The notes below the pieces were generated by a model. It ran no database searches and had not been told where the DNA came from. It saw nothing but the letters and a program-made list of their open reading frames with translations. Positions 1 to 64,000 of a stretch of DNA of 64,000 nucleotides are shown here, piece after piece. The position numbers were made by a program, and so were the translations under genes. How positions within the stretch are numbered: the stretch's first letter is position 1; the number at the start of each line of letters is the position of its first letter. The stretch covers positions 1-64,000 of the IMG/VR virus record IMGVR_UViG_3300042402_002641; one strand, 5' to 3'.

Positions 1-61
1 TATTGGTCGGCTTTGAATGGGCCTATCAACCTGTAATTACTGTGTTTAGGCCGTTGGTGGG

Positions 62-232
62 ATGATGTTTGAAGCATTTATGGTATTCTATTTGTTAGAA
101 TGCCTAGTATTAATCTCTGTGGCAGTTTGGTACTATCATGTGCCTAAAACCGCACCAAAGAAAATATGGAACCCCTGGGGTGAAGTTTGGAACGAAAAGG
201 AGATGACAAATGGACGTGGTAGAGCTGATTAA
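62..232 (+). CDS. small membrane protein (56 aa), not in ORF track
   Basis: ATG at 62 overlaps upstream TGA; MMFEAFMVFYLLECLVLISVAVWYYH.. has one TM segment; overlaps the next gene start. Confidence 0.55.
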   Translation: MMFEAFMVFYLLECLVLISVAVWYYHVPKTAPKKIWNPWGEVWNEKEMTNGRGRAD

Positions 233-539
233 CAAATACGGGTTTCCTATCGTTGCAGCAGGCGGTATGGGCTACATGATTTTCTATGTGTGGACTTGGG
301 CCACCAAAGAAGTCAAGCCTGTGCTTAGTGAGGCCAACACTGTATTGATAGCATTGATTGATCGAATCCGCATGTTGGACAACGATTTAATCAGACTGAA
401 TCAAAAGGTCAATACAGTTCTACATCTGCGTGGTAAGATCATCGAATCAGAGCGTGTGATAGAACAACAGAAAACTGAAGAAGAAGCCAACGCCAAGTTC
501 AAAGATGCATTGGTCGGCACTGAACAATCAAAGAAGTAA
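210..539 (+). CDS. membrane protein, TM plus coiled coil (holin-like/hypothetical)
   Basis: AAGGAG RBS; N-terminal YGFPIVAA TM helix followed by coiled coil. Confidence 0.6.
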   Translation: MDVVELINKYGFPIVAAGGMGYMIFYVWTWATKEVKPVLSEANTVLIALIDRIRMLDNDLIRLNQKVNTVLHLRGKIIESERVIEQQKTEEEANAKFKDALVGTEQSKK

Positions 540-543
540 CAAT

Positions 544-2595
544 CTATTTTGTCGAAGCGTGGAAAATTCCATCCCAATCTTCAGGCAATTTCTGTGTCGA
601 TTGGAACTCGCAACGTTCGATCCACATATCATAATAACCACTTAATCTGCCGTCGAACTGATCTCTCAGCTGTTTGCACATGCTGATTGCGGTACTGAAA
701 TTCTGTGATCTATATGCACCATGCATGGCATTGTGTATTTTCTTAGACACATGGTAGTCAGGAGTGACGTCGTCTAAGACTGTATAGATAGCGATACCTA
801 CTGTCTTGCCCTTGACTGCTAGATCGTCTATTTTTAGAAAGAAGAAATCATCACCACACTGGTCTACTGTGGCCCCACCGACTAATAGCACACACCCATA
901 TTCTTTGCATTTGCTTTCAATACGTGCCGCAGTACTGACAGCATCACCTAGGATATCATAGCTGTGCCTTGCAGTAGATCCCATCTCTCCAATGTAGCCT
1001 AGGCCCGTGTTGATACCTGCACCCATAGCAATAGCAGGACGGCCTTCTGCAACAATCTTATCATTAAATTGTTTTACTGCCTTCAACATGTTAAGTCCTG
1101 TACGAACTGCTGTTTTTGGATGGTTAGGATCTTCAATAGGAGCATTGTGTATGTGCATACTGGCATCACCGATATACTTGATGATCATACCATCAGCATC
1201 TAACACAGGTTGTGTAATAGCATCCATATACCCGTTCATGATACGTGTTAGTCCTTTAACGTCGTCACCGAAACTTTCACCTAATGGTGTAAACCCACGT
1301 AGATCACTAAAACATATTGAAACTTCACGCTTCATTCCATCCTTGATGAGTGCAGGATTCTCAGCAAGCATACGTACAACTGTTGGACTGGCATATCCGG
1401 CAAACTGTTTCTTTATGGCCTGTTTCTGTAGAAACTCACTTACAAACTTGACACCGTAGGCATGCAGAGCGACCAAGATTGTGCCAACAAGAATGGCAGT
1501 AGCGTCAAATAAGAATAGAAAATTAGAGAAAGCGTAGTGACTACCAAAGACCACACCAACACATATAATGATAACACTCGCAAGTCCCGCATATACCCAC
1601 CTCGTTAAAAATAACAATAGTATTCCCACTGCTAGAATCGCAATGATTTCTAAACCATCAGCATAGTCGGGACGCTGTATTACCACACCATTTATCATGG
1701 TGCCAATTGCGGCAGCTTGTGCATCTTGTGGAAATACTGCGCCTTTGGCCGTAGGCAATGGATTACTAATACCAGCGGCTGTTGGGCCTACAATAACTAT
1801 AGCACCATTAAAAGTTTTAGGTAAGTTCATTAGACTCACCTGTTGGTTTTCTTGACTCCAATCGATCCATACACGACCTAGGTTGTCTGTAGTAATAGGA
1901 CCAAACTTAGGTATGCGCATTTTCTCAACGCCACCTTCGTTGAGCTTAACCTGGAACGTAGAGTCGCCAGCAGCAACACGAAGTGTTTCCATAGCGATAC
2001 TAGGATACAGTTTACCGTCTACAGACACAATCAACGGCAGTCTACGATTCACGCCGTCAACTTCTGGTAGTGTGCCAACTATTCCAATGCCTGCTGCCGC
2101 ATTTTCTAATTGGGGTATGTTAGCAATCAGTCCCGGATATTGGACGATTTGGTCCTGCCACTCTGGGCCTAGCACTGCTGAACCTGGATTGCGTGGCGTA
2201 TTTTTTGTTCGTTGGCTAGGCACTGATCCTAGCACTACTGGATATTGTTTTAGAGCCGTTGCGAAAACAGCATCACCACCAGTGCGGTCAGGCTCAGCCA
2301 TGATAACATTGAGCACAACAAGGCCAGCACCACGATTATAGAGATCTTTAATAATTTTTGCATACTCTGCCCTCGGTAAAGGCCATTGACCATATTTGTC
2401 TAAGGCTGCTTCATCTATGTTTACTGCGTAGATGTTATTGGCTGTCGGTGCTTTGGCAGTGATTAAGGTATCGAAGTAGCGTAGTCTTACACTTTCTACA
2501 AAGACAGGATCAGCGATTCTTATACTTATAATAAGTGCTAATGTCAGCAGTGCAGTCCACGGACTAGTTAGGATTTTTTTGATTAGTTTTTGCAT
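544..2595 (-). CDS. CHASE2-domain class III adenylate/guanylate cyclase
   Basis: CHASE2 motif IDEAALDKYGQWPLPR, 3 TM helices, cyclase motifs FSDLRGFT, KYIGDA, GINTG, YDILGDAV; start chosen at MQKLIKK behind TAAATA. Confidence 0.93.
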   Translation of the reverse strand: MQKLIKKILTSPWTALLTLALIISIRIADPVFVESVRLRYFDTLITAKAPTANNIYAVNIDEAALDKYGQWPLPRAEYAKIIKDLYNRGAGLVVLNVIMAEPDRTGGDAVFATALKQYPVVLGSVPSQRTKNTPRNPGSAVLGPEWQDQIVQYPGLIANIPQLENAAAGIGIVGTLPEVDGVNRRLPLIVSVDGKLYPSIAMETLRVAAGDSTFQVKLNEGGVEKMRIPKFGPITTDNLGRVWIDWSQENQQVSLMNLPKTFNGAIVIVGPTAAGISNPLPTAKGAVFPQDAQAAAIGTMINGVVIQRPDYADGLEIIAILAVGILLLFLTRWVYAGLASVIIICVGVVFGSHYAFSNFLFLFDATAILVGTILVALHAYGVKFVSEFLQKQAIKKQFAGYASPTVVRMLAENPALIKDGMKREVSICFSDLRGFTPLGESFGDDVKGLTRIMNGYMDAITQPVLDADGMIIKYIGDASMHIHNAPIEDPNHPKTAVRTGLNMLKAVKQFNDKIVAEGRPAIAMGAGINTGLGYIGEMGSTARHSYDILGDAVSTAARIESKCKEYGCVLLVGGATVDQCGDDFFFLKIDDLAVKGKTVGIAIYTVLDDVTPDYHVSKKIHNAMHGAYRSQNFSTAISMCKQLRDQFDGRLSGYYDMWIERCEFQSTQKLPEDWDGIFHASTK

Positions 2596-2736
2596 GACTA
2601 TATTTATTTGAACCATTCGTTTTAGGTTTAGCAAAAATTCTATTAGTCAACTGTCCGTGATTTTTTTTATCTGCTTCTAGTTGTCGATGTAGGTGTCTTT
2701 TAAAATCGTCGTCTGTCATTGAGTTCCTTAGTTAAT

Positions 2737-3030
2737 TTATATAGGCGTACCAAAATTTGAAACGGAGTTAGAGCCTGTTCCCAATATGCACGTAGTGGTT
2801 GGAGTCATTTTAAGCAATGTCCAGTTTTGAGTTTTTTCATTGATCCAAAGAGAATATACAGATTTATCGTTGACGTGTGAACCTTTCCAGGATAATTTTT
2901 CTTCAAATTCTTTCTCTAGTACTGAGATAATTTTTTGAGTATCGTCACAGACGATAGGATAGTCATATCTGAATTGAGCGTTGGCCGGGCTGGATAAGCA
3001 GACAAGAAACGCCAGTAAAAGCATTCGCAT
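2737..3030 (-). CDS. secreted hypothetical protein
   Basis: AGGAG RBS, signal peptide ending ANA-Q, two Cys in mature part. Confidence 0.7.
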   Translation of the reverse strand: MRMLLLAFLVCLSSPANAQFRYDYPIVCDDTQKIISVLEKEFEEKLSWKGSHVNDKSVYSLWINEKTQNWTLLKMTPTTTCILGTGSNSVSNFGTPI

Positions 3031-3059
3031 TACCAGCTCCTTAAACTAATATTTACCAG

Positions 3060-3542
3060 TTATCTAGTTATCATTGCAAAAGTGAAAAGCACAGTAGGCA
3101 CGGCTATTGCCATAAAACTTGTACCTATAAGTAGTCTATCTATCATGTCGGACTGTGCTTGGATTCTGGCATTTTTTATGTCTGCTTCTAGTTTAGCACG
3201 TTCTTTGTACATTCTCACACGTTCGGCCATCATCTGATCCCACACATCACTGTTCCCGGAATATATCAATAATTCTTTCAGTTGTTTTTCTGCGTCTCTA
3301 AGTGCTTTGCTCTGCATGGCAATTTCTATTGACATGGCTCTAATCTGTCCGTCTGTGAGAATCTTTTTGCTGGTTTGTGCTGCTACATTAGCACTATGAA
3401 TCTTATCGCTGTTTTCAAAGAACTTGGCAAACTGTCCGTAAAGACTGTTGACATCCTTGCCCAGAGCAATGGCTTTTTTAATATAACCTACTGATTGTTG
3501 TGCGGCTGTGAAAGCAAGGCCAATTGTGATAGGATCGATCAT
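3060..3542 (-). CDS. hypothetical phage membrane protein
   Basis: MIDPIT start, coiled coil, C-terminal TM. Confidence 0.7.
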   Translation of the reverse strand: MIDPITIGLAFTAAQQSVGYIKKAIALGKDVNSLYGQFAKFFENSDKIHSANVAAQTSKKILTDGQIRAMSIEIAMQSKALRDAEKQLKELLIYSGNSDVWDQMMAERVRMYKERAKLEADIKNARIQAQSDMIDRLLIGTSFMAIAVPTVLFTFAMITR

Positions 3543-3694
3543 GTTTTCTTAGGATCCTTATCTTTGGGCTGCGGTTTTGACCATTCTACGCAGACGACTT
3601 TTCTACTATAAACATCACCAGTCCATGTCCATTTTACGCACCGAGGTTCGTTGGGGTTTAACCCTGCCAGAAATATGCTTAGAATTAGGTCCAT
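3539..3694 (-). CDS. small Cys/Trp protein (51 aa), not in ORF track
   Basis: GGAG RBS; MDLILSIFLAGLNPNEPRCVKWTWTGDVYSRKVVCVEWSK..; TGA overlaps next ATG (ATGA). Confidence 0.7.
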   Translation of the reverse strand: MDLILSIFLAGLNPNEPRCVKWTWTGDVYSRKVVCVEWSKPQPKDKDPKKT

Positions 3695-3727
3695 TGTCGC
3701 TCCGTACCTGTATGGTATTTAGCGGTA

Positions 3728-5401
3728 TTATTGGCCTTGCGTCACTGTGATTTTGGCACAGCCACCTGCTGTGGTGCAGTTATGTGTAATTGAGTAATAA
3801 TTCTGTGTGCTGCCGCTTTGCGTTAGACTTAGATCAGTAGGTGTGCCGCTTAGATTAACTTTGGCCATATGTCCAGCTGAACCCTGCTGTGTTATATCAA
3901 CATTCTTATTACCGCCACTTAGAGTAATTTCAGCATAATGGCTGCCGCTGTCTTTTTGTTGTACCAGCAAACTATTATTATTACCGCTGACATCAGCAAA
4001 TATTCCTTTAGTACCACCTGTGCTAGTTTGTTGTAAATCTACTGTGTTAAAATTACCCACAACTCTTAAGTCGACATAATTTGCTTGTGTTGCAGCATTT
4101 CCAGTTTGTGTAATATTAATATCATTGCTTAGACCATTGCCGTAGTATTCAACATAATTATTTCTAGTGCCGCTTTGATTTACTTCAACTACGTTCTGTG
4201 TGCCAATTTGTTCTATATGAACCTGACTATCTGCTGTTGTTCTATTGACAAATGTTAAAACTTTGGCTGTGTTAGTAGTCGTAGCGTTAAATGACGCTGC
4301 ACTGCCTCCGCAACATAGGGTATTTGCGGCCGCAGTTACAGGATCAACAATGGTATTGCTAGAAGCAGTTGATGTTGTTGTACTGTTGGCATCGTAGTAA
4401 TAGGTAATCTCAGCAATCTGCATACTGTCACAGTTTAAACCACACCCATCTCCCGCCTTTGTTGTCGGAAATAACATAAAGTAATAAGCATAAGCAGTAG
4501 TATTGCCAATATCTATAACGGCCGAAGTTGTATAGCGAGATTCACTTAAAGAAATTGAATCTTGTTTAATTAATGTCCATGTTGCGCCATCATTGCTTCC
4601 GTAAAGTTTATAACTAGTAGGATCTCGTCCACTAAAATCATTTGCTGTTGTGACTGTAAAATGTGTGACTACTCTACCAGAAGTTAGTTGTATTGTGACT
4701 CCAGCATTCTTTTTATCGAAGTTTAGATATTTTGTGTTAGGATTATTGTCAAAAGCGTTGTTAGGTCCTTCGCTACCAGGGCTGTTATTACTAGTTGGAA
4801 TTGCTCTTATAATATTTACAGTAGCGTTATTCATATAGATTGCCGTAGGAGCAGGCGGTGGCGGCCCGGCCGGCGCGGCAGTTTGACCTGCGGCTAAGGG
4901 AGTCGTTGATCCGTTAGTAGCATAATTATTAACCTGCGCTACTGTTGGGTTCAATGTACCAGTCCATGTAACACCACTTGTGTTGGCAAATCCTTGAGTC
5001 ATACTAAACAACTGTCCGGTGTTATTGTCATTGCCCACAAAGAAGAAATAGTCCGTGCCCATGTTGATAATGTGGCCAGTGCCCATTACTGCTTTTTGCG
5101 TGCCTGCCGATGTGTACTGAATAGCATTCCATGGATTTGTAGCATCTCCAGTGGTGGCAAATTTAACATAGTCGCCAGCGGCCCAACTTAATTGTCCGTT
5201 GTACCAGGGTATTTGATATGCTGTACCTGGGTTTTTACTGTAGATTTGACATGTAGTTGTGTACATACAAGCCTGAACGTTCCATTGACTGTCTGCTATT
5301 TGATATCGTCCAAACTTTAGATCAACAAGGCCTGTTGCTTGACTGTGTGCAGATAAACAGAATGTAATTAGGAATGAAAATATTAGTAAGAACCGTTTCA
5401 T
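3728..5401 (-). CDS. secreted protein: discoidin/F5-8-like carbohydrate-binding domain plus C-terminal curlin-type repeats
   Basis: Signal peptide; NAFDNNPNTKYL..RDPTSYKLYGSNDG..MQIAEI discoidin motif; N-x5-Q-x-G repeats (NVVEVNQSG, NDINITQTG). Confidence 0.8.
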   Translation of the reverse strand: MKRFLLIFSFLITFCLSAHSQATGLVDLKFGRYQIADSQWNVQACMYTTTCQIYSKNPGTAYQIPWYNGQLSWAAGDYVKFATTGDATNPWNAIQYTSAGTQKAVMGTGHIINMGTDYFFFVGNDNNTGQLFSMTQGFANTSGVTWTGTLNPTVAQVNNYATNGSTTPLAAGQTAAPAGPPPPAPTAIYMNNATVNIIRAIPTSNNSPGSEGPNNAFDNNPNTKYLNFDKKNAGVTIQLTSGRVVTHFTVTTANDFSGRDPTSYKLYGSNDGATWTLIKQDSISLSESRYTTSAVIDIGNTTAYAYYFMLFPTTKAGDGCGLNCDSMQIAEITYYYDANSTTTSTASSNTIVDPVTAAANTLCCGGSAASFNATTTNTAKVLTFVNRTTADSQVHIEQIGTQNVVEVNQSGTRNNYVEYYGNGLSNDINITQTGNAATQANYVDLRVVGNFNTVDLQQTSTGGTKGIFADVSGNNNSLLVQQKDSGSHYAEITLSGGNKNVDITQQGSAGHMAKVNLSGTPTDLSLTQSGSTQNYYSITHNCTTAGGCAKITVTQGQ

Positions 5402-6495
5402 GGACGTCTCAACACTCCAGTCTTCTGTACAATGTTTACAACGTTGCCACCCGGATCGCCACTGCCAACAATAGTGTAGGCATATTGATCATCATGACTG
5501 ATGGCGACAAATGTGTTGGAATTGTAGCCTGATGTTTTCACCTCAGCATAGTGATCAATGTTGGTACGATAGGCTATACCGCGTCCTCGACTTTCAATGT
5601 CCGGCGAATCTGACTTTTCCCAAGCCACACACACTGATGTGCTGGGATTGCAACCTGCTCGACCTAGATATTCTTCCAACAATAATAGTCTAGCACGTTC
5701 GATAGATTCGTCTGCTTCACGTGCTCGCTGTGCAATTTGTCGTTGTGCTTCTGCCTCAGCTTCATCGGCTTCTCGGTCTCGTTTGCTGCGTGCCTGTTCT
5801 CGGATGGCCTGTGTGATCTCAGGTGGTGCCAGCAAGATCAAATTGTTGCTGATTTTACTTTCTACAGTGTTGATCACAGTGGGTGCAGTGGGCATGTTGT
5901 TGGCACTGGCCACGAATGTGGCTTCAAATGCCTTATCTAATGTGACTGTACCTGCGTCCGTGGTGACCAAAATACTGCCTACTTTGCAACGGTTTTCCTC
6001 TAGCTCATAGGTCTTGATGTCGCGATCATCCTTGCAACTGGGCACCAACACAATGAGACTCTGTCCAGTTTCGTCCACAGTCATGGTAAAGTCAGTGCCG
6101 CGTACCGCCACAGTGGCAGTGGGGGTTTTGATGTTGACCTGTTGGGGATTGTTTTTGGCGATCTGCCCTGACGCATAACGCACAGTTCCCATGCCTACTT
6201 TCATAGCCAACTTGCCTGCGTCTGAGTTTTTTGGATCGTATACAAAATCGTCAATCACTAGTCTAGAATTCTCAGTGACCTTGACTTTGGTTTCATCACG
6301 AAACGTAATGCTGCTGACGCATGCACCAGTGGTATAAGTGTCCATGCTTTCAATGGCAGCGCCTTTGATGCCAGACAATTTTTTCTTGTTGCGTTCAACT
6401 TCGCAGGCAGTGCCCTTGTTTTCGCTCACCGTGCCAATGCCAGCCCATGCAGGACTCACTGCGGCCAACAACAGTGCCAGCATCAGCCACCGCAC
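5398..6495 (-). CDS. FecR-domain periplasmic protein
   Basis: Signal peptide; FecR signature IKTPTATVAVRGTDFTMTVD. Confidence 0.88.
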   Translation of the reverse strand: MRWLMLALLLAAVSPAWAGIGTVSENKGTACEVERNKKKLSGIKGAAIESMDTYTTGACVSSITFRDETKVKVTENSRLVIDDFVYDPKNSDAGKLAMKVGMGTVRYASGQIAKNNPQQVNIKTPTATVAVRGTDFTMTVDETGQSLIVLVPSCKDDRDIKTYELEENRCKVGSILVTTDAGTVTLDKAFEATFVASANNMPTAPTVINTVESKISNNLILLAPPEITQAIREQARSKRDREADEAEAEAQRQIAQRAREADESIERARLLLLEEYLGRAGCNPSTSVCVAWEKSDSPDIESRGRGIAYRTNIDHYAEVKTSGYNSNTFVAISHDDQYAYTIVGSGDPGGNVVNIVQKTGVLRRP

Positions 6496-6497
6496 TG

Positions 6498-7313
6498 TTA
6501 TCTCGCTATGGCTGACACAGGTGCCACAATGGCTGAACTGCTGGTTCTCACTGTGACAGTGTTGTTGCTGCCTTGTGTTTGAATATTCACAGTAGTGTCG
6601 TTGGTACCTTGTTGCTGTGTGGTAATGCTATTGAAATCGCCCACTGTGGCCATGGCCAATACATGACCGTTGGCGCCAGCTGCATCAATCTGCTGTATGT
6701 TAAACACATTGCTGTCGCCTGTAATAGCGTTGGTCACTGTGCCACGACTGCTGAGCAGGTCACTGGTAATTTGATTGCTGTTGCCAGTGATCGTGGTAGT
6801 AGTGACAATTTCGTTGCCCACTAGATTCTGTATGATCATGTTGCTGTTGCCAGTGATAGTTTCTGTGATCACATTGTCCTGATTGGCCGCTGCATTGACA
6901 TTGCCCACAGTCAATCTAGTTTGATTGCTGTTGCCTGTCACAGTGCTGTTGTAGGTGTTGAGATTGCCCATGATGTTGTACTGCGCAGAGTTAGCATTGC
7001 CGGTCTGCGTGATACCTACTATGTTGTTGCTGCCTGTAATGGTGCCATAGTTACTGGCACTAGGTGCGTCTGGAGTCAGTGTAGTGATACCTGTGCCAGC
7101 CACTACGGTGGCCGTGGTTGTGGTCACTCCGCCAACATTGTTGGTGCCACCAACTTGTTCAATGGTAATAACGTTACTGCTACCAACCTGCTCAATATAG
7201 ACCTTATTAGGTCCTGTAGCAGATTGTGCCCAGACTAAGCTGGTTCCTAGAACCATTACTGCTGCGAGTAATTTTCTCGACAACTCGCTATTGCCTGTCA
7301 TTCTTTTTTTCAT
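6498..7313 (-). CDS. curlin-repeat protein (CsgA/CsgB-like)
   Basis: Signal peptide; N/Q/G/T-rich repeats NKVYIEQVG, NVITIEQVG, NIVGITQTG; downstream of csgG/csgF. Confidence 0.8.
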   Translation of the reverse strand: MKKRMTGNSELSRKLLAAVMVLGTSLVWAQSATGPNKVYIEQVGSSNVITIEQVGGTNNVGGVTTTTATVVAGTGITTLTPDAPSASNYGTITGSNNIVGITQTGNANSAQYNIMGNLNTYNSTVTGNSNQTRLTVGNVNAAANQDNVITETITGNSNMIIQNLVGNEIVTTTTITGNSNQITSDLLSSRGTVTNAITGDSNVFNIQQIDAAGANGHVLAMATVGDFNSITTQQQGTNDTTVNIQTQGSNNTVTVRTSSSAIVAPVSAIAR

Positions 7314-7469
7314 CTTGTGTCTAATGTTGGTTTATTATTTGCCAACAAGTTCCTTGGTCTAAGACCGTTAATGTTCCTTGTAATTTATTTAATACTCACT
7401 GCACAAAAATTAAATGCCGCTGTTAAAATTCTTACATGTGTATTTTCCAACATGTAAAAATATCAACAC

Positions 7470-8774
7470 TTATGGCTTAATTGGACTCAACATACTAATT
7501 GGAACGAATCCTTTTTTGCCATCTCGAGTTTGTACCTTAACCCAATTATTATCAACTTCAATTACTTTTACTTCTGTGCCTTTTAAAAACAACCATTGCC
7601 TTGTGCTTGCTTCGATAGCTTTGGCTCTAACATAATACGGCTCTTTAAAAAATTTCACGTCACCAACTTTGACTTCTTCTTTTGGTGTTACTGTTGGTAC
7701 TGCTGCTGGCGCTGGTGGAACAACTGTTGTAATAGGTTTGACATCATTTTTAGGTTCCTCCTTCTTTACTTCTGGCTTGATTTCTGGCTTGATTTCTGGC
7801 TTGATTTCAGGTTTGACTTCTGGTGCGGGCTCGTTAGCTTTGCCTGTTCCATTGCCTTGTCCGCCATTGGACTGCTGTGGTGCGGGGTTAGGTGCACTTT
7901 TGGTGGGGGCGGATTCTTTGGGGGTTTGTGTTTGAACCAACTCATTCTTTTCCTCCTTGAAACTCCAATGTCCTTTACGGGCACCTTCATTAATAGTCTG
8001 GACCACTGCTGCCTGCACAGCTACGTCCACTGCTCGGTTGATACTTTCGTTAATGCTGCCGCCAATCTCACCTTCCACGGCATTGGCATTGGCTCCTAGT
8101 GTGGTGCCATCGCCCACGAAACGCAGCAAGGTCAATTTGTCCATGTAGCTCAACACAGTTTTGGTCACGGTCACAGTTGTGAGTATTTCACCAGTGGCCA
8201 CACTAACTGTTCTTAGAGTCACTGTCACTGTGTCGCTTTGATATTGTGTTGATGCACCAATACCAAAAATTCTCACACCCGAACCACCTGTGAGTGTATT
8301 CGAATCGTAGCCAACAATACCACCTTCCATAATGATACCAGCAAACATCATTGGCGGTAGCGATTTGGCATCCTTACCTTGATACTGTTCACGCATCTGA
8401 CGAATCATCTGTCGTTCTTTGATCAGATTGTCCAGTCCCCCACGTTCTAATACAGTGAACCAACGTTGATCACCTACGTCTTGCAGAGCTTTGATTAGAT
8501 AGTTTTCAGCGCCCTGTGTCACAGCTGAACTCAAACTAGCAATCAAGGGCTGGCTTTTACGTTGTCCTGTTAGATCACGGAACCCATAAACAGCCACAGC
8601 CACTGGCCCGCCTTGTGGTGGTCGTAGTTTGTTTTGTTCTTGCTTTAGAAACTTACTGGCTTCGACTCGAGGTGCATCAAATTGATTGCTGGTTATTTTT
8701 TCACGTACGGCTGAACTTGATGCGCAACCAGATAATACTGCCACTACTGCTAGAGATATCAATGTGTGTTTCAT
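7470..8774 (-). CDS. csgG: curli secretion channel CsgG with Pro-rich linker and C-terminal SH3-like domain
   Basis: Lipobox LSGC; VAVYGFRDLTGQRK, STAVTQG-like SSAVTQGA, FTVLERGGLDNLIKERQMIR; C-terminal WVKVQTRDGKKGFVP. Confidence 0.92.
   Translation of the reverse strand: MKHTLISLAVVAVLSGCASSSAVREKITSNQFDAPRVEASKFLKQEQNKLRPPQGGPVAVAVYGFRDLTGQRKSQPLIASLSSAVTQGAENYLIKALQDVGDQRWFTVLERGGLDNLIKERQMIRQMREQYQGKDAKSLPPMMFAGIIMEGGIVGYDSNTLTGGSGVRIFGIGASTQYQSDTVTVTLRTVSVATGEILTTVTVTKTVLSYMDKLTLLRFVGDGTTLGANANAVEGEIGGSINESINRAVDVAVQAAVVQTINEGARKGHWSFKEEKNELVQTQTPKESAPTKSAPNPAPQQSNGGQGNGTGKANEPAPEVKPEIKPEIKPEIKPEVKKEEPKNDVKPITTVVPPAPAAVPTVTPKEEVKVGDVKFFKEPYYVRAKAIEASTRQWLFLKGTEVKVIEVDNNWVKVQTRDGKKGFVPISMLSPIKP
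7770..7823 (-). repeat. 12-bp tandem repeat encoding (KPEI/V)n in the CsgG linker
   Basis: ttctggcttgat units on the plus strand; protein EVKPEIKPEIKPEIKPEVK. Confidence 0.85.
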
Positions 8775-8777
8775 TGC

Positions 8778-9260
8778 TTATCCCCCAAATCCAAACGTAC
8801 CACTTGGCACTGTAATTTCTGTAAACTGCCTAGGATCCAAGACGTTTTCAATTCTAACAACAATGTTAGTTCCTACTACTTTCCACGTGATGTTGTTGCC
8901 TGCAACTTCCATTTGTCCGCAATTTCCTGCACTATTGGCTGAACACACCGGCACTCCGTCGACTCCAAACAGACTATCTGTGATCTGTTTTGCCAACTGT
9001 GAATAGATACGGCTTTCCAAGTTGGCTTGAAACTTGGCCTGTGGAGTGTTTAATGCATCGCTTTCTGCTTTTGCTTTAAGTGCATCGGCGGCGTTTTTGT
9101 TTTTGTCTCTGGCCTGTGTTTCTAGTTGATGTATTGTGAGTACGTGTGAACTGTAGCCAATGCCTGAAAAGGATGGACTATTAAAACTGTGTTGTAATTC
9201 TGCTGCGCCGACCATTGATGATGCAATAATCAACACGGCGGTGGTTGTAGACTTAACCAT
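8778..9260 (-). CDS. csgF: curli assembly protein CsgF
   Basis: Signal peptide then ELQHSFNSPSFSG (CsgF F-x-N-P-x-F-G-G-like), F..NLESRIYSQLA; directly upstream of csgG. Confidence 0.85.
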   Translation of the reverse strand: MVKSTTTAVLIIASSMVGAAELQHSFNSPSFSGIGYSSHVLTIHQLETQARDKNKNAADALKAKAESDALNTPQAKFQANLESRIYSQLAKQITDSLFGVDGVPVCSANSAGNCGQMEVAGNNITWKVVGTNIVVRIENVLDPRQFTEITVPSGTFGFGG

Positions 9261-9350
9261 CGATTCGCTCCCGGTAGTTACTATTAGTATTTACACGGTG
9301 AGGATGAAGAATTATGTGACGAGTTTAATCTAGATTAAAAAGGTAATTAA

Positions 9351-10445
9351 TTACGGTACCTTAACCTGCATACCATTTTGAGCACCACCATTAAGCCCTA
9401 TTTTTTGTATGATCATCGTTTGTGCGAATTGTTCAGCAGTTTCGATATAGATAGTGGTTCCAGAACCTGTATTTATGAACAGTATGCCCTTGAATTCGTC
9501 ATGTTTTTTGTAGTAATCAAATGCGTATCTTTTTTGTGCGGCAATAAATGAATCGAATAAAACCATACCTTTATTATTAACAGGTGCTACTAACTGTTGA
9601 AGTTCTGCAGGAGTAGCATCAAGATAGATTGAATTAATAATGCCACTTAGAGAAGTTCTAATAAATTTCACTACCCCGGCGGCCGGTGCGCCTGCAGCGA
9701 TTAACGATGGTCCGAAATTGGTCCAAAAATCTGAAGTTTTTCCTACATTTACATTCGATGGTGCATTTATTGCTGTTTTCAATTTAAGTTTCTTAGGAAG
9801 TGCTGCTGCTGAAGTTTTTACCGCGGTTAGAGTAGAGGAACTGTTTCCATATCCTCTCACTCCCTTTATCCTTCCGCCATTGCCCTTCACCTCGATTAAT
9901 TTTCCATTTATTACTAAATCACCTGCATCTTTGCTTAACATAATATTAGGACTACAGATAGCCAAAAACATTTCGCCTGGACCTTTTTGTGTTTTTGTTT
10001 TACCTGTTTTAAATAGTCCTTGAATGGCAATCAGCTCTGGAGCAACTTGTTTATACACATTAGGAAATTGTGTTTGAATTATAGATTCGAGATTTAGTGA
10101 AACACCCGGGGATAACAATTTTTTAATATTGATAATTCCTTTTGTTGCCAGTTCCATAGCAAACCCTTCTTTTTCTTCGTAGGGTGCTTTGGCATCAATT
10201 ATTGCTCTGGATACAACCGTATGAACTTGTCGCAGATCTTCATCTTTTTGTAGAATGGTGTCTACACCACCACCAATATCAATTTTACGGACATAAGAAT
10301 AAATCTGATGTAGTTCGTCTATATCAGTTACTACATCAATTTTATTAATGATTGCTTGTTTAACATTTGTTAATGCACTAGAATCTCCAGCATTACTCGC
10401 CGATTTCGCACTAATTTTTTCTGCTATAAATTCATATTTTCTCAT
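9351..10445 (-). CDS. PD-(D/E)XK restriction-endonuclease-like protein
   Basis: GPGE..GDLVINGKLIEVKG motif; start MRKYEFIAE behind TAAATA. Confidence 0.6.
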   Translation of the reverse strand: MRKYEFIAEKISAKSASNAGDSSALTNVKQAIINKIDVVTDIDELHQIYSYVRKIDIGGGVDTILQKDEDLRQVHTVVSRAIIDAKAPYEEKEGFAMELATKGIINIKKLLSPGVSLNLESIIQTQFPNVYKQVAPELIAIQGLFKTGKTKTQKGPGEMFLAICSPNIMLSKDAGDLVINGKLIEVKGNGGRIKGVRGYGNSSSTLTAVKTSAAALPKKLKLKTAINAPSNVNVGKTSDFWTNFGPSLIAAGAPAAGVVKFIRTSLSGIINSIYLDATPAELQQLVAPVNNKGMVLFDSFIAAQKRYAFDYYKKHDEFKGILFINTGSGTTIYIETAEQFAQTMIIQKIGLNGGAQNGMQVKVP

Positions 10446-10453
10446 ACAATTAT

Positions 10454-11137
10454 TTAGCGGATTTCTGGAAACAGGCATTCCTGGATAAAATGCTGAACAT
10501 CATCCTCACTTAACCCTAAACTTACCATCACCCGTGGTGTATGCGGGTTACATTTTTGATTTTGTGCGTAGTAGTTCTGTGCTTCTGTGGTATTTTCAGC
10601 GGTATTATTAGTTTCCGCTACTGTGCTTAGATAGTGTTCTATGGTAGTTCGAGCTAGATCTGTGATCTGTTCTAATTCTTCTTCATCACTGACATTGCCC
10701 GCAGCTACCATGCTGCCACTGAATATATTAGTAGCCCATTCAGGTAATGCACGTTGTTTGCGCCATTCCAGTTTGGCCACTTCATCTGCAAACCATTGCA
10801 TCATAGGATGGTCAGCATCGCCTGCTTTTGAGTAATCGTGGAAACAGCCTGTGATCTTATTCTTGCCGGCAATAACATCAAAGCCGTAAATTGGAGCAGG
10901 ATTGTGCGTATGCGGGAAGATACAACAGTGCATCATCCACAAGCCTTTAGTTTCTCTAGCGTCTACTACATCAACGTGAGCACGACGATACCGATCACTA
11001 GTCCACACACGATTAACCCAGCCAGGCTGATTAAATCTTTCCATTCCAGGCTCATCAATCTCTTGACCCGTACGGCTGAAGTTATCTTCCAGTAGATGTT
11101 GGATCTCAATTAGTGTGTCCCAAACCTTACTCTCCAC
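10454..11137 (-). CDS. pcyX: ferredoxin-dependent bilin reductase, PcyX-type (PcyA family)
   Basis: RRAHVD..WMMHCCIFP..PIYGFD..NPHT; Asp56 at the PcyA Glu76 position, His70 and Asp87 retained; downstream of heme oxygenase. Confidence 0.85.
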   Translation of the reverse strand: MESKVWDTLIEIQHLLEDNFSRTGQEIDEPGMERFNQPGWVNRVWTSDRYRRAHVDVVDARETKGLWMMHCCIFPHTHNPAPIYGFDVIAGKNKITGCFHDYSKAGDADHPMMQWFADEVAKLEWRKQRALPEWATNIFSGSMVAAGNVSDEEELEQITDLARTTIEHYLSTVAETNNTAENTTEAQNYYAQNQKCNPHTPRVMVSLGLSEDDVQHFIQECLFPEIR

Positions 11138-11672
11138 GATATAGGTCCCGCATCATCTTAATAGCATATTCAAATGCTAAACGAGCTTCGTCTCCTAAAT
11201 CGTCAGTGAGCAATTCTCTGATAGCCATCTTCATAGAATCTGCGTTTTCGAACTCGTAGAACTTGCCGCTTGAAATATGTGCTACCTGTTTCTTAATGAT
11301 TTGACCACCGAACAAGTCGCCCATATGACGGCAGTATAAATGCGCCTTAATAAGATGTTTGCGTTCTTGATCATTGCCTAACCTGTGTAAGTATGCTTGG
11401 TATTCTAGTGTAGCAGGAGTTAGATAGTAGTATTCACATTCATCTAATTCTGTGAAGTCTGCATAGATGGCCTTAAGTCTTGGTAGATCATGCATGTTAG
11501 CAAAAAATCCTTGACGCTTGCTATACCATTCAATTGGATCATATATGGCCAAAAGATTATAGAGATAGTTTCTGTAGTCTTGTTTTTCAATCTTGCCGCT
11601 GAGTAATATCTTGGCAAACTTTGTTGTTTCTGCTTCGTGATGCAGATCTTTGGTAATTTCTCTCAGGCTCAT
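11127..11672 (-). CDS. hemO: heme oxygenase
   Basis: LREITKDLHHEAE proximal His; AHLYCRHMGDLFGGQII distal helix. Confidence 0.92.
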   Translation of the reverse strand: MSLREITKDLHHEAETTKFAKILLSGKIEKQDYRNYLYNLLAIYDPIEWYSKRQGFFANMHDLPRLKAIYADFTELDECEYYYLTPATLEYQAYLHRLGNDQERKHLIKAHLYCRHMGDLFGGQIIKKQVAHISSGKFYEFENADSMKMAIRELLTDDLGDEARLAFEYAIKMMRDLYRGE

Positions 11673-11968
11673 TCCTGCTCCACTGAGATTCGCAATGGCG
11701 AACCATTCTGTCTTGCTATTGTTGTGGCTTCGATGCCTTTTTGCTCTGCTATCTCAAAAGGATATATGCCTACTATAGAACTACCGGTTTCGTGTATCTC
11801 TAGAGTGATTTCTTTGGCTTTGGATTCTGTGTGTTTAAAAATACCTGTGAGTAGTTCTATGACTAGTTCCATAGGAGTTTTATCGTCATTGAGAAATATC
11901 ACCTTCCACAACCTCGGGGGAGCTAACTGAACTGTGGTTTTTTCTTTGACTTCAATTTCTGTAGACAT
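11669..11968 (-). CDS. clpS: Clp protease adaptor ClpS
   Basis: WKVIFLNDDKTPMELV..IHETG..YPFEIAEQK. Confidence 0.93.
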   Translation of the reverse strand: MSTEIEVKEKTTVQLAPPRLWKVIFLNDDKTPMELVIELLTGIFKHTESKAKEITLEIHETGSSIVGIYPFEIAEQKGIEATTIARQNGSPLRISVEQE

Positions 11969-11999
11969 TTACGATCCTGGGTTTATTGATGTATTTAAC

Positions 12000-12020
12000 A
12001 AGAGAGGTTTCCCTCTCTTG
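12000..12020 (-). terminator. hairpin after hsp20
   Basis: aagagagg-tttc-cctctctt inverted repeat. Confidence 0.55.
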
Positions 12021-12027
12021 TAGTATA

Positions 12028-12462
12028 CTACTTTACATCAACAATGTCAATGACCTTAGGCTTGGCTGATTCTGGAATGTTACGAATCAACTTCACGGTT
12101 AGCATGCCATTCTTGGTTTCCGCACCTACCACCTCGATGTGTTCTGCCAGAGGAAATTCTTTGACAAAATCACGAGTTGCGAGACCGCGATGCATGTACT
12201 GATCTGCTGCATAGTCTGTTGTTTGGCTTTCCCCTTTAACAACAAGAACGTTGCTTTCAACTGTTACTGAAATCTCGGTCTTATCAAAACCAGTCACAGC
12301 TAGTTGAATCGCATATTCGTTTTCGTCTAATTTTATTATATTATGTGGAGGATAGTTATTTGATACACTGTTGGCAAATCTGCGTTCCATTTGATCAAAC
12401 ATCGTGTCAAATCCCACAAGTGCTCTGTTTAGAGCATCTATTCTAGCTAATTGATTGTTCAT
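12028..12462 (-). CDS. small heat shock protein Hsp20 (IbpA-like)
   Basis: NYPPHNI..LAVTGF..HRGLATRDF..NGMLTVKL. Confidence 0.95.
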   Translation of the reverse strand: MNNQLARIDALNRALVGFDTMFDQMERRFANSVSNNYPPHNIIKLDENEYAIQLAVTGFDKTEISVTVESNVLVVKGESQTTDYAADQYMHRGLATRDFVKEFPLAEHIEVVGAETKNGMLTVKLIRNIPESAKPKVIDIVDVK

Positions 12463-12466
12463 AGTA

Positions 12467-12487
12467 GTCTCCTTTTAAAGTAAGAAC
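12467..12487 (-). promoter_or_regulatory. ROSE-like SD-sequestering hairpin (hsp20)
   Basis: GUUCUUACUUUAAAAGGAGAC; UCUU-A-CU pairs with AG-GAGA. Confidence 0.55.
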
Positions 12488-12519
12488 AATAAGGGCCTCG
12501 AAAGTACCCTTGTTTATGA

Positions 12520-14424
12520 TTAGTCTGCTTTCTTCTCTGTGAAGGTAGCATCAACTACATCATCTTGGTCGGGCATAGGTCCTGCTTCAGCTTGTGCTGT
12601 TGCCTGATCTTTAGCCTGCTTTTTTTCCAGCAATGTTTTCATTGCCGGGAAAACTTTATTAAGCTCTTCGGTGATCTTTTCAGTGTCATCGCCTTTGGCT
12701 GCTGTTTCAACTGCAGTGATCACTGTTTCAATTTCTGTGATTTCTGCTTCTGTGAGCTCTGCACGGAATTCTTCAAGATCTTTTTTAACTTCATGTACCT
12801 GCGCCTCTGCTGAATTTCTTGCATCAATCAATTCACGTGCTTTTTTATCTGCTTCTGCATTTAATTCGGCATCTTTGATCATGTCTTGAATTTCAGCTTC
12901 TGTTAGTCCGCTGTTAGATTTAATAGTGATCTTGTTTTCTTTGCCTGTGGCTTTGTCTTTGGCAGAGATATGCATGATACCGTTGGCATCAATGTCAAAG
13001 GTAACTTCAACCTGTGGCTGTCCTCTACGTGCAGGTGCAATGCCGTCAAGTTTGAATTCGCCCAATAGCTTGTTATATTGCACAAGCTCACGTTCCCCTT
13101 GGAATACTTTGATATCTACTGCGGGTTGATTGTCTTCTGCTGTGGAGAATGTCTGCTGTCCCTTGGTTGGGATAGTTGTATTCTTTTGAATGATCTTTGA
13201 CATCACGCCACCCATGGTTTCAATGCCCAAGGAGAGTGGAGTGACGTCTAACAACAGCACGTCATTACGATCGCCACCTAGCACAGCACCTTGAATAGCA
13301 GCACCAACTGCAACGGCTTCGTCTGGGTTGACATCTTTACGTGGTGCTTTACCAAACAGTTTTTCAACTTCTTCTTGCACCTTAGGCATGCGTGTTTGAC
13401 CACCAACAAGGATAACCTCGTCGATATCTGAGGCACTTACGCCTGCATCTTTGAGAGCAATACGGCATGGCTCTAATGAGCGTGTAATCAGTTCGGCAAC
13501 TAGTTGTTCTAGTTTGCTACGACTTAATTTTATCGCCAGATGTTTTGGACCGCTGGCATCTGCTGTGACATACGGAAGATTGACGTCTGTCTGAGCTGAG
13601 CTTGATAATTCAATCTTGGCTTTTTCAGCAGCATCTTTCAAACGTTGCAGAGCCAACATGTCTTTGCTGAGATCCACTCCTTGATCTTTCTTGAACTCAT
13701 CTACCAAGAAATCCATGATGCGTTGGTCAAAGTCTTCACCACCCAAGAATGTGTCACCGTTGGTGCTTAGTACTTCGATCTGCTTGTCGCCGTCAACGTT
13801 GGCTATCTCGATGATCGAAACATCGAATGTACCGCCACCAAGGTCGTAAACAGCAATTTTCCTATCTTTCTTATCAGCTTTATCAACACCATAAGCAAGA
13901 GCTGCCGCAGTAGGCTCGTTAATAATACGGAGTACCTCCAAGCCTGCGATCTGTCCAGCATCCTTAGTAGCTTGTCTTTGGCTGTCGTTAAAGTACGCAG
14001 GCACTGTAATAACTGCTTGTGTAACTGTTGTACCAAGATAATCCTCCGCGGTCTGTTTCATTTTGCGCAGAACTTCTGCTGAAATCTGCGGTGGTGCTAA
14101 TTCTTTACCCTGTGCTCTAACCCACGCATCACCATTAGAATTTTCATAGATCTCGTAGGGCATTAGATCGAGATCTTTTTGCACTGCCTGTTCTTTGAAC
14201 TTGCGACCAATCAATCGCTTGCTGGCATAGATTGTGTTTTTGGGATTTGTTACTGCCTGACGCTTGGCTGAAGCGCCAACGATGATTTCATCTTGTGTGT
14301 AGGCCACGATTGAGGGTGTAGTTCTTGCACCTTCTGAATTTTCAATAACTTTGGATTTTCCATTCTCGATAACAGCCACGCATGAGTTGGTGGTGCCGAG
14401 GTCAATACCGATGATCTTAGACAT
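12520..14424 (-). CDS. dnaK: chaperone DnaK (Hsp70)
   Basis: [27 protein letters not shown]; full length 634 aa. Confidence 0.98.
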
Positions 14425-14429
14425 GTTCT

Positions 14430-14448
14430 ATCTCCTTTAAAGTAAGAT
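14430..14448 (-). promoter_or_regulatory. ROSE-like SD-sequestering hairpin (dnaK)
   Basis: AUCUUACUUUAAAGGAGAU, near-identical to the hsp20 element. Confidence 0.55.
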
Positions 14449-14509
14449 CTATTTGAGCACTATGCTCTACAAATCGCCCTTGACGGTGCAGTTTGCAATT
14501 TTATTTATA

Positions 14510-14794
14510 TCAGATATTCTCTAGATTCTGAATATTTGACCATTTTTTCAATTTTTCAATTTTTGCTGCCTGTGCTTGCTCTATGTTAGTGTAACTAACA
14601 ATATCCATGCTCTGCAAGATATCAATCATAGCTAGCATATCGCCCAGCTCTTCTTCCAAGTGTTGCCTGTTAGTTTTAGGTTTACCTGGCTTGAAATTAT
14701 CCAAACCGAAGCGGCTGATTTTGCTTACTGCTTGAATTACTTCTGCACATTCTTCTTGTAGAATGTCCATTACTTCTTTTGTCTGACTGTCCAT
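14510..14794 (-). CDS. MazG-like NTP pyrophosphohydrolase
   Basis: LQEECAEVIQA..LEEELGD acidic motifs. Confidence 0.8.
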   Translation of the reverse strand: MDSQTKEVMDILQEECAEVIQAVSKISRFGLDNFKPGKPKTNRQHLEEELGDMLAMIDILQSMDIVSYTNIEQAQAAKIEKLKKWSNIQNLENI

Positions 14795-14797
14795 ATA

Positions 14798-15379
14798 TTA
14801 CCTTTGATTTGCAAATGGTGCAATATAATTACCGTTGCTCATTGTACTGGTACGCAGAGCTTTATAGACATTTTGTACACCCACTGCCTGATTCCATGCA
14901 TCTTCCAGTGCATGATGTTTTAGCACAGGAGGACGATTGGGATTGATACCTACATCAAAGATTGTGCGAGTATCTCGAACTTCCCAGAACTGCCAAGGAA
15001 TAGCTTTACCAATTTTACGGAAATACCATTCTAGAATAGTAACGTCAAAGCCAGCACCGTGACTCCATACACGCTTGGCTCCCCAACAGAATTTATATAG
15101 TTGGTCAAGAGCAATATGTACGTTAATCCTATCATCAGGATTAAACGCTTCTTCTTGTGCTTCTTTGCTTTGATTGGCCCACCAATCCAGTGTGCTTTGA
15201 CTAACTGTTGCTCCTATACTATCGCAACTGTCAATGTCTACACGGGTGTAGAATTTAATAGCAGAAGATTCATTAATTTCATCACCAAAGGGATCAAATT
15301 TAACTGCTCCGATTGATAAAATAGTTGCTGAGGGGAGTACGTCAAGCGTCTCTAAATCGATCATAATATCTGTGTTCAT
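14798..15379 (-). CDS. DEDD 3'-5' exo(ribo)nuclease
   Basis: IMIDLETL, FD, RDTRT, HHALEDA. Confidence 0.88.
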   Translation of the reverse strand: MNTDIMIDLETLDVLPSATILSIGAVKFDPFGDEINESSAIKFYTRVDIDSCDSIGATVSQSTLDWWANQSKEAQEEAFNPDDRINVHIALDQLYKFCWGAKRVWSHGAGFDVTILEWYFRKIGKAIPWQFWEVRDTRTIFDVGINPNRPPVLKHHALEDAWNQAVGVQNVYKALRTSTMSNGNYIAPFANQR

Positions 15380-15385
15380 ACAGTT

Positions 15386-15414
15386 ATTATACTACCTTTC
15401 TGACTCTAGGTCAA
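15386..15414 (-). promoter_or_regulatory. sigma70 promoter, leaderless geometry
   Basis: TTGACC-N17-TATAAT, 6 nt before ATG at 15379. Confidence 0.8.
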
Positions 15415-15417
15415 TGA

Positions 15418-15657
15418 TTAATAAAGTTTTGGTGGTAATTGTTGATCGCGGAGTTTTTTACGCCAACGTGCTTTGGCAGCACCTTTTTTGCGTTTGCGTT
15501 CAGTGGTTGGTTTTTCGTAAAATTCTTTCGTGCGTAGTGTATCCAGCATGCCAGATTCATCTACTTTCTTTTTGAATCTACGCAGAGCTTGATTTATGTT
15601 CTCATTTTCTTTGACAGTAACACTGTTGCCTTTGAGTGTATTGTAGATTTTAGCCAT
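15418..15657 (-). CDS. rpsU: ribosomal protein bS21
   Basis: VKENENINQALRRFKKKV..EFYEKPTTERKRKK; start at MAKIY. Confidence 0.93.
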   Translation of the reverse strand: MAKIYNTLKGNSVTVKENENINQALRRFKKKVDESGMLDTLRTKEFYEKPTTERKRKKGAAKARWRKKLRDQQLPPKLY

Positions 15658-16039
15658 GTGGTTTCGAAGTCTTCTCCAGTAGTTTTGAAATGTCATCACT
15701 ATTATATAGCACACGATCATTAACGATGTTTAAATCACGAAGATCGCCAAAATAATACGATCTCGGATCAGCACTTAGCCAACCAATTAACATTGAGGAT
15801 TCTATATCACACTCAGCATTAAACAGTATTAAATCTGTCTTTGTAATCTTATCAAACAACCACAGTTTAGAATCTCCCTGATTCCACACGTAGTTGATTA
15901 TGATATGTGGCAGTGTGCTCTGCATTAATGCCTGTGAAATTATCTGAGATTGTGGCTGAGAGAGATTAATGTGTGCAATTCTGATACCACTCTGCAGTAT
16001 GTCATCTGGAGCAGTTACTACCAGTATCTTATCTGTCAT
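15650..16039 (-). CDS. hypothetical protein
   Basis: Overlaps both neighbours in the operon. Confidence 0.7.
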   Translation of the reverse strand: MTDKILVVTAPDDILQSGIRIAHINLSQPQSQIISQALMQSTLPHIIINYVWNQGDSKLWLFDKITKTDLILFNAECDIESSMLIGWLSADPRSYYFGDLRDLNIVNDRVLYNSDDISKLLEKTSKPHG

Positions 16040-17520
16040 TTTTTAATTTCTTGTATTCTCTGCCAAAGAGTGCGCTCATTCTGTTCAGCGTTTTGTGTGT
16101 AGGTTTCTTTGATTTTTTTTATCTGATTGCCTTGTTCGTCGTGTTCCATCCAGCTTACAGACGTATCTGGATCAGCCTTTTCTTCAGCCCATTCTTTGGC
16201 CTTGGCCGATTCTTCGATATCTGGATTTTCTTCTGCCCATTTCTTGGCCTCTGAGACCGCGTCTTGAAAATCTGCCCGAGGTTTGAGATAGTCCTCCCAC
16301 GGCAGGTGATCAATTACTCCTTTTTCTAGAAGGCGTCTTTGTAATTTAAGACTCATGTCAGGATGATCATGTTTCCAGGCAGTCATGGCCTGCTTTTCAT
16401 TCTGAGGAGCAGATTCTAATAATTCTTGATCTTCAAGTTCACGTTCTTGATTCACAGCTTTTTCAGCTTCGGCAATCAGGGTGTTCCATTCTTCCAGCCT
16501 AGATTCCATACCAGCATCATCATCTTTCACCGCGATATCATGAGGAGCTTCTTGTGCCTTGTCTTGATATTTTGTGTTTTCAAACAGATCCATTTGGTCA
16601 GACCCAGCTTTGACTGGGAACGGCCAATATGGACTAGCCATTAGATGTGGGGGATCTATTCTTTCTGTCTCTTCAGTTGTGACAGTAGGTGTATCAACGG
16701 ACACACTGCTTATAGGGCTGTCACCCTCCGTGATTTCTTCCTGTTTGCGGAACCACTGGAATGAATATTGGCTAGCCAATAACAAAATAACAGCCAGTGG
16801 ATCAAACACCACGACAATGATAATGATCACCCAGGTAACTGCTTTTTCTAATACGTTGGCATCTGGATTATCGCCGTAGATGAAATTAGCGATATATTTG
16901 ATTGGACCTACTTCTGCTTCAACTTTACGTACCTCAGCGGCAATAGGCGCCCTTTCTTCAGATAATTGACTAATAATTTTCTGTTCGGCAGTGATCTCAG
17001 ATTGGAGACGAGTACGTTCTTTTTGTTGTCCTCTCCGAATTGCCACTGCTTTGTCAGCACCCTTTTCATCTTGGCTTCGGCCCATGACTTGGTCCACAGC
17101 CTCATCCATCTGTTTAAGCGCCTTACGGTTCGCATCTATATTATCCTTGGCTGTTCGAATTTTTTCATCGTAGATCGCGATCCTGCTCTGTACATCACCT
17201 GATACTAGACTTTGATCACTGTGTGCTTTTGATAGGAACCCAAAGATGCCCATGCTAGTGATCAACATCAGAATGGCAATGGCAGCTAACAGATAGGCTC
17301 GAATAAAATATGGTGCTCGAAACCAGTTTTGTTTGAGCCACACGGTGCCAGCCAGTTTGCTGATTTCTAGGGCCACACCCATCACGATAATAGGAATAAC
17401 TGCCGCCGAGAATATGGCCATTAGTCCTGCCACACTATACCAAATAGCCACTGCGGATACAGTTAATCCGCTGAGTAAGGCCGACCAGGCAATGAATTTG
17501 TCGCTTGTATGAATTCTCAT
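16036..17520 (-). CDS. multi-TM coiled-coil phage membrane protein
   Basis: 3 N-terminal TMs, GIFGFLSKAH, coiled coil, FDPLAV TM, acidic tail. Confidence 0.75.
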   Translation of the reverse strand: MRIHTSDKFIAWSALLSGLTVSAVAIWYSVAGLMAIFSAAVIPIIVMGVALEISKLAGTVWLKQNWFRAPYFIRAYLLAAIAILMLITSMGIFGFLSKAHSDQSLVSGDVQSRIAIYDEKIRTAKDNIDANRKALKQMDEAVDQVMGRSQDEKGADKAVAIRRGQQKERTRLQSEITAEQKIISQLSEERAPIAAEVRKVEAEVGPIKYIANFIYGDNPDANVLEKAVTWVIIIIVVVFDPLAVILLLASQYSFQWFRKQEEITEGDSPISSVSVDTPTVTTEETERIDPPHLMASPYWPFPVKAGSDQMDLFENTKYQDKAQEAPHDIAVKDDDAGMESRLEEWNTLIAEAEKAVNQERELEDQELLESAPQNEKQAMTAWKHDHPDMSLKLQRRLLEKGVIDHLPWEDYLKPRADFQDAVSEAKKWAEENPDIEESAKAKEWAEEKADPDTSVSWMEHDEQGNQIKKIKETYTQNAEQNERTLWQRIQEIKK

Positions 17521-17530
17521 GAACTAATAT

Positions 17531-17923
17531 TTAGTTGGACCACGTCCACCGATTATCTACGTCGTTAAAACACGCAGTAGCTCTCATGGTTTTTTCTACA
17601 TTGTAGGCAATGGCCTGTACGTGCAATCTACGACAGTAGCCTGCACCGCTGGGCCATGTAGCAGATGTCATAGCCATACCGCTGGCATCTTTCTTGTACC
17701 AACGCACTACTTCACCATTGTCTGCGTACATCACTGCATGATGTATGGCCTGATTATAAGCGGTCTTTTGTTCATCATCCAGAGTCTTGAACCAACCAAA
17801 AGTAAGGTCTGCCAATCTATTAGACCAAGCGGCAGAACTGTAGTTAAAGAATCTGGGATTCTCTAGATCATTGGCCAGTACCGAACTACTGGCCGTGAGT
17901 ATCAACAATTTCCCAACTACCAT
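17531..17923 (-). CDS. 17-kDa surface-antigen-like secreted protein
   Basis: Signal peptide; NGEVVRWY..YCRR..ATAC..W motif; start uncertain. Confidence 0.7.
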   Translation of the reverse strand: MVVGKLLILTASSSVLANDLENPRFFNYSSAAWSNRLADLTFGWFKTLDDEQKTAYNQAIHHAVMYADNGEVVRWYKKDASGMAMTSATWPSGAGYCRRLHVQAIAYNVEKTMRATACFNDVDNRWTWSN

Positions 17924-18212
17924 CAGGCAGCTGGCAACTGAGCGCACGGTATTGAACATCGGTTCCACCTTTCTTCATCCATCCATTAAAGTATCCACAG
18001 TTAGAACCTATTCCAACTCTGGCCACTGTGAGTCGCTTGACTTGATCGTCTGAGCATTCCACAGTGGTACGGCTGTTAACTCTCTCACCATTTTCTGTAA
18101 CAATGGTTTGATTGGTATAGCAGTACTGCGGCTTGTTGGCTGAAACCTTTGGTGAAGAACTACAGCCAACCAACGATACCGCAAGGATCGTTAGAGCTAG
18201 AATTTTCATCAC
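17886..18212 (-). CDS. lipoprotein
   Basis: Lipobox LVGC; ends CQLPDGSWEIV. Confidence 0.75.
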   Translation of the reverse strand: MMKILALTILAVSLVGCSSSPKVSANKPQYCYTNQTIVTENGERVNSRTTVECSDDQVKRLTVARVGIGSNCGYFNGWMKKGGTDVQYRALSCQLPDGSWEIVDTHGQ

Positions 18213-18688
18213 TGTGCCTTGGCTTGTTTAGCTTCAGCGATCAACTGATCGAACACAGGCTTTGGCATTTCAAGACGCACAAAGGTATAGTGACGACCTT
18301 GCATGGTAAAATGTGCAGTCTCAGTTTTCAAATGTTCGCGAATAGTAGTGCTCTTGACCACATACGAGATAGAAGTTTTTGTGTTCTTCTTATCATTGAC
18401 AAAATCAATCTTGGTTTCGCTGTTGACTTCTGAATTGATGCGTTTTGCAAAATTATTCATTGCAATAGCATACATCTGTTCTTCTGCGGCCTGTGCATGA
18501 ATGCTTTCGCCCCCACCACAGGCGTAGGCAAACTCTTTCTTCCACCAAAACCAACCCTTAACACCTGCTTGCTGGCATTCTTGATACCAGTCTGGCTGTG
18601 CATAAGTTTTACGATCGTCAATACTCTTCATTGACGAACAACCAGAAATGGCTGCTGCCATCAAACCAACTGCTAGTGCCTTTTTCAT
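18209..18688 (-). CDS. lipoprotein (LPP20-like)
   Basis: Lipobox ISGC; PDWY motif. Confidence 0.7.
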   Translation of the reverse strand: MKKALAVGLMAAAISGCSSMKSIDDRKTYAQPDWYQECQQAGVKGWFWWKKEFAYACGGGESIHAQAAEEQMYAIAMNNFAKRINSEVNSETKIDFVNDKKNTKTSISYVVKSTTIREHLKTETAHFTMQGRHYTFVRLEMPKPVFDQLIAEAKQAKAQ

Positions 18689-18722
18689 AAAAACCTTTCT
18701 GTGTGTGAATTAATACAGTACA

Positions 18723-18751
18723 AGTATAGCACCGTGGCCGATCAAAGTCAA
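18723..18751 (-). promoter_or_regulatory. sigma70 promoter of the lipoprotein operon
   Basis: TTGACT-N17-TATACT. Confidence 0.75.
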
Positions 18752-18768
18752 CCACGGTGTTTACCAAA

Positions 18769-19071
18769 TTACTTGAAGAAGATCAATGCCATTAACACTG
18801 CTTGAATAATGAATCCAAACCCAATTGTGACGATGTTTAACATGTCTTTCTGGATAGTGGCTTTGACAAACAACAAGGTTAATCCTGTCCAAACCAACAG
18901 CACCAAATCTACACCCGGTAATCTGTCTGTTAGTCCTGCCATCACTGCCAGTAGACTGGGTATTGTTGATGCATGCAATACTATTACTGCTAACCATCCA
19001 AATGTTTCTGCCGAAATCACAGAAATTTTAGTTTGGATAAATTCTTTCAGTTGATTGATATTTGTCATCAT
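18769..19071 (-). CDS. small membrane protein (3 TM)
   Basis: Hydrophobic; coupled to the hydrolase by ATGA overlap. Confidence 0.7.
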   Translation of the reverse strand: MMTNINQLKEFIQTKISVISAETFGWLAVIVLHASTIPSLLAVMAGLTDRLPGVDLVLLVWTGLTLLFVKATIQKDMLNIVTIGFGFIIQAVLMALIFFK

Positions 19072-19622
19072 ATTTTAGATTCCTTTGCTCGATAAAAAAC
19101 GTGTTGACCTATTTGTCCAATTTTTGGTAAATTCCATCTTGGGTTAACGTAGGTGGCATGATAATACAAAGCATCTTTGAGAACAGACAATCTAAATCCT
19201 TCCAAAAGAACTTTCTTAGCGACTTCATAGCTTTCATTGTAGGCTTCCTTGTTTATGGGACGATTTTTATGTGTAGAGTCGCAGTACCATGAGAACTGGC
19301 ATACAACTTTTTCCATAACAACATTTTTTTGGTACACAACTCCGCAGACATCCTTACCAAATACGCCGGCTTGTACACGGTTCAGTGTGACCTGAGCCAC
19401 TGCTACCTTACCTTCGAACGGCTCATAACCTGCTTCGCGATAAATGTTAATGGCTAAACAATCTAACTGTTGCTCTCGAGTTTTGATAGATATCACATCT
19501 TGACTATAATATCCATTTTTCTCTTTGAGACCTAAAAATTTAGTAGCGGTTAAAGTTTGAACCAGCACGACTACTAGAATAAATCCTACGATGTAGGATA
19601 TAATACGAATTGACTTTTCCAT
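19068..19622 (-). CDS. cell wall hydrolase (SleB/Hydrolase_2)
   Basis: CLAINIYREA..VAVAQVTLNRV..QFSW..YYHATYVNPRW..IGQHVFY; N-terminal TM; AGGAGG RBS. Confidence 0.92.
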   Translation of the reverse strand: MEKSIRIISYIVGFILVVVLVQTLTATKFLGLKEKNGYYSQDVISIKTREQQLDCLAINIYREAGYEPFEGKVAVAQVTLNRVQAGVFGKDVCGVVYQKNVVMEKVVCQFSWYCDSTHKNRPINKEAYNESYEVAKKVLLEGFRLSVLKDALYYHATYVNPRWNLPKIGQIGQHVFYRAKESKI

Positions 19623-19624
19623 AA

Positions 19625-19870
19625 GTCCTCCTTTCATTTAGTGTGCGATGTTTTGCACAATACATTAAGGGAGTTAACTTCACGAGGCTCTGAAAGAACC
19701 CTACTTTCGTGTAGTTGTCTCCATTGGACGCACAAGCTCATAACATTGTGTGCCTTTGGCGACCCTTGGCATCCCGAAAATACGGGTTTCTCATTGGCCA
19801 AGACCCGCGGAACCGTTTCAGCTTTTGACATACTTTGGTTCTACTATCTCAGTTTCTTTGCGAAACGTTT
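19625..19870 (-). ncRNA. candidate structured cis-regulatory leader RNA
   Basis: Six or more stems plus a possible pseudoknot in ~245 nt without a credible ORF. Confidence 0.5.
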
Positions 19871-19913
19871 AATATATAGTCGATATTTTGGATTCATAGT
19901 CTTATACTGGTGA

Positions 19914-20309
19914 TTATCGACGCATTTTGGAGATATCTTGTGCTTCTTCATCTGAAAACACAGGCACAGCATTGCTCTTGTGCATTGTAGCGATTCCTTT
20001 AACTTTGGTTCCGGTATAAACAGGACTGGGCTTCAACAGGGCGTTACCGCCAGTGTCGACACTTTTAATGTGTGCAGTAGTGTTTCTACCTTCGGGAATG
20101 GTAAGGCTGTAAGATCCCTTAAGGGGAGCCGCAGCCAATCCAGATCTACGTTTTTTATCTTCAGCCTCGACGGCCCAACGCTTCTGTAGTTCTTTCCACG
20201 ATTCGTCCAATTCTCTAGCCTTTCTAGCATGTTCAGCCGAGGCGAATTTCTTCTTGCCTTTACGCTTGCCTGTGGTTGAAAGCCACGGACCTTCTAAGTG
20301 CATACTCAA
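19914..20309 (-). CDS. conserved T4-like phage hypothetical protein
   Basis: YTGTKVKGIATMHKSNAVPVF motif; GGAGG RBS. Confidence 0.75.
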   Translation of the reverse strand: MSMHLEGPWLSTTGKRKGKKKFASAEHARKARELDESWKELQKRWAVEAEDKKRRSGLAAAPLKGSYSLTIPEGRNTTAHIKSVDTGGNALLKPSPVYTGTKVKGIATMHKSNAVPVFSDEEAQDISKMRR

Positions 20310-20342
20310 AAGAAACCTCCAAACTTGTTAAACTATACAACT

Positions 20343-20371
20343 AGTATAACAGAAGGTTTGGAAGTTGTCAA
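20343..20371 (-). promoter_or_regulatory. sigma70 promoter
   Basis: TTGACA-N17-TATACT. Confidence 0.8.
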
Positions 20372-20378
20372 GTTCAAA

Positions 20379-21275
20379 TTAGATTACAGGAGTATACTCA
20401 ATACCAGTTGTTGCTAACCCTACCAATCCAATTGTAGTTTCAAATGCTGTCAGCTCGCTAGCGGCAACTAAAACATCAGCTTGAGTTAGATTACTAGCAG
20501 TCATCCAATTGGTGTATTCGGCGACCTGTAGCAATGTAGCATCAGTACCAAAGACATTTTTGTAAACGTGTTTGATAAATGTTTCATTACTAACACCACC
20601 TGCGTCTGTTTTATAAACATCTGTAGCTAACAATGCTTCGGCTAATTGTTTGTTTGCCCAACCTGCGTCAGCAAGATGGATACCGACACCTGTATAGGCT
20701 TTGGTAACATCAGTGGTACCTAATGCGGCTGCTAACAAAGCATAGACATCGCCAGCACGACCTGCGGCATCAAACGCAATAGCTTTATCCGTAAACACTA
20801 CACGTTCATGGTCTGCTAGTGTATATGAAACATTAGTAGCTAGTGTGCTAGTGGCTGTGATCTCATCGGCAGCTTTAGCAACTGTGAATTCTGAGCTTGC
20901 GCCTCCGAATGTGTAGGTATCAATTCCGGTAGTACCAGTAACATCAACTTGAACGTCTACTGTTCCATCGCCAACACGGCCTGTACCTACTACACCAAAG
21001 GTAGCAACTTTACCAGCGGCGCCAACTGTGGCAACAGTGACTATTAGATTGTTAGCTGTTGTTCCGCCTAGTGCCGTACCGGCAAGGGTAATTGTATCGC
21101 CTGCAACATAACCTGTGCCTGCGCTGGCTACTAATGAGTCAAGAACAACAGAATATGTTCCGTTGGTTTTTGTAACATCAAATGTGGCACCGTCTCCTGA
21201 ACCGCCTGTTAGGCCTGTAACATTTTGATAGGTTGCGTTAATTGGTTTGTCTTTAATTGTGATTGTTGTTGTCAT
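20379..21275 (-). CDS. S-layer/surface-protein-like protein with DUF4214-like C-terminus
   Basis: T/G/A-rich beta region, ERVVFTDKAIAFD, SNETFIKHVYKNVFG. Confidence 0.7.
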   Translation of the reverse strand: MTTTITIKDKPINATYQNVTGLTGGSGDGATFDVTKTNGTYSVVLDSLVASAGTGYVAGDTITLAGTALGGTTANNLIVTVATVGAAGKVATFGVVGTGRVGDGTVDVQVDVTGTTGIDTYTFGGASSEFTVAKAADEITATSTLATNVSYTLADHERVVFTDKAIAFDAAGRAGDVYALLAAALGTTDVTKAYTGVGIHLADAGWANKQLAEALLATDVYKTDAGGVSNETFIKHVYKNVFGTDATLLQVAEYTNWMTASNLTQADVLVAASELTAFETTIGLVGLATTGIEYTPVI

Positions 21276-21382
21276 ACGTTTTCCTTTTAATGATATGATC
21301 CTACAATTATACGTGAACTATCAAACAGAACATGTGCGTGTACGCACAACTTCGACACAATAATTTAGAAATATTACCAAAA

Positions 21383-21406
21383 ATAAACCCGCCGGAGCGG
21401 GTTTAT
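21383..21406 (-). terminator. rho-independent terminator after ahpD
   Basis: ataaacccgc-cgga-gcgggtttat, U-rich tail on minus strand. Confidence 0.75.
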
Positions 21407-21423
21407 CTATTGTTGCAACTAAA

Positions 21424-21930
21424 TTAACTATTCAATACTTTGGCTACTGAATTCATAACTGCGGCAATGCGGCCAATATCACGTAGGTTCTCTACAGTAT
21501 AACCTTCTTGCTTCAATGTTTCGTAATGTGCTTTAACACAGAAATGACACTTGCCAACAATACTTGCGGCAAGACTAAATGCTTCAAAGTTTGCCTTGGT
21601 AGTTCCACCGTGGCTAGCAATAGCATTCATACGCAGTTGCGCTGGCAAGCCCTTAAGACTAGGATCGTCAGCCATTTCAACGAATGGATACCACACATTG
21701 TTCTGTGCCATAATACTTGCGGCAGTCATTGCTGACTCGGCATGTACTGGAGCATCTGCTAAAATTACTGATAGTATCTTTCCGTTGCCAGTTGCGGCTA
21801 ATGCAGCTACAGCACATCCCAAGGCAACATCAGCATCTAGTGTACTACGTACTAGTACAGCATCAAGATTTAACTTAGTGTCCTTTGCGTAATCTGGTAA
21901 TGCGCCTTTTACTGTGTCAATAAAACTCAT
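21424..21930 (-). CDS. ahpD: alkyl hydroperoxide reductase AhpD
   Basis: LPDYAKDTKLNL, MAQNNVWY, GKCHFCVKAH. Confidence 0.92.
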   Translation of the reverse strand: MSFIDTVKGALPDYAKDTKLNLDAVLVRSTLDADVALGCAVAALAATGNGKILSVILADAPVHAESAMTAASIMAQNNVWYPFVEMADDPSLKGLPAQLRMNAIASHGGTTKANFEAFSLAASIVGKCHFCVKAHYETLKQEGYTVENLRDIGRIAAVMNSVAKVLNS

Positions 21931-22340
21931 CGTGTCTGTTCTCCTAAAATCTTATAACCACGGCCTGTAGGATGAACGCCGTCGGCACTCATATGATTCT
22001 TTGGCCTAGGCAATATTGTATCGCCGTATTCCTTGGCAATGCGAACGATTGCATCGTGTGGAACGGGTTTACGATCTTGTCCAGGGTCAATCCAAAATAC
22101 TCGATCACCTTTAATGGCTTGTCGCATTTTACGAAGTTCCGCCTCTGTCTTGACACCTTTGTGGTCATTGGCGCCAAGACTAATGATTATAGTTCGAGCA
22201 GGTTGAGCAGAGGCTTTGGCCAAGTAGTCCTTGTTCCATTGCCACGAGTTCCAACCACCTTTTGCGTAAGCGACACATTCTGGACGAGCCATGGCGGTAC
22301 CTACTGCTATGCTATCTCCTACTATTAGGCAGTCTAACAT
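21927..22340 (-). CDS. SGNH/GDSL hydrolase
   Basis: GDSI, LGAND, DGVHP; TAATG overlap with ahpC stop. Confidence 0.85.
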   Translation of the reverse strand: MLDCLIVGDSIAVGTAMARPECVAYAKGGWNSWQWNKDYLAKASAQPARTIIISLGANDHKGVKTEAELRKMRQAIKGDRVFWIDPGQDRKPVPHDAIVRIAKEYGDTILPRPKNHMSADGVHPTGRGYKILGEQTR

Positions 22341-22879
22341 TACAATGTCTCGCCGCCGACTGTACGATTGCAAGCACATAGTTCGCCAGTTTGTAGCGCA
22401 TCTAATACACGAAGTGTCTCTTCTGGGCTACGGCCAACGTTCAAGTTGTTAACTGTCACGTGTTGAATAACGTTGTCTGGGTCAACGATGAATGTAGCAC
22501 GAAGGGCTGCACCTGCCGGAGCATAGAATACGCCCAACTGCTCGATCAAACTCATTTCACCACGTTGGGTGTCAGCGAATTGATTGTGTGTGATTTTCTT
22601 TAGATCAGCATGGGCGTTCTGCCAGCTAACTTTGCAGAACTCGTTGTCTGTGCTGCCTGTTAGCAATACTGCATCACGGTCGGCAAAGTCACCTGCTAGT
22701 TTGTCGTAGGCTACAATTTCTGTAGGGCATACGAATGTAAAATCTTTTGGATAGTAGACAATTACTTTCCACTTGCCTTCAAAACTTTGATCTGTAATTG
22801 TATAGAATGCGTCTTCTGGTTGTCCTGGGCGAACACCTGTTACTGCGAATGGGGCTAATTTATCACCAACTGTTTTCAT
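22340..22879 (-). CDS. ahpC: peroxiredoxin AhpC
   Basis: YPKDFTFVCPTE, GRSPEETLR, ELCAC. Confidence 0.95.
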   Translation of the reverse strand: MKTVGDKLAPFAVTGVRPGQPEDAFYTITDQSFEGKWKVIVYYPKDFTFVCPTEIVAYDKLAGDFADRDAVLLTGSTDNEFCKVSWQNAHADLKKITHNQFADTQRGEMSLIEQLGVFYAPAGAALRATFIVDPDNVIQHVTVNNLNVGRSPEETLRVLDALQTGELCACNRTVGGETL

Positions 22880-22933
22880 ATCTTCTCCTTGTGTGTGTTG
22901 AAAACTAATAACAATCTGTTATTGTATACGTAC

Positions 22934-23011
22934 ATTATATATCCTATTGATCTACAAAATCAATAGGTTTTGTCTAAATATTTTTTTATAGGGTCAATAG
23001 ATTTTTTCAAT
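22934..23011 (-). promoter_or_regulatory. ahpC promoter with OxyR-like boxes
   Basis: TTGATT-N18-TATAAT; ATAG-N7-CTAA (22963) and ATAG-N7-CAAT (22997). Confidence 0.5.
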
Positions 23012-23014
23012 ATC

Positions 23015-23035
23015 AAAAAAGGACCTTAGGTCCTT
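23015..23035 (-). terminator. rho-independent terminator
   Basis: aaggacc-tta-ggtcctt followed by T-run on minus strand. Confidence 0.7.
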
Positions 23036-23055
23036 CTGCATATTTGCGTTAGATT

Positions 23056-23676
23056 TCATATTACTTTCACTGCTATGTCGTTCGCTGAGTAATCCTGTAT
23101 GTATTCAATCGGAGGGCATTTAATTTTCAAAAGACTGGCCAACAATCTATTTGTTTGTGGCTCAATTCCACTGTAACTGTGCCATGCCTGCACTAAACCT
23201 TTGTTTTGTTGAGTAATTTGGTCGGCCATGTGATTGAAATCTCGATAATATCTATTGTAATCTGGATAGGTGATGTTAAATCCGCCACAGCGCACCCACC
23301 AACCCAGACAAGCGTCATCTCCACGATGCACCAATATAATCGGCGAATCTGGCCAGGTCTGTTTTAAAAATCCTATGTGATAAGTGAACATGTGACTTTT
23401 GATTATTCGTACGCCTGTACCACTGAAAGGGCGATCAAATTCGTCTTCGCATTGATCTTTGGTGTAGTGATCCAACCGATCAAACCACGAACCAAATTCC
23501 ATGCCAGGATCAAAATAGCTGCCCAGATGCATGGGCTGACCAGCATAGGCTCCTGGATGGGCGTAGCTTCGTTGGGAGCTGTCATCGGATCTATCAATGT
23601 CAGAACTATAATAAATGTTTTTAACTACCGAGCTCCACTTGGAACCCGGTGCTCCGGCTACGAAAATATATTTCAA
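23056..23676 (-). CDS. sulfotransferase-like/P-loop-fold protein
   Basis: IFVAGAPGSKWSS loop, IIKSH, IILVHR resemble the sulfotransferase fold. Confidence 0.5.
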   Translation of the reverse strand: MKYIFVAGAPGSKWSSVVKNIYYSSDIDRSDDSSQRSYAHPGAYAGQPMHLGSYFDPGMEFGSWFDRLDHYTKDQCEDEFDRPFSGTGVRIIKSHMFTYHIGFLKQTWPDSPIILVHRGDDACLGWWVRCGGFNITYPDYNRYYRDFNHMADQITQQNKGLVQAWHSYSGIEPQTNRLLASLLKIKCPPIEYIQDYSANDIAVKVI

Positions 23677-24648
23677 TTATTTCTCTATTTTGATGTTTTT
23701 AGCTATAGGTGCAAAGGCTGTACGCAATTCTTCGGCGTAGGCCATGACACCACGTGGGTTAAGTTCATCTCGATCTATAATTATATAGTTCTGTTCTGCC
23801 CAGTCTTGATATTCTTTGCTTAGTATTGCTTTACTGAACTTGTCCACATACCAGTCCACAATGGTGTTTGGGGTTTGTGGTGGTAATACAACTATCCAGC
23901 CAGCATAAACTTTGAGTCCTGGAATTATATCGCTGAGCAATGGTACATTTGGTAATGCTTTTAGTTTGGGACCACCAGTGAGACCAATGGGCTTGACTTT
24001 GCCAGCTTCGATCAAGGGTTTGGCAATGGCAACGGGCATGATGCCAAATTCTGTGCCGGATTTGCCATCATAACTGGCCACACTAATCACAGCCGGCAAT
24101 GGGCCATTGAAGGCCACGCTTTGTATCTGCCGAGGATCTGCCTTGGTGCGGTGTATGATGTATTCATAGGCCATTCTATGTGCGCCGCCACCTACAGCAA
24201 TGTTAATAGGACTCCCATTGGTGATATATTTCACAAACTCTTGTGGTGTGTTAACTGAGCTTTTACTAGATGCTACTAATACCAAGGGACTTTTACCCAA
24301 AGTCACAGCAGGCTTGAAGCTGTTGTATTCAAATTTCTTTGCGTCTCGCTGCCAGATATCATTGGTTACAAATAGACTCATATGACTGGGCACCAGGAGA
24401 TGCAAGCCATCGCTGGGCGCTGTCATGAAACCATTGCTGGCTATAGTAGCATCAGCACCAGGTCGTGTTTCCACAATGAACGTGATGCCAGGATTTTGTC
24501 GTGCAACTATATCGCTGGCCTTGCGGAAGCTGATTTCATTACCACTTCCAGAAGCAAATCCAATGGTGGTGGTTATGGACTTGTTAGGTGTCCATTGTGC
24601 CCAGGCCAAGGTGGGCATAATCAATAAGGCCAGCAATAATTTTTTCAT
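23677..24648 (-). CDS. Bug/TctC tripartite tricarboxylate transporter substrate-binding protein
   Basis: Signal peptide; IVETRPGADATIA, APSDG, GKVKPIG, LPNVP. Confidence 0.85.
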   Translation of the reverse strand: MKKLLLALLIMPTLAWAQWTPNKSITTTIGFASGSGNEISFRKASDIVARQNPGITFIVETRPGADATIASNGFMTAPSDGLHLLVPSHMSLFVTNDIWQRDAKKFEYNSFKPAVTLGKSPLVLVASSKSSVNTPQEFVKYITNGSPINIAVGGGAHRMAYEYIIHRTKADPRQIQSVAFNGPLPAVISVASYDGKSGTEFGIMPVAIAKPLIEAGKVKPIGLTGGPKLKALPNVPLLSDIIPGLKVYAGWIVVLPPQTPNTIVDWYVDKFSKAILSKEYQDWAEQNYIIIDRDELNPRGVMAYAEELRTAFAPIAKNIKIEK

Positions 24649-24735
24649 AAATGTTCCTTTGTATAAATATTTGTAGACATAGCAAAAATTTTTGCTATTT
24701 TTGTAAATTTATTTATCAATCTCGGAAAATTTCTA

Positions 24736-25476
24736 ATGAATACTAAAATTTTTGCACTAATTAAGAAAAATTTGGACACTGCTTTTGCCTTGCCCAAATA
24801 CAGCTCTGTGCGAGACAGCATTGGCCCAGATACCATAGTTGAGGATCTACCTTGGACTCCGGTACGATACCGAAAGTTCAAAGATACTGTAGAAGCTGAA
24901 CTAGGGTTACCTTGTGAATATCGTGGCACATTAGCACGTATAGTAGAAGACCTCAGCGAACGTTATATAAAACGATTTTTCTCAGAAATTTGGAAACCTC
25001 GTACAGGAGAATACGATCATTCAGGTTGGGCATTAGCAGAAGAAATTGCCAAACAGAATCCTAAAAATGTGCTAGACGTGGGTTGCGGTTATCATCCGTT
25101 TAAAGGACGTATTCCTAACCTAATTGGCATTGATCCGTATAATAACTGCGCAGATTATGAAGTCGATATTCTAGACTACAAAGTTCGACCTGAGACACAC
25201 GATCACATAATAGCATTAGGATCGATTAATTTCAACAGCAAAGATGACATAGAAAAACGGTTTTCTCACTGCGTAAATTTATTGGCTCCTAATGGTAAAT
25301 TCTATTTGCGAGCCAATCCGGGTATTCCGCATAAAACAGGACCGTATGTTGATATATTCCCATGGACATTTGAAATAGTCAATGAGTTCGCAGAACGCTA
25401 CAATCTTAAATTGATAGAATTCAAACGTGAACCTGCTGAACTAGGTCGACTGTTTTTTGTCTATCAAAAATCTTAA
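24736..25476 (+). CDS. class I SAM-dependent methyltransferase with N-terminal extra domain
   Basis: VLDVGCG, GIDP. Confidence 0.8.
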   Translation: MNTKIFALIKKNLDTAFALPKYSSVRDSIGPDTIVEDLPWTPVRYRKFKDTVEAELGLPCEYRGTLARIVEDLSERYIKRFFSEIWKPRTGEYDHSGWALAEEIAKQNPKNVLDVGCGYHPFKGRIPNLIGIDPYNNCADYEVDILDYKVRPETHDHIIALGSINFNSKDDIEKRFSHCVNLLAPNGKFYLRANPGIPHKTGPYVDIFPWTFEIVNEFAERYNLKLIEFKREPAELGRLFFVYQKS

Positions 25477-25685
25477 GGAAGGTCGCTGCGACCCCAACCA
25501 ATATTATTCCAAACTCTTTCATGAATAAAGTACAGGATTGTATTGCACACTAATTGTATTGCAGCGATAATACCGGAGACTGTAAAGTTACCCGATATGC
25601 TATAGGCAATTATAAATGTCGCACCGGATCCTGTGATTCTCCAAGATATAGTTTTTACAAGACTACGTCTAGCAGTATCACTCAA
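25473..25685 (-). CDS. DUF2061-type membrane protein
   Basis: RSLVKTISWR..LYFIHERVW. Confidence 0.85.
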   Translation of the reverse strand: MSDTARRSLVKTISWRITGSGATFIIAYSISGNFTVSGIIAAIQLVCNTILYFIHERVWNNIGWGRSDLP

Positions 25686-26538
25686 GTCCTAAATCCTTGC
25701 GAATTTTTGTAGCACTAATATCTGTTACTGTTTCGTCGAATGATTCTTCACCTGAAGTATATCCTACTCCACGACCCCATCCAATATGCACAATATTAGG
25801 AACTACTTGAATCTCATATTGTCCTTGATATATAGGATCTAAATCACGTTTGATAAATGATTTTACCTGTTCAATAGCAAATGGATTGCTACCTTGCCAG
25901 CCTTGCACATCTCGAACTTGAATGACTACTTGGCCGGTTTTTGCTATTAAGCGTTCGAACAATGCACGATGTCCATCATGCCAAGGTTGCCAGCGACCTA
26001 ACATCTGCACAGTTTCTTTTTGCCAATCAAATGCAGGACGTCTACGATTGGTCAATATGTGATCTCCGATAAATTCTGCCCACTTTTCTGCATTTTGTTC
26101 AGTAACTCGGAAATCATAAACTTCTGGTTCAACGAATGCTGCATTAGTATCAGCATATCGGCTTTCACGGATAGTATCCACCCAAATTGTCCAATCTGCT
26201 TTAAAGTTATTACGCATTTCAACCAATGGTGCGACAAAATCACAGATAACATATTCACCCGAACATTCTAAAGAAAACTGGAGCATGCGCAGACTCTGGC
26301 GAATTCTACCTTCTTTTGAAAAATCCCAATCGTTGAATTTTCTACGAACATCGTCGGCATTGAACCAATCTACTCCTATCTTGAAAAACTCAGGACCCGG
26401 AATACCTTCATAGTTAGATATTTTTTGGGGATTAATTTTCATTAAATCACCATTTGTTTCTAAATAATTTTTTAGAGCCTGTGCAAGATATGTTTTACCG
26501 CTGCCGGGCAATCCCATTATTAAAATCCTAGATGGCAT
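25678..26538 (-). CDS. APS-kinase-like domain fused to HxGH nucleotidyltransferase domain
   Basis: GLPGSGKT, NADDVRR, DFSKEGRIRQ; C-terminal GRWQPWHDGH and ISATKIR. Confidence 0.8.
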   Translation of the reverse strand: MPSRILIMGLPGSGKTYLAQALKNYLETNGDLMKINPQKISNYEGIPGPEFFKIGVDWFNADDVRRKFNDWDFSKEGRIRQSLRMLQFSLECSGEYVICDFVAPLVEMRNNFKADWTIWVDTIRESRYADTNAAFVEPEVYDFRVTEQNAEKWAEFIGDHILTNRRRPAFDWQKETVQMLGRWQPWHDGHRALFERLIAKTGQVVIQVRDVQGWQGSNPFAIEQVKSFIKRDLDPIYQGQYEIQVVPNIVHIGWGRGVGYTSGEESFDETVTDISATKIRKDLGLE

Positions 26539-26588
26539 AATATTTCCTTTAAACTTATAATATATAGCTAAAAATTTTAGGTAATCAT

Positions 26589-26617
26589 AAAAAAAGACTA
26601 CCGAAGTAGTCTTTTTT
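26589..26617 (-). terminator. terminator of the cspA-tmRNA transcript
   Basis: aaaaaagactac-cgaa-gtagtctttttt (UUCG loop on minus strand). Confidence 0.85.
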
Positions 26618-26998
26618 GGTTGTTTTGTTTACAAGGTATTTCCTACCCCGGACCTGCTGTTTTTTAGGCAGCTAGAGCAAATCTGCTTTCATTAGCAGCA
26701 CCGCGAACGGTGTTACCAGTGAAGCTCATTGCGCTAAAGTCGAATGTATCTGCGTTTGCATTTACGAGTTTTGCTTGATTTACGGTCATCGCCTACCGTG
26801 TTGCCGTCTCTATTATCTCACCCTGTCGAAACCATGGCAGGCCCATCATAAAAGGACTAGAGCAAATACTACAGTAACAATAATAAAGCCAACTAATGTG
26901 CTATATTCGTTATCCATACTAATCTCCTTATGGTGGACCTGGCGGGAGTCGAACCCGCGTCCAGAATGCCTTCACTTTGAAGGGATTACAACAATTTC
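26618..26998 (-). ncRNA. ssrA: tmRNA, circularly permuted two-piece form: acceptor piece ~26998-26931, coding piece 26844-~26618
   Basis: T-arm GCGGG-TTCGACT-CCCGC and CAGGTCC-A-CCA lie upstream of 5' GGGCCTG..TTCGAC; 7-bp acceptor stem with G3:U70; tag ORF 26759-26664 ends FALAA*. Confidence 0.92.
26846..26917 (-). CDS. 23-aa hydrophobic peptide inside the tmRNA intervening segment
   Basis: TAAGGAG RBS 6 nt upstream; MDNEYSTLVGFIIVTVVFALVLL*. Confidence 0.65.
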   Translation of the reverse strand: MDNEYSTLVGFIIVTVVFALVLL

Positions 26999-27202
26999 TT
27001 AGGCGGGCTGAATATTACTAGCCTGCTGTCCTTTCTGACCCTGAGTTACTTCAAACCTTACACTCTGTCCTTCTTGTAGGCTCTTGAAGCCACTCGAATT
27101 AATCTGTGAAAAGTGAGCAAATAAGTCTGCGCCACCATCGTCCGGAGTAATGAATCCAAAACCTTTGGCGTCGTTAAACCATTTTACTTTTCCTGTTACC
27201 AT
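26999..27202 (-). CDS. cspA: cold shock protein
   Basis: [19 protein letters not shown]. Confidence 0.96.
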
Positions 27203-27246
27203 TTTACTTAATTTCCTTGTTGTTAAAAAGATGCTGTCTCTGTGTG

Positions 27247-27657
27247 TTATTTAATCCAACCTATGCGTTTTCCCGCAGTTATTCGGCGATCATATTCCTC
27301 GACTGAACTAGGAAATCTCCATGCCCAAACTGCCACGCACAACATAAACAGTGCTGTATATATTATACCACGAACGGGCACTGAAGTCAACCACATGATC
27401 ACCAAACTGGTTGACATCATGAACAGCATGAAATATTTCATTTTCTGCGGGAACACTCTTTTGGTGTTCCAATTTGTGAGAAATGGTCCAAACAACCGGT
27501 GATTGTAGATCCAACGATGCATGCGTTCTGAACCCTTTGAGAAACAGTAGGCCGCGAACACCACAAATATGCTGTAGGGTATGCCAGGGGTAATGACTCC
27601 TATGTAGGCCATACCTAGACTTAGGAATCCCAACGCATTCCAGAATAATTTTTTCAT
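27247..27657 (-). CDS. DUF454/YbaN family membrane protein
   Basis: [27 protein letters not shown]. Confidence 0.85.
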
Positions 27658-28631
27658 TAGGCAGCCACCACTCTGTTAGGTACCGCAGCCACTATGATAT
27701 CTTTATGCAGATTTGGGGTGAATTTTCCCCCTGCCGCACCATTCAGCGTGGCCAATATGTTTTGCGGTTTGGCCTTTCTTATATTTGACCCACCGCTTGG
27801 CAATCCGGGAATTGCGTAGCTGATGTGTATCCAAACAGTTTTGCCTGGTAGATATTCCAACAGCAGTTGGTCATAGGGTATGTTCTTGTTGATCCATTGT
27901 GCTATTTCAAAATAGTCATGCGCTCCTACTCCTCGAAACTGCAGATCTGCAGCCTGGCCAGTGCCGTGCTGTCCGCCACCGATACTAGCACCGTGTCTAT
28001 AAGTGTTGGTAATCAGCATGCTGGGATATTTGGCCTTGATAGGTTCAATGACATTCAATGCCAATCCTGCGAGATTGTTGACCACTGCCTGCGGACCAGA
28101 TACCAAAGGTGAATGTTCTGCCAACTGTGCTATGGTTCTAGGAAAGGTTACATTTTTAATCATCTGGCCAAGAGTAGTACCATTCGGAGTAAGCACAGTA
28201 CCAAATGTAATATCACCCGAGACTGCGGCGGTAGGTCTATCTGCTGGTCTGTCTTTACTGGCTGCTACTCCTTCAGTTTTTGGAGTTGGTGTTGTAGTTA
28301 GTTCTTTGTGTTCAGCAGCAGTAATACGTCCTTCAGCGAGAAATCTATCAGCTTCTGCTTTACCTGCGGTATTGTCATCATCACCTTCTACGTTTTTGAT
28401 AGCTGCTGTTACTGTGACTTTTGGTACTGCTGCAGAGGCAAATGTTCCCGGAGTGGTTGCAGCGTTGTAAAGTGCAATTTCCACACCATTGGCAAACACA
28501 TTGTAGGGATTGTAAAGAGGTTCTTGACGATTTAAACTGCCTGGAGAATGTTGATGAGGTAGATTAGGAAAAGGCCCTATTCCGCCACTTGGGCCAACAC
28601 TAGTCGATTGTGGGGTTGGTGTAGTTGCCAT
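27657..28631 (-). CDS. peptidase M15-type peptidoglycan hydrolase
   Basis: ITNTYR, QHGTGQAADL, WIHISY zinc-ligand motifs. Confidence 0.8.
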   Translation of the reverse strand: MATTPTPQSTSVGPSGGIGPFPNLPHQHSPGSLNRQEPLYNPYNVFANGVEIALYNAATTPGTFASAAVPKVTVTAAIKNVEGDDDNTAGKAEADRFLAEGRITAAEHKELTTTPTPKTEGVAASKDRPADRPTAAVSGDITFGTVLTPNGTTLGQMIKNVTFPRTIAQLAEHSPLVSGPQAVVNNLAGLALNVIEPIKAKYPSMLITNTYRHGASIGGGQHGTGQAADLQFRGVGAHDYFEIAQWINKNIPYDQLLLEYLPGKTVWIHISYAIPGLPSGGSNIRKAKPQNILATLNGAAGGKFTPNLHKDIIVAAVPNRVVAA

Positions 28632-28638
28632 GAACTAT

Positions 28639-28929
28639 TTAAGCCAGTGCAATACCAGTGGTCTGCTGTATAAATTGATCTGCAAATGATTTATCAGTGG
28701 CTTCTGCCACAGCCACCACAGCTTTAGCTAGTCTAATTTCTTTGCTGGGATCCACAGTGAACAGATATGGCATGAGTGCAGGTCCTTTTGGACTCATAGC
28801 AATCACCATGGGATGGGCTAGTTTGTAGTGCATGATCTGATCATCAACCAGCTTGGCTACTAATTCTTCTCCACTAGTTAGTTTTAGAGTGATTACTTCA
28901 CCTACTGTTACGCCTTTATCAATTAACAT
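28639..28929 (-). CDS. Sm-like fold phage protein
   Basis: VITLKLTSGEELVAK motif. Confidence 0.6.
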   Translation of the reverse strand: MLIDKGVTVGEVITLKLTSGEELVAKLVDDQIMHYKLAHPMVIAMSPKGPALMPYLFTVDPSKEIRLAKAVVAVAEATDKSFADQFIQQTTGIALA

Positions 28930-29149
28930 TTTCTAACCTTTTCTTTAGTTCTGTAAATCCACCCACGAGTTCTTCACCTAGAAAAATCTGTGGTACTGTT
29001 CTTGCTGAGGGCACTGCCTCTAACAATTCTTCTTTGGTATATCCATCTCCGATTTTTTTTTCTTCAAATGGGATGCCTCGTTGTTTTAGCAGTGCCTTGG
29101 CCTGATCACAATAAGGACAATTATATTTGCTCCATATCACAGCTTTCAT
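28919..29149 (-). CDS. glutaredoxin
   Basis: CPYC, TVPQIF, GGF. Confidence 0.95.
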   Translation of the reverse strand: MKAVIWSKYNCPYCDQAKALLKQRGIPFEEKKIGDGYTKEELLEAVPSARTVPQIFLGEELVGGFTELKKRLENVN

Positions 29150-29598
29150 GTCATTTCCTTTGTATCATATGTCTGTTGGAAGATGTCTAGTTTAACCACA
29201 CCGTAGTCTCCCTCACCATGCCGAACAATAACATCGTTGCCCGAGGTATATTCTAGATCACCCCAACTAGCTTTTACTATACCGTCATGGTCTGCTAACT
29301 TGGCCAATTTTACAACACCACCTTTGGGAGTTCCTGTGCCGTCATTGTTATCGTCATATTTGTCATGGAAGTTATCTGGGTCAAGAGGCCAAAATTCTTT
29401 CTTAGGACCTGGCCCCATAATGTAATGACCGGCTTTATGTTCCACTGGCCCTTCTAAAGTGTTTGTTACACCGTCACTGTCAGCAATCTTGTATGGTACT
29501 GGAATAGGTTTTTTAAATGTTTTAAAACTGCCGTCCTTAAACCAACTGTCGTTGATTTTACCTTCGATAAGGTTTATGTATTCTCTTAGTGTTTTCAT
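29146..29598 (-). CDS. PGDYG-like protein with head-targeting N-terminus
   Basis: TLEG..GDYGVV..IFQQTY; N-terminus MKTLREYINLIE. Confidence 0.65.
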   Translation of the reverse strand: MKTLREYINLIEGKINDSWFKDGSFKTFKKPIPVPYKIADSDGVTNTLEGPVEHKAGHYIMGPGPKKEFWPLDPDNFHDKYDDNNDGTGTPKGGVVKLAKLADHDGIVKASWGDLEYTSGNDVIVRHGEGDYGVVKLDIFQQTYDTKEMT

Positions 29599-29600
29599 AA

Positions 29601-29768
29601 TTAACTTGAATATATCACAGCACCTTTTTTGTCAGTGACTCGAACCATTAGCATACCCTTGTTTTTATAGCTCAAGGCTGCAGATATGGCTGCTTGTTCG
29701 TTGCCATAACTACCAATCGTAGTCCATGACTCGTATGGGTTTGTTCTTTTGAATTGTGCTTTGTACAT
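29601..29768 (-). CDS. small hypothetical protein (55 aa), not in ORF track
   Basis: MYKAQFKRTNPYESWTTIGSYGNEQAA..; fills the gap between nrdB and the next gene. Confidence 0.7.
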   Translation of the reverse strand: MYKAQFKRTNPYESWTTIGSYGNEQAAISAALSYKNKGMLMVRVTDKKGAVIYSS

Positions 29769-29774
29769 GATTTA

Positions 29775-30875
29775 TTATATAGCCGGAAGAGCATCGTAGT
29801 CAAGATTTTCACCCATAACACCTATCACATAATTGGTACTTTCGGTTTCCTGTAGAGCACTCTGTTTCTTTGAAGTATCAGTGTGCTTGTTGAACCAAGG
29901 AATTGGAGTTGATCTTGGGGCAGTAGCTTGATATTTGATACCTATGTCTTTGAGCGCACCCACAGCGGTATAGTCTACGAAATCTTTGAGTATGGCTGCG
30001 TTAAGTCCAATCACCGGACCCAATTTAAACAGATGATCTGCCCAGGACTTTTCTTCAGCTATAACATCTAGATACAACTGATATACTTCTGCCTCACATT
30101 CTGCTTTGGCAGCTGCGAATCTTGGATCTTCCTTGACTACCTGATTGATCAACCATGCGGTCCACCCTTTGTGTAGCAGTTCGTCCTGTAGGATTAGGCT
30201 GATGATGTTGCCGTTACCAATGAATATGCGATTCTCTACCATGGCCAATGATGTGGCAAACGATACCATGAAGCGGAATGCTTCTAGAGCATATGAAGCA
30301 TGCAGGGCCATGTATATGGCTCGCACATGATCTTTTTCAGATATCTTTTCACCTATCTCTTTTCTGCAGTTGATTTCATGCAGTTGATCATAGTATCTAC
30401 CCACGCTGGCAGCCATGTCTACAATCTCTTTGGTGTCATGGATTGTGTTGAACACATCCTTGGGCACATTGTAGATGTTGCGGATAATATGACTGTATGA
30501 ACGACTGTGAATGTTGGTTTCAAAGAAGGTCCAATTGTAGATCAATGCTTCTAGTTCTGGCAGGCTGATCACCGGCATAAACACCTGACTAGGGGCTCGG
30601 CCCTGCAGGCTGTCTAGAGCAGTTTGACGCAGGAGATTGGATGTAAAAATATGTTTGACCGCGGCACTAGCATCTTTGAAATCGTTGGCATCTTTTGAAA
30701 GATTGATTTCTTCAGGTACCCAAAAAAATCCTCGTGCTGTTTTTTCATAGTCAGCGATCTTGTTGTATTTGACTTCTTCGAATCTCTGAATGGTTACTGG
30801 ACCTGCAGGATCTAAAAACATTTTGCGATTCGCATAATCCGTTTTGTTAGATAGGTTGTATTGTCTTTTGCTCAT
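29775..30875 (-). CDS. nrdB: ribonucleotide reductase class Ia beta subunit
   Basis: FWVPEE, DSLQGRAP, ETNIHSRSY, EAFRF, DELLH. Confidence 0.96.
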   Translation of the reverse strand: MSKRQYNLSNKTDYANRKMFLDPAGPVTIQRFEEVKYNKIADYEKTARGFFWVPEEINLSKDANDFKDASAAVKHIFTSNLLRQTALDSLQGRAPSQVFMPVISLPELEALIYNWTFFETNIHSRSYSHIIRNIYNVPKDVFNTIHDTKEIVDMAASVGRYYDQLHEINCRKEIGEKISEKDHVRAIYMALHASYALEAFRFMVSFATSLAMVENRIFIGNGNIISLILQDELLHKGWTAWLINQVVKEDPRFAAAKAECEAEVYQLYLDVIAEEKSWADHLFKLGPVIGLNAAILKDFVDYTAVGALKDIGIKYQATAPRSTPIPWFNKHTDTSKKQSALQETESTNYVIGVMGENLDYDALPAI

Positions 30876-30877
30876 TA

Positions 30878-31717
30878 TTATTCCCTGGTTTGTATTCCTG
30901 CCAACAGCCAGCCACCTTGTGATTTTGATTTAGTCATATTCCATACTTCTTCAAATGGTTCAGCTTGTTCGCCTACTGTTTCTTGTATTACACCTGTGAA
31001 CTCTACGCTGGCGATATAATCTGCTTCAGTTTCTTCTATTCCCAACAGTTTTGCTGATAAAGATATCACTGCGGTTCTGTGCAGTTCGTTGGCATCACGT
31101 TGTGCCAACTGTTCTTTGATTTCTTTCAACATTGTGTCTGTCATCATGTTGCTGAGTGTGCTGATGTCTGCACCGTCCCAGGCACCTTGTAGCAAGGTAA
31201 AGTTTTGTTTGGCTGCTGTCTCAAATCCTATCACATCAAAGTCTGCGGGTATACTCCATGTAGTTGTTGTCAATGCTGATCCAATCATTGATCCGCCTGA
31301 GAATCTTGTGGGTTGTGTTGCTTGAGGACTTGCTTGTGGTCCTTGATAGGCAAGGTTGTCGTTACTGGTCATTATACGCTTACGCATGAACCAACCTATC
31401 ACTGCCATAACTGCTACACCAATCAACAGAGCCATTAAGATATTGCCGAACATTTCACCCATGCCTAAACTGCTGGCCAACCATGCCAAGCCCAGGCCTG
31501 CTGCCAAGCCGCCTAACATGGCTCCCCATGGACGACTAGGTGCTGGTGCAGGTGCCGCTGTTGGGGATGTTGGTTGTGCAGGAGGTGCCGCTTGTTTCTT
31601 GCTCACGTTACTACTTTGTTGCCCCATGCTTTTGCCACCGCCCATGCGTTTGGCTTCTGCACTCGCACTGGCAAACGCCATCATACTGACCAATAATATT
31701 GTGATTAATTTTTTCAT
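30878..31717 (-). CDS. Tim44-domain protein
   Basis: Signal AEAKRMGGGKSMG, Gly-rich TM, LQGAWD..FEEVWNM..GWLLAGIQ. Confidence 0.88.
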   Translation of the reverse strand: MKKLITILLVSMMAFASASAEAKRMGGGKSMGQQSSNVSKKQAAPPAQPTSPTAAPAPAPSRPWGAMLGGLAAGLGLAWLASSLGMGEMFGNILMALLIGVAVMAVIGWFMRKRIMTSNDNLAYQGPQASPQATQPTRFSGGSMIGSALTTTTWSIPADFDVIGFETAAKQNFTLLQGAWDGADISTLSNMMTDTMLKEIKEQLAQRDANELHRTAVISLSAKLLGIEETEADYIASVEFTGVIQETVGEQAEPFEEVWNMTKSKSQGGWLLAGIQTRE

Positions 31718-32358
31718 GTAAGCTCCTTGAATTTTCCTGATGCAAGAACTATCTTGCATATATGTTCTAATCGTTCTATGTGCTCGTAGGCACGCCACGG
31801 AGTCACATCAATGGCCACAACCCCGTGCCCTTTAATTCCAACTATGTCATAGGCAATATTGCCCTCGTTATCTAATTGTAACATCTTATGACACTGGTCA
31901 GCTAGAGCTTGGCTAATGGGAGGTACATCACCTACATTGGGTGCTACCTTGGTGTAGCGATTAAGTTCTGGAAACTCATTGCTAATGGTATTTAAATCAA
32001 TTCCGGCATGCATGGCTGCAATACAATAGGTGGGATGCACATGCACTACCACACGAACTTCATTGTTGTGCTGTCCCATCCGTTTTTGCAGACCAAAGTG
32101 CAAGGGAATTTCTCCACTGGGTTTGAGGTTAGCACTGATATCAGTATAAAACTCTTCTCTCCAAAGAGAGACTGGTCCGTTTTCGAGGATCTTTATCTTC
32201 TTAAACTGATCGGGCTGCAGAGTCTGCTTACGCACTCCCGATGGTGTGATGTAAAAATGATCACGATCGTGATGTCGTATAGAAATATTACCATCTCTGC
32301 TGGTAATCCAATTCCGTTTGTAAGCATCTACTAGTATATCACAACAGGTTTCTAGCAT
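31714..32358 (-). CDS. class II aldolase/adducin family protein
   Basis: DGNISIR, ITPSG, PSGEIPLH, HVHP, GHGVV. Confidence 0.9.
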   Translation of the reverse strand: MLETCCDILVDAYKRNWITSRDGNISIRHHDRDHFYITPSGVRKQTLQPDQFKKIKILENGPVSLWREEFYTDISANLKPSGEIPLHFGLQKRMGQHNNEVRVVVHVHPTYCIAAMHAGIDLNTISNEFPELNRYTKVAPNVGDVPPISQALADQCHKMLQLDNEGNIAYDIVGIKGHGVVAIDVTPWRAYEHIERLEHICKIVLASGKFKELT

Positions 32359-32890
32359 TGATGAAGTCCCAGTTTATTATTTTCCATTGATTTTCTAGAT
32401 ATTTTGATTTATCTGATTGATAGTCTAAGGCCCATGCATGTTCCCACCAATCTATCAATAGCACAATATCTTTTTTAATTTCATGATTCACAATAGTCTT
32501 TATCTTGCCGTCTTTGGCCAAATAGACCCAACCACTGCCCTGTATCGCCATGGCTGCTTTCTCAAATTGTTGCTTGAACTGATCAAAGGTTTTATAATGT
32601 TCTTCAATGGAACTCAGTATAGGTCCGGATGGCTTGTTGTTTCTACTAGGTGCTTGATATTGTTGAAACAGTGTATTGTGTAGAAATGCGCCTGCTTCAT
32701 TAAATCCAGCATCGCCTTCATTGGCATTATAGCGTCGAGCATAGCCCTGTGCCAGTTCGCCGTAGTGATAGTCGATAGTGGCTTCGCTGACACTAGGATC
32801 GAGTTCATTGCGCTCATAGGGCAATGGCAGTATTTCTAATCGATGAGGTCTACCTTCATTGAGCACGTTGCGTATGAAACTATAGGTCAT
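32339..32890 (-). CDS. Fe/Mn superoxide dismutase
   Basis: LPY..YHY, FLHN, QGSGW, DWWEHAW. Confidence 0.92.
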   Translation of the reverse strand: MTYSFIRNVLNEGRPHRLEILPLPYERNELDPSVSEATIDYHYGELAQGYARRYNANEGDAGFNEAGAFLHNTLFQQYQAPSRNNKPSGPILSSIEEHYKTFDQFKQQFEKAAMAIQGSGWVYLAKDGKIKTIVNHEIKKDIVLLIDWWEHAWALDYQSDKSKYLENQWKIINWDFINARNLL

Positions 32891-32893
32891 TGT

Positions 32894-33217
32894 TTACACT
32901 CTAAAACTTTCACCGCAGCCGCAGCGGTCTCGTTCATTGGGATTGACAAAGTCGAATCCTTCGTTGAGTCCTTTCTTAACCCAATCCATGGTTAGACCCT
33001 GCAAATACACACTATCCTTGATACTAACTTTGATAACAAAATCTGGGTAGACAATGTTGTTATCGTAAGAATCAAATTTATCTTCTCTTAGATATTCCAA
33101 TACATAAGCAAGACCACTGCACCCTGTAGTTTTTACACCTATTCGAATGCCCTTACATGCTTTTTTATGTAAGAATTCTTTGACCTTTTTAACTGCGTTA
33201 TCAGTTAATGTAATCAT
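32894..33217 (-). CDS. iscA: Fe-S cluster assembly A-type carrier IscA
   Basis: TTGCSGLAY, CGCGESF. Confidence 0.93.
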   Translation of the reverse strand: MITLTDNAVKKVKEFLHKKACKGIRIGVKTTGCSGLAYVLEYLREDKFDSYDNNIVYPDFVIKVSIKDSVYLQGLTMDWVKKGLNEGFDFVNPNERDRCGCGESFRV

Positions 33218-33593
33218 GTTTACTCTTATAGTCAGCTACTGCTGCCTTAATAGCGTCCTCGGCCAATATACTGCAATGTATCTTGACCGGAGGTAAGGCT
33301 AACTCTTCGGCAATTTCGGAGTTTTTAATTTCTCCGGCTTTGTTGATGTGCATACCTTTGACCCACTCTGTGACAAGGCTCGAGCTTGCAATAGCCGATC
33401 CGCAGCCATACGTTTTAAATTTTGCATCTGTAATAATACCTGTATCATCGTCCACCTTTATCTGTAATTTCATTACATCGCCACAAGCAGGGGCACCAAC
33501 CATACCAGTACCAATATCAGTATCACTCTTGTCAAAAGATCCGACATTCCGGGGATTTTCATAATGATCAATCACTTTATCGCTGTATGCCAT
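33201..33593 (-). CDS. iscU: Fe-S scaffold IscU
   Basis: YSDKVIDHYENPRNVG, ACGD, LPPVKIHC. Confidence 0.96.
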   Translation of the reverse strand: MAYSDKVIDHYENPRNVGSFDKSDTDIGTGMVGAPACGDVMKLQIKVDDDTGIITDAKFKTYGCGSAIASSSLVTEWVKGMHINKAGEIKNSEIAEELALPPVKIHCSILAEDAIKAAVADYKSKHDYIN

Positions 33594-33602
33594 TCTATTT
33601 CC

Positions 33603-33926
33603 TTATACGCTGAAACTGCTGCCACAGCCACAGGTGCTTTGAGCGTTGGGATTACTTATCACAAATTGACTTCCTGTCAAATCGTCTTTGTAGTCTATGC
33701 TGGCACCTTCAAGGTACTGCATACTCATAGCGTCTACCAACACTTTGAATTTTTCTAATGGGATCTCAAAATCGTCCTCATTGGTTATTTCATCAAATGT
33801 AAAGCCATAGCTAAATCCACTACACCCGCCACCTTGTACAAAGGTTCTCAGTGATAGATTAGGATTGCCTTCTTCTAAAAGTAGATCCAGGATTTTGATC
33901 TTAGCTGATTCTGTTATTGTCATCAT
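33603..33926 (-). CDS. erpA: Fe-S insertion protein ErpA
   Basis: [18 protein letters not shown]. Confidence 0.92.
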
Positions 33927-36265
33927 AGTTTACATGCCTCACAGTCTTCTTCTTCAATACTGGTTTCAACTTCACGTTCGTTGTAGAAACCGTTGTAATG
34001 TACTTCTGGTGTTGCTTCGTTGGTTGCTTTTGAACCTGCTTTGTTAATCAGGCTGTAGTAGAATGTCTTGAGTCCCCACATATGTGCCTGCATGAGATTC
34101 TTGGCGATCAGGGTTGTAGGCACTTTGCGATCTGGAAAGTGTGCTGGATTGTAGAATGTGTTGGTAGAGATTGATTGATCCACATAGGCAGCTAATACGG
34201 CTGCGGTTTTTAGATAGCCGTCACAGTCTTGTTGATCCCACATTAGTTGATACTTGTTCTTCAACCTATTGAATTCAGGAACTACCTGTGTTAATGAACC
34301 TGCCTTGGATTCTTTGGTAGATATCAAGCTCATAGGCATTTCTATTCCGTTAGTGGAATTAATAACCACCGAGCTCGACTCCACGGGAGCGATGGCCATC
34401 AGGGTGGCATTACGGACTCCGTGCTGTTTCATTTCTTGTCTAAGACTCTCCCAGTCGAGCTCAGGGGCAAAATCGGTGAGTTGGTTGACTCCTGCTGCTC
34501 GTCTTTCCCAGGGGAACTCACCTTGTCCGTATCTTGTTCTGTCTGAATCTTTGCATCTGCCTCTTTCTTTGGCCAATTCAACTGTGGATTCTGTAAGGTA
34601 AAAGGCTTGATGCTCCATCCAAACTTTAACTTCTGCCAATGCGTCGTTGTCGCCATATCTGTAGCTCCTTTTTGCATGCCAATAGGCAAGATTAGTAACA
34701 CCTATGCCCAATGGTTGGAGTTCATCATTGCTGAGTTTGCTTTGAATACTCAGGAAGTCTTGATAATCCAATATGTTACATAGGCTGCGTTGTAATATGC
34801 GACAGGCTCTACGCATGTCTTCTGGGTTACGGAACGCACCCCAGTTGATGGATCCCAGTGTGCATAACGCTATGCGTCCTTCCTCGTCGTCAAGTCTTTT
34901 AAATGAACGAGTTGGCAATAAGATCTCACAGCACAGGTTACTTTGGTAAATGGTATGATACTCCGGATCAAACGGTCCTTGATTCATAACATTATCAATA
35001 AACACCAAATAGATGCGACCCGTGTCTGTGCGCTCCTTGAGAATGCCTGATTTGAATACTTCTTCGGCACTCATTGTTTTTTTGCGTAAATCCTTACGCT
35101 TTTCATATTTTACATACAGTTGTTCAAACAGCTCTGTGTTTCTGTAAAACGCTTCATAAAGATCCGGTACTTCGTTAGGATCAAAGAAAGTTATGTTTTC
35201 TTTGTTTTTAAATCGTCTCCAGAAGAAAGCACTAAGCACAACCCCATAATCCATATGACGGACTCGGGTTTCTTCTGTTCCTTGATTGTTTTTAAGAACA
35301 ATAAGATCATCAAACTGAAGATGCCAAATAGGATAGAATACAGTAGCACTTGCATTGCGGATACCTCCTTGTGAACAACTACGTAAGTCACCAAACCATT
35401 TCTTAAGGAATGGTATCATTCCAGTATGTTGAATCTCACCGCCACGTATTGGAGCACCTAGTGAACGCAGACGACCAATTTCTAAACCAATGCCAGCACG
35501 TTTGCTGGCATACTTGGCCATCATCTCACCACTAGCAAATATACTATCCAAATTGTCGTCACTGCGGATAAGCACACAACTAGAAAACTGTTTAGTTTGA
35601 GTGCCAAGACCAGCCAGCACAGGTGTAGCAAGAGTAAATAGGCCATCTGACGCACAGTTGTAGTACTCTTTGATGTAACGCATACGGGACGATTGAGGTT
35701 CTTCCTTATGAAAGACCGTAGCGGCCGCGACCATATACCTAACCTGTGGCGTCTCATAGATCTCTTTCGTAGCGCGATTGCGTACAAGATACTTCTCAAT
35801 AAGTTGTTCAATGGCTGCATATGAGTATTGTTCATCCTTTTCGTGATCAATGAAATCATTCATGCGATTCCATTCTTCTTCGGTGTACCATTCTAATAGT
35901 TCCGCGGTGTACAGGCCCACTGAAACATTTTTCTTTACAATGTCATAGAGGTGGGGAGGATCATATTGGCCATAGACGTCTTTTCTCAACATACTGAGTC
36001 TCTGCTTGCCTGCTACAAACTGATAATTTGTATGTCCTACATCTGGATTATGTTCTATGTCTATGAGATTCACTATGGCTCTAAGGGTAGTGCCGTCGAT
36101 TTCTTCTGTGGTGATACCATCATAGAAATGCGGTTGTGCTTTGATTTCTATCATTGATTGGCTTACATCTGCTATACCTTTACAGACTTTTGCCACCTGC
36201 GCCTGCCATTTTTCTACTGCTAGTGGTTCTCTACTACCGTTTCTTTTGATAACCGTGATGCTCAT
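33923..36265 (-). CDS. nrdA: ribonucleotide reductase class Ia alpha subunit
   Basis: ATP cone, QFSSC, SNLCCEI, C-terminal CEAC. Confidence 0.97.
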
Positions 36266-36305
36266 ATTCTTTCTCTGTTAGTATTTTACGTATTTATTAC
36301 TAGGG

Positions 36306-36719
36306 TCATTGCTGCCATATCATGTTGGTATCAAGATGTTCGATTTCTTCAATGGCACTGACCGTTCTGCAGGCATGATTCAACACATGTGTGTCGTCCA
36401 CTATCAGTATGTATGCTGCTTCGCTTTTACCTGGAATCATTAACTTATGTATCTCGCATTTGGTTTTGATAAACCGCTGTGTTAATTTAATAGTATACAG
36501 CATTCCCAAAGCGATTGCAAGATCGTCTAGTCTAAGATCTAGGATCAATCGCCAAGGATCGGGCCATTGTTGGGGTGAGTCGGGATCGAGGTATGCACTT
36601 ACAAACGGAGCATGACTCCAAAGTTCAGCAACATCTTCCAGTGGGTTATCACTGGTTTCTAGTGTGTCTCTAAACTGTTTCCAAGCTGCAATTCGATCTG
36701 TGCCGTATCGGTCAAACAC
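36306..36719 (-). CDS. hypothetical phage protein
   Basis: Overlaps upstream gene stop; WPDPW motif. Confidence 0.7.
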   Translation of the reverse strand: MFDRYGTDRIAAWKQFRDTLETSDNPLEDVAELWSHAPFVSAYLDPDSPQQWPDPWRLILDLRLDDLAIALGMLYTIKLTQRFIKTKCEIHKLMIPGKSEAAYILIVDDTHVLNHACRTVSAIEEIEHLDTNMIWQQ

Positions 36720-38304
36720 CGTAGGCTACATCGAAAGAGATGCTGCCTGTTTGCCCTGTGGCCAGAGGATTCTTGTATGATAACAACACTGTGGAAAGAC
36801 TACTGTCTCCCCCTGGAGGGTTTGTGAGTGTGGTATTAAATTCAAAATTAGTCATAGTAGGTCCTCCTAGAGCTGTGACAAGGTTCGGTGAATATGTATA
36901 ATTATCAGTAAAACCGATATTAGTGACATCATCTACACCTGCGAGGTCATCACCTATGGCCATTTGCAGGGTGCCAAATCTAGTGTGTCCGCCTAGTCGT
37001 AGACAATAATTTATCACTGTAAATTTGTTGAGAGATGAAAACACTGCCAGCGGTCTAAAACTGTCGCTGAGATCAATCAGTGCGTAGTTTCTGTCTACGA
37101 AATTAACATTAGCCGCGTTGAAAACTTCTACAAAACTGCCTTTGGTATCTACCGAAGTCATGCCTGCAGCCTGTTGGCGATTGCTAGTGCAGTCCACAAT
37201 CACATTTCCTATCTGTTCTCCAAAGTAAACCATAACATCATCTGGATTGGCTGCGGTAGCGGTGCCGTTGGCTACGTTTTTAAATTTTGATCTGTTAATT
37301 ACTGTACCTTGACCATTGGTAGATCTAAATGCCTGACGGTCGATCTCTTCGAACACACAATCATAAATCGTCCAATTATTACCTTGAGTAGCTACACCGT
37401 CGATGTATATAGCCGTGTCATTCACAAAAAATCGAGAATTTTCAAATTTAATTTCTGTATCATATACCGCAGTTTGAAGACATTTCACTGCTACGCTTAC
37501 TCCTTCAAACGCACAGTCCCTAAATAAAATATTGTCCGTCTTGGTGCCTGCTAGTGTATTTTCCCAGAACACCGAAGCAGGTTCTGTGGCCAGTGAAGCT
37601 ACTGCTGTGCCTAACACATAGGTTCCTTGAAAGTTTAATTTTGATAACGAGGAATTAGCGACTCCTGACAACACAATCTGTCCTGTAGTTCTCGATATTG
37701 TAAGGTTCGATATGTCTATGTTCTGTGGTCTATTAGTGCTGTTAAATTCTACAAGTTCCAATCCTGTGCTGGTGATGAAACGAATATTATTTGCGCCTAT
37801 GTTCAGAATTACACTGTGTCTTGTTTCTCCCTGTAGTATTATTCCAGAGGGCAGTGCAAGGTCGCTAGTAAACAGATATTCACCATTAGGAATCACTAGA
37901 ACTTTTTTATAATTGGTATTAGCGTTGCGGAACAGCTGGGTGGCTGCTGTTTCAAAGGCTGTGACGCAGTCGGTGGAACCATCACCTATGGCTCCGAAAT
38001 CTCTAACACTGACGTGGGTTTCATCTATTTTGTTCTGTAGAGATCTAGGAATGCTTAGGGTTATTGATGTGTCATCGTTAGCAAATCTATAGCTGGCTGC
38101 AAGATCTAAGATGTTGTCGTGTTCTGTGAGTATTTTTGTGTTGCCTACATAGGGTGCACCTTCTAGTACACTGCCGTTACCTATGAATAATTCTTGGGAA
38201 TCTACGGCCCATGCAAATTCAGCAGAGCTTAATTGTGGTACGCCACTGTTGGAGTTTTTTTGGCCTCTTCTGACCTGGATTTTTGAGATTTGGACCACTG
38301 CCAC
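36712..38304 (-). CDS. virion protein with pectate-lyase-like beta-helix (tail/baseplate-associated)
   Basis: VVQISKIQVRRG N-terminus, SVRDFGAIGDG, beta-helix repeats; late promoter. Confidence 0.75.
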   Translation of the reverse strand: MAVVQISKIQVRRGQKNSNSGVPQLSSAEFAWAVDSQELFIGNGSVLEGAPYVGNTKILTEHDNILDLAASYRFANDDTSITLSIPRSLQNKIDETHVSVRDFGAIGDGSTDCVTAFETAATQLFRNANTNYKKVLVIPNGEYLFTSDLALPSGIILQGETRHSVILNIGANNIRFITSTGLELVEFNSTNRPQNIDISNLTISRTTGQIVLSGVANSSLSKLNFQGTYVLGTAVASLATEPASVFWENTLAGTKTDNILFRDCAFEGVSVAVKCLQTAVYDTEIKFENSRFFVNDTAIYIDGVATQGNNWTIYDCVFEEIDRQAFRSTNGQGTVINRSKFKNVANGTATAANPDDVMVYFGEQIGNVIVDCTSNRQQAAGMTSVDTKGSFVEVFNAANVNFVDRNYALIDLSDSFRPLAVFSSLNKFTVINYCLRLGGHTRFGTLQMAIGDDLAGVDDVTNIGFTDNYTYSPNLVTALGGPTMTNFEFNTTLTNPPGGDSSLSTVLLSYKNPLATGQTGSISFDVAYGV

Positions 38305-38342
38305 GATAGTTCTCCTAGAAACTTCTATTTCTAGTATTTAGC

Positions 38343-39041
38343 TTATCGCAGTGAGTAATACTCTTCCACTTTAGCCAACCAGGCATCCTGCCACTTGTTA
38401 AAGTCTTTGGGTTCTAGTGTAAACTGTTGATATTGGAAGTCCCGCGAACACATGAAAATAACACCTTTACGAATGTCTGTGCCATAGACTTCATTATGTG
38501 CTAATATATAGGCCATTAACTGTAAGTAGTAATCTTCTACCCATTCTGCTTTCTTAGGCTTGTTGGTCTGTTTGTGATCCATGACCGCAGGTTCACCTTC
38601 ATGTACACCTACCAAGTCTGTGGTGCCTGAGAACAGACCCGGAAAATATAGGCTCTGTTCCATGGCCCAAACTTCGTTGACTTTGCTGAGACCATTCTCG
38701 ATGATAACATCGGCCATTTTATTAGCCTGAACATGCACAGGTGCGTTGCCAGGTTGTCTCTGCTCACCAACAATAAACCGTTCTAGGTTGGCATGCATGG
38801 CTGTGCCTACTCCAGCAGCTTCTGTGGTAATCTGCTGTGCTTTGGCATGTCCGATTCTATCTCGCCATTCATTCAAATGTGTCATGTCTTTGGTGGCTGA
38901 CAGAATAGTTGTTACACTTGGGAGGCTTTCGCCGTCGGGTGTTAGATATACTCGTTTGCGTGTAACAGGATCGTTGATCTGTTTGCAGTTTTTATATTGA
39001 TACCGTTCGACGAACGGTGGTGGTGTGTGAGATGTAGTCAT
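38343..39041 (-). CDS. PD-(D/E)XK exonuclease
   Basis: PSVTTIL, GTAMH, GTTDL, DHK, QLMAY. Confidence 0.88.
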   Translation of the reverse strand: MTTSHTPPPFVERYQYKNCKQINDPVTRKRVYLTPDGESLPSVTTILSATKDMTHLNEWRDRIGHAKAQQITTEAAGVGTAMHANLERFIVGEQRQPGNAPVHVQANKMADVIIENGLSKVNEVWAMEQSLYFPGLFSGTTDLVGVHEGEPAVMDHKQTNKPKKAEWVEDYYLQLMAYILAHNEVYGTDIRKGVIFMCSRDFQYQQFTLEPKDFNKWQDAWLAKVEEYYSLR

Positions 39042-39070
39042 ATTCTGTATATATTAACAGAATACGTTGA

Positions 39071-39442
39071 TTATGTCAAACTTGGCGTTAAGTTTTGAGC
39101 AGCCGCACCTGCTGCGATTTTATCCACAGCATCTTGACTGGTCTGTCCTTGACTTACTGGAGTTTCGGTATCCTTGTCGGTGCCTGGTACATTGAGTTCG
39201 ATACCGTCAGCGTTGAAGTTTTTGACCAAGGCCTTTATCACTGGGCTGGAATCATACATGCTTTTAAAAGTTTCGTAGTCTGCACCCATTTCAAATCCGC
39301 TGTCTGTGGCGATCTTTTGCAGAGCAGACCAATTCAGTTTGGCAGCTTGTTTTTTACTGGCTGCACGACCAATAAAGTTTTTAAGGATCATGACGAATTT
39401 GTCAAGTCCTAGGTCGGTATCTACGAATTCAAAAAATCTCAT
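39071..39442 (-). CDS. hypothetical phage protein
   Basis: MRFFEF start; within late operon. Confidence 0.7.
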   Translation of the reverse strand: MRFFEFVDTDLGLDKFVMILKNFIGRAASKKQAAKLNWSALQKIATDSGFEMGADYETFKSMYDSSPVIKALVKNFNADGIELNVPGTDKDTETPVSQGQTSQDAVDKIAAGAAAQNLTPSLT

Positions 39443-39786
39443 CCTAGTTGTGCCAGTTGTTTTTGTAGATCAGATAATTGGGTCTGTGTTTGTTTTATTT
39501 GATCTTGAATCTGTTTTTTCTGATCCTGCCTTTCTTTGGCAGCCATAGCTGCTTGTGCAGGATCCATACCGCCACCAGCAAGTCCGCTGGCAGCTTGACC
39601 AACTGCCTGAGCACCTTTAGCAACTGCTCCGCCAACTGCTCCGCCAACTGCCTTAGCGCCTTTAAGGGCCGCACTTCCCATAGCAGCAGCACCTCGTGCA
39701 ATACCGCCCGCAACTGCGCCTATCGCAGGTAGTATTTCATCTAACTTCTGTTGTTCTTGCTCAGAAGTAATTTCATCAAGTTTCAT
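39439..39786 (-). CDS. Gly/Ala-rich hypothetical (probable internal head protein)
   Basis: MKLDEITSE..LDEILP; C-terminal coiled coil. Confidence 0.65.
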   Translation of the reverse strand: MKLDEITSEQEQQKLDEILPAIGAVAGGIARGAAAMGSAALKGAKAVGGAVGGAVAKGAQAVGQAASGLAGGGMDPAQAAMAAKERQDQKKQIQDQIKQTQTQLSDLQKQLAQLG

Positions 39787-41117
39787 TAGCCTGCTAGTAC
39801 TCTTAGTAAATTGCTGCTACGGTCAATGCTTTCACGCTGTTCGCGTCCTGCGTCACCCATACCAGCTGCTGGTTCTGCGGCAGCAAACTCATCATCACCA
39901 CCTAGTTCTTCACCACCTGCATTCATTGCATCCGGTTCAACTGGTCCCATTTCTTCTTCGCCACCCATACCTGCTGGCTCGCCGCCTAACATTTCTGCAC
40001 CCTGCTCTTCACCGGTGAGCATGCGCACACCTGTGGCTAGAGTTTCGCGTGTGGTCTTGAGATTTTCAAGAGCCTGTTGAATGGCAGGTGCTACTGAACT
40101 GATAAAGGTCTTGGCCTGTTCTTGACTCATCTCATCACGGATTGAATCACCTAATTGCAGTAGTGTGTCATTTTCCATGCCTGATAGTTCTTCAATCCAA
40201 CGGCTGACTCTGTCAACCATTGTTTTTGCTGTTACGATAGCGGAAGCCTGTTGGACTTCGCCTTCTTGTAGTCTTGTCATATCTTCTCCTGTTGTGACTG
40301 ATTCGTCTTTCTTAGCAGGTAAATTTTTGTGTTTGGTGCCTGCAAATTTTTCTAGTTCTTTGGTGCTCATCTTGGCCATTTCCGCAGCGGCACCTTTGCC
40401 TGAAGGTGTGTCACCTTTGCGTTTCGCTGCAAGAGCTATTCCAGCAGCCTGTTGTTGTGCTTTGCTCACTGCTTTTTCAGAAACTTGATCTTCATACTGA
40501 ACGCTTTCGTAGTCTTCGTCCGAACCAAATCCTGCTGATGATAGAGCATAGGCATCGTCTGTTTCGCCACCTTCATCCTCGTCGCCACCTTGGGCCAGCT
40601 CGTTGAACTCATCTTCTAGGCTTTCCATATAACGATCCATGTTGCGGAGTTCACCCCCGTCTTGATCTGCATAGGAACCATACACGTAATCTAATGCACC
40701 TTCTACATCGCCTTGACGTAATAGTTCAACGATCTTGTCCTCATCTAGCATACCGTATCCGCCGATCTCGTTCATGTCTTCGTCGAACTGTTTCATTATT
40801 TTTGCGACTTCTTCTTCAATTGATCCGGATCCTTCTGGTACAGTGGTATCAACGATATGCTCTTGACGATCCATAAGTTCTGCAACAATAGCATCGTGCA
40901 TGAACTGTGCCTTAGTCAGGGTTTCGTTTTCGATGGTTTCATTAAATCCGCTTTCTTGTCGGGCTGTGTGTATTTGGGTACGCAGTTTGTTACGTGCATC
41001 CTCTAGCTTGGGAGTATCAAAACTCTCTAGGTCTAGTTTAGTTCCGAATGTCTTGGCCAAAGATTCGTTGATGCGTTGGGCCGATCTATTGAATCTAAAA
41101 AGGTCTGTGGTTTTCAT
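39786..41117 (-). CDS. acidic prohead core/scaffold-like protein with DUF3008-like insert
   Basis: Very acidic, repeated [IL]xE sites, ends LLRVLAG; AVSKAQQQAAGIALAAKR..ELEKFAGTKHK insert. Confidence 0.55.
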   Translation of the reverse strand: MKTTDLFRFNRSAQRINESLAKTFGTKLDLESFDTPKLEDARNKLRTQIHTARQESGFNETIENETLTKAQFMHDAIVAELMDRQEHIVDTTVPEGSGSIEEEVAKIMKQFDEDMNEIGGYGMLDEDKIVELLRQGDVEGALDYVYGSYADQDGGELRNMDRYMESLEDEFNELAQGGDEDEGGETDDAYALSSAGFGSDEDYESVQYEDQVSEKAVSKAQQQAAGIALAAKRKGDTPSGKGAAAEMAKMSTKELEKFAGTKHKNLPAKKDESVTTGEDMTRLQEGEVQQASAIVTAKTMVDRVSRWIEELSGMENDTLLQLGDSIRDEMSQEQAKTFISSVAPAIQQALENLKTTRETLATGVRMLTGEEQGAEMLGGEPAGMGGEEEMGPVEPDAMNAGGEELGGDDEFAAAEPAAGMGDAGREQRESIDRSSNLLRVLAG

Positions 41118-41151
41118 AGTTTTAAGGGTCCAGATTTTATAGTATATTTAT

Positions 41152-41577
41152 TCAGGATTTGGTCAAAGAGTCTGCTAGATTTTTAGCAGCAACAGTTCGA
41201 TCTCGGCTTTCTGTGTATCGAGCCCACAATATGTCTGCACGGTCATGATCTCCCGAATCTTTGGCCTTTTGATATTGATTGCGCAGCAGTTGGCTATCAG
41301 TGAACCAGCGACCATAGTCTTGGTCTGCAGCATAGATGCGATCTATGATCAACGAGCTTTGTCGTAGGCACATGAGATTTGCTATTTTGATAGCCACTGC
41401 ATTGAGATGTATTTCTCTGTAGATGATCTCTCCATCACGCAGAAGATTTTTAATATGACCCTGGCTCTGTATCAGTATATCACCTACAAGGATGCCTTCC
41501 GTGGTTCGAACTGGTATGGGATTTTGCAGCAGCTCTTTGCGGACTATGTGTTCTAGCCGCTGGCTTATTCTTGTCAT
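41152..41577 (-). CDS. hypothetical protein
   Basis: ORF fits operon. Confidence 0.65.
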   Translation of the reverse strand: MTRISQRLEHIVRKELLQNPIPVRTTEGILVGDILIQSQGHIKNLLRDGEIIYREIHLNAVAIKIANLMCLRQSSLIIDRIYAADQDYGRWFTDSQLLRNQYQKAKDSGDHDRADILWARYTESRDRTVAAKNLADSLTKS

Positions 41578-41600
41578 AAAAAAAGGACCTCTGGTCCTTT
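41578..41600 (-). terminator. terminator hairpin
   Basis: aaaaggacc-tct-ggtcctttt. Confidence 0.7.
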
Positions 41601-41617
41601 ATTTAAGTGCTGTTATT

Positions 41618-41938
41618 TCATGCTCCAAAGAACTTGAATATGGTCTGTAGATTCAGCTGTCCGGTCCAACCTAGTCCAGCCACAAATGCCATGCCTACCA
41701 TACCGTACATCATCATCTTGTTCTTGCTTTGTTCTAGTTCGTTGAGTTTTTTGCCTAGTTCTGCATGCTGTGTGCAGGAGGCGTCGTACATGTGATTCAA
41801 TTTCTCAGTGAGTCCATCGCGGGTTTTATCCAGGCAATCGTGGAGATCTTTGACATCAACTTTTAGTTCATCTAGTTTTTCGTCAAGATTTGCAACCTGC
41901 GTTTCTACTATTCCAACACGTTCTGCTACTGTAGGCAT
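41618..41938 (-). CDS. coiled-coil protein with C-terminal TM
   Basis: Heptad pattern then hydrophobic helix; start uncertain. Confidence 0.65.
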   Translation of the reverse strand: MPTVAERVGIVETQVANLDEKLDELKVDVKDLHDCLDKTRDGLTEKLNHMYDASCTQHAELGKKLNELEQSKNKMMMYGMVGMAFVAGLGWTGQLNLQTIFKFFGA

Positions 41939-42046
41939 TAGGGCCGTCTCCAATGTAATAAGTCAAGTGCTCGCTCCGAGCCATGTGCCTATGATATGAT
42001 TGAATGCCTAATGGTTACTACTGTGCCTTTGGTATATTATTTATCG

Positions 42047-42442
42047 TCACTGACTGATTTTACTACACCAAATGTTGGTGTTATCGCCTCGGCTTCTAAA
42101 CACCGCAGGAGTCAGTTCCACTGTGTTATTTAGTCGGTCAACTATGGGCACACCATCCAGGTCATCGACCAACAGTGCCACAGCATCACCTTGCTTCAGA
42201 AACACGTCTTCACGTTCTGCATCAAACTCCCAGATCCAGTGTGTGGCCTTGCCTGTACCTATGGGCAGTCTGCCTGTGTGCGACTCGGGGTCTCGGATCC
42301 AAGTGACATTAGAGCGCATGCCTATGGCCTGCACAAGGCTGTTGAAATTGGCCTGTTGACCTAGCTTGACTCGATCAGTTTCATCTCGCACCGGATTGGT
42401 TCGAGTGATGTCGACCACTGTGATGATTTGATATCTAGCCAT
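42047..42442 (-). CDS. hypothetical phage protein
   Basis: TVVDIT..QQANFNSLVQAIGMRSN; late promoter. Confidence 0.7.
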   Translation of the reverse strand: MARYQIITVVDITRTNPVRDETDRVKLGQQANFNSLVQAIGMRSNVTWIRDPESHTGRLPIGTGKATHWIWEFDAEREDVFLKQGDAVALLVDDLDGVPIVDRLNNTVELTPAVFRSRGDNTNIWCSKISQ

Positions 42443-42479
42443 AATATGCTAGTATTTACATTATAAATCTCCAGCCAAC

Positions 42480-42502
42480 AAAAAAGGACCTTTCGGTCCT
42501 TT
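42480..42502 (-). terminator. terminator hairpin
   Basis: aaaggacc-tttc-ggtccttt (GAAA loop on minus strand) plus T-run. Confidence 0.75.
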
Positions 42503-42531
42503 AATGCTTCCCATCCCTGAGAATTAACTAA

Positions 42532-42951
42532 TTACAGTGCTGGTGCAAAGATTGCTTCAGTAGTCACTGTGAAAGTGGTACCGTTAGCATCTGCAGCTTC
42601 GGCTGCTGCCTTGATATCAGCAACTGTTAGAGAGCCAGTTCCTTGGCAACGTAGGAATACAACCTGTGTTGTACCTGCTACGAATGCTGCGCCTGCAGCT
42701 GTTCCTACTGCTGCTACTGTGAATGCAGAGTCACCTGAACCTGCTGAACCTTGGCTTCTTGTGATTTCGCTGATAGCTGCGGTTAGCTCAGTGTCCAAAA
42801 TTCCTGCGTCTGCTGAAATTTTAACAATCAGCTCACGACCTGCATCAGATTGGCTGATTCTGTGTTTACGTGCGTTCACACCTAAAACACCACCAGCAAT
42901 TGCTGTACCAGCGTTGTTGAATGTTTCTTCTCTTGAATATACGTCTGCCAT
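42532..42951 (-). CDS. probable virion structural/decoration protein
   Basis: Ala/Thr/Gly-rich; AAGGAG RBS, own late promoter and terminator. Confidence 0.55.
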   Translation of the reverse strand: MADVYSREETFNNAGTAIAGGVLGVNARKHRISQSDAGRELIVKISADAGILDTELTAAISEITRSQGSAGSGDSAFTVAAVGTAAGAAFVAGTTQVVFLRCQGTGSLTVADIKAAAEAADANGTTFTVTTEAIFAPAL

Positions 42952-43051
42952 GATAATTTCTCCTTAATCAATGACCTCGCTCAGAGGCCGGCAATAATAA
43001 AGAATCACCTGATTCTTGTCTAGTATTTAGTCATTTTGGTTAAAACCGTGG

Positions 43052-44149
43052 TTAATCGGCTCTAAACGGAGTCCAACGATCTCTAGGCACTAGTTTTGAA
43101 CCACCTGCCACATAGCCTTCGCCGCCTGGCTTGCCGCCTGTTGTGGCTGTGATTTCACCTTCGGCTGCGTCCAGCTCACGGATCACTTCATCTTTGGCTG
43201 ACATGATTTCTCTTACCAGCTCAAATAGCAGATCCATGACTCCGGGGTGCCGTTCACTGTGTGCTGCGATCTTCTGAGCTTTAGCAGGAGTTTTCCCCAC
43301 AAAGTTCATGAACGCTTCTGTGTTGATGTTGTCTAACTGTTTAGCCTTGCTCTGAGTATTAACGAAAGTGTAGATCTCTGACTGTAGATAGCCCATGCCT
43401 GCCACAGGAGCTAGAAGGCTGTTGATCTTTGGTTGGTTCTTGGTCAAAGCTTCTATCTTGGCTAGATTAGCTGCACCCACAGCTGGTCTATGGCTGACTG
43501 CTGTGAGTCCAAACACCTGCAGTGCAGGAGTGTTATTAAACAGTTCTGCATCATCGAAGTCTTCACCACTCTTGTCTCCGAAATAACTGAATACCTTGTG
43601 AGCTGCCACAGCTACCTTAGCATCTGCCAGTGCTCTACCTGTGACACTGTTCACCATCACTGAATAAGTGGTTTGATTGGGAGTAAACGAAATACGGCCA
43701 TCTGCACCTGTGTAGGACTTGCCTGGATGGAACAGGATGTCTCCGTAGACGTAGCCACGAAAATCTGCAGGAGTAGCTGCTTCAAATATGGGCCACAGTG
43801 CGGCCATATCGCCGGCAAACTTGGGACGCCATTCTTCATCCTTGCCACGACTCATGATAAACTGTTTGAGTTCTTCTGGACTAGATGATTTGCCTTCTTC
43901 ACGACCCCAATTGTTTTTACCTACCAATCTAAATTCACCATTGTCTTCTCGACCCCAATACACTGTGGGATTACCATCCCATTTGATAGTGATGCTGGTT
44001 TCAGGTTTGGCTAGATCTTTCAGTATCTGTATGGCCTTGACTGCGCCATCGGATTCAGTGAACACTAGATCCTCTAGGTGGTTGAATTCTCTGCCCACCT
44101 TTTTAGGAGCAGGTGCTTCATCTTCTAATAAAAGTTCCCAGAATCTCAT
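43052..44149 (-). CDS. ATP-dependent RNA-ligase-like nucleotidyltransferase (DUF6267-like)
   Basis: HLEDL; motif I KWDG, motif III GDILF, motif IV EGYV, motif V KLV. Confidence 0.65.
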   Translation of the reverse strand: MRFWELLLEDEAPAPKKVGREFNHLEDLVFTESDGAVKAIQILKDLAKPETSITIKWDGNPTVYWGREDNGEFRLVGKNNWGREEGKSSSPEELKQFIMSRGKDEEWRPKFAGDMAALWPIFEAATPADFRGYVYGDILFHPGKSYTGADGRISFTPNQTTYSVMVNSVTGRALADAKVAVAAHKVFSYFGDKSGEDFDDAELFNNTPALQVFGLTAVSHRPAVGAANLAKIEALTKNQPKINSLLAPVAGMGYLQSEIYTFVNTQSKAKQLDNINTEAFMNFVGKTPAKAQKIAAHSERHPGVMDLLFELVREIMSAKDEVIRELDAAEGEITATTGGKPGGEGYVAGGSKLVPRDRWTPFRAD

Positions 44150-44955
44150 CGTACTATGTCAATCATTCTGCGCATCCAACCAATTGTTCCTGGTTGATAG
44201 CTTTCTACCGCGGCTTTGGCAGGTAGCTCAATGCCCTGTTTGCCCAAGGTTTCTCTTGCACCCGAGACCAGTTCATCGTAGTTGGGTAGTTTGATTATGT
44301 AGTCTAGAATGTTGTCTACACTGCGTATATCTTTAACTGTGGCTGTCTGTCCCAGCAACTGTTTGGCTATGGTATTCCAATCGTCTCCGCCTGGCAGAGG
44401 TTCGTTGGTGTCTGCGTGTAAAAGACCAAACTTAGGTGAGTATTTTAGATCTCTGGCTCGGGCGATAGAACTCAACACGATATGGCGATGCTCACCCTTA
44501 TACTGCCCGCGACCGCCTATCAACGATCCCTGTTGAAACTTGGGATTTACTGAAAACATAAAGTCTGACTGCACGAAGCCGTTGACTTGATCCCCTGCGA
44601 TAGGAGTTTTTAAATGCACACTGTCTCCGCTGAGTTTGACATTTTCTTTGCCGAACTGTGCTATCAATTTAGCTGCGAATTCTTTCTTGTCTACTTCATT
44701 GGCATCCACTGACAGATCCAGATCACCCGAACTGTTCAGCTCGAATGTACCGTCTGGATCTTCTTTGCGTCCTGTGGTTCCCAGCCATTTTACAGGTTTT
44801 TTGTCATCTGGATCTAGTTCTTTGGTGAAGTCTAATCCAGTGATCTTTTCTATATAGTCTATGGTAGCAGGCACATCTTTGGTAGCGATACGCTGGGTCA
44901 GTGATTGTTTGTCGGCATCTTTGAATACGTTGCCACCTTCAAATAGTTTATTCAT
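44146..44955 (-). CDS. Pol-beta superfamily nucleotidyltransferase
   Basis: LGTTG..SGDLDL (GS/DxD) and VQSDFM third Asp. Confidence 0.7.
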   Translation of the reverse strand: MNKLFEGGNVFKDADKQSLTQRIATKDVPATIDYIEKITGLDFTKELDPDDKKPVKWLGTTGRKEDPDGTFELNSSGDLDLSVDANEVDKKEFAAKLIAQFGKENVKLSGDSVHLKTPIAGDQVNGFVQSDFMFSVNPKFQQGSLIGGRGQYKGEHRHIVLSSIARARDLKYSPKFGLLHADTNEPLPGGDDWNTIAKQLLGQTATVKDIRSVDNILDYIIKLPNYDELVSGARETLGKQGIELPAKAAVESYQPGTIGWMRRMIDIVR

Positions 44956-45223
44956 CGTTGATAATTCTCTGAGATTTACGAGATTCTGTTATTTTACGGA
45001 TACCGCGTGTGAATTTAGCAGGATCTTGCCCGCGGATAGCATTTACAAATCTGCGCTCAAGCTCATCTGCCTGTTCTGGCGTATACTGCTTGTGCAGGCT
45101 TTCCAGTAGATTTATGGCTGAATTGATGATATTAGTGGCTCTGCTTTCAAACAGCGCATCCTTGTTGCGTACTTCGGCTATTTCATTCAGCTCTTGCAGT
45201 ATTGAACGAGTTCTAAGTTTCAT
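44948..45223 (-). CDS. hypothetical phage protein
   Basis: TRSILQEL..KFTRGI; first gene of the late operon. Confidence 0.7.
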   Translation of the reverse strand: MKLRTRSILQELNEIAEVRNKDALFESRATNIINSAINLLESLHKQYTPEQADELERRFVNAIRGQDPAKFTRGIRKITESRKSQRIINDE

Positions 45224-45364
45224 GAGTGGTTCCGTTGATATTATATTTAACCTAAACCCAAGATTGTTAAAATGATATTATTCAGCAGAAATTGTGCGGT
45301 TGCACATAAGTAGACTAAATACTCAGTAGAAATACTGAGTCTACACTAACACACAGGGAACACA

Positions 45365-45541
45365 ATGAAATTTTTATCAAACAGGATGCTGGCTATTATG
45401 GAACGCTTATCGGAGATGTTCCCAGGTAGTTCGTATCAAACCCGCTTAGATGCGTATCTAAGCACCAAAGGCATTACCGATGCCGCTCAGTTGGAAACCT
45501 ATATCCGACAATTCAATTCTCAAAAGGAATCTTATCTATGA
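45365..45541 (+). CDS. small protein (58 aa), DUF3563-like, not in ORF track
   Basis: MKFLSNRML..RLDAYLSTKGITDAAQLETYIRQF; RBS and TAAATA upstream. Confidence 0.65.
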   Translation: MKFLSNRMLAIMERLSEMFPGSSYQTRLDAYLSTKGITDAAQLETYIRQFNSQKESYL

Positions 45542-45660
45542 AACGTTTTTTAAACGCACTATACGAAATTTTTGAAAGCCTTGGCAGAGCCAAAGCAGCT
45601 TCTCATTTAGCTCGTTGCGGAATGCATAAAGAAGCTAGAGATTTAATGTTGGCAAAATAA
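45538..45660 (+). CDS. small protein (40 aa), not in ORF track
   Basis: AAGGA RBS, ATGA overlap; MKRFLNALYEIFESLGRAKAASHLAR.. Confidence 0.65.
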   Translation: MKRFLNALYEIFESLGRAKAASHLARCGMHKEARDLMLAK

Positions 45661-45689
45661 ATTGTTACACCGCAAAAGATATATACACT

Positions 45690-46265
45690 ATGAACTTGGT
45701 TTATATACACGGTGCCAATGCCACCAGCGAAAGTTTTAATTATATCCGTAGCAAATTAGGCAACGGTATCGATATCAATTACGACAGTCGCAATGGGTTT
45801 GAAAACAATCTAGCAGACATGCAGTCAACACTACAGGGTCATAAGGATCTGGTGTTTGTTGCGCATAGTCTAGGTGGTATCTATAGCCTGCATTTGGCCA
45901 ATAGTATGCCTGAGTCTGTTAAGGGTGCTGTTACTCTAAGCACACCTTATGGTGGCGCAGAAGTTGCTGACTATGCTCAATACTTTTTGCCCTTTAGCCG
46001 TCTAATGCGCGATATTGGTCCTAGTTCGTGGGTAATGAAGCAAGCTAGCCGCATTAAGATACAGCATCCGTGGACTAACATTGTAACAGTCAAAGGACAA
46101 AGTCCGTTTATGCATGAGCCTAATGACGGTGTGGTGACTATTGCCAGTCAAAAGCATCATGAGAATATGGAATTAGTGGAGGTTGAATACAACCACTATG
46201 AAGTAGTGCTCAGTGACGAAGTGGTTGGACTTATCAAAGAACGAATAAAAAAGTTCAGAAAATAA
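45690..46265 (+). CDS. alpha/beta hydrolase (lipase/esterase)
   Basis: IHG, AHSLGG, STPYGG, NDGVV, NH. Confidence 0.88.
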   Translation: MNLVYIHGANATSESFNYIRSKLGNGIDINYDSRNGFENNLADMQSTLQGHKDLVFVAHSLGGIYSLHLANSMPESVKGAVTLSTPYGGAEVADYAQYFLPFSRLMRDIGPSSWVMKQASRIKIQHPWTNIVTVKGQSPFMHEPNDGVVTIASQKHHENMELVEVEYNHYEVVLSDEVVGLIKERIKKFRK

Positions 46266-46355
46266 GTTGCTTTTCAGTCACAGAGCATATATAATAAACT
46301 AACAGCGAAAAAGAAGTAGTTGTTAGACACAGACATTACACACAGGAGATACAAA

Positions 46356-46628
46356 ATGTCAGAAATTTTTACAGCACCAAAACTACCAGAAGTTAAATTC
46401 AACAAGAACGGCTACGAAATCCGTACAGACATCTTGGGCATGGCCAAGAGCCTAGTACAAGACGACTTCCAAGCCAAGTTCCAAGGTTGGGAAATGACTG
46501 CTACTCGCGATGAGAAGACTGGTCAAATCGTTAGTACAGTTGCAATGCCAACTTTTCCAGGTCTAGATAAAGTACTAGAAACCGCCGAAAAAATGTATAG
46601 CTTTGTAAACGCCGGCGTGAAGAAATAA
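46356..46628 (+). CDS. conserved phage hypothetical protein
   Basis: AGGAG RBS; YEIRTDIL..AEKMYSFV. Confidence 0.75.
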   Translation: MSEIFTAPKLPEVKFNKNGYEIRTDILGMAKSLVQDDFQAKFQGWEMTATRDEKTGQIVSTVAMPTFPGLDKVLETAEKMYSFVNAGVKK

Positions 46629-46660
46629 TTACGCTCGTAGAGCAATATATAGTGGTAAAA

Positions 46661-46687
46661 GAAAAGCAGCCTCCGGGCTGCTTTTTC
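46661..46687. terminator. bidirectional terminator
   Basis: aaaagcagcc-tccg-ggctgctttt between convergent genes. Confidence 0.85.
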
Positions 46688-46688
46688 T

Positions 46689-47390
46689 TTATCTAACTGT
46701 GGCTAACTTAAAGAATCGCAGTATTGAAATATACATCCAACCTATATCAAACTCCCACCAACGTTGGCTGAATTTCGCCGATGCTCCGTCGTCGTGGTGA
46801 TTGGCATGCAATTCCTCACCGCCGATCCAGATGGCCCACGGAATTAAATTGCGGCTGGTATCCTCAGCAGATCTGTTGCGGTAACCCCACCAATGACATA
46901 GACCGTTAATGACTCCTGCGGCAAAAAATGGTATCCAAAGCATCTGTACACCCCATACCAGCAGTCCCCACGGGCCAAAAAGCCAAAGGTCTATGACCAA
47001 CAATATGAGAATCCCCAAGCGACTGTGCGGGGTATACAGATTTTCTTCTATCCAATCGTTAGGGGTGCCTTGACCCAGCTGTTCTACCATCAGTTTGTTC
47101 TTGCTGGCAGTGTTATATAACAATGCGCCTCCGAACAGCACACGCCAAATGCCATAGACTTTGGGACTGTGTGGGTCTGCGGCTTTGTCAGCAGCTTGAT
47201 GATGTTTGCGATGTATTGCCACCCACTGTTTAGTAACCATTCCTGTGGTCATCCACAACCAAAATCTCATAAAATGATTGATCACAGGATGAAACGACAC
47301 GGCTCTGTGTGTTTGGCTTCTATGTAAGTAAAGAGTCACACAGGCTATAGTGATTTGTACCATCACCAAGGTATAGATTATTATGTTCAT
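46689..47390 (-). CDS. membrane fatty acid (delta-9-type) desaturase
   Basis: His boxes HRSQTH, HRKHH, HANHH. Confidence 0.93.
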   Translation of the reverse strand: MNIIIYTLVMVQITIACVTLYLHRSQTHRAVSFHPVINHFMRFWLWMTTGMVTKQWVAIHRKHHQAADKAADPHSPKVYGIWRVLFGGALLYNTASKNKLMVEQLGQGTPNDWIEENLYTPHSRLGILILLVIDLWLFGPWGLLVWGVQMLWIPFFAAGVINGLCHWWGYRNRSAEDTSRNLIPWAIWIGGEELHANHHDDGASAKFSQRWWEFDIGWMYISILRFFKLATVR

Positions 47391-47405
47391 ATTTTACTTA
47401 TCTGC

Positions 47406-47434
47406 TTGACAGCATATCAAAATAATGCTATAAT
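47406..47434 (+). promoter_or_regulatory. sigma70 promoter, leaderless geometry
   Basis: TTGACA-N17-TATAAT, 5 nt before ATG at 47440. Confidence 0.85.
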
Positions 47435-47439
47435 ATAGC

Positions 47440-48021
47440 ATGAAAAACAAACTTATACTCACAGACGCTGACGGTGTTCTACTAGATTGGGAATGGGCAT
47501 TCTCAGTTTGGATGCAAGAACGTGGTTATACACTCACAGCAGATAATAAGAAAAGCTATTATCTGCATCATCACTACAATGAGCTAGAAGAAAAAGATGC
47601 CAAAAAAGTTGTTAAGACTTTTAACGAATCGGCAGCAATTGGATTCTTACCAGCACTGCGGGATAGTGCTCACTATGTCAAACGCCTACATGAAGAACAT
47701 GGCTGTATGTTCCGTGTTATCACAAGCCTAAGTCTAGACAAGAATGCACAGAAACTGCGTGAAATGAACCTACGCAAGATATTTGGCAATGCCATCGAAA
47801 CGGTTATCTGTTTAGATACAGGCGCAAACAAAGATTCAGCATTAGAACCATATCGTGATAGCGGCCTGTGGTGGATTGAAGATAAACCAGCTAATGCTGA
47901 TGTTGGTTACACTTTAGGACTTAAATCAATTCTCATTGAACACGGACATAACATGCATCACAAATGTTCTTACCCTGTAGTCAAAAACTGGCGTGAACTC
48001 TACGATATTATTGTAGACTAA
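47440..48021 (+). CDS. HAD-family 5'-nucleotidase-like phosphatase
   Basis: DADGVLLDW, ITS, K, WIEDK. Confidence 0.85.
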   Translation: MKNKLILTDADGVLLDWEWAFSVWMQERGYTLTADNKKSYYLHHHYNELEEKDAKKVVKTFNESAAIGFLPALRDSAHYVKRLHEEHGCMFRVITSLSLDKNAQKLREMNLRKIFGNAIETVICLDTGANKDSALEPYRDSGLWWIEDKPANADVGYTLGLKSILIEHGHNMHHKCSYPVVKNWRELYDIIVD

Positions 48022-48239
48022 AGTTTCTCGCCACAATGAGGACAAGTTTGTTTGTGTTCTTCTCTACCTTGCTTTATCACTTTTTTTAACTTTCGAGCAT
48101 CACGCAAGCTACTCTTTATAGTTGATCTACATCGTTCGGATTTTGTTTTTTCTAATTCAATTTTTAGATTGTTTCTCAGTTTATGAAGTCTACCTTCAAA
48201 AATATCCAAGAAACCTGAAAGAGTTTTATTAGTAGACAT
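48018..48239 (-). CDS. small protein with C-terminal CPHC zinc knuckle
   Basis: AGGA RBS; TCPHCGEKL. Confidence 0.65.
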   Translation of the reverse strand: MSTNKTLSGFLDIFEGRLHKLRNNLKIELEKTKSERCRSTIKSSLRDARKLKKVIKQGREEHKQTCPHCGEKL

Positions 48240-48344
48240 CTGCTATTCCTTATTGAGATAAGTTTATTAGCAATATTTAAGTGATATTTGATTACACTAA
48301 GATTACAAATTCGTTAATTTTGTTAGAAAAATTAGCCAAAATAA

Positions 48345-48445
48345 AATGCTCACTTCAGGATGCCATTCCGGGGCACGACTCCCATAACATCCACGCCAGC
48401 AGCCGGCGACACCTATAGTAACGCAAACGTCCTAAGGTAGGTGTT
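48345..48445 (-). ncRNA. candidate structured ncRNA (possibly manA-like motif)
   Basis: GC-rich intergenic island with three consecutive stem domains. Confidence 0.5.
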
Positions 48446-49558
48446 CTATTCTTCCTGTTTCTCTAAGCGATAATCAGCTTCTGTGGAGTCTGGGTATCGT
48501 TGTAATACTTTGTTAAGTACATCTTGTTTGCTTTCGCCGGCGATACGAGCTGTTTTACCCGATGCTATCTGAGTAACTGCCCATGTGCCAGGAGTGGTGT
48601 CTGGGTCTGCATCAGGTTCAGCTTCTTCTTCCTCACCACTGTTGTAGCTCAAAGGAAACTTGTTCTTTAGATCTGCGACTGCTTTGGCAGGGTCGTATCC
48701 GCCACTGACAATTTCTGTAGAATTGGTTTTTAACTCCTCACCTTTGCGTTGGATAGCATCAGCGATACGTTTCATCAGGCCTGGAAACAGCTCAGCAAAC
48801 TTTTCGTCTCGGCGATTGCTTTGATTACCGTTGTTGATCTGATTGGTAGGCGCATGTATCTGCCATTTGCCCATGACATCATCTGCGTTCTGTTTGTCAA
48901 ATACTGAAATGATAGGGCCATCATCGGCATAGCGGTTAAACCAAGAAGCACCCGAACTTGATCCTGTGCAGAACGATGCATTAAATCCGTGTGCATTGTT
49001 GAAATTATAACAGGCACCGTAGTTGTAGGGCACAGTGACCAGAAAACGTTCATCGTCTATCAGCGTGGTTTCTTTCTTTTCACGTTTGTGTTTTTCAATA
49101 ACTTCTGAGTCTTTGATCCTATTCAACTCGTCACGGTACACACGATTCTGTATGATAGCCTGTATCTGGCGTAGATTTTTGAACTTGTTGAAGTCTTGGT
49201 GTGGTTCTTGCAGCTTGCCACGTATACTCAAAGCCTTCCAAGCACCCAGTGCGTCACCGCCTTCACCGTTGATGTCTTCATAGTCAGCGATGCCATTGAT
49301 GTACATGCGTGTGAGCCATTCATCAAATTTGCCATCCTGTGATATATCGCCATAGTCTGTGCTGGCCAAAGAAGCATCTAACAGCTCGCTCCAGAGCTGT
49401 AAGATCTTTTCATCGTCGGGCTTTGGTCCTAGTGCAGCTACTTTTGCCTTAGGCAGTGTACCATCGTGCCGCATGGCAATGCCCAACATCTTAATGGTCT
49501 TGGGATCTTTTAACTTAGCTGCCACATTGGCTTCGTGTATTATGTGTTTGAGTTTCAT
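48446..49558 (-). CDS. hypothetical protein (PcfJ-like WCT-type domain), probable internal head protein
   Basis: MKLKHIIHEA start; DFNKFK..SFCTG..FNRY..KWQIH. Confidence 0.6.
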   Translation of the reverse strand: MKLKHIIHEANVAAKLKDPKTIKMLGIAMRHDGTLPKAKVAALGPKPDDEKILQLWSELLDASLASTDYGDISQDGKFDEWLTRMYINGIADYEDINGEGGDALGAWKALSIRGKLQEPHQDFNKFKNLRQIQAIIQNRVYRDELNRIKDSEVIEKHKREKKETTLIDDERFLVTVPYNYGACYNFNNAHGFNASFCTGSSSGASWFNRYADDGPIISVFDKQNADDVMGKWQIHAPTNQINNGNQSNRRDEKFAELFPGLMKRIADAIQRKGEELKTNSTEIVSGGYDPAKAVADLKNKFPLSYNSGEEEEAEPDADPDTTPGTWAVTQIASGKTARIAGESKQDVLNKVLQRYPDSTEADYRLEKQEE

Positions 49559-50424
49559 CCTGATATCAAGCTCCTTTTAAAGAAGCTCAGCACGGTGCCT
49601 AGTTTAGCTGTGTCTCCGTTGGAAATGTCCTGTAATAGCTGTCTAGGACCTTCGGGAAACTGTGCAGCTACTCCGCCGCCGCCATATCGACTGCGCTCAA
49701 GGTTGCCAGTCTTGTCTGGATAGTAATGGCTGGCTGCCATCAGTACTGCTGAGTTGATAGCACTGTTAAGGAATCCTGGAATATCCTCAGAACCTGCCTC
49801 AAGGGATTCAAGGCCGTTCTGTAACATCTCAATGTGATTTAGTTTCTTCTTGGCCTTTTCAAAGGCATCGTTCTTGATCTGGTTAGCGATGTGCCCTTTG
49901 ATGTCTGCTATGCTGGCTGTGATAGCACGAGACCACAGAGGCTTGAATTTTTTCACCAGTGTTTGTTGTGTGACTTCTGGTGAGCCTTTATCTTTGTTGA
50001 GTTCACTGCGTTTTCTACGCTTGTCTCGGACATCGTTGGAGTTCCTAGCCACATAGAATTTCTGCAGTTTTCCTATCTCGCCTTTGAGGAAATCTAGAAT
50101 ATTGCCACCTCGACCGTCGGAGGCTTTTTTGACTTCTCCGCCTGAACTAGCCACTGCATCATAACCTGAACCACCTGATTTGATAGCACCTATGCCATTG
50201 GCGCCTTTGATGATGACCCAAGAAGCTCGGTCTTTGATTTCACTCCAGGATATCTTATCTATCTGCGAGTAGCCTAGATCGTGTGCCAACTGCATGTCTT
50301 TGTGCAGAGCCAGTACCACTTCTTTACCCCCTGGCGATCCTGCTATGAGATTCATAGAAGTACTATCTTCGTTGATATAGCCTTCCAGCAGTTCAGCAAA
50401 TATTTTATAGCTTTCTGTACGCAT
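49555..50424 (-). CDS. hypothetical phage protein
   Basis: Start MRTESYKIFAELLE. Confidence 0.7.
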   Translation of the reverse strand: MRTESYKIFAELLEGYINEDSTSMNLIAGSPGGKEVVLALHKDMQLAHDLGYSQIDKISWSEIKDRASWVIIKGANGIGAIKSGGSGYDAVASSGGEVKKASDGRGGNILDFLKGEIGKLQKFYVARNSNDVRDKRRKRSELNKDKGSPEVTQQTLVKKFKPLWSRAITASIADIKGHIANQIKNDAFEKAKKKLNHIEMLQNGLESLEAGSEDIPGFLNSAINSAVLMAASHYYPDKTGNLERSRYGGGGVAAQFPEGPRQLLQDISNGDTAKLGTVLSFFKRSLISG

Positions 50425-50425
50425 G

Positions 50426-50872
50426 TTAATTACACCAAGATTGTTTAGCCTCACCATAGTATTCACGAGCAAAGCCGTTGGCAATTAGAGCAGCTCTAAG
50501 ACTCTGTCCGTTGACTAGAATGTCACCGAGAACACGACCACCAAACTTGTCCCACCCGTATAGAGTTGCTTGAAACTTTCCACCTTGAGCGGCTGCGGTT
50601 GCAATTGCATTTTTAGTGAAAGCAGAGGCAGCTTCTCCTCTTTGGGCTTCCTGAGGGCATTGTGCTCTATGTCCTTTTTCCGGAGTATCGACTCCATAGA
50701 CTCGTACCGCAAGTTCTGGCTTGAGTGGCGCAGGTAGAAAGGGTGCAGCGATCACAACTGTGTCGCCGTCCGTTATTCTTAATATCTGTGCGTCATAGGT
50801 GACGCCTTTAGGAGTTTTCTGTGCAAATGCCAGTAAAGGCACTGTCAATAATAATAGTAGTAGTTTTTTCAT
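50426..50872 (-). CDS. secreted thermonuclease (SNase)
   Basis: Signal peptide; DGDT, RVYGVDTPE, DKFGGRVLG. Confidence 0.92.
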   Translation of the reverse strand: MKKLLLLLLTVPLLAFAQKTPKGVTYDAQILRITDGDTVVIAAPFLPAPLKPELAVRVYGVDTPEKGHRAQCPQEAQRGEAASAFTKNAIATAAAQGGKFQATLYGWDKFGGRVLGDILVNGQSLRAALIANGFAREYYGEAKQSWCN

Positions 50873-50893
50873 GTTGGGTCCTAGTGATTGTAT

Positions 50894-51529
50894 TTATTCG
50901 TATGTAACAGTGTCTGAGTCGCCTAGGCGCCACTTAGGATTAGTTTCTACCACCCATTTCTTTGTGGCTACCTTGAAGTCCGGATGCAGCATCTCTTGGG
51001 GATTTGAGGCAGCATCAAAGAATCTACAGCGATTGTTGGGCTGTGCAGCATACTGTCCGTTGTCTAGTTCGATAAAGTTAAAACTCTTGTGATCTTCGGG
51101 CCACTCTGAATAAGTGGTGTCTATGATGTTCATGTCAGGTGCGGCATTGTCCACTGTGAACAAGTAGTTGCCCTTGTGTAGCTGACGATCCTTGGCATAG
51201 AACTCACAGCTGAGATTGCGTAGGAATGCTTTCTGGATCACAGCAATGTCATAGCTGAAGCAGTCCCAGATCTGTAAGGTGTCAAGGCTTAGGAACTTGT
51301 CTGATTCTAGGTCAGTGTTTCTACTCACATAAGCGTGTAGGGGCAGCTTGTCATAGAGAGCACCGTATCTGGGCAAATAACTTTCTATACGAAATGCTTG
51401 ACTGCGTAGGCTTTTGATTGAAACCCAGATGCAGGGTTCATACTCACCGTGTCCTGATTTAAAATCGTATAAGAACTCTCGTCTTACAAAACAATGTATT
51501 GGAGGAAGGTTCGCTACTAAGAAGCTCAT
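50894..51529 (-). CDS. conserved phage hypothetical protein
   Basis: NLPP..WDCFS..GQYAAQPNNR. Confidence 0.75.
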   Translation of the reverse strand: MSFLVANLPPIHCFVRREFLYDFKSGHGEYEPCIWVSIKSLRSQAFRIESYLPRYGALYDKLPLHAYVSRNTDLESDKFLSLDTLQIWDCFSYDIAVIQKAFLRNLSCEFYAKDRQLHKGNYLFTVDNAAPDMNIIDTTYSEWPEDHKSFNFIELDNGQYAAQPNNRCRFFDAASNPQEMLHPDFKVATKKWVVETNPKWRLGDSDTVTYE

Positions 51530-51687
51530 CAGTTATAACCACGGTTGACATTCTTGTCCACACAATCTGCACAGTGGCAGTCTGGGCAGTCACAGTCATC
51601 TGTCATACAGCTAAATCCGCAGTGTGCGGTACACCAACAGATGCATTTGGGTTTTAGTCGTTGATATGTTGTGTCATTGTCTTCCAT
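51529..51687 (-). CDS. Cys-rich small protein (metallothionein-like)
   Basis: 10 Cys and 2 His in 52 aa; AAGGA RBS. Confidence 0.6.
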   Translation of the reverse strand: MEDNDTTYQRLKPKCICWCTAHCGFSCMTDDCDCPDCHCADCVDKNVNRGYN

Positions 51688-51728
51688 TGTTCGATCCTTA
51701 TACAATGTTGATATATTTTCTATACATT

Positions 51729-52445
51729 TCAATTCTCTACCAATAATAAATCAAAGGCTGCGGTGTATCTACCGTTGTTGGTTCTGCCTGTCACTCGCAC
51801 ATCAATATCCGACTTTTCTGGAACGGGAGGTGGAAATGCAAAGTCATAGGTGTATTGTCCACCAGTACCGCCCACTTCAAAGGTATGCTGTGTTCTAAAA
51901 CTTTCTTCACCAAAATATCTCACAAACATATTGCCTGTGGCATCAGAACCAACTTGTGCTGAAGCAGTGCCTTTGTAAAGATAACCAGTGTATCCAGCAG
52001 GCACAGTATACACAGCCATCAGTGTCTGACCTTTGGTAGCAGTGATGCGAGCCACTGTGGTAGACTCTCGCTGTATGTCAATGTTGCCTACATTTGTAGT
52101 GCCGTCTGCTACGAACGCTCTGAACACTCGCTTGAACACCACAGTACCAGTGTTATTGCTGGCGTTGGTTAAAGTGATAGTTTCTTGTGTTTGATTGTAG
52201 TCAGCATCTAGTCCTATAACTGTGACGACCTTGTTGGCATCATCGGTACTGGCTCTATCTAGATTAACAACTCCTGCTGTGTCAAACGCTGACCAAGGAT
52301 ACACAGTGTCGTTGATATCCCATACACTGCCTGTGCTGTTTGTGCTCATTGCTGGCACAGCACCAAACTTGTGTACAAAGGAATGATCAGTGATGTTGCC
52401 TTCGGCAACCATTTGATTAAAAGGATGTTGCTTGCGATTGGCCAT
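51729..52445 (-). CDS. probable virion structural protein
   Basis: Beta-rich, HKFG motif, late operon. Confidence 0.55.
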   Translation of the reverse strand: MANRKQHPFNQMVAEGNITDHSFVHKFGAVPAMSTNSTGSVWDINDTVYPWSAFDTAGVVNLDRASTDDANKVVTVIGLDADYNQTQETITLTNASNNTGTVVFKRVFRAFVADGTTNVGNIDIQRESTTVARITATKGQTLMAVYTVPAGYTGYLYKGTASAQVGSDATGNMFVRYFGEESFRTQHTFEVGGTGGQYTYDFAFPPPVPEKSDIDVRVTGRTNNGRYTAAFDLLLVEN

Positions 52446-52448
52446 CTG

Positions 52449-53207
52449 TTAGAAACCGTTGGTTGCTGAGTTATGAAATATTCTACCTGTCCATGTGGAT
52501 GTTTTGGTAATAGTAGGTGTAGAGTAACTCACAACCATTGTGCCAGGTCCAGTGTTATTACCGAACATGATCCTAATTGGATAATAGACATTTTGTGTTA
52601 GGCTGATAGTGCCACTTTGTTCAGTGGTACCATGTAGGCCTCCGTTTTGCACCACAGCGTTGGTATGAGTATATCCTTCAATGGCATTGGGACCTATCCA
52701 CATGTAACTAGCATCGTCTGTGTTAGTGAAAAAGGTGTATGTTTCTGTTGTTGGCGCAAGGAAATAACCTATCAACAGAATAGAATTGTATTGAGGCTGT
52801 GAGGTGATATTCAATGTGACCAACGTGCCTTGTGTTTCAGTCACAGGTGCAACCACAGGATTGTCGAAGAACTCTAGATCATCATTTGTTGGCGTGAAGT
52901 CGAGGCCAAAATACCCATTGGCATTGGTAGTTCCTACTCTATTGTAGAAGTAAATGTCAGGATCGAATGTGATGCCGGCAATGTTGATCCAGGGGCGCCC
53001 TTGAACTAATCCGCCAGTGTTGGTATTATTCAAAATTGCGTTGTTTGAATATTTTGTGGGTAGGGCATTTATATCGTAGGTATTATTTTGTCGATATCTG
53101 ATTGCTGTAGTGTCGCCGCCTGCCTGACGTTGAGTTTGAGCTAAATCAAGTTTTGCCTCTTGTCTTTCTTGTTTAGTTGCCAGTGTTGATATTCCGTTAG
53201 CTGCCAT
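52449..53207 (-). CDS. PA14-domain protein
   Basis: GYFLAPTTETYTF..DDASYMWIG..NGGLHG..YYPIRI. Confidence 0.85.
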   Translation of the reverse strand: MAANGISTLATKQERQEAKLDLAQTQRQAGGDTTAIRYRQNNTYDINALPTKYSNNAILNNTNTGGLVQGRPWINIAGITFDPDIYFYNRVGTTNANGYFGLDFTPTNDDLEFFDNPVVAPVTETQGTLVTLNITSQPQYNSILLIGYFLAPTTETYTFFTNTDDASYMWIGPNAIEGYTHTNAVVQNGGLHGTTEQSGTISLTQNVYYPIRIMFGNNTGPGTMVVSYSTPTITKTSTWTGRIFHNSATNGF

Positions 53208-53524
53208 TATCTTGCTCCGTATACTTTACCAGGGTAGATGCTGGGCTGTTCACCGCGTATGTCTGCTGGATGTTTAGGGGTCTGCATGCCGCCGCCTGCT
53301 GCGGTAGTAACTGAGTCCATGGCTGCGTATTCTTCTTTTGGTGTGTTTGAATATTCTGTCTGCTCGCCGTTGTCTGCTAGATCTACAATCTGCTTAAATC
53401 TGCGGACATCGTCATTGTAGAACTCGTCGTTGGGCACTGTTTGGTCAGGCTGTGCAGTATCAGTTGACTTTTCAGCACTGTCGATCATGTCTAATATACC
53501 ACGAATAATTTCTTGCACTCTCAT
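53207..53524 (-). CDS. hypothetical phage protein
   Basis: [12 protein letters not shown]; [16 protein letters not shown]. Confidence 0.7.
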
Positions 53525-53567
53525 TGGTTGTCTCCGATTGAATATTTATCGGTTAAATATGTTTACT

Positions 53568-54770
53568 ATGATAAACAAAGAACCTTTTAAACAGCTGATC
53601 AAAGACATGAAACACTCGGGCAAATACCGTGTTTTCAACGACATCATCCGCGAACGCGGCGATTTCCCTAGAGCCATATGGTACGGCCCCTACAACATCA
53701 AAACCATAGTAAATTGGTGCTCAAATGATTATCTAGGCATGGGTCAGCACAAGGTGGTTCTAGATGCCATGCACACAGCTTTAGATCAAACAGGTTCAGG
53801 ATCTGGAGGCACTAGAAACATAGGTGGCACTAGCCATTATCATGTAGCCCTAGAACATGAACTGGCGCTGTTGCACAACAAGGCTCAAGCATTACTGTTT
53901 TCAAGTGCCTATGTGGCTAATGAATGGACACTAATAGCTCTAAGCAAGATAATACCCGACATACATTTTGTGTCAGATGCCAACAATCACAACAGTCTAA
54001 TCATAGGTATGTCACACAGTCGAGCACCTAAAACTGTGTTTCGACACAACGATCTCAATCATCTTGAAGACATACTGTGTGCAGTAAAACTTGCAGGCCA
54101 GACCGCCTGTATAGTATTTGAATCAGTCTACAGCATGGACGGCGATGTTGGAGACATACGAGGAATATGTGACCTAGCGGACAAGTACGGTGCTATCACT
54201 TATATCGACGAAGTACATGCGGTAGGACTCTATGGAACCCACGGTGGTGGGAAGGTTGAAGAGCTGGGGCTAGAATCCCGTATTGACATAGTCAATGGTA
54301 CATTAGGGAAAGCCTATGGAGTCCAAGGTGGCTATATCGCTGCCGATGCAGATGTCGTAGATGCGATACGCAGTGTAGCCGCTGGGTTCATATTCACAAC
54401 GTCAATGAGCCCAGTGACCTGCGCAGGCGCATTGGCAGCTGTGAAGTATTTGAAAGATCACAACGAAATCAGAGACAAACATCAAGAACGTGCCCGCAAG
54501 CTCAAACACAGATTGCGTGCCAACGGTATCACAGTAATGGAATGTTCAACCACCCACATAGTGCCGGTACTAGTAGGAGAAGCTAAGAAGTGCAAAGCCA
54601 TAAGCGATGACTTACTTAATGAACATAACATCTACATACAACCCATCAACAGTCCAACGGTCGCAGTGGGCACAGAACGGCTGCGTATTGCACCTACTCC
54701 ATTTCACGATGATGGCATGATTGAAGATTTGATCGTTGCACTTAAAGATGTGTTTAATAAAAACTGTTAG
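53568..54770 (+). CDS. hemA: 5-aminolevulinate synthase (C4/Shemin pathway)
   Basis: [33 protein letters not shown] (PLP Lys), FIFTTS. Confidence 0.94.
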
Positions 54771-55629
54771 TCTTTAGATACCTGCAGTATTCTTGAATGC
54801 CCTGCCAAGGCTCGTAGAACAAATCGGTGCGTACTTCTGCAAGTTCTAATGCTGAAATATCGGCCTTTGTTTCTAATTGATACTGTGCCTTGAGATCCTC
54901 AGGCATAACAATAGAACACTTTGTTCCAGCGCCGCATTCGTTGATCACAATGTTGGCAATGCTGTCAAAGTCCACGCTGGCGCCTGTACCTAGATCATAC
55001 ACACCGGGCTTATAGTTTTTCACAAAATGATGTATGGTACTGACAACATCTTCTACCCAAATAAAGTCTCTTCGATAGTTATTACTGTTTTCAAAGATGT
55101 TGATCTTGCGGTCTGTCTGTATTTGGTTATACCAATGCATTATAGTACTGGCCATACGACCTTTGTGATATTCGTTGGGACCGTAGACATTAAACAGTCT
55201 TAGTACTACTCCTGTGATTTCTTGTTCGCTGACCTGTTTGCTAAAAGCATACTGATTAAGTGGGCCGTTGCCATTACCATACACTGCTGCTGAACTGGTA
55301 AAGATAAAAGGTATTGTATGTTCTAGACAAAAGGCATTCCACATGCGAGTTGACAATACATTGGTCTTGTAGATAGATGGCCAATTGCGTTCCAACGTGC
55401 TGGAGTTGGCGCCTATGTGTATGACTGCTTGAATGTCTTTGGGATTGAATGTGGTCTTTTCAAATGTAGAGTGCGGATGAATGCTCCTGAACCGTTTGCC
55501 CACAAGATTACGATACTGTGTTTCGTTTAGCAAATCATCAAACAGTACTACATCAGAGATACCTTTCTTGTTTAGATAGCCCAACATCACGCTGCCAATG
55601 AAGCCGCCTGCTCCTGTTAGTATAATCAT
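54754..55629 (-). CDS. hldD: ADP-L-glycero-D-manno-heptose 6-epimerase
   Basis: [37 protein letters not shown]. Confidence 0.88.
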
Positions 55630-56387
55630 AGTATCTCTTCCATACTAGGAGCATAACAGCCAACGTGCTGAACTGTGATAGCAGCAGCTTGGTTGGCAAA
55701 GTCCATGGCTCTTTTTATATCTTTGGTATGTAGATAGTTGTAGACGAGAGCAGCAAGGAATGTATCTCCTGCGCCTGTAACATCTACAACTTCTACTTTT
55801 GGTACTTTAGAACTATACTCGTGGTGGACTGCATCCGCACCTTTGCTACCACGTGTAACAATCAATCCACTACATTCGCTTTTGATCTTGGTGTACTCTA
55901 ACTCGTTGATCTTTACCCATGCACCTTGCATACGTTCTAGATCTGTTTTCTTAGTATCAATAAAGATAGGAATACTCAGTGCTATCAGTTCTTCTATAAG
56001 TTCGTAGCTAACTGTTCCTTTATTGTAGTCACTGACCACAACAGCATCATACACATCAGGAATATCAGTTTCAAAGGTCAACGGATCAGATGCAACATCA
56101 TTGTCGATGCGCACAATCTGTTGTCGACTACGCTCATCAATCAATCTAGTCTTGGTACTGGTCTCACCAAACAGATAGTTTACTTCGCAGCCTAACGCTT
56201 CTAGATTATTGTAGACATTACCAGCCATACCATCACGTTCTTCTTTACGTGTAGGTACAAATACAGGAACAGGAGCCTCTGGACTCAAGCGATCAATTGT
56301 GCCGTATTGATAAATGTCTTTACAGTTATCACCGATTAGTAATATCCTGAATGGTTTTTGTTGTTGAGTAGGGTTCAATTCGATCAT
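55626..56387 (-). CDS. heptose-7-phosphate kinase (RfaE domain I, PfkB family)
   Basis: RLSPEAPVPV, SDYNKG, DVTGAGDTF. Confidence 0.9.
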   Translation of the reverse strand: MIELNPTQQQKPFRILLIGDNCKDIYQYGTIDRLSPEAPVPVFVPTRKEERDGMAGNVYNNLEALGCEVNYLFGETSTKTRLIDERSRQQIVRIDNDVASDPLTFETDIPDVYDAVVVSDYNKGTVSYELIEELIALSIPIFIDTKKTDLERMQGAWVKINELEYTKIKSECSGLIVTRGSKGADAVHHEYSSKVPKVEVVDVTGAGDTFLAALVYNYLHTKDIKRAMDFANQAAAITVQHVGCYAPSMEEIL

Positions 56388-56730
56388 AGTATATTACTTT
56401 ATTACAATATTGATGTGCTGTGGACTCTGTATCATGTTTCCAATCACTGCCTTTAACATAAACATCCGGCTTGTATCGTTCCATTAACTTAACTAGTTCT
56501 TCCTTGCTGTCAAAGAACTCCACAATATCTACAGCCTTAAGATTACTCAACATGATTCTGCGATCGTTCTGATTGTTAATAGGGCGGCTTTCGCCTTTGA
56601 GTTCCTTGACACGTCGGTCAGTGTCAATAGCTACAACGAGATGATCACCGTAACTGCGAGCTGTGTTTAACAAGGCAACGTGCCCTGGATGTAGCACATC
56701 AAACGTGCCATTAACCATTACTGTGGTCAT
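56329..56730 (-). CDS. heptose-1-phosphate nucleotidyltransferase (RfaE domain II)
   Basis: NGTFDVLHPGH, KGESRPIN, VKGSDW, STT. Confidence 0.9.
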   Translation of the reverse strand: MTTVMVNGTFDVLHPGHVALLNTARSYGDHLVVAIDTDRRVKELKGESRPINNQNDRRIMLSNLKAVDIVEFFDSKEELVKLMERYKPDVYVKGSDWKHDTESTAHQYCNKVIYYDRIEPYSTTKTIQDITNR

Positions 56731-57098
56731 TTTGATTGACTATCACCTGGTATAATTCTGTAGTTGTCCTCAACTGAGTCTGCTGTGCTGACTTCAAAGA
56801 TCATCGAGTTTGGTTTTAAGGCCACAAGCTGATGTGGCAGCATTGGAGGATTATGCCATGTGTCACCTTCTTGAAGTATCTTTTCGTGATAGGTTGCTGT
56901 CTTGGTATCACACCAAACTAATTTAAATTGGCCTGCATTTACAAACCAGGTTTCGTCTTTTTCTTTGTGAAGATGCATACTAAATTTTGCACCGACCTTT
57001 TCAAATACCATAATCTTACCACAGTATCTGTCATTGGTAGCCCAAATGATTTCATAGCCCCAACCTTTCGCCACTCGTCCGTCTAGTCTTTGTTGCAT
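56727..57098 (-). CDS. cupin-fold sugar isomerase-like protein
   Basis: KGWGYE, SMHLHKEKDETW, PH, EVST. Confidence 0.85.
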   Translation of the reverse strand: MQQRLDGRVAKGWGYEIIWATNDRYCGKIMVFEKVGAKFSMHLHKEKDETWFVNAGQFKLVWCDTKTATYHEKILQEGDTWHNPPMLPHQLVALKPNSMIFEVSTADSVEDNYRIIPGDSQSK

Positions 57099-57110
57099 AT
57101 ATAAATCACC

Positions 57111-57497
57111 TTACATCTGTGTTGCAGCCGTTGCCTGTGTATCACCGGGTGCCAGCCTGAATCGATCTTCTACATAGTCTGCAGTTCCTACCTCAAAGAT
57201 GATTGAGTTAGCCACCAATGCTTCTATTTGGTGAGGACCTAGAGCTGCAAAATCCACAGTCTTGCCTTCTTCTAGCTCAGCATGTTTGGTTTCACCTGTG
57301 GCAATGTCTATAAAAGTAAGTTTAAAACGACCAGCATTAATAAACCAACTCTTAGATTTATCTTTGTGAAACACTAGACTGGTTTTAGCACCAACCCGTT
57401 CAAACACAAGCAGTTTGCCACAGTACTTGTCGCAATTAGCAAATATTATTTCAAATCCCCAACCCTTGTCTATTTTTCCTGGTGTCTGTAGGTTCAT
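57111..57497 (-). CDS. cupin paralog with degenerate metal site
   Basis: KGWGFE, SLVFHKDKSKSW (first His and Glu lost). Confidence 0.8.
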   Translation of the reverse strand: MNLQTPGKIDKGWGFEIIFANCDKYCGKLLVFERVGAKTSLVFHKDKSKSWFINAGRFKLTFIDIATGETKHAELEEGKTVDFAALGPHQIEALVANSIIFEVGTADYVEDRFRLAPGDTQATAATQM

Positions 57498-57590
57498 CTT
57501 TATCTCCGTATCATGTATTATATACAAAAAATCATTGTGTTGTCAATGATCTGAGTGTATAATCAGTTAAATACGTGAAACAATTTCATC

Positions 57591-58106
57591 ATGCACACAC
57601 TATTATTAAACGCAGACATGCAGCCCGTGAGCCTATTACCGTTGTCAACAGTGGATTGGCAGGAGGCCGTACGATATATGGTTTTGGACAAATGCACCGT
57701 GCTGGAATGGTACGACGACTGGATCGTCCGCTCTGCTCGCTGGGAAACTCGGGTGCCTGCAGTCTTGATGCTGAAAGAGTATCAGCGTCCAAAACATACC
57801 ATGCGTCTCAGCAAGCGTAACATATTTCTACGTGACTCATTCACTTGCCAATACTGTGACATCTCTGTCACCGAAGCCACTGCCACACTAGACCATGTGC
57901 TGCCTGTGAGCAAGGGTGGTAAGACCACTTGGGAAAATTCAACCACTGCCTGCAGAAGCTGTAACTATCGCAAGGCCGCACATGTGGGCAAGATGAAACC
58001 AAAACTCACTCCCTATAAGCCACACTTTTGGGATCTAGTTGCCAAACGTCGACAGCGTGGCTATCACATGAGTCATCCTAGTTGGTCTAACTATCTGAAC
58101 ATGTGA
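57591..58106 (+). CDS. HNH endonuclease
   Basis: RD..CQYC, TLDHVLP..GG..WEN..AC..CN. Confidence 0.93.
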   Translation: MHTLLLNADMQPVSLLPLSTVDWQEAVRYMVLDKCTVLEWYDDWIVRSARWETRVPAVLMLKEYQRPKHTMRLSKRNIFLRDSFTCQYCDISVTEATATLDHVLPVSKGGKTTWENSTTACRSCNYRKAAHVGKMKPKLTPYKPHFWDLVAKRRQRGYHMSHPSWSNYLNM

Positions 58107-58154
58107 TTGATTTATTTTCTTCTCTAGTGTAATGTTATTAAATAAAGATAGCAG

Positions 58155-58282
58155 ACATTGATTAGAGGAGAACTAGTATGATGCTATCAAGGGCTCAGCG
58201 CCAACTCAAACGACAGATTTTTAATAATCTGTTTAGCATACAAAAAACATTGCGAACATTGATTAGAAGGAGAACTAGTATG
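58155..58282 (+). repeat. direct repeat of RBS plus start codon
   Basis: ACATTGATTAGA(A)GGAGAACTAGTATG at 58155-58180 and 58256-58282. Confidence 0.9.
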
Positions 58283-59332
58283 CCGCAACTATTAACAGCT
58301 ACTATAACGGCTGCAGAATTTAAACAACTATTTGGATTTGATGAACCTAGCGGTCTGTTTAACGATCCGAAATTTAGATTGGTGATAAACAAGTTTGGTA
58401 GATGTTACTGGCTTCTAGCCTGTGATAATCTACAGGGTCCACGATTCAGTGGAGTGAATGTTTACTATCAAGGTAACAACAGTAGGTTGATTCGTACTAT
58501 CTATCCTGCAGCGAAACGCATAATTGATGTAGGATCTAATGTGGGTAACAACACCATTGCCTACGGAGAATGGGCCGAGAACGTCGAGTCTTTTGAACCC
58601 ACTCCCACCACGTTGACTATGCTGAAAGCAAACATAGCCATTGCTGAACAAAGCAATCTACAAGGAATATATTGGCAGGGAGATCAAAATCGTGGTGCTT
58701 TGCACAGAGACCCTACGCCCGTTGTGGGATGGTACACCTGGAAAGGTGTCGCACAGAGCATGAACATACGAGCCAATATCACAGTTCATGAAGTTGCGCT
58801 GTCCAATTCAAACACAGGCAACATTGATATTTTAGATCATACCGACCACGGCGGGCATAATCATGTGGTTATAGATTCTACAGATCTTAAACTAAGGCCA
58901 AGCCAACAATTGGTCAAGGTCCCTGTAAGGACCATAGACAGCTACAATTTTGAATCTGTTGACGCCATTAAAATTGATGTAGAAGGATCTGAACTGTTGG
59001 TAATCCAAGGAGCCAAAGACACCATAGACCGCTGTCGCCCTAGTGTGCAGGTTGAGATAGTGCCCAAACAGTGCAGATTGTTTGGTTATGATCCACAGGC
59101 CTTGTATGATTTCTTTGCTGAAAGAGACTATGTATGTGTCAGTGCTGTGCGCAAACCTGCGAACAAAGAACAAGAAGGTCTGTTCTTTGGTGCAAATATT
59201 GGCATGACTCATCAACAGATTCCAAAATACATGGATCGGTTGTTTGTGCCTAGAGAAGTGCATGAGCGTACAGACTATGGTGCTATGGCCCAAAGTCAAA
59301 ATGAGTTTAATACACTGTTTGATTTTGGTTAA
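58178..59332 (+). CDS. FkbM-family methyltransferase
   Basis: IDVGSNVG, SFEP, IKIDVEGSE. Confidence 0.88.
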   Translation: MMLSRAQRQLKRQIFNNLFSIQKTLRTLIRRRTSMPQLLTATITAAEFKQLFGFDEPSGLFNDPKFRLVINKFGRCYWLLACDNLQGPRFSGVNVYYQGNNSRLIRTIYPAAKRIIDVGSNVGNNTIAYGEWAENVESFEPTPTTLTMLKANIAIAEQSNLQGIYWQGDQNRGALHRDPTPVVGWYTWKGVAQSMNIRANITVHEVALSNSNTGNIDILDHTDHGGHNHVVIDSTDLKLRPSQQLVKVPVRTIDSYNFESVDAIKIDVEGSELLVIQGAKDTIDRCRPSVQVEIVPKQCRLFGYDPQALYDFFAERDYVCVSAVRKPANKEQEGLFFGANIGMTHQQIPKYMDRLFVPREVHERTDYGAMAQSQNEFNTLFDFG

Positions 59333-59340
59333 TTAAATGA

Positions 59341-59369
59341 TTGACATCTGACCCTAGCTGTATTATACT
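59341..59369 (+). promoter_or_regulatory. sigma70 promoter embedded in an inverted repeat
   Basis: TTGACA-N17-TATACT; accctagctgta/tatagctagggt arms. Confidence 0.75.
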
Positions 59370-59409
59370 ATAGCTAGGGTTTATTTTTAAGGCAACGAAA
59401 GGCAATCAA

Positions 59410-60786
59410 ATGGCAACAACAAACACATTCAATCCTGTAGAGAAAGAACATCACTTCCGTAGTTTTGGTACTTGGTTAAGTGATGTAACTAAAGTTATTC
59501 CTACAGACAAATCAACTATCAAACGTCGACTACAAGATTTCAGCGAAGCAGAACTTGATGCGCATATGGATAAGCACAAGGTTCTAGCTGAATTACCAAT
59601 CAACAAAGAAAACGAAAATCTTCAGCGTGTAGTTGAAGAAGTTCTCACACACTACAAATCAACAGGAGTCCTTGACGGAATAATGTTACCGTTCGAGGAA
59701 CGTAAGAGTCGATTGAAGGGCGTAGAAAAACTCCCCATCCGAGACATTTGGTTGAACTACGGTGAAGACGGACAAGGGGGACAACGTAATCCTAAACCCC
59801 GTCACATTCTACAAATGCTGCGTCGATGGGACGTAGATGGTCTCACCTGTGGTAATGCTCGATTGGATCCTACAGATAATCGAGTGTTTGTTAATGAGGG
59901 GCAACAACGTAGTATTGCAGGATGTATCGTAAGTCGAACAGAATTCGCATATGAAGTATTACCTAGCTCAGACGACATTGACGACCTTCGTCAGTTCAAA
60001 CGTGAGAATCAAGGCAAGCTTCGTGCTACTGAAGTAGAACTTGCACTCAGTGATGCATTGGTTGTTAAGAAAAGTCTTGAAGATTATTGTATTAAAAAGA
60101 AAATTGACATCACTGAAATCAGTTACGCAGAAGTTTGCAAACAGATGCAACTCAGCAAAAGTGATGACGAGTTTGTTAACTTTAAGATTTTCAATGAGCT
60201 CAGTCTAAAGAGAAACTTCCGTATGGTCAATGACGAGAACAAGGAAGAAAAGAATCTCAAAGGAGCTTGTTCTAATATCAGTCAGCTTAAAGCAATCTTC
60301 GAAACTACAGCATACAGCGATGATGTTCTAACTCTTGCTCTTGATTGGTATGAATACATTTGGCCGCTGAAGCGATTAGAGACTGCCGACCTGATCGGGT
60401 TAGTTGAAACAATTTATTTTAACAAGGATTGGATCTTTGAAAAAGATTTTGACAAAGACCTGTTCCAGGTTAAATTAATGAATGCTCTGCGCGAACAATG
60501 GCCTAACAAGACCAGTGGCAAGGGTTCTACTCCTGCTTGGCGTCAGATACAAGATGAGATGAGTGAACAGTTTCCTTATAAGACCAAGGAAGACAAAGAA
60601 AAGAATGTTAAGTTTTATTCTGTAGATTCTACACGTATTGCAAAACACATGTGGATCGCTCAAGGGTTCTACTCTGTTCTTAGTCAGCGTCTGCCCAAAG
60701 AATATGCAACACAATTGGTGCAGCCTTATTCCGTTGAAACCAAAATGGTATTTCCATTAACGATGCCTGTGATTAAAAATGCTTAA
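59410..60786 (+). CDS. ParB/DUF262(DGQxR)-like protein
   Basis: GGQRNP, FVNEGQQRS, FKRENQG motifs. Confidence 0.6.
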   Translation: MATTNTFNPVEKEHHFRSFGTWLSDVTKVIPTDKSTIKRRLQDFSEAELDAHMDKHKVLAELPINKENENLQRVVEEVLTHYKSTGVLDGIMLPFEERKSRLKGVEKLPIRDIWLNYGEDGQGGQRNPKPRHILQMLRRWDVDGLTCGNARLDPTDNRVFVNEGQQRSIAGCIVSRTEFAYEVLPSSDDIDDLRQFKRENQGKLRATEVELALSDALVVKKSLEDYCIKKKIDITEISYAEVCKQMQLSKSDDEFVNFKIFNELSLKRNFRMVNDENKEEKNLKGACSNISQLKAIFETTAYSDDVLTLALDWYEYIWPLKRLETADLIGLVETIYFNKDWIFEKDFDKDLFQVKLMNALREQWPNKTSGKGSTPAWRQIQDEMSEQFPYKTKEDKEKNVKFYSVDSTRIAKHMWIAQGFYSVLSQRLPKEYATQLVQPYSVETKMVFPLTMPVIKNA

Positions 60787-61273
60787 ACACACAGAGTTAA
60801 TCAATAGATTGATTCAACAGCGCCAGCTTCAAACTGGTGCTGTGTTTGATCGAAAGACCTATTGGTGTGCAGCCAGTTACAGAAAGGTTGCAGAAACCAG
60901 TGACCTACGCTATGATTATGCTTATTCTATTATGAAGAAATGGTCAGGGGGCTCTCCTGAACAATGGGTTGAAAAAATGCCGGTGAGCTTTAGAGGACAT
61001 CTGTTAGATTACGGTCGAGGTGCTAACAAAATGATTAATCAATTTAGAGATCTTGATCCAGAGATCGTCTATGAATATGATTACTTTCATACTGTTAACG
61101 CTGACCACATAAAGCCAAAAAGTTATGGCGGAGAATGGACATTTGATAACTGCATCATTCGTCCAAAAGTAGCAAATATCATACGTCAAAACTTCAATGA
61201 CGAAACCCTGAAAGAAGCCCTGCTGATTACTGCAGATAGTTATAATATTTCTCTTGACAATCCAACTGTTTGA
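60779..61273 (+). CDS. HNH nuclease-domain protein
   Basis: ADHIKPKSYGGEWTFDNC..AN; 8-bp overlap with upstream gene. Confidence 0.7.
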   Translation: MLKHTELINRLIQQRQLQTGAVFDRKTYWCAASYRKVAETSDLRYDYAYSIMKKWSGGSPEQWVEKMPVSFRGHLLDYGRGANKMINQFRDLDPEIVYEYDYFHTVNADHIKPKSYGGEWTFDNCIIRPKVANIIRQNFNDETLKEALLITADSYNISLDNPTV

Positions 61274-61282
61274 TGCTATAAT
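61254..61282 (+). promoter_or_regulatory. sigma70 promoter
   Basis: TTGACA-N17-TATAAT. Confidence 0.8.
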
Positions 61283-61305
61283 ATTAGCATTGTAACAGAT
61301 TAGGA

Positions 61306-61665
61306 GTGATTGTGCGTTATATTTTGGCATCGTGGGATCGAGAAGGGTTTGAATGTCTGCAAGACATTACTAACAAACATCCAGACTCTTGGGACAAAGG
61401 ACAACTCATAGAAGCTCTTCGAGGCCATACACCACAGAGGAATCCGTTAGCTGAACAGATCGGAGCAATGAAACTTCGTGCTCGTTACAACAGTCAACGC
61501 TGTTATGAAATCTATGTGTTTACCACACAAGATGACATTGAATTTAAAGATGTAGAGGATTGGATGATCGCCGATCCTCAGAGTTTGGTAGACTGGGTGC
61601 GTGTTAATCACTATGCCCAAGTCTACTCAGACTATGAACCCAATCGTAAATCTGTAATCGTTTAA
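61306..61665 (+). CDS. hypothetical phage protein
   Basis: WDREGFE..LRARYNSQRCYEIY. Confidence 0.7.
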   Translation: MIVRYILASWDREGFECLQDITNKHPDSWDKGQLIEALRGHTPQRNPLAEQIGAMKLRARYNSQRCYEIYVFTTQDDIEFKDVEDWMIADPQSLVDWVRVNHYAQVYSDYEPNRKSVIV

Positions 61666-61673
61666 GGACTAAA

Positions 61674-62993
61674 ATGCGTACACAACCAGAAACAATCATC
61701 CAGCGTCTTGAAGCAGATAACTCACGACTGGCCAAAGAGCAGATCCTAGCAGAAGCAATGTCAGAAGGTCTGGATGAGTTTTTTGAAGGAGTTAAGATGG
61801 GCTTAGACAAGCTCTACACATTTGGCATCAAACAGGTTCCCGTCAGTGAACAAGATGGGCAAGGACTTTCTTGGACCAACTTTGTGGAATTGGCCGAAGC
61901 TCTGTATCGCAGAGAACTCACTGGCCATGCCGCACGTGATGCAGTCAAACTGGCCATGGATGTGGCCACTAAGTCGCAGTGGAATGATTGGTATCGTAGG
62001 ATTCTGATCAAAGACATGCGAGCTGGATTCGGTGAAAAGTCAGTGAACTCTGTGGCCAAGAAAGCCAAGAAGCCCGAATACGCTGTGCCTGTGTTTGAAG
62101 TCATGTTGGCACATGATGGTGCTAATCATGAAGGCAAGATCACAGGAAAAAAATTGGTAGAACCCAAGCTAGACGGAGTTCGTGTGGTCACTGTGGTTGA
62201 CTTTGAAAGCCGCACAGTTGTGATGTATACCCGCAACGGCAAAGAACTTGTGAACTTTCCGCATATTGTTAAGGCATTTGAAGACAACCTAGATAACTTT
62301 GCTCGTAGCTATGTTTTCGACGGTGAAGTGGTATCTACATCGTTCCAGGCCTTGATGAAAGAAGTACATCGCAAAGAAAATGCGCAGGCACAGGATGCCC
62401 GACTGATGCTGTTTGATGTGATCCCTTTGTCGGAGTTCAAACTGGGTGAGAGTGCTATGGGGCAACGGCGGCGCAGTGCATTCTTGCGTGAAAACTTTTC
62501 CAAGATATTTGCAGACTCAGGCTGCATCGACATCATCGCACAACGTGAATTTGATCTAGATGTGTTCACTGATGAGATCGAGTTCCGTGACTACAACAAG
62601 CAGATGGTCACAGAGGGCTTTGAGGGTATCATGATCAAAGATCCCAACGGCAAATGGGAAGGCAAACGCAGCGTGGCCTGGCTCAAACAAAAGCCCTTTA
62701 TTGAAGTCAGCCTTGAAATCACAGCAGTAGAAGAAGGCACAGGCCGGAATGAGGGCAGGCTAGGTGCTGTAATCTGTGCAGGGCGAGATGATGGCAAAGA
62801 CATTCGAGTTAATGTGGGTTCGGGTTTCACAGATAGCGATCGAAAGGAATACTGGGAAGCTCGAGACAGCCTTCCGGGTCAGGTCATAGAAGTACGTGCA
62901 GATGCTGTGACACAGAATCAAGACGGCACCTACAGCCTACGCTTTCCACGCTTTATGCGATTCCGTGGATTCAAGACCGGTGAAAAGATCTAA
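61674..62993 (+). CDS. ATP-dependent DNA ligase
   Basis: KLDGVR, FDGE, FD, EGIMIK, KQK, GSGF, LRFPRF. Confidence 0.95.
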   Translation: MRTQPETIIQRLEADNSRLAKEQILAEAMSEGLDEFFEGVKMGLDKLYTFGIKQVPVSEQDGQGLSWTNFVELAEALYRRELTGHAARDAVKLAMDVATKSQWNDWYRRILIKDMRAGFGEKSVNSVAKKAKKPEYAVPVFEVMLAHDGANHEGKITGKKLVEPKLDGVRVVTVVDFESRTVVMYTRNGKELVNFPHIVKAFEDNLDNFARSYVFDGEVVSTSFQALMKEVHRKENAQAQDARLMLFDVIPLSEFKLGESAMGQRRRSAFLRENFSKIFADSGCIDIIAQREFDLDVFTDEIEFRDYNKQMVTEGFEGIMIKDPNGKWEGKRSVAWLKQKPFIEVSLEITAVEEGTGRNEGRLGAVICAGRDDGKDIRVNVGSGFTDSDRKEYWEARDSLPGQVIEVRADAVTQNQDGTYSLRFPRFMRFRGFKTGEKI

Positions 62994-63008
62994 TAATTAA
63001 ATAAGCAA

Positions 63009-63590
63009 ATGAAAATAGCCATAACAGGACACACCAAGGGTATAGGCAAGGCCTTGGCTGATGCATACCAACGTCGCGGCCATGAAATTGTTGGTCTGAG
63101 CCGAACCAAAGGATATAATATCTATAGTATACTTAAATGTGCCGATCTAATCGAGTCCTGCGATATGTTTATAAACAATGCACAAGCAGGTTTTGCACAA
63201 ACAGAACTTCTGTTTGAAATTGCCAAAAGGTGGCAAGATACTCACAAACATATTGTGAATATATCGTCTGTAATAACACAACGATATTCAAGTAATTATG
63301 CAGGCTTTGAAGAGGTGCCTCTGTATGAAGTAGAGTTGTACCGTGTGCAGAAAGTTGCACTGGAAGAGGCTGTTATCCGAATCCGTAATACTAGGACCAA
63401 CCTTAAGTTAACCTTGGTAAGGCCAAGCAAGACGATAGCGGGGGGTGAGCCCGCCGCATCGTGGGCTGCGGAGATTAATAATTGGGCAGAAACTCTCGTG
63501 AAAATTTTTGAGACAGCAGCAGCATGTGATCTCATGATTCCAGAAATTTCGCTGACATCAACAATCAAGATAGATGTTGCCCCGATCTAG
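63009..63590 (+). CDS. short-chain dehydrogenase/reductase
   Basis: TGHTKGIG, INNA, NISS, YRVQK. Confidence 0.85.
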   Translation: MKIAITGHTKGIGKALADAYQRRGHEIVGLSRTKGYNIYSILKCADLIESCDMFINNAQAGFAQTELLFEIAKRWQDTHKHIVNISSVITQRYSSNYAGFEEVPLYEVELYRVQKVALEEAVIRIRNTRTNLKLTLVRPSKTIAGGEPAASWAAEINNWAETLVKIFETAAACDLMIPEISLTSTIKIDVAPI

Positions 63591-63620
63591 AAATTTTTTA
63601 TTATGTTGAAAAGGATTTAA

Positions 63621-63899
63621 ATGCAGAACAATCTACCCCCGATCGCAAACAATGAAGAAGAAGCAGAGATCGCTCAGATACAGACTCTGTTAAACAATCA
63701 AAACGCTGTGAGTGCTGTGCAACAGCGGCTGGCCCTACAGCGGCAGCAGCCTTCCGCAGAGTTCTGTGAAGAATGTGGTGAATCTATTCCTCAAGCTAGA
63801 CGCGAATTGGTGCCGGGAGTTCAGATGTGTGTGCCCTGCCAGACCCTGTCAGAAAGATTCAAAGCCAACTATCGACAGCCTGGTGCGAGCACAGAGTAG
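63621..63899 (+). CDS. TraR/DksA C4 zinc-finger protein
   Basis: CEECGESIPQARR..CVPCQ. Confidence 0.88.
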   Translation: MQNNLPPIANNEEEAEIAQIQTLLNNQNAVSAVQQRLALQRQQPSAEFCEECGESIPQARRELVPGVQMCVPCQTLSERFKANYRQPGASTE

Positions 63900-64000
63900 T
63901 AGCTGAGCTCCACAGATTTTCCGGGTCTTGTTCTAATAGCCATTCAGGACCTAGGTTCTGTGCTACCAACCATGAATGCTGTTTCTGCCAGGGGCCATTA

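What the first reader, a model, noticed from the sequence alone, without database searches (positions are those of the whole stretch)
544..9260. Phage curli-export operon wired to a FecR protein and a CHASE2 cyclase: candidate surface-sensing cyclic-nucleotide system
Seen: co-oriented csgF, csgG, curlin, fecR and lectin-curlin genes, three or four small membrane/secreted genes, then a CHASE2 cyclase; no csgE, csgC or csgD. Established: csgF/csgG have been reported in marine SAR11-type myophages, and CHASE2 cyclases are transmembrane receptors (in Sinorhizobium, CyaD1/CyaD2/CyaK with NsrA limit secondary infection). Inference: exported amyloid or lectin subunits sense surface contact or other virions and relay through the periplasmic FecR protein to CHASE2, raising cAMP to control superinfection, aggregation or lysis timing. 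A curli pore used as a signalling input would be new to me.
Basis: partly seen in the sequence, partly recalled or inferred. Interest (0 to 1): 0.85.

Follow-up and report, generated by a model that had tools for sequence, protein, structure and literature searches.

The report
Phage curli cassette with FecR and cyclase
A 280-kb environmental phage carries a complete curli fibre export cassette joined to a FecR-like periplasmic protein and a membrane adenylate cyclase; this gene set was published for ocean phages in 2022, but how its parts are wired is still untested and is now easier to test.

Summary
On the minus strand of 544-9293 lie csgF, csgG, a curlin, a secreted FecR-domain protein, a lectin-bearing curlin, four small ORFs and a CHASE2 class III adenylate cyclase. 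There is no csgE, csgC or csgD.

The cassette is not new. HTVC008M and Melnitz carry it, and Wittmers et al. 2022 (PMC9599517) described CsgF-CsgG-CsgA/B-FecR-CsgA/B-AC across pelagiphages. In IMG/VR samples the co-occurrence is near-complete.

What I add:
- The nearest cellular cyclase homologues often sit beside a TPR outer-membrane-type protein and a FecR-like gene. One group also has a Crp gene nearby. This resembles the S. meliloti NsrA/CyaK pathway.
- The FecR protein models as a PupR-like signalling domain, a long helix and a small C-terminal beta domain.
- FecR co-varies mainly with CsgF/CsgG and only weakly with CHASE2.
- The cassette splits into three promoter-like and recombination units.
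- Three abutting TGTT-N8-AACA palindromes (Crp/Clr-box geometry) and a covarying RNA leader precede the curlin gene.

Best reading: late-expressed adhesive curli, with FecR linking the secretion machine to the cyclase. The link is inferred, not shown. It is a new member of a known kind, of moderate interest.

The parts
9288..9293 (-). TAAATA promoter-like motif 33 nt upstream of csgF
   Evidence: In the window, 19 of the 38 TAAATA hexamers lie within 80 nt upstream of ATG-started ORFs of at least 90 aa on the same strand. The motif resembles the T4-type late promoter core (my own knowledge).
8778..9260 (-). csgF (160 aa, signal peptide)
   Evidence: Pfam CsgF E 3.7e-8 and PHROG 35372 E 1.7e-31. 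Present upstream of the cyclase in 61 of 82 loci.
7470..8774 (-). csgG lipoprotein pore (434 aa): CsgG core 57-271, a Pro/Glu/Lys-rich repeat linker, and a C-terminal SH3 domain at about residues 382-432 (five overlapping Pfam SH3 models)
   Evidence: Pfam CsgG 2e-45 and SH3_3 1.9e-7. LSGC lipobox. E. coli CsgG structures at 3.7e-44, with the constriction triad Y51/N55/F56 replaced by Q/S/L (alignment; the triad's identity is from my own knowledge). 23 of 52 distinct phage CsgGs are at least 380 aa.
7421..7468 (-). Three abutting 16-bp palindromes of TGT-N10-ACA type (family consensus TGTTGAAATTTTAACA), starting 2 nt after the csgG stop
   Evidence: The double-box pattern occurs in 19 of 227 fetched sequences (226 loci plus the window; 2.8 Mb in all; about 0.6 expected), and in 17 of them it lies directly after csgG. 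It has the same TGTT-N8-AACA form as the published S. meliloti Clr box.
7386..7391 (-). Invariant TAAATA promoter-like motif of the curlin transcription unit
   Evidence: Invariant in all 14 aligned intergenic regions. Motif enrichment.
7325..7366 (-). Conserved 5' leader: hairpin 1 (7366-7356), conserved AAGGAACT, hairpin 2 (7347-7325)
   Evidence: Alignment. RNAalifold predicts hairpin 2, and 5 of its 6 pairs show compensatory changes. Covariation in hairpin 1 was seen by eye only. No Rfam family matches.
6498..7313 (-). Curlin 1 (271 aa, signal peptide, about 8 imperfect curlin-type repeats)
   Evidence: Repeat motifs. Curlin_rpt E 0.027 for this protein; 45 of 47 family members hit it. Weak hit to PDB 8c50, a curlin repeat protein, E 0.59.
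5398..6495 (-). Secreted FecR-domain protein (365 aa): beta domain 21-195, long helix 225-280, C-terminal beta domain 289-357
   Evidence: Pfam FecR 5e-10. AF2 model pLDDT 80. Foldseek PupR CCSSD 6ovk E 1.9e-4 and adhesin anchoring domain 5ix9 E 0.029. The stop/start with curlin 2 overlaps or is within 5 nt in 37 of 39 loci.
3728..5401 (-). Curlin 2 (557 aa): signal peptide, N-terminal domain, F5/8 type C (discoidin) lectin domain 203-316, C-terminal curlin repeats about 390-557
   Evidence: Family scan: 23 of 45 hit Curlin_rpt, 14 F5/8 type C, 5 PA14, 1 GLEYA.
3060..3694 (-). Two overlapping small ORFs (51 aa; 160 aa with a C-terminal TM segment). These are movable cargo, not core cassette.
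   Evidence: In L009, L011, L012, L014, L025 and L027 the same pair lies downstream of the cyclase on the opposite strand.
3050..3055 (-). TAAATA promoter-like motif 25 nt upstream of the 97-aa ORF
2737..3030 (-). s97: secreted 97-aa protein with two invariant cysteines; a recurrent neighbour of the cyclase
   Evidence: Found next to the cyclase in 18 of 82 loci: directly upstream in most, about 2 kb upstream in L057, directly downstream in L048, L058 and L061. AF2 pLDDT 82 with an alpha+beta fold. No significant PDB fold match, best E 0.44. It shares the 80.6 %-identical block with the cyclase in L003.
2564..2719 (-). 51-aa basic ORF overlapping the cyclase start; doubtful gene
   Evidence: Found only in L003 among 82 loci.
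544..2595 (-). CHASE2 class III adenylate cyclase (683 aa from the ATG at 2595; the ORF is listed from a TTG at 2634). CHASE2 is about nt 2544-1621 and the catalytic domain about nt 1332-802.
   Evidence: Pfam and topology. 52 % identical to the Melnitz cyclase and 35 % to HTVC008M's. In 74 distinct phage cyclases both metal Asp, the Lys and the Arg are invariant. The Asp+Ser pair replaces the Thr/Ser+Asn pair in 66 of 74.

Best explanation
This is a phage-borne type VIII (curli) secretion cassette of the kind already described in pelagiphages. It sits in a 280-kb uncultivated phage.

Shown:
- It encodes a CsgG lipoprotein pore and CsgF.
- It encodes two secreted curlin-repeat subunits. The second carries glycan-binding modules.
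- It encodes a secreted FecR/PupR-like protein embedded between the two curlin genes.
- It encodes a membrane CHASE2 adenylate cyclase with an otherwise intact catalytic set, except that the transition-state Asn is Ser.
- The cassette is made of three units: csgFG; curlin-FecR-curlin; s97-cyclase. Each is preceded by the phage's TAAATA promoter-like motif.

Inferred:
- Late in infection the cell exports adhesive, lectin-decorated curli fibres.
- The FecR-like protein bridges the periplasm. Its C-terminal beta domain faces the CsgF/CsgG machine or curlin in transit. Its long helix acts as a spacer. Its PupR-like N-domain faces the CHASE2 domain.
- In this way cAMP synthesis reports the state of secretion or fibre assembly. 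This would be analogous to outer-membrane-protein-to-CHASE2-cyclase signalling in Sinorhizobium (NsrA to CyaK/CyaD).
- cAMP then acts through host receptors, because no phage cNMP-binding protein was found. One possible target is the triple TGTT-N8-AACA operator in front of the curlin unit.
For: Identity of the parts.

Published precedent for the whole cluster, including metatranscriptome expression.

Conserved synteny and co-occurrence.

Tight coupling of the middle unit: fecR-to-curlin 2 in 37 of 39 loci and curlin 1-to-fecR in 32 of 39.

Cellular relatives of the cyclase:
- In Hyphococcus and a Caulobacterales MAG the operon runs TPR/beta-barrel-type protein, FecR protein, CHASE2-AC. In Hyphococcus (L097) a Crp gene lies about 1 kb downstream; the Caulobacterales locus (L095) ends at the cyclase gene.
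- FecR-like plus TPR genes also flank the cyclases in L229 and L232. They match the phage FecR_N HMM at E 3e-21 and 8e-23.
- One bacterial locus (L230) has two curlin-repeat proteins beside a TPR protein and a CHASE2-AC.

Literature:
- LysM-FecR next to a CHASE2 histidine kinase in Burkholderia.
- SMc02177 (FecR) next to CyaD1 in S. meliloti.
- NsrA outer-membrane protein required for CHASE2 cyclase activation.

Structure: the FecR model has an N-domain like the PupR cell-surface-signalling domain, a 55-residue helix, and a small C-terminal domain. A 62-column match to the pore-anchoring domain of an RTX adhesin is probably this C-terminal domain.

Co-variation by partial Mantel tests:
- FecR_C with CsgF, r 0.42.
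- FecR_N with CHASE2, r 0.23, p about 0.003, controlling for CsgG, CsgF and FecR_C.
- FecR_C with CHASE2, none, although it is physically nearer to the cyclase gene.

Operator-like boxes and leader.
Against: There is no direct evidence of any protein contact or of cAMP output.

- FecR co-varies mainly with CsgF (rho 0.74-0.79) and CsgG (0.65). It co-varies only 0.37 with CHASE2 and 0.05 with the catalytic domain.
- The curli+FecR block and the s97+cyclase block are exchanged independently. L003 shares the cyclase side at 81 % but FecR at only 48 %.
- Each block exists alone in a few phages: L030 and L079 have the cyclase only; L123 and L126 have no cyclase within 5-6 kb. Wittmers et al. report FecR without AC in many podophages.
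- Three of eight sampled bacterial CHASE2 cyclases have no FecR or TPR neighbour.
- S. meliloti smc02177 was not required for perception of the tested signal.
- Partial Mantel tests on related sequences overstate significance.
- The transition-state Asn is Ser in this clade, so activity and product are unproven.
- Three abutting 16-bp sites are sterically odd for Crp dimers, and they occur only in a sub-clade (17 loci).
- The curlin-like look of the FecR C-terminus is weak: hhalign probability 33 % and no Pfam Curlin_rpt hit.
Confidence: 0.45

Rival explanations
1. There are two independent modules that merely share a hypervariable island. FecR is a curli accessory factor, acting as a functional stand-in for CsgE, CsgC or CsgB (secretion adaptor, chaperone or fibre anchor/nucleator). 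The s97+CHASE2 cyclase unit is a separate auxiliary gene pair. It raises host cAMP in response to some unrelated periplasmic cue in order to reprogramme metabolism.
For: - Strong FecR co-variation with CsgF/CsgG and weak co-variation with the cyclase.
- Independent recombination of the two blocks.
- Separate TAAATA motifs.
- FecR is translationally coupled to the curlins, not to the cyclase.
- A variable cargo region of up to about 3.4 kb lies between curlin 2 and the cyclase.
- Each block is found alone in some phages.
- Podophage clusters often lack the AC.
- The FecR C-terminus is faintly curlin-like.
- csgE and csgC are absent.
Against: - The cyclase follows the curli block on the same strand in 24 of 24 loci with at least 7 kb of downstream DNA. 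This holds across cassettes as divergent as 35-50 % identity, which is hard to explain without a functional tie.
- FecR-like genes neighbour the homologous cyclases in bacteria that have no csgG nearby.
- The FecR N-domain is a signalling-type fold, not a known chaperone fold.
Confidence: 0.3
2. Exported curlin or lectin subunits act as extracellular sensors of surfaces, neighbouring cells or virions. The contact signal is passed inward through the CsgG pore and FecR to CHASE2, in order to time lysis or block superinfection.
For: - Curlin 2 carries swappable glycan-binding modules: F5/8 type C, PA14 and GLEYA.
- There is an S. meliloti precedent for an external protein signal reaching CHASE2 cyclases via an outer-membrane protein.
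- A holin-like ORF lies beside the cyclase.
Against: - No known mechanism transmits a signal inward along a curli fibre or through a CsgG channel about 1 nm wide.
- Lectin modules are equally expected for plain adhesion.
- Nothing in the sequence distinguishes outside-in sensing from monitoring of periplasmic secretion load.
Confidence: 0.1
3. The pore-only reading (Buchholz et al. 2022). CsgG/CsgF is repurposed as a gated pore or pinholin that depolarises or permeabilises the envelope to time lysis. Alternatively, it is an uptake channel for nutrients or iron complexes, with FecR acting as an iron regulator (Zaragoza-Solas 2020; Wittmers 2022).
For: - These are published suggestions.
- The CsgG constriction residues are changed to Q/S/L.
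- The CsgE gate is absent.
- The TAAATA motifs resemble T4 late promoters.
Against: - Curlin substrates are present and conserved: 45 of 47 and 23 of 45 family members hit Curlin_rpt. The system is therefore not pore-only.
- The phage FecR has a cleavable signal peptide and no cytoplasmic anti-sigma domain.
- No FecA-type transducer or ECF sigma factor is in the cassette.
Confidence: 0.07

Closest known systems
Pelagiphage T8SS (curli) cluster with FecR and adenylate cyclase (Wittmers et al. 2022, mSystems, PMC9599517). Instances: Pelagibacter phage HTVC008M and Methylophilales phage Melnitz.
   Same: Same gene order: csgF, csgG, curlin, FecR, curlin, cyclase. Protein identities are 35-52 % for the cyclase, 42-45 % for CsgG and 44-49 % for the FecR N-domain. 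csgE, csgC and csgD are absent.
   Different: - The host phage here is a 280-kb contig with 43 % GC and a beta-type two-piece tmRNA.
- CsgG has a repeat linker plus an SH3 tail.
- Curlin 2 has a discoidin lectin domain.
- Four small ORFs are inserted before the cyclase.
- A triple-palindrome element and a structured leader precede the curlin gene.
- The gene upstream of csgF shows no histidine-kinase domain.
- The published account reads FecR as an iron regulator and does not mention CHASE2.
Sinorhizobium meliloti NsrA / CyaD1-CyaD2-CyaK / Clr pathway, and the TPR-barrel-type, FecR, CHASE2-AC (plus Crp) operons of Hyphococcus and relatives
   Same: A CHASE2 class III cyclase with the same topology. 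A FecR-domain secreted protein is encoded beside it. An outer-membrane component is required upstream in S. meliloti. The output is cAMP.
   Different: - Only 25-29 % identity to the Hyphococcus-group cyclases.
- The outer-membrane partner here would be a CsgG/CsgF secretion pore, not a TPR/beta-barrel protein.
- No Crp/Clr gene was found in the phage DNA examined.
- The role of the FecR neighbour in signalling is unproven even in S. meliloti.
Escherichia coli / Salmonella curli system (csgBAC-csgDEFG)
   Same: CsgG nonameric-pore family, with E 3.7e-44 to the solved structures. CsgF is present, as are secreted Gln/Asn/Gly-rich curlin repeats.
   Different: - No CsgE, CsgC or CsgD.
- The constriction residues differ.
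- One subunit is fused to lectin modules.
- FecR and cyclase genes are embedded in the cluster.
- The cassette is encoded by a virus whose known relatives infect hosts without curli genes.
FecR/PupR cell-surface signalling anti-sigma regulators
   Same: The periplasmic domain has the same fold: Foldseek 6ovk E 1.9e-4 and 4m0h E 4.8e-4, plus a Pfam FecR hit.
   Different: There is no N-terminal cytoplasmic anti-sigma domain or membrane anchor; the protein has a cleavable signal peptide instead. A long helix and an extra C-terminal beta domain are added. No TonB-dependent transducer or ECF sigma factor is nearby.

Membership tests
Phage T8SS-FecR-AC cluster (Wittmers 2022) | Co-oriented csgF, csgG, curlin, FecR, second curlin, adenylate cyclase on a viral genome | tested here: met
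   The window is 100 % identical to IMG/VR UViG 3300042402_002641. Ribonucleotide reductase, DNA ligase and tail-like genes are also in the window.
Phage T8SS-FecR-AC cluster (Wittmers 2022) | Histidine kinase gene directly upstream of csgF (reported as universal in the podophage version) | tested here: not met
   The upstream 375-aa ORF and its 477-634-aa counterparts in nine related loci have no informative Pfam match. Two of these counterparts, and the window ORF, were also scanned against PHROGs without a match. The window ORF has no convincing PDB sequence match.
Curli / type VIII secretion system | CsgG-family outer-membrane lipoprotein pore | tested here: met
   Pfam CsgG 2e-45, PDB CsgG 3.7e-44, LSGC lipobox.
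Curli / type VIII secretion system | CsgF partner | tested here: met
   Pfam CsgF 34 bits against a cut-off of 25.8. No PDB sequence hit.
Curli / type VIII secretion system | Secreted subunits built of curlin repeats | tested here: met
   The window's curlin 1 is below the Pfam cut-off on its own (14.9 against 20.7 bits). However, 45 of 47 homologues hit Curlin_rpt at E up to 0.1 (best 2e-8), and 23 of 45 curlin 2 homologues hit at E up to 0.01. Repeat motifs are visible.
Curli / type VIII secretion system | Accessory genes csgE, csgC (or csgH) and regulator csgD | tested here: not met
   No Pfam hit among the cassette ORFs. The fold of s97 matches nothing in the PDB.
Curli / type VIII secretion system | CsgG constriction triad Tyr51/Asn55/Phe56 (E. 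coli numbering; the triad is from my own knowledge) | tested here: not met
   The aligned residues are Gln/Ser/Leu.
Curli / type VIII secretion system | Formation of extracellular amyloid fibres | not testable with these tools
   Needs Congo red or ThT staining, or electron microscopy, of expressing or infected cells.
CHASE2 class III adenylate cyclases (CyaD1/CyaK type) | TM, periplasmic CHASE2, TM bundle, cytoplasmic class III domain | tested here: met
CHASE2 class III adenylate cyclases (CyaD1/CyaK type) | Complete catalytic set: two metal Asp, adenine-specifying Lys and Asp/Thr, transition-state Asn and Arg | tested here: inconclusive
   Asp, Asp, Lys, Asp and Arg are present. The Asn is Ser in the window and in 66 of 74 distinct phage homologues, always paired with Asp at the specificity site. 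The other 8 homologues and the bacterial relatives have Thr/Ser plus Asn.
CHASE2 class III adenylate cyclases (CyaD1/CyaK type) | Dedicated Crp/Clr-type cAMP receptor encoded nearby | tested here: not met
   A jackhmmer search seeded with the Hyphococcus Crp finds none in the 64-kb window or in the phage loci. The rest of the 280-kb genome was not examined.
FecR/PupR cell-surface signalling regulators | Periplasmic FecR-type domain | tested here: met
   Pfam 40.1 bits against a cut-off of 24. Foldseek 6ovk and 4m0h.
FecR/PupR cell-surface signalling regulators | N-terminal cytoplasmic anti-sigma domain, a single TM anchor, and a partner ECF sigma factor and TonB-dependent transducer | tested here: not met
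   The protein starts with a cleavable signal peptide followed directly by the FecR domain. No such partners are among the cassette ORFs.

The most novel reading that the evidence does not exclude
The cassette is a self-contained trans-envelope feedback circuit. The curli secretion machine, or curlin in transit, is read by the FecR-like bridge. The bridge gates the CHASE2 cyclase. The resulting cAMP acts through a host Crp/Clr-family protein at the three TGTT-N8-AACA boxes in front of the curlin-FecR-curlin unit. In this way the phage tunes production of adhesive fibres to secretion capacity late in infection. This would make a type VIII secretion pore part of a second-messenger signalling pathway.
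Probability: 0.15. Interest if true: 0.8.

Novelty: new member of a known kind. Interest (0 to 1): 0.5.

Why it matters
Homologues of this cassette are very abundant in environmental phages. More than 6,000 clusters at 90 % identity match the FecR protein, at least 579 IMG/VR contigs carry the cyclase, and published work found it at all 65 GOV2 stations. Its function is still unknown.

If the FecR-like protein really couples a curli pore to a CHASE2 cyclase, three things follow:
- It would explain a cluster that has puzzled three published studies.
- It would give CHASE2, a sensor domain with no known ligand, a defined protein partner.
- It would show a virus installing both an adhesive surface organelle and a second-messenger input in its host. 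That bears on aggregation, particle formation and phage transmission in plankton.

The bacterial TPR/FecR/CHASE2-AC operons and the operator-like boxes found here offer concrete handles for experiments. If the two modules are independent, the finding is an ordinary new instance of a published cassette.

Tried and rejected
- DNA-level search of the cassette against 50,697 phage records found nothing. Relatives appeared only at protein level.
- Sigma-70 promoter and intrinsic terminator scans were at chance level. The exact T4 late motif TATAAATA was also not enriched. The shorter TAAATA proved informative.
- I tested whether the FecR C-terminus is a curlin repeat. hhalign gave only 33 % probability and no member hit Curlin_rpt, so this is left as inconclusive.
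- I tested whether s97 is a CsgC/CsgE/CsgH analogue. There was no fold match.
- I looked for the histidine kinase reported in podophage clusters. The genes upstream of csgF have no recognisable domains, and no podophage instance was identified among the fetched loci. Whether that kinase carries CHASE2 therefore remains unanswered.
- I looked for a phage-encoded cNMP-binding protein and found none.
- I looked for TGTT-N8-AACA boxes upstream of the bacterial TPR/FecR/cyclase operons. Nothing was informative.
- The FecR homologue search returned only close phage relatives, so bacterial context had to be reached through the cyclase instead.
- The NsrA paper (PMC5952392) is not held, so I could not check the domain make-up of NsrA.

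Full report
**1. What is there**

The window is 100 % identical to part of IMG/VR contig UViG_3300042402_002641, which is 280 kb long. GC content is about 43 %. The window encodes ribonucleotide reductase, DNA ligase and tail-like proteins.

All cassette genes lie on the minus strand.
- csgF, 9260-8778: Pfam CsgF E 3.7e-8.
- csgG, 8774-7470: CsgG E 2e-45, an LSGC lipobox, and E 3.7e-44 to the E. coli CsgG structures. It has a Pro/Glu/Lys-rich repeat linker and a C-terminal SH3 domain.
- Curlin 1, 7313-6498.
- A FecR-domain protein with a cleavable signal peptide, 6495-5398: Pfam FecR E 5e-10.
- Curlin 2, 5401-3728: an N-terminal domain, an F5/8 type C lectin domain (E 4e-11) and C-terminal curlin repeats.
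- Four small ORFs.
- A CHASE2 class III cyclase, 2595-544: CHASE2 E 3.8e-38 and cyclase domain E 9.4e-15. The topology is TM, CHASE2, three TM segments, then the cyclase domain.

Gene spacing is tight: csgF to csgG 3 nt, curlin 1 to fecR 2 nt, and fecR overlaps curlin 2 by 4 nt. The exception is a 156-nt gap between csgG and curlin 1. No ORF hits CsgE, CsgC, CsgD or CsgH.

The window's curlin 1 is below the Pfam cut-off on its own (E 0.027). However, 45 of 47 homologues hit Curlin_rpt, and so do 23 of 45 curlin 2 homologues. Curlin 2 homologues also carry swappable F5/8 type C (14), PA14 (5) or GLEYA (1) modules.

**2. It is a known cassette**

HTVC008M and Melnitz have the same six genes in the same order, and their records already annotate the curli genes and the cyclase. 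The FecR domain and the second curlin are named only in the Melnitz record; HTVC008M lists both as hypothetical proteins.
- Zaragoza-Solas et al. 2020 and Buchholz et al. 2022 discussed only the CsgG/F pore.
- Wittmers et al. 2022 described HK-CsgF-CsgG-CsgA/B-FecR-CsgA/B-AC in podo- and myo-pelagiphages. They surveyed GOV2, found transcripts, and noted that FecR, HK and AC are not part of bacterial curli operons.
- They read FecR as an iron regulator and did not mention CHASE2 or membrane topology.

**3. Co-occurrence**

At least 579 IMG/VR contigs encode relatives of the cyclase. Among the best 80 plus the two isolates, 62 show csgG and 63 show FecR near the cyclase: upstream on the same strand in all but three loci, where the block is inverted (L010, L043, L081). 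Most of the rest simply lack upstream sequence.

I also built a sample anchored on a FecR motif, independent of the cyclase.
- 67 of 67 loci with enough upstream DNA have csgG.
- 33 of 37 loci with at least 5 kb downstream have the cyclase on the same strand.
- 24 of 24 loci with at least 7 kb downstream do.

There are exceptions. L030 and L079 have the cyclase in another context. L123 and L126 have the curli block with no cyclase within 5-6 kb.

**4. Modular structure**

Comparison with L003 and L038 shows a mosaic. L003 shares both flanks at about 81-82 % nucleotide identity. One flank is the upstream genes; the other is s97 plus the cyclase. Its csgF-to-curlin core, however, is only about 68 % identical in short patches.

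The hexamer TAAATA occurs 38 times in the window on both strands. Nineteen of these lie within 80 nt upstream of ORF starts, including csgF, curlin 1 and s97. The cassette therefore looks like three units: csgFG; curlin 1-FecR-curlin 2; s97-cyclase. TAAATA resembles the T4-type late promoter core (my own knowledge), which would place expression late in infection. That timing is an inference.

The interval between curlin 2 and the cyclase is a variable cargo site. The 51-aa and 160-aa pair found there in the window lies downstream of the cyclase, on the other strand, in six related loci.

Only the 97-aa secreted protein (s97) is a recurrent neighbour of the cyclase, in 18 of 82 loci. It has two invariant cysteines and a confident alpha+beta model, but no PDB fold match.

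**5. The cyclase**

Both metal-binding Asp, the adenine-specifying Lys and the transition-state Arg are invariant in 74 distinct phage homologues. The second specificity residue is Asp, so the enzyme is an adenylate-cyclase type. The transition-state Asn is Ser in the window and in 66 of 74 homologues, always together with Asp. The other eight homologues, and the bacterial relatives, have Thr/Ser plus Asn. The pattern indicates selection on an active enzyme, but activity and product are unproven.

**6. The FecR protein**

The AlphaFold model has a mean pLDDT of 80. It shows a beta domain at 21-195, a helix at 225-280 and a small beta domain at 289-357.
- Foldseek's best matches are the PupR C-terminal cell-surface-signalling domain (6ovk, E 1.9e-4) and a FecR-type anti-sigma factor (4m0h).
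- A 62-column match to 5ix9 (E 0.029, TM 0.72 on the target) points to the outer-membrane-pore anchoring domain of the Marinomonas RTX adhesin. That this match corresponds to the C-terminal domain is my inference from its size.
- The protein lacks the anti-sigma and TM parts of true FecR proteins.
- Its C-terminal consensus looks faintly like a curlin repeat, but the test was inconclusive.
- fecR is translationally coupled to curlin 2 in 37 of 39 loci.

**7. Who FecR goes with**

I compared pairwise divergences across 52 distinct cassettes.
- FecR tracks CsgF (rho 0.74-0.79) and CsgG (0.65).
- It tracks CHASE2 only weakly (0.37) and the catalytic domain not at all (0.05).
- CHASE2 and the catalytic domain are themselves only weakly linked (0.24).

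Partial Mantel tests leave two residual signals. FecR_N associates with CHASE2 at r 0.23 (p about 0.003). FecR_C associates with CsgF at r 0.42. FecR_C shows no association with CHASE2, although it is physically nearer to the cyclase gene. This fits a bridge with its C-end at the pore and its N-end at the sensor. The effects are small, however, and such tests are liberal on related sequences.

**8. Cellular relatives**

High-identity hits in genome collections are MAG contigs carrying the same cassette, probably binned phage.

Genuine bacteria give a different picture. In Hyphococcus and a Caulobacterales MAG (25-29 % identity across the group) the operon is DUF3307, a TPR protein with Slam/DUF2860-type barrel similarity, a FecR-domain protein of about 800 aa, and CHASE2-AC. 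In Hyphococcus a Crp-family gene lies about 1 kb downstream; the Caulobacterales locus ends at the cyclase gene.

I then sampled six further CHASE2 cyclases from the 50 % representative library.
- L229 and L232 have a TPR gene plus a FecR-like gene next to the cyclase. They match the phage FecR_N HMM at E 3e-21 and 8e-23.
- L230 has a TPR gene plus two curlin-repeat proteins.
- L227, L228 and L233 have neither.

The literature adds three points.
- LysM-FecR lies next to a CHASE2 histidine kinase in Burkholderia and P. aeruginosa.
- The FecR-domain gene SMc02177 lies beside cyaD1 (SMc02176) and clr (SMc02175). However, smc02177 is not needed to perceive the plant signal.
- The outer-membrane protein NsrA is needed for activation of the CHASE2 cyclases.

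So 'outer-membrane protein plus FecR-like protein plus CHASE2 sensor' is a recurrent, though not universal, cellular module. The phage version would have a curli pore in the outer-membrane position.

**9. A regulatory element inside the cassette**

Two nucleotides after the csgG stop lie three abutting 16-bp palindromes of the TGT-N10-ACA type, at 7468-7421. The family consensus is TGTTGAAATTTTAACA.

The double-box pattern occurs in 19 of 227 fetched sequences (226 loci plus the window), which total 2.8 Mb, against about 0.6 expected. In 17 of them it lies directly after csgG, including cassettes whose proteins are only 36-55 % identical to the window's.

The boxes are followed by four further elements, then the curlin 1 start codon:
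- a conserved AACAGCGG block;
- an invariant TAAATA;
- a hairpin with apparent covariation (seen by eye), followed by a conserved AAGGAACT;
- a second hairpin in which 5 of 6 pairs show compensatory changes.

No Rfam family matches. TGTT-N8-AACA is the published Clr box of S. meliloti and has the geometry of Crp-family sites. This suggests, but does not show, that cAMP feeds back on curlin expression through a host Crp-family protein.

Three caveats apply. The sites abut. They occur only in the sub-clade with a long spacer. No phage cNMP-binding protein was found.

**10. Verdict**

The cassette is a new member of a published kind, not a new kind.

The most likely function is production of adhesive, lectin-decorated curli on infected cells. 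The FecR-like protein probably couples the secretion machine to a CHASE2 adenylate cyclase (confidence about 0.45). The main rival is that FecR is a curli accessory and the cyclase unit is independent (about 0.3).

The specific idea that extracellular fibres sense contact is untested. The pore-only and iron readings are disfavoured by the complete set of curlin genes and by the domain make-up of the FecR protein.

Noticed in passing
window 7314-7469 (minus strand): There are three abutting TGT-N10-ACA palindromes, an invariant TAAATA, and a two-hairpin leader with compensatory base changes upstream of the curlin gene. The arrangement is conserved in 17 loci directly after csgG. The boxes have the form of the S. 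meliloti Clr box.
   Followed up: yes
window, whole; e.g. 9293-9288, 7391-7386, 3055-3050, and upstream of the ORF starts at 11968, 36265, 41117 and 57591: The hexamer TAAATA behaves like this phage's promoter core. 19 of its 38 occurrences lie within 80 nt upstream of ORF starts on the same strand. The exact T4 motif TATAAATA is not enriched.
   Followed up: partly
window 26573-27050 (minus strand): The phage encodes a permuted (two-piece) tmRNA. It matches the Rfam families tmRNA_permuted and beta_tmRNA, and its tag ends in RFALAA. Melnitz has a comparable tmRNA. This hints at a betaproteobacterial host or gene source.
   Followed up: no
window 10454-14424 (minus strand); also L214 and L160: A cluster of ferredoxin-dependent bilin reductase, heme oxygenase, ClpS, Hsp20 and DnaK lies upstream of the cassette. 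In other loci the bilin reductase is a recurrent neighbour one gene upstream of csgF. The gene between them (375-634 aa) has no recognisable domain.
   Followed up: partly
window 544-2595; alignment of 74 distinct phage cyclases: Two catalytic positions co-vary. Asp at the specificity site goes with Ser at the transition-state site (66 sequences). Thr/Ser goes with Asn (8 sequences and the bacterial relatives).
   Followed up: partly
window 7470-7960 (C-terminal part of csgG): CsgG carries a repeat linker rich in Pro, Glu and Lys (PEIK-type units) and a C-terminal SH3 domain. 23 of 52 distinct phage CsgGs are similarly long. The long-tailed CsgGs are the ones followed by the palindrome array.
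   Followed up: partly
window 210-539 (+) and 3060-3694 (-): The 109-aa ORF convergent with the cyclase has a weak holin-family PHROG hit (E 6e-4). In related phages the 51-aa and 160-aa (C-terminal TM) pair sits beside it. Together they may be a lysis-related trio that has been rearranged in this phage.
   Followed up: no
L230 2931-8208 (Logan SRR29564156 contig): This apparently bacterial contig has two paralogous secreted curlin-repeat proteins (40 % identical to each other). They lie next to a TPR protein and a CHASE2 adenylate cyclase, with no csgG in the 6 kb seen.
   Followed up: partly
L038 10004-10208: L038 has the closest relative of the window's curli block (95-97 % protein identity). 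Its cyclase has an indel near the 5' end, and its longest ORF is only 591 aa, so the gene may be disrupted.
   Followed up: no
L030 and L079, about 9960-12055: These two phage contigs carry the cyclase (about 57-66 % identical) with no csg or FecR gene within 10 kb upstream. In both, a conserved multi-TM ORF of about 240 aa lies beside it on the opposite strand.
   Followed up: partly
L233 2550-7213: This bacterial CHASE2 cyclase is flanked by a class II cyclic-nucleotide phosphodiesterase (with an Apyc1-like hit) and a GAF-HD protein. It is a different, self-contained cAMP module with no FecR.
   Followed up: no

Follow-up and report, generated by a model that had tools for sequence, protein, structure and literature searches.

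A conserved structured leader RNA upstream of the putative lysis genes of uncultured freshwater jumbo phages

A folded RNA of about 250 nt is located just ahead of the lysis genes in an abundant group of uncultured giant lake-water phages, where it matches no described RNA family, is better conserved than the proteins around it, and is a candidate switch for the timing of lysis. The analysed window, a stretch of 64,000 nt, constitutes the first part of a 280-kb IMG/VR virus record (linear, CheckV completeness 79%), i.e. an uncultured jumbo phage, and the DNA runs that contain the locus are lake-water metagenomes. On the minus strand, to which all coordinates below refer unless otherwise stated, a gene of unknown function (phrog_27048, E = 1e-32; 19914-20309) is followed by a non-coding gap of 291 nt (19623-19913) and by a gene for a Hydrolase_2 (SleB-type) endolysin (19068-19622; PF07486, 1e-24; phrog_938 'endolysin', 1e-21). 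The gap contains six hairpins (P1-P6, about 19642-19866) between a conserved TATATATT box and the ribosome-binding site of the hydrolase gene.

An earlier note, based on the sequence alone, had described a large structured leader with a pseudoknot at this position and proposed ligand- or protein-controlled expression of a lytic enzyme, possibly by a c-di-AMP riboswitch. The observation itself was confirmed, since all the helices listed were found in the sequence at the expected place and strand, and the fold is more stable than chance (-78.2 kcal/mol against -64.4 +/- 4.1 in shuffles, z = -3.4). Three details required correction. The gap is 291 nt rather than 245 nt, with the true start at the ATG at 19622 and not at 19637. 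The CUAC/GUAG helix is not conserved, GUAG being replaced by CCAG or UCAG in about half of the homologues, so that CACGA/UCGUG is simply nested and the pseudoknot as described is not there. Finally, the gap is long for this genome (94% coding) but not unique, as about 30 gaps of 180 nt or more exist in the 280 kb.

To investigate whether the structure is conserved, viral contigs were searched with either flanking protein, which gave 160 loci, and in about 55 of these the leader was 81-99% identical at the DNA level. A hand-checked P1-P6 structure on 27 distinct sequences gave 94.5% paired cells, with changes on both sides in P2, P4 and P6. A covariance model of P1-P5 then found exactly one copy in the phage's own genome, and many more in loci fetched with a 14-mer of P5. 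In total the RNA was found in more than 150 distinct viral or metagenomic contexts. On 63 distinct sequences aligned to the model, 97% of cells are paired, and the covariation score is 0.191 against 0.073 +/- 0.003 in shuffles (0 of 500 reached the observed value) and at most 0.031 when partners were slid. Kept G-U pairs fix the folded strand as that of the hydrolase mRNA. Absence of conservation or covariation had been named in advance as an outcome that would speak against a structured leader, and the strong covariation observed here is the opposite of that outcome.

Conservation of the leader begins at the box CTATATATT (19871-19879), a possible T4-late-type -10 element, in which TATAT is kept in at least 97% of 115 leaders while the sequence 5' of it is variable. 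Promoter function of the box is inferred, and its enrichment over the genome is only weak. In several relatives a divergent HNH/endonuclease VII-like (homing-endonuclease-type) gene is inserted between the phrog_27048 gene and the leader (related loci L105:3399-3827, L126:3399-3845, L085:3399-3845, L010:2201-2710, L084:3398-3838 and L113:3396-3815), always 5' of the TATAT box and not between box and leader, which marks the box as the 5' boundary of the leader. The site looks like an insertion hot spot next to a very conserved sequence.

The P1 hairpin GUUUC-GCAAA-GAAAC (19852-19866; stem 19866-19862 with 19856-19852) forms the 5' edge of the RNA and is invariant in 62 of 63 distinct homologues, the exception being one C-G to U-G change. 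The same C to U change co-occurs in 2 sequences with a G to A change in the distal GAAAC of the P3 internal loop, so an alternative long-range pairing cannot be excluded. RNAalifold indeed proposed two alternative long-range helices (GUUUC with the distal GAAAC, and CUAAGAU with GUCUUGG), but both conflict with P3, which has support, and only this one double change favours the first. The single-stranded linker J1/2, UGAGAUAGUA (19842-19851), is nearly invariant. It has no conserved partner, and a pairing with the coding region seen in the minimum free energy folds was conserved neither in position nor in strength.

P2 (19810-19841; GAACC/GGUUC, 19841-19837 with 19814-19810) carries a variable 22-nt loop, and 4 of its 5 pairs show changes on both sides, for example GAACC/GGUUC, GAUCC/GGAUC and GACAUG/CAUGUC, with 98% of cells paired. 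P3 (19759-19808) is a long hairpin formed by GCGGGUCUUGGC and GCCAAGGGUCGC (19808-19797 with 19770-19759), with an asymmetric internal loop (CAAUGAGAAA) and an apical helix P3a (CCCG/CGGG, loop UAUUUU). In P3 99% of cells are paired, one-sided changes (G-U to A-U and G-C to G-U) occur, and the G.G mismatch is repaired to G-C in one subgroup, whereas P3a is invariant. P4 (19727-19754; GGCACACAA/UUGUGCGUC, 19754-19746 with 19735-19727) has the conserved loop GUUAUGAG, and 5 of its 9 pairs change on both sides with four to six pair types each; P2 and P4 each show three to six pair types at four or five positions. The UUAUGA of the P4 loop is kept in all but one deletion variant (L106/L233).

P5 (19670-19722) is a long imperfect hairpin (GGAG..AACU.CACGA-bulge-GGUUCU/AGAGCC-UCGUG.AGUU..CUCC, with GGAG at 19722-19719 and CUCC at 19673-19670), and both of its strands are invariant in more than 100 leaders, only the 6-7 nt bulge (three types) and the apical loop being variable. 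All matches found with the model retain the 5' part of P5, and those lacking its 3' part are cut off by the end of their contig. Part of this evidence derives from searches that required an exact P5 word; the protein-seeded set shows the same invariance without that bias, but it spans less divergence. P6 (19642-19659; UGUGC/GCACA, 19659-19655 with 19646-19642) covaries freely, with more than 20 stem variants and a variable loop or insert between the conserved flanks AUGUAAUGU and ACACCAAGU.

The translation start region AAAGGAGGACUUAUGGAAAAG (19611-19641; AGGAGG at 19627-19632, ATG at 19620-19622) is highly conserved in about 85% of leaders and lies in an unpaired stretch of about 45 nt between P6 and a conserved 5-bp hairpin inside the hydrolase coding region (19584-19598, nt +25 to +39; NCCUA-loop-UAGGN'). 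In this latter hairpin the first base of codon 9 (Ser/Thr/Ala/Pro) covaries with the wobble base of Gly codon 13, with 81 of 99 paired against a mean of 45 and a maximum of 61 in 2000 shuffles. It is followed by U-rich codons and was flagged as terminator-like in a scan of the consensus, though its role is unknown.

Three natural variants lack all or part of P3: L117/L216, L273 and L193 lack P2 and P3, all of P3, or the 5' half of P3, but keep P1, P4, P5, P6 and the start region. A tertiary contact between the P3a loop and the P5 bulge is a candidate, since the two elements switch together between three combinations: UAUUUU/AAAGUA with 6 of 6 pairs, UGAGAUU/UAUGUCA with 5 of 6, and UGAGAUU/AACCCA with 4 of 6. 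This contact rests on three sequence types only, and 2 of 3 singleton variants break a pair.

Codon-type conservation of a 65-aa open reading frame (19634-19831) had likewise been named beforehand as a result that would overturn the RNA reading, and none was seen. The homologous ATG is present in only 55 of 115 distinct leaders, and the reading frame from it varies between 13 and 66 codons. An ORF from the AUG in the P4 loop is 5-63 codons long in shifting frames, and a 90-aa ORF on the plus strand is not conserved either; one-nucleotide and 7-nt indels are frequent, the ORFs are broken by indels in homologues, and stop-free stretches on either strand drop to as little as 27-33 codons. A DNA-level cause of the conservation, such as homing-endonuclease targets or gene-conversion tracts that spread one sequence among co-infecting phages, could be suggested from the neighboring endonuclease genes and from a quick hydrolase tree on which this leader type needs at least 8 changes of state, hinting at modular exchange, although the tree is short and weak. 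However, the compensatory changes and kept G-U pairs show selection on a folded minus-strand RNA, and invariant and covarying segments are interleaved, unlike in a conversion tract. Coding and DNA-level explanations are therefore largely refuted, and we consider them very improbable.

The RNA was sought among known families and genomes. A covariance-model scan of 19400-20100 against Rfam 15 (4227 models, including Intron_gpI, T-box, self-cleaving ribozymes, put/EAR-type leaders and known phage motifs) at E <= 10 listed only three chance sRNA hits (E = 3-7), and scans at the gathering threshold of the window and of ten related loci gave nothing in the leaders. A 25-base gapped pattern of P5 hit one contig, a 4.3-kb piece of a MAG that is most likely phage, among 185,579 prokaryote species genomes, while the same pattern hit at least 120 metagenome contigs. 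BLASTN of the leader found nothing in 50,697 GenBank phage records or in E. coli genomes. The hydrolase has only distant relatives (under 60% identity) among cultured phages, and the upstream gene has six records there, with full-length matches at 34-43%.

The genomic context is nearly constant. Of 138 distinct contexts with enough flank, 137 have the hydrolase start 48-77 nt after P5, and of 119 contexts 118 have the phrog_27048 gene upstream of the RNA. In the one context without this spacing of the hydrolase start (L186), an IS605-type TnpB gene (L186:4459-5715, minus strand; Cas12f1-like TNB, OrfB_IS605 and HTH domains) lies between leader and hydrolase. The leader is better conserved than what it precedes, with 76-92% nucleotide identity to the window where the hydrolase CDS shows 55-78% and the protein 39-78%. 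The hydrolase has a hydrophobic N-terminus (residues 1-33), read as a membrane anchor, and its stop overlaps the start of a 100-aa three-TM holin-like gene, which is followed by two lipoprotein genes and one TM protein gene (17531-19071). We read this as a lysis cassette, although only the endolysin has family support; the holin-like and lipoprotein assignments rest only on hydropathy and lipoboxes, without family matches, the functions are inferred, and the identification as a lysis cassette is not settled.

Relatives whose hydrolase is at most about 61% identical keep the gene order but have other leaders, or none, after a similar AACTAYWTAWT box. Type B (loci L033, L035, L038-L048, L111, L124, L130-L157) is about 130 nt, with covarying hairpins, a conserved CUAGCGA loop and an SD-like AAGGAGA inside a hairpin. 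Type C (L020, L114, L120, L129, L138, L159) is about 110 nt and has a hairpin loop, GUUAUGA, that resembles that of P4. Type D (L123, L127, L144) is a minimal form with box, SD and start only. Types B and C both have covarying hairpins, conserved loops and a hairpin just 5' of the SD, but they lack P1-P3 and the extended P5, and their similarity to the window's leader is marginal (nhmmer E = 0.005 over the 3' part only). None of these types matched Rfam in the loci scanned. As relatives carry other leaders or none at the same place, the leader is an add-on layer to a gene that can work without it.

At least 14 freshwater metatranscriptome runs contain the RNA. Contigs from these data cover 19615-19899, and summed depth over the leader is 5-10 times that over the flanking genes in two data sets (X26 and X15), while in a third (X20) contigs with 0-2 differences cover only 19617-19899 and both flanking genes are absent. 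This fits a stable or attenuated leader RNA, but the excess may be the summed depth of many strains that share the conserved part. Only assembled contigs were examined, the ends of which follow strain branching and adaptors, and some contigs cross the TATAT box, so that neither a 5' nor a 3' end was fixed. A strong sigma-70-type promoter match (TTGACA-17-TATACT with TG, 11 of 12; 20343-20371) lies in front of the phrog_27048 gene, and read-through transcripts from it could enter the leader.

Taken together, we favor, at a probability of about 0.55, that the region is the 5' leader of the lysis-cassette mRNA and a new, phage-specific cis-acting RNA. The contrast between freely covarying helices and about 100 nt of absolute invariance, helical positions included, calls for a sequence-specific partner or for overlapping alternative pairings, and the fixed link to the start region argues for action in cis. 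In this view the invariant P3-P5 core, possibly packed by the loop-bulge contact, would be recognised by a trans factor (a phage or host protein, the translation or transcription machinery, or a small molecule), the occupancy of which would set how much endolysin and translationally coupled holin-like protein is made, and so would time lysis. What the analysis demonstrates is that the RNA exists, is structured on this strand, is conserved beyond its flanking genes, is tied to the hydrolase gene, is non-coding and is present in RNA libraries, whereas the promoter, the cis-regulatory role, the existence of a partner and the direction of control are our inferences. Against this reading stand the architecture, a row of hairpins without a closing helix, the variants lacking P3, and the lack of a detected expression platform.

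With regard to the latter, no intrinsic terminator was found between leader and start. The SD is not part of any conserved helix, and its predicted accessibility varies from 0.14 to 0.99 among homologues. The best anti-SD partner, the P2-3'/P3-5' strand, pairs with the start region at -13.7 kcal/mol, but this was equalled by 27% of shuffled start regions and is lost in about 20 leaders with other spacers; pairing of CUCC (3' strand of P5) with the SD amounts to only 4+2 pairs and was not pursued further. Given also the short terminator-like hairpin inside the CDS, these observations leave the presence of an expression platform undecided.

The interpretation in the earlier note was thus partly supported: a large, conserved, non-coding structured leader directly upstream of the cell-wall hydrolase is confirmed, and ligand- or protein-controlled expression of a lytic enzyme remains a reasonable hypothesis that is not shown, while the pseudoknot and the c-di-AMP link are not supported. 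A small-molecule riboswitch in which P1-P5 act as an aptamer for a metabolite or nucleotide second messenger, and ligand binding changes translation or stability of the lysis mRNA, is a tentative possibility. The generic features of a structured 5' UTR domain with covarying helices, conserved junctions and fixed position are present, a tertiary contact is possible, and over-representation of leader-sized RNA is as seen with attenuated riboswitch leaders; binding of c-di-AMP or any other ligand, and its effect on expression, were not assayed. On the other hand, no riboswitch model matched at E <= 10, the invariance of whole helices (P1, P3a, P5) is more than a ligand pocket needs, and the RNA is tied to one gene in one phage clade and, apart from the MAG contig, was absent from the bacterial genomes searched, unlike known classes. 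Wall hydrolases are among the genes regulated by c-di-AMP riboswitches (ydaO-yuaA, RF00379), which are likewise long multi-helix leaders, but the present RNA is a row of hairpins rather than the pseudo-symmetric fold of that family, and c-di-AMP is practically excluded as a family assignment. In the most far-reaching version, which we regard as speculative, a new class of ligand-sensing (or self-cleaving) RNA found only in uncultured freshwater jumbo phages would read a host metabolite or nucleotide signal and gate translation of a membrane-anchored endolysin, i.e. an RNA-based lysis clock, with at least two other structured leaders having evolved at the same site in related phages.

A passive leader, which senses nothing but protects the late lysis mRNA from 5'-end-dependent decay and keeps the start region open by means of P6 and the coding-region hairpin, is somewhat less likely. 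P1 at the presumed 5' end, the unpaired window between two covarying hairpins, the short or missing leaders of relatives and the apparent accumulation of leader RNA are in line with it. However, protection needs structure and not sequence, and the invariance of about 100 nt over the same distances at which P2, P4 and P6 covary is not explained. An RNA that modifies RNA polymerase, in the manner of HK022 put or Bacillus EAR, so that late transcription reads through the lysis cassette and beyond, is unlikely. The leader does follow a promoter-like box at the head of a long run of same-strand genes, invariance would fit binding to a conserved host machine, and the coding-region hairpin is conserved by covariation, but that hairpin is short (5-7 bp, 2-3 G-C pairs) with a poor U tract, there is no evidence of termination, and no put or EAR model matched. 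An independent RNA gene (a trans-acting sRNA, a protein sponge or a self-cleaving ribozyme) is more unlikely still; contigs covering just the leader, and sequence invariance typical of catalytic or protein-binding RNAs, could suggest it, but the spacing to the start codon is fixed, the SD region is conserved along with it, no terminator was found, and no known ribozyme or sRNA model matched.

How large phages time lysis is known for only a few model phages, and RNA-level control of endolysin synthesis is documented mainly for T4, where a single hairpin in the 5' part of the lysozyme (gene e) mRNA hides the SD in early transcripts while late transcripts start inside it, which restricts when the enzyme is made (McPheeters et al. 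1986). Here the SD is outside all conserved helices, and the structure is about 250 nt and in part sequence-invariant. The lambda pR' leader ('6S RNA', about 194 nt, with qut) also lies between a late promoter and the lysis genes, but it ends at the terminator tR' and works through protein Q, and the cis-acting put RNAs of HK022 consist of two small hairpins; no terminator and no sequence or model similarity were found here. The T4 gene 32 operator, in which a 5' pseudoknot nucleates protein binding over an unstructured start region, shares with the present leader a structured 5' domain followed by an open start region and is a model for protein-mediated translational control in a large phage, but no homologous protein or RNA was identified. 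A RegA-type repressor gene (PF01818) was not found in the genome, though the positive control of that search also found nothing. If the leader senses a factor it would be the first lysis-linked RNA switch class specific to phages and give a handle on infection dynamics in freshwater bacteria, and even as a stability element it is a clean new RNA family with natural deletion variants and sister motifs, which could serve as a marker for this phage clade in DNA and RNA data sets and as a test case for RNA-structure discovery in viromes.

Two further identities were considered. The P4 loop UUAUGAG (19737-19743) is the exact 7-nt complement of the anticodon loop CUCAUAA of tRNA-Met(CAU), including the phage's own tRNA-Met gene, which lies outside the window (G000:C1:69473-69550 in the phage genome) next to a tRNA-Arg(TCT). 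AUGAG also recurs in the P3 internal loop, and UUAUG in J5/6 and at the true start. As there is no UGGN partner for the acceptor end and no T-box model match, we treat this as a possible coincidence. J1/2 and P5 faintly recall the S and R elements of group I introns, but no intron model matched.

The phrog_27048 protein was examined as an RNA-binding candidate. It has a basic N-terminus, and its AlphaFold2 model is poor (pLDDT 62, mostly coil plus helices) and thus uninformative. The family is extremely abundant in metagenomes, with at least 8000 scored candidates (clusters at 90% identity), all with E <= 0.001. Just upstream lies a cluster of redox or auxiliary-type genes (21424-22879), comprising an AhpC/TSA peroxiredoxin (22340-22879), a GDSL-like hydrolase fragment (21927-22379) and a carboxymuconolactone-decarboxylase-family protein (21424-21930). 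The phage further encodes a two-piece (permuted) Betaproteobacteria-type tmRNA (26573-27023), with a tag peptide ending in ...FALAA, and the same gene is present in a relative (L200), hinting at a betaproteobacterial host.

What the first reader, a model, noticed from the sequence alone, without database searches (positions are those of the whole stretch)
26845..26930. The tmRNA intervening segment is itself a mini-mRNA for a 23-aa membrane peptide
Seen: the 86 nt between CCA and the mature 5' end consist of TAAGGAG immediately after CCA, a 6-nt spacer, an ORF (MDNEYSTLVGFIIVTVVFALVLL) and a stop 1 nt before G1. This spacer is normally excised junk. Inference: translation competes with or reports on tmRNA maturation (RNase P and 3' trimming), or the excised piece yields a toxin, holin-regulator or exclusion peptide, coupling ribosome rescue to a membrane effector. 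I know of no described equivalent.
Basis: partly seen in the sequence, partly recalled or inferred. Interest (0 to 1): 0.88.

Follow-up and report, generated by a model that had tools for sequence, protein, structure and literature searches.

The report
Small gene nested inside phage tmRNA
A giant-phage gene for the ribosome-rescue RNA (tmRNA) carries, in the stretch that is cut out during maturation, a real and conserved mini-gene for a 23-residue membrane peptide, and in related phages the same slot holds many other small genes, a use of this RNA gene I found no report of.

Summary
On the minus strand lies a two-piece (permuted) tmRNA gene. Its 86-nt intervening segment (26930..26845) holds TAAGGAG, a 6-nt spacer, a 23-codon ORF and a TGA one base before G1.

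The ORF is not chance. I found 22 distinct variants of the peptide in viral and metagenome contigs, always in this slot. All are in frame, and lengths differ only by whole codons. One Gly is invariant but written with four codons. T occupies 64% of second codon positions. pN/pS is 0.54 in frame, against 0.76 and 1.39 out of frame.

The slot behaves as a gene cassette site:
- About 38% of unique segments in an unbiased sample carry a Shine-Dalgarno-led ORF.
- There are at least 22 unrelated ORF families, including a bona fide thioredoxin.
- Nearly identical tmRNA backbones carry unrelated inserts, and the reverse also occurs.

All segments, coding or not, share a 12-bp closing helix and a TGAT or TAAT before G1. 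In the window the helix pairs the Shine-Dalgarno region with the last four codons. So the stop position is partly a structural given.

Translation, coupling to tmRNA maturation and the peptide's function remain untested. Verdict: a real, new variant of genes nested in stable-RNA genes.

The parts
27362..27390 (-). Sigma-70-like promoter (TTGACT, 17 nt, TATAAT, with TG) upstream of csp. It is the likely start of the csp-tmRNA transcript.
   Evidence: 11 of 12 consensus matches. This is a pattern match only, and the number of such sites in the region is not above shuffles.
26999..27202 (-). Cold-shock protein gene (67 aa). Its stop codon lies 5 nt upstream of the first base matched by the tmRNA model (26993).
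   Evidence: ORF. (PF00313 CSD, E=6.7e-31). A csp homologue sits directly upstream of the tmRNA in 39 of 130 related loci.
26931..26993 (-). tmRNA acceptor piece: the 3' half of the tRNA-like domain, with the T arm and an encoded CCA end at 26931.
   Evidence: Rfam alignment starts at 26993. The acceptor stem CAGGUCC/GGGCCUG contains the G3-U pair.
26845..26930 (-). Intervening segment, 86 nt, absent from mature two-piece tmRNA.
   Evidence: It is shown as a 72-nt insertion plus flanks in the Rfam alignments. It has no Rfam match of its own at E<=1.
26924..26930 (-). Shine-Dalgarno sequence TAAGGAG. It begins at the first base after CCA and is followed by the 6-nt spacer ATTAGT.
   Evidence: TAAGGAG occurs three times on this strand of the window, each time followed by ATG at 6-8 nt. 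A Shine-Dalgarno-like motif in the first 11 nt is present in 26 of 31 coding segment clusters against 3 of 40 non-coding clusters (Fisher 2.5e-11).
26846..26917 (-). ORF of 23 codons plus TGA, encoding MDNEYSTLVGFIIVTVVFALVLL: a short acidic head followed by a 17-residue hydrophobic stretch.
   Evidence: The family comprises 22 distinct ORF variants (21 of them, with the window standing in for L125, are aligned in A1). pN/pS is 0.54, with 95% interval 0.36-0.75. Codon periodicity is shown. The maximum 15-residue hydropathy of a family member (L042) is 3.39.
26919..26930 (-). 5' strand of the closing helix, which is the Shine-Dalgarno sequence plus most of the spacer.
   Evidence: Eleven of 12 positions pair with 26860..26849.
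26849..26860 (-). 3' strand of the closing helix, which is the last four codons CTA GTC CTT TTA (L V L L).
   Evidence: (duplex -6.8 kcal/mol). This helix and the acceptor stem are the only conserved pairs in the family.
26845..26848 (-). TGAT lying opposite ACCA. It contains the ORF's stop codon and U(-1) before the presumed RNase P site.
   Evidence: TGAT in 78, TAAT in 25 and TGAC in 2 of 105 unique segments, coding or not. Cultured phages also have it.
26618..26844 (-). tmRNA coding piece, starting at G1 (26844). The tag reading frame is 26759..26664 (31 aa plus TAA). The 3' end is approximate.
26590..26617 (.). Palindromic hairpin flanked by A and T runs. It is an intrinsic terminator closing the csp-tmRNA unit and is probably bidirectional.
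   Evidence: 12-pair stem, listed on the + strand. On the minus strand, one search shows GACTAC TTCG GTAGTC followed by seven T.

Best explanation
**What it is.** The intervening segment of this phage-encoded two-piece tmRNA gene is a cassette slot. In the window it holds a genuine small gene for a 23-residue single-pass membrane peptide. That peptide family was seen only in this slot.

**Shown.**
- The tmRNA is intact.
- The ORF has a consensus Shine-Dalgarno site at optimal spacing.
- Its reading frame, hydrophobic periodicity and one Gly are conserved across divergent tmRNA backbones.
- The first 12 nt of the segment (Shine-Dalgarno site plus spacer) pair with the last four codons. This forms the closing helix that all segments of the lineage share.
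- The stop codon is the TGA of the lineage-wide TGAT that lies opposite ACCA.
- Inserts are exchanged between backbones. Other inserts include a thioredoxin.

**Inferred.**
- The unit is transcribed from the promoter upstream of csp to the hairpin terminator.
- Ribosomes load on the Shine-Dalgarno site of the nascent or not yet fully processed precursor. The site emerges about 70 nt before its pairing partner. The helix is about half as stable as in non-coding segments (-6.8 against a median of -10.8 kcal/mol).
- RNase P cutting at G1 and 3' trimming back to CCA then free the two tmRNA pieces and destroy the message.
- The peptide acts in trans in the host membrane as an accessory (moron-like) factor. 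It is not needed for tmRNA maturation.
- The highly conserved tmRNA halves flanking the slot serve as homology arms for swapping inserts between co-infecting phages.
For: **tmRNA identity.**

**Anatomy.**

**Family evidence.**
- There are 22 distinct ORF variants. Every tmRNA-linked hit of a 3'-end pattern that does not require an ORF had an intact ORF.
- Lengths are 22, 23, 24 and 30 codons.
- D2, G10, V14 and L22 are invariant. The Gly is written GGC, GGA, GGT and GGG.
- By codon position, G is 48% at position 1, T is 64% at position 2 and G is 4% at position 3.
- pN/pS is 0.54 (0.36-0.75) in frame, against 0.76 and 1.39 in the other frames.
- RNAalifold finds no conserved structure in the ORF interior.
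- All true homologues found with a degenerate C-terminal pattern lie directly before the tmRNA 5' end. None is free-standing.

**Slot evidence.**
- 34 of 89 unique segments in the unbiased scan carry a Shine-Dalgarno-led spanning ORF.
- There are 22 peptide clusters, 9 of them membrane-like.
- L052's insert is a thioredoxin (PF00085, E=4e-21) inside a full-length tmRNA_permuted match of 136 bits.
- L089's insert matches phrog_13558 at 1e-12.
- ARAGORN calls permuted tmRNAs around the long inserts.
- The Shine-Dalgarno motif associates with coding status at p=2.5e-11, and closing stems are weaker in coding segments at p=2e-10.

**Cassette exchange.** Seven pairs have backbones at least 93% identical with unrelated inserts, including window/L125 against L038 and L082. 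Twenty-four pairs have backbones below 70% identical with inserts at least 90% identical.
Against: - There is no expression data of any kind, so translation is inferred.
- The Shine-Dalgarno site is sequestered in a helix that stacks on the acceptor stem. The fold is -33.2 kcal/mol with z=-3.95.
- 3' maturation may cut within the AU-rich leader and remove the Shine-Dalgarno site.
- Purifying selection is only moderate. The C-terminal LVLL is dictated by RNA pairing, and U-richness favours hydrophobic codons.
- The peptide matches no Pfam or PHROG family, so its function is a guess.
- Close relatives do without the ORF.
- Variants are related, so counts overstate the number of independent events.
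Confidence: 0.7

Rival explanations
1. A cis-acting translational device. The act of translating the segment matters, not the peptide. Ribosomes would open the closing helix and the acceptor stem, or shield the trailer from 3' exonucleases. That would time or throttle RNase P cleavage and CCA-end maturation of the phage tmRNA.
For: - The Shine-Dalgarno site and the last codons are themselves the two strands of the processing helix.
- The stop lies 1 nt from the RNase P site, so a terminating ribosome would cover the acceptor stem.
- Selection on the peptide is only moderate.
- Some ORF families have no in-frame stop before G1 and read into the tmRNA body.
Against: - Near-identical tmRNAs carry non-coding segments with stronger helices. 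Cultured phages have non-coding segments too. Maturation therefore does not need translation.
- The slot also holds a thioredoxin and other soluble proteins. This fits cargo better than a leader-peptide device.
- An invariant Gly with four synonymous codons and an invariant Asp point to a constraint on the product.
Confidence: 0.13
2. A passenger without function. The ORF would be a recently spread or decaying cassette that hitch-hikes in a tolerant site. It would be either untranslated, because the Shine-Dalgarno site is locked in the helix and the segment is degraded quickly, or translated without consequence.
For: - The slot tolerates almost any content, from 4 to 273 nt.
- Presence or absence varies among close relatives.
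- Some inserts look interrupted (L108, and L003 within the segment).
- The lack of stops is not statistically informative.
Against: - The family spans backbones only about 60% identical and several acceptor-stem variants, yet every copy is intact.
- pN/pS is below 1 only in the annotated frame.
- Closing helices are systematically weakened where an ORF is present. This is unexpected if translation were irrelevant.
Confidence: 0.12
3. A chance ORF in AT-rich spacer sequence, with a fortuitous purine-rich run after CCA.
For: Taken alone, the window's ORF reaches only p of about 0.05 in shuffles that keep the segment's ends. The terminal TGA is present in any case.
Against: All the comparative evidence speaks against it.
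Confidence: 0.03

Closest known systems
Two-piece (circularly permuted) tmRNA genes, beta-proteobacterial type (Rfam RF01850 and RF04321; Keiler et al. 2000 and Sharkady & Williams 2004, as cited in PMC11915505 and PMC9004378)
   Same: - The gene order is acceptor piece, intervening segment, coding piece.
- The CCA end is encoded.
- The segment is removed without religation.
- Both Rfam models match the window at full length.
   Different: Here the segment carries a Shine-Dalgarno-led conserved ORF. The largest recent census (PMC11915505) singles out only a tRNA-Ala gene and a repetitive element inside such segments. It holds just 79 phage sequences.
Intervening sequences of 23S rRNA genes that carry an ORF (the S23p-type '23S rRNA intervening sequence protein' of Leptospira, Coxiella and others); recalled from general knowledge, not tested here
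   Same: - A stable-RNA gene holds a dispensable insert.
- The insert's ends form a helix.
- The insert is cut out without religation and sometimes encodes a small protein.
- Its presence is patchy among close relatives.
   Different: - The host RNA and the site differ.
- The peptide matches no Pfam family, so no relation to those proteins was detected.
- Here the insert's helix strands double as the Shine-Dalgarno site and the C-terminal codons, and the insert content is highly diverse.
Homing-endonuclease ORFs in group I introns of tmRNA genes (PMC11915505)
   Same: A protein gene is nested in a tmRNA gene, in a part that is absent from the mature RNA.
   Different: - There is no intron. No group I intron or other Rfam family matches the segment.
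- Nothing is spliced or ligated.
- The site lies between the CCA end and G1, not in the T loop.
- No endonuclease domains are present.
Dual-function RNAs that also encode a small peptide (SgrS/SgrT, RNAIII/delta-haemolysin, SR1/SR1P); general knowledge
   Same: One transcript yields both a functional RNA and a small, often membrane-active, peptide.
   Different: Here the coding part is the discarded piece of the RNA's precursor, not part of the functional RNA. It is also exchangeable as a cassette.
Small hydrophobic type I toxin peptides and small membrane regulators (Ibs, ShoB, TisB; AcrZ, KdpF); general knowledge
   Same: The size (about 20-30 aa), a single hydrophobic helix, and translation held down by sequestering the Shine-Dalgarno site in RNA structure.
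   Different: - No antisense RNA partner was identified.
- No sequence relationship was found. The best match is AcrZ for one of 21 members at E=0.028, which is not significant.
- Toxicity is untested.
mRNAs co-transcribed with tRNAs and released by tRNA processing (E. coli thrU-tufB operon, phage T4 tRNA region); general knowledge
   Same: The ends of a message are defined by RNase P and 3' tRNA processing of a neighbouring tRNA-like structure.
   Different: Here the message lies inside a single RNA gene, between its two halves. It is enclosed by the very acceptor stem that is being processed.

Membership tests
Two-piece (permuted) tmRNA | Covariance-model match above the curated threshold, with the order acceptor piece, segment, coding piece | tested here: met
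   RF04321 scores 143.7 bits (threshold 47) and RF01850 scores 135.7 bits (threshold 84), both at full model length. ARAGORN calls it tmRNA*.
Two-piece (permuted) tmRNA | tRNA-Ala-like acceptor stem with a G3-U pair, a T arm and an encoded CCA | tested here: met
   GGGCCUG pairs with CAGGUCC, giving G3-U. The T arm is GCGGG/CCCGC with loop UUCGACU. CCA lies at 26933..26931.
Two-piece (permuted) tmRNA | Tag reading frame ending in a degradation signal of the ALAA type | tested here: met
   The 31-aa tag ends in FALAA and is followed by TAA.
Two-piece (permuted) tmRNA | The segment is excised in vivo, giving two RNA pieces | not testable with these tools
   No RNA data are available. This is inferred from the family.
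Translated bacterial small ORF | Shine-Dalgarno site at 5-9 nt from an ATG, an in-frame stop, and the frame conserved in relatives | tested here: met
   TAAGGAG, 6 nt, ATG. There are 22 distinct intact variants, and indels occur only in whole codons.
Translated bacterial small ORF | Purifying selection and codon periodicity in the annotated frame | tested here: met
   pN/pS is 0.54 (0.36-0.75), against 0.76 and 1.39 in the shifted frames. T is 64% at codon position 2. The invariant Gly uses four codons.
Translated bacterial small ORF | Direct evidence of translation | not testable with these tools
   No Ribo-seq, proteomics or reporter data are available.
Type I toxin-antitoxin peptide | A cis- or trans-encoded antisense RNA, and toxicity on expression | not tested
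   No antisense partner was sought beyond the promoter scan. There is no homology to known toxin families.
Group I intron with a homing endonuclease | Group I intron fold and an endonuclease domain | tested here: not met
   No Rfam family matches the segment at E<=1. The peptide has no Pfam domain.
23S rRNA-type intervening sequence with ORF (as an analogy) | The insert's ends form a helix, the insert is dispensable among close relatives, and an ORF lies inside | tested here: met
   - Helix: 9.4 of 10 positions pair, against 6.6 for mismatched ends, with many compensatory pair types.
- Dispensable.
- ORF inside.
- Membership in that family itself does not apply, because the host RNA differs.

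The most novel reading that the evidence does not exclude
The nested message and the tmRNA are functionally coupled. After RNase P cuts at G1, the acceptor piece still carries the ORF as a trailer whose stop codon lies 1 nt from the 3' end. In the families that read past G1 there is then no stop at all. A ribosome finishing this message therefore sits at an essentially empty mRNA channel, which is the natural substrate of tmRNA-SmpB. Any 3' trimming erases the stop codon first. The peptide would then be released intact only when rescue capacity is low, and tagged for degradation when mature tmRNA is plentiful. The slot would thus act as a built-in sensor or feedback on trans-translation, and as a way to make a cargo protein's level depend on it.
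Probability: 0.1. Interest if true: 0.9.

Novelty: new variant of a known kind. Interest (0 to 1): 0.72.

Why it matters
**For tmRNA biology.** The intervening segment of two-piece tmRNA genes has been treated as discarded spacer. Here it is a widely used, exchangeable expression slot in uncultured, mainly freshwater phages, with more than 20 unrelated small genes. Processing signals and translation signals are written in the same nucleotides.

**For genome annotation.**
- Gene finders skip ORFs inside RNA genes and ORFs below 30 codons.
- Several cultured phages carry unannotated permuted tmRNAs overlapped by 'hypothetical protein' calls.

**For phage accessory genes.** It reveals a new kind of diversity hot spot, framed by two ultra-conserved RNA half-genes.

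**For mechanism.** It offers a natural system in which ribosome loading, RNase P cleavage, 3' trimming and possibly trans-translation compete on one short RNA.

Tried and rejected
- **Cultured phage relatives.** A megablast of 24 kb around the locus against GenBank phages found nothing. A sensitive blastn of the tmRNA region found only the T-arm and acceptor part in cultured phages. These turned out to carry non-coding segments.
- **Protein-based locus search.** It failed for the peptide: the alignment was not conserved enough and the query was too short. I replaced it with a degenerate DNA pattern.
- **Host identification.** The scan of bacterial genomes with the 25-mer returned only tRNAs and one-piece tmRNAs. 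No host clue and no bacterial counterpart emerged.
- **Family searches.** Pfam and PHROG searches of 21 family members gave nothing significant.
- **Structure of the segment alone.** Its fold is not unusually stable (z=-0.64). Only with the acceptor stem does the helix stand out.
- **The 'no stop ever arose' argument.** I dropped it, because only 1.7% of substitutions in these codons create stops (P=0.23).
- **Clustering.** A first single-linkage clustering collapsed everything into two clusters. I redid it greedily on the segment interiors.
- **Papers.** Keiler 2000 and Sharkady & Williams 2004 are not held in the library. Statements about Caulobacter processing therefore rest on secondary citations and general knowledge.
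- **Searches not run.** I did not run the large protein-database searches. Gene callers rarely report 23-aa products, and the DNA scan had already answered the context question. Structure prediction needs at least 30 aa.

Full report
**1. What is in the window**

ARAGORN finds one RNA gene in the 64 kb window. It is a permuted tmRNA at 26573..27023 on the minus strand, with the tag ANADTFDFSAMSFTGNTVRGAANESRFALAA. Rfam agrees at full model length: tmRNA_permuted at 143.7 bits and beta_tmRNA at 135.7 bits.

Reading the minus strand gives these coordinates:
- The acceptor piece ends in ...GGTCCACCA at 26931.
- TAAGGAG lies at 26930..26924, followed by the spacer ATTAGT.
- ATG lies at 26917..26915.
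- The ORF has 23 codons (MDNEYSTLVGFIIVTVVFALVLL).
- TGA lies at 26848..26846 and T at 26845.
- G1 of GGGCCTG is at 26844.

The unit looks like one transcript:
- a sigma-70-like promoter at 27390..27362;
- a cold-shock protein gene at 27202..26999 (PF00313, E=7e-31);
- the tmRNA;
- a hairpin terminator at 26617..26590.

The window is an exact piece of the 280-kb viral contig IMGVR_UViG_3300042402_002641 (L125). It has no close relative among GenBank phages.

**2. Is the ORF more than chance?**

From this sequence alone the case is only moderate. Shuffling the interior while keeping the ends gives an ORF this long in about 5% of trials.

The decisive evidence is comparative. The 25-nt T-arm/acceptor end occurs in at least 120 viral contigs, and what follows CCA is hypervariable.

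I then searched with a pattern that covers only the last codons, the stop and the tmRNA 5' end, so it does not demand an ORF. Every tmRNA-linked hit in viral and metagenome contigs had an intact homologue of the peptide. This gave 22 distinct ORF variants. Twenty-one of them are aligned in A1.

The coding signature is as follows:
- Lengths are 22, 23, 24 and 30 codons, so every indel is a multiple of three.
- Asp2, Gly10, Val14 and Leu22 are invariant.
- The Gly is written with all four codons.
- Minimum changes by codon position are 37, 17 and 44.
- G makes up 48% of first positions, T 64% of second positions and G 4% of third positions.
- With the start codon and the last four codons left out, pN/pS is 0.54 (bootstrap 0.36-0.75) in the annotated frame, against 0.76 and 1.39 in the two shifted frames.
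- RNAalifold on 21 members conserves only the acceptor stem and a closing helix. The ORF interior has no conserved structure, so its conservation is not an RNA-structure effect.

One argument I dropped. The absence of stops is uninformative, because these codons rarely mutate to stops.

A degenerate search for the C-terminal motif found eight further homologues. All sit immediately before the tmRNA 5' end, and some are in tmRNAs with different acceptor stems. None is free-standing.

**3. The segment is a cassette slot**

In the first scan, which is unbiased with respect to ORFs, 34 of 89 unique segments carry a Shine-Dalgarno-led ORF spanning at least 70% of the segment. Over all loci there are at least 22 unrelated peptide clusters. 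Nine have a membrane-like stretch and the rest look soluble.

Two inserts are recognisable proteins:
- The 84-aa insert of L052 is a thioredoxin (PF00085, 75 bits, E=4e-21; phrog_22). It lies inside a full-length tmRNA_permuted match of 136 bits.
- The L089 insert matches phrog_13558 at 1e-12.

ARAGORN calls permuted tmRNAs around the long inserts.

Inserts and backbones are uncoupled:
- The window's backbone is 94-95% identical to those of L038 and L082, which hold a 61-nt non-coding segment.
- L038 and L082 are in turn 93-95% identical to the backbone of L052, which holds the thioredoxin.
- Twenty-four pairs have backbones below 70% identical but inserts at least 90% identical.

The two ultra-conserved tmRNA halves are obvious homology arms for exchange. 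That mechanism is inferred, not shown.

**4. The helix that explains part of the observation**

In 105 unique segments, nucleotides 1-12 pair with nucleotides -16 to -5. On average 9.4 of the first 10 positions pair, against 6.6 when ends from different segments are combined. Positions 4-11 show A-U, U-A, G-C, C-G and G-U pairs across 71 clusters, which is covariation. The last four bases are TGAT (78), TAAT (25) or TGAC (2), in coding and non-coding segments alike. Cultured phages show the same.

What is specific to ORF-bearing segments:
- The 5' strand is a Shine-Dalgarno sequence in 26 of 31 coding clusters, against 3 of 40 non-coding clusters (p=2.5e-11).
- The helix is much weaker, with a median of -5.3 against -10.8 kcal/mol (p=2e-10).

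In the window, TAAGGAGATTAG pairs with CTAGTCCTTTTA at 11 of 12 positions (-6.8 kcal/mol). The C-terminal LVLL and the ribosome-binding site therefore constrain each other. The helix stacks on the acceptor stem, with ACCA opposite UGAU. Together they fold at -33.2 kcal/mol (z=-3.95). The helix is also predicted in the fold of the whole precursor.

**5. How it most likely works**

*Shown:* an intact tmRNA, a conserved coding ORF in its excised segment, dual-use nucleotides, and exchangeability.

*Inferred:*
- The Shine-Dalgarno site emerges about 70 nt before its partner strand, so ribosomes can load on the nascent or unprocessed precursor. The weakened helix also allows re-initiation.
- RNase P cleavage at G1 (U at -1) and 3' trimming to CCA then release the tmRNA pieces and end the message's life.
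- The peptide has an acidic head, a 17-residue hydrophobic helix and a conserved Gly. It would insert in the host membrane as an accessory factor.
- Its role is unknown. It could be exclusion, lysis timing, modulation of a host membrane protein, or toxicity.

Because close relatives and cultured phages lack any ORF, the ORF is cargo and not part of the maturation machinery. I put 0.70 on this reading, 0.13 on a cis-regulatory role of translation, 0.12 on a functionless passenger and 0.03 on chance.

A more adventurous reading is not excluded. After the RNase P cut, the stop codon lies 1 nt from the 3' end. In the MKYTALCPSCF family and in L003 there is no in-frame stop before G1 at all. Terminating ribosomes would then be natural substrates for trans-translation, which would link the cargo's fate to tmRNA activity.

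**6. Comparison with what is known**

The host gene is a member of the beta-type two-piece tmRNAs, and all the features I could test were met. The nested gene resembles the following:
- ORFs in 23S rRNA intervening sequences;
- homing-endonuclease ORFs in tmRNA group I introns;
- dual-function small RNAs;
- messages released by tRNA processing.

It is none of these. There is no intron fold or other Rfam match, no protein-family match, and no religation.

In the searchable literature I found no report of protein-coding ORFs in a tmRNA intervening segment. The 2025 tmRNA database paper mentions only a tRNA-Ala gene and a repetitive element in such segments, and it holds 79 phage sequences (PMC11915505). 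Two founding papers could not be read, so an earlier mention cannot be excluded.

**7. Limits**

- All evidence is computational and comes from uncultured contigs.
- The variants are related to each other.
- Two of the three DNA scans were aimed at this family, so only the first scan gives a frequency.
- No host was identified.
- Processing enzymes and their order are assumed from general tRNA and tmRNA knowledge.

Noticed in passing
window 26664-26759 (-); also L008, L011, L034, L038, L095: The tag reading frame is unusually long, at 31 aa against the usual 10 or so. It has a conserved core (D-F-S-A-M-S-F-T-G-N-T-V) shared by many of these phage tmRNAs. Other backbones in the same set have ordinary 10-aa tags.
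   Followed up: partly
L002, L012, L017, L019, L078, L090 (101-nt segments); L003: A Cys-rich ORF family (MKYTALCPSCF...HKC) and the L003 ORF have a Shine-Dalgarno site and a start, but no in-frame stop before G1. They read 24-60 nt into the tmRNA body, so after RNase P cleavage they would be non-stop messages.
   Followed up: partly
L265 (Xanthomonas phage XacN1), L266 (Pseudomonas phage UF_RH6), L267 (Xanthomonas phage JGB6), L268 (Stenotrophomonas phage vB_Sm_QDWS359), L269 (Alcaligenes phage vB_Af_QDWS595): Cultured phages carry beta-type permuted tmRNA genes that are not annotated in the records. In three of them, 'hypothetical protein' CDS calls overlap the tmRNA. Their segments (86-114 nt in the four that could be extracted; QDWS595 gave none) are non-coding, with TGAT before G1 and closing stems that are clear in UF_RH6 and QDWS359.
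   Followed up: yes
L004 5061-5137, L010 6981-7055, L049 12221-12295: tRNA genes with anticodon CTA (amber-reading; ARAGORN labels them tRNA-Pyl) lie within a few kb of the tmRNA in several related phages. This may hint at stop-codon suppression or recoding.
   Followed up: no
L031 and L044 intervening segments: Some non-coding segments contain a T-arm-like hairpin (GGTTCGAnTCC), a tRNA-like fragment inside the segment. No Rfam family other than the tmRNA itself matched there.
   Followed up: partly
L050: A GC-rich viral contig has a permuted tmRNA with the same acceptor end but a segment of only 4 nt (CCGA). The long closing helix is therefore not universally required.
   Followed up: no
window 26999-27202 (-) and 39 of 130 related loci: A cold-shock-domain gene lies directly upstream of the tmRNA on the same strand, with no terminator between them. 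As an RNA chaperone it could influence folding of the precursor helix.
   Followed up: partly
window 23677-28631: The neighbourhood is rich in host-like auxiliary genes:
- a TctC-family solute receptor;
- DUF2061 and DUF454 membrane proteins;
- a P-loop kinase-like 286-aa protein;
- a glutaredoxin.

All are on the tmRNA's strand.
   Followed up: no
window 3043 (-): One of the three TAAGGAG sites on the minus strand is followed by ATG at 6 nt. No ORF of 120 aa or more starts there, so it may mark another unannotated small gene.
   Followed up: no
L041: A further insert (48-aa ORF ending TGA-T-GGGCCTG) sits in a tmRNA whose 5' region departs from the usual GGTTTCGAC motif. My pattern-based census therefore undercounts coding segments.
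   Followed up: no
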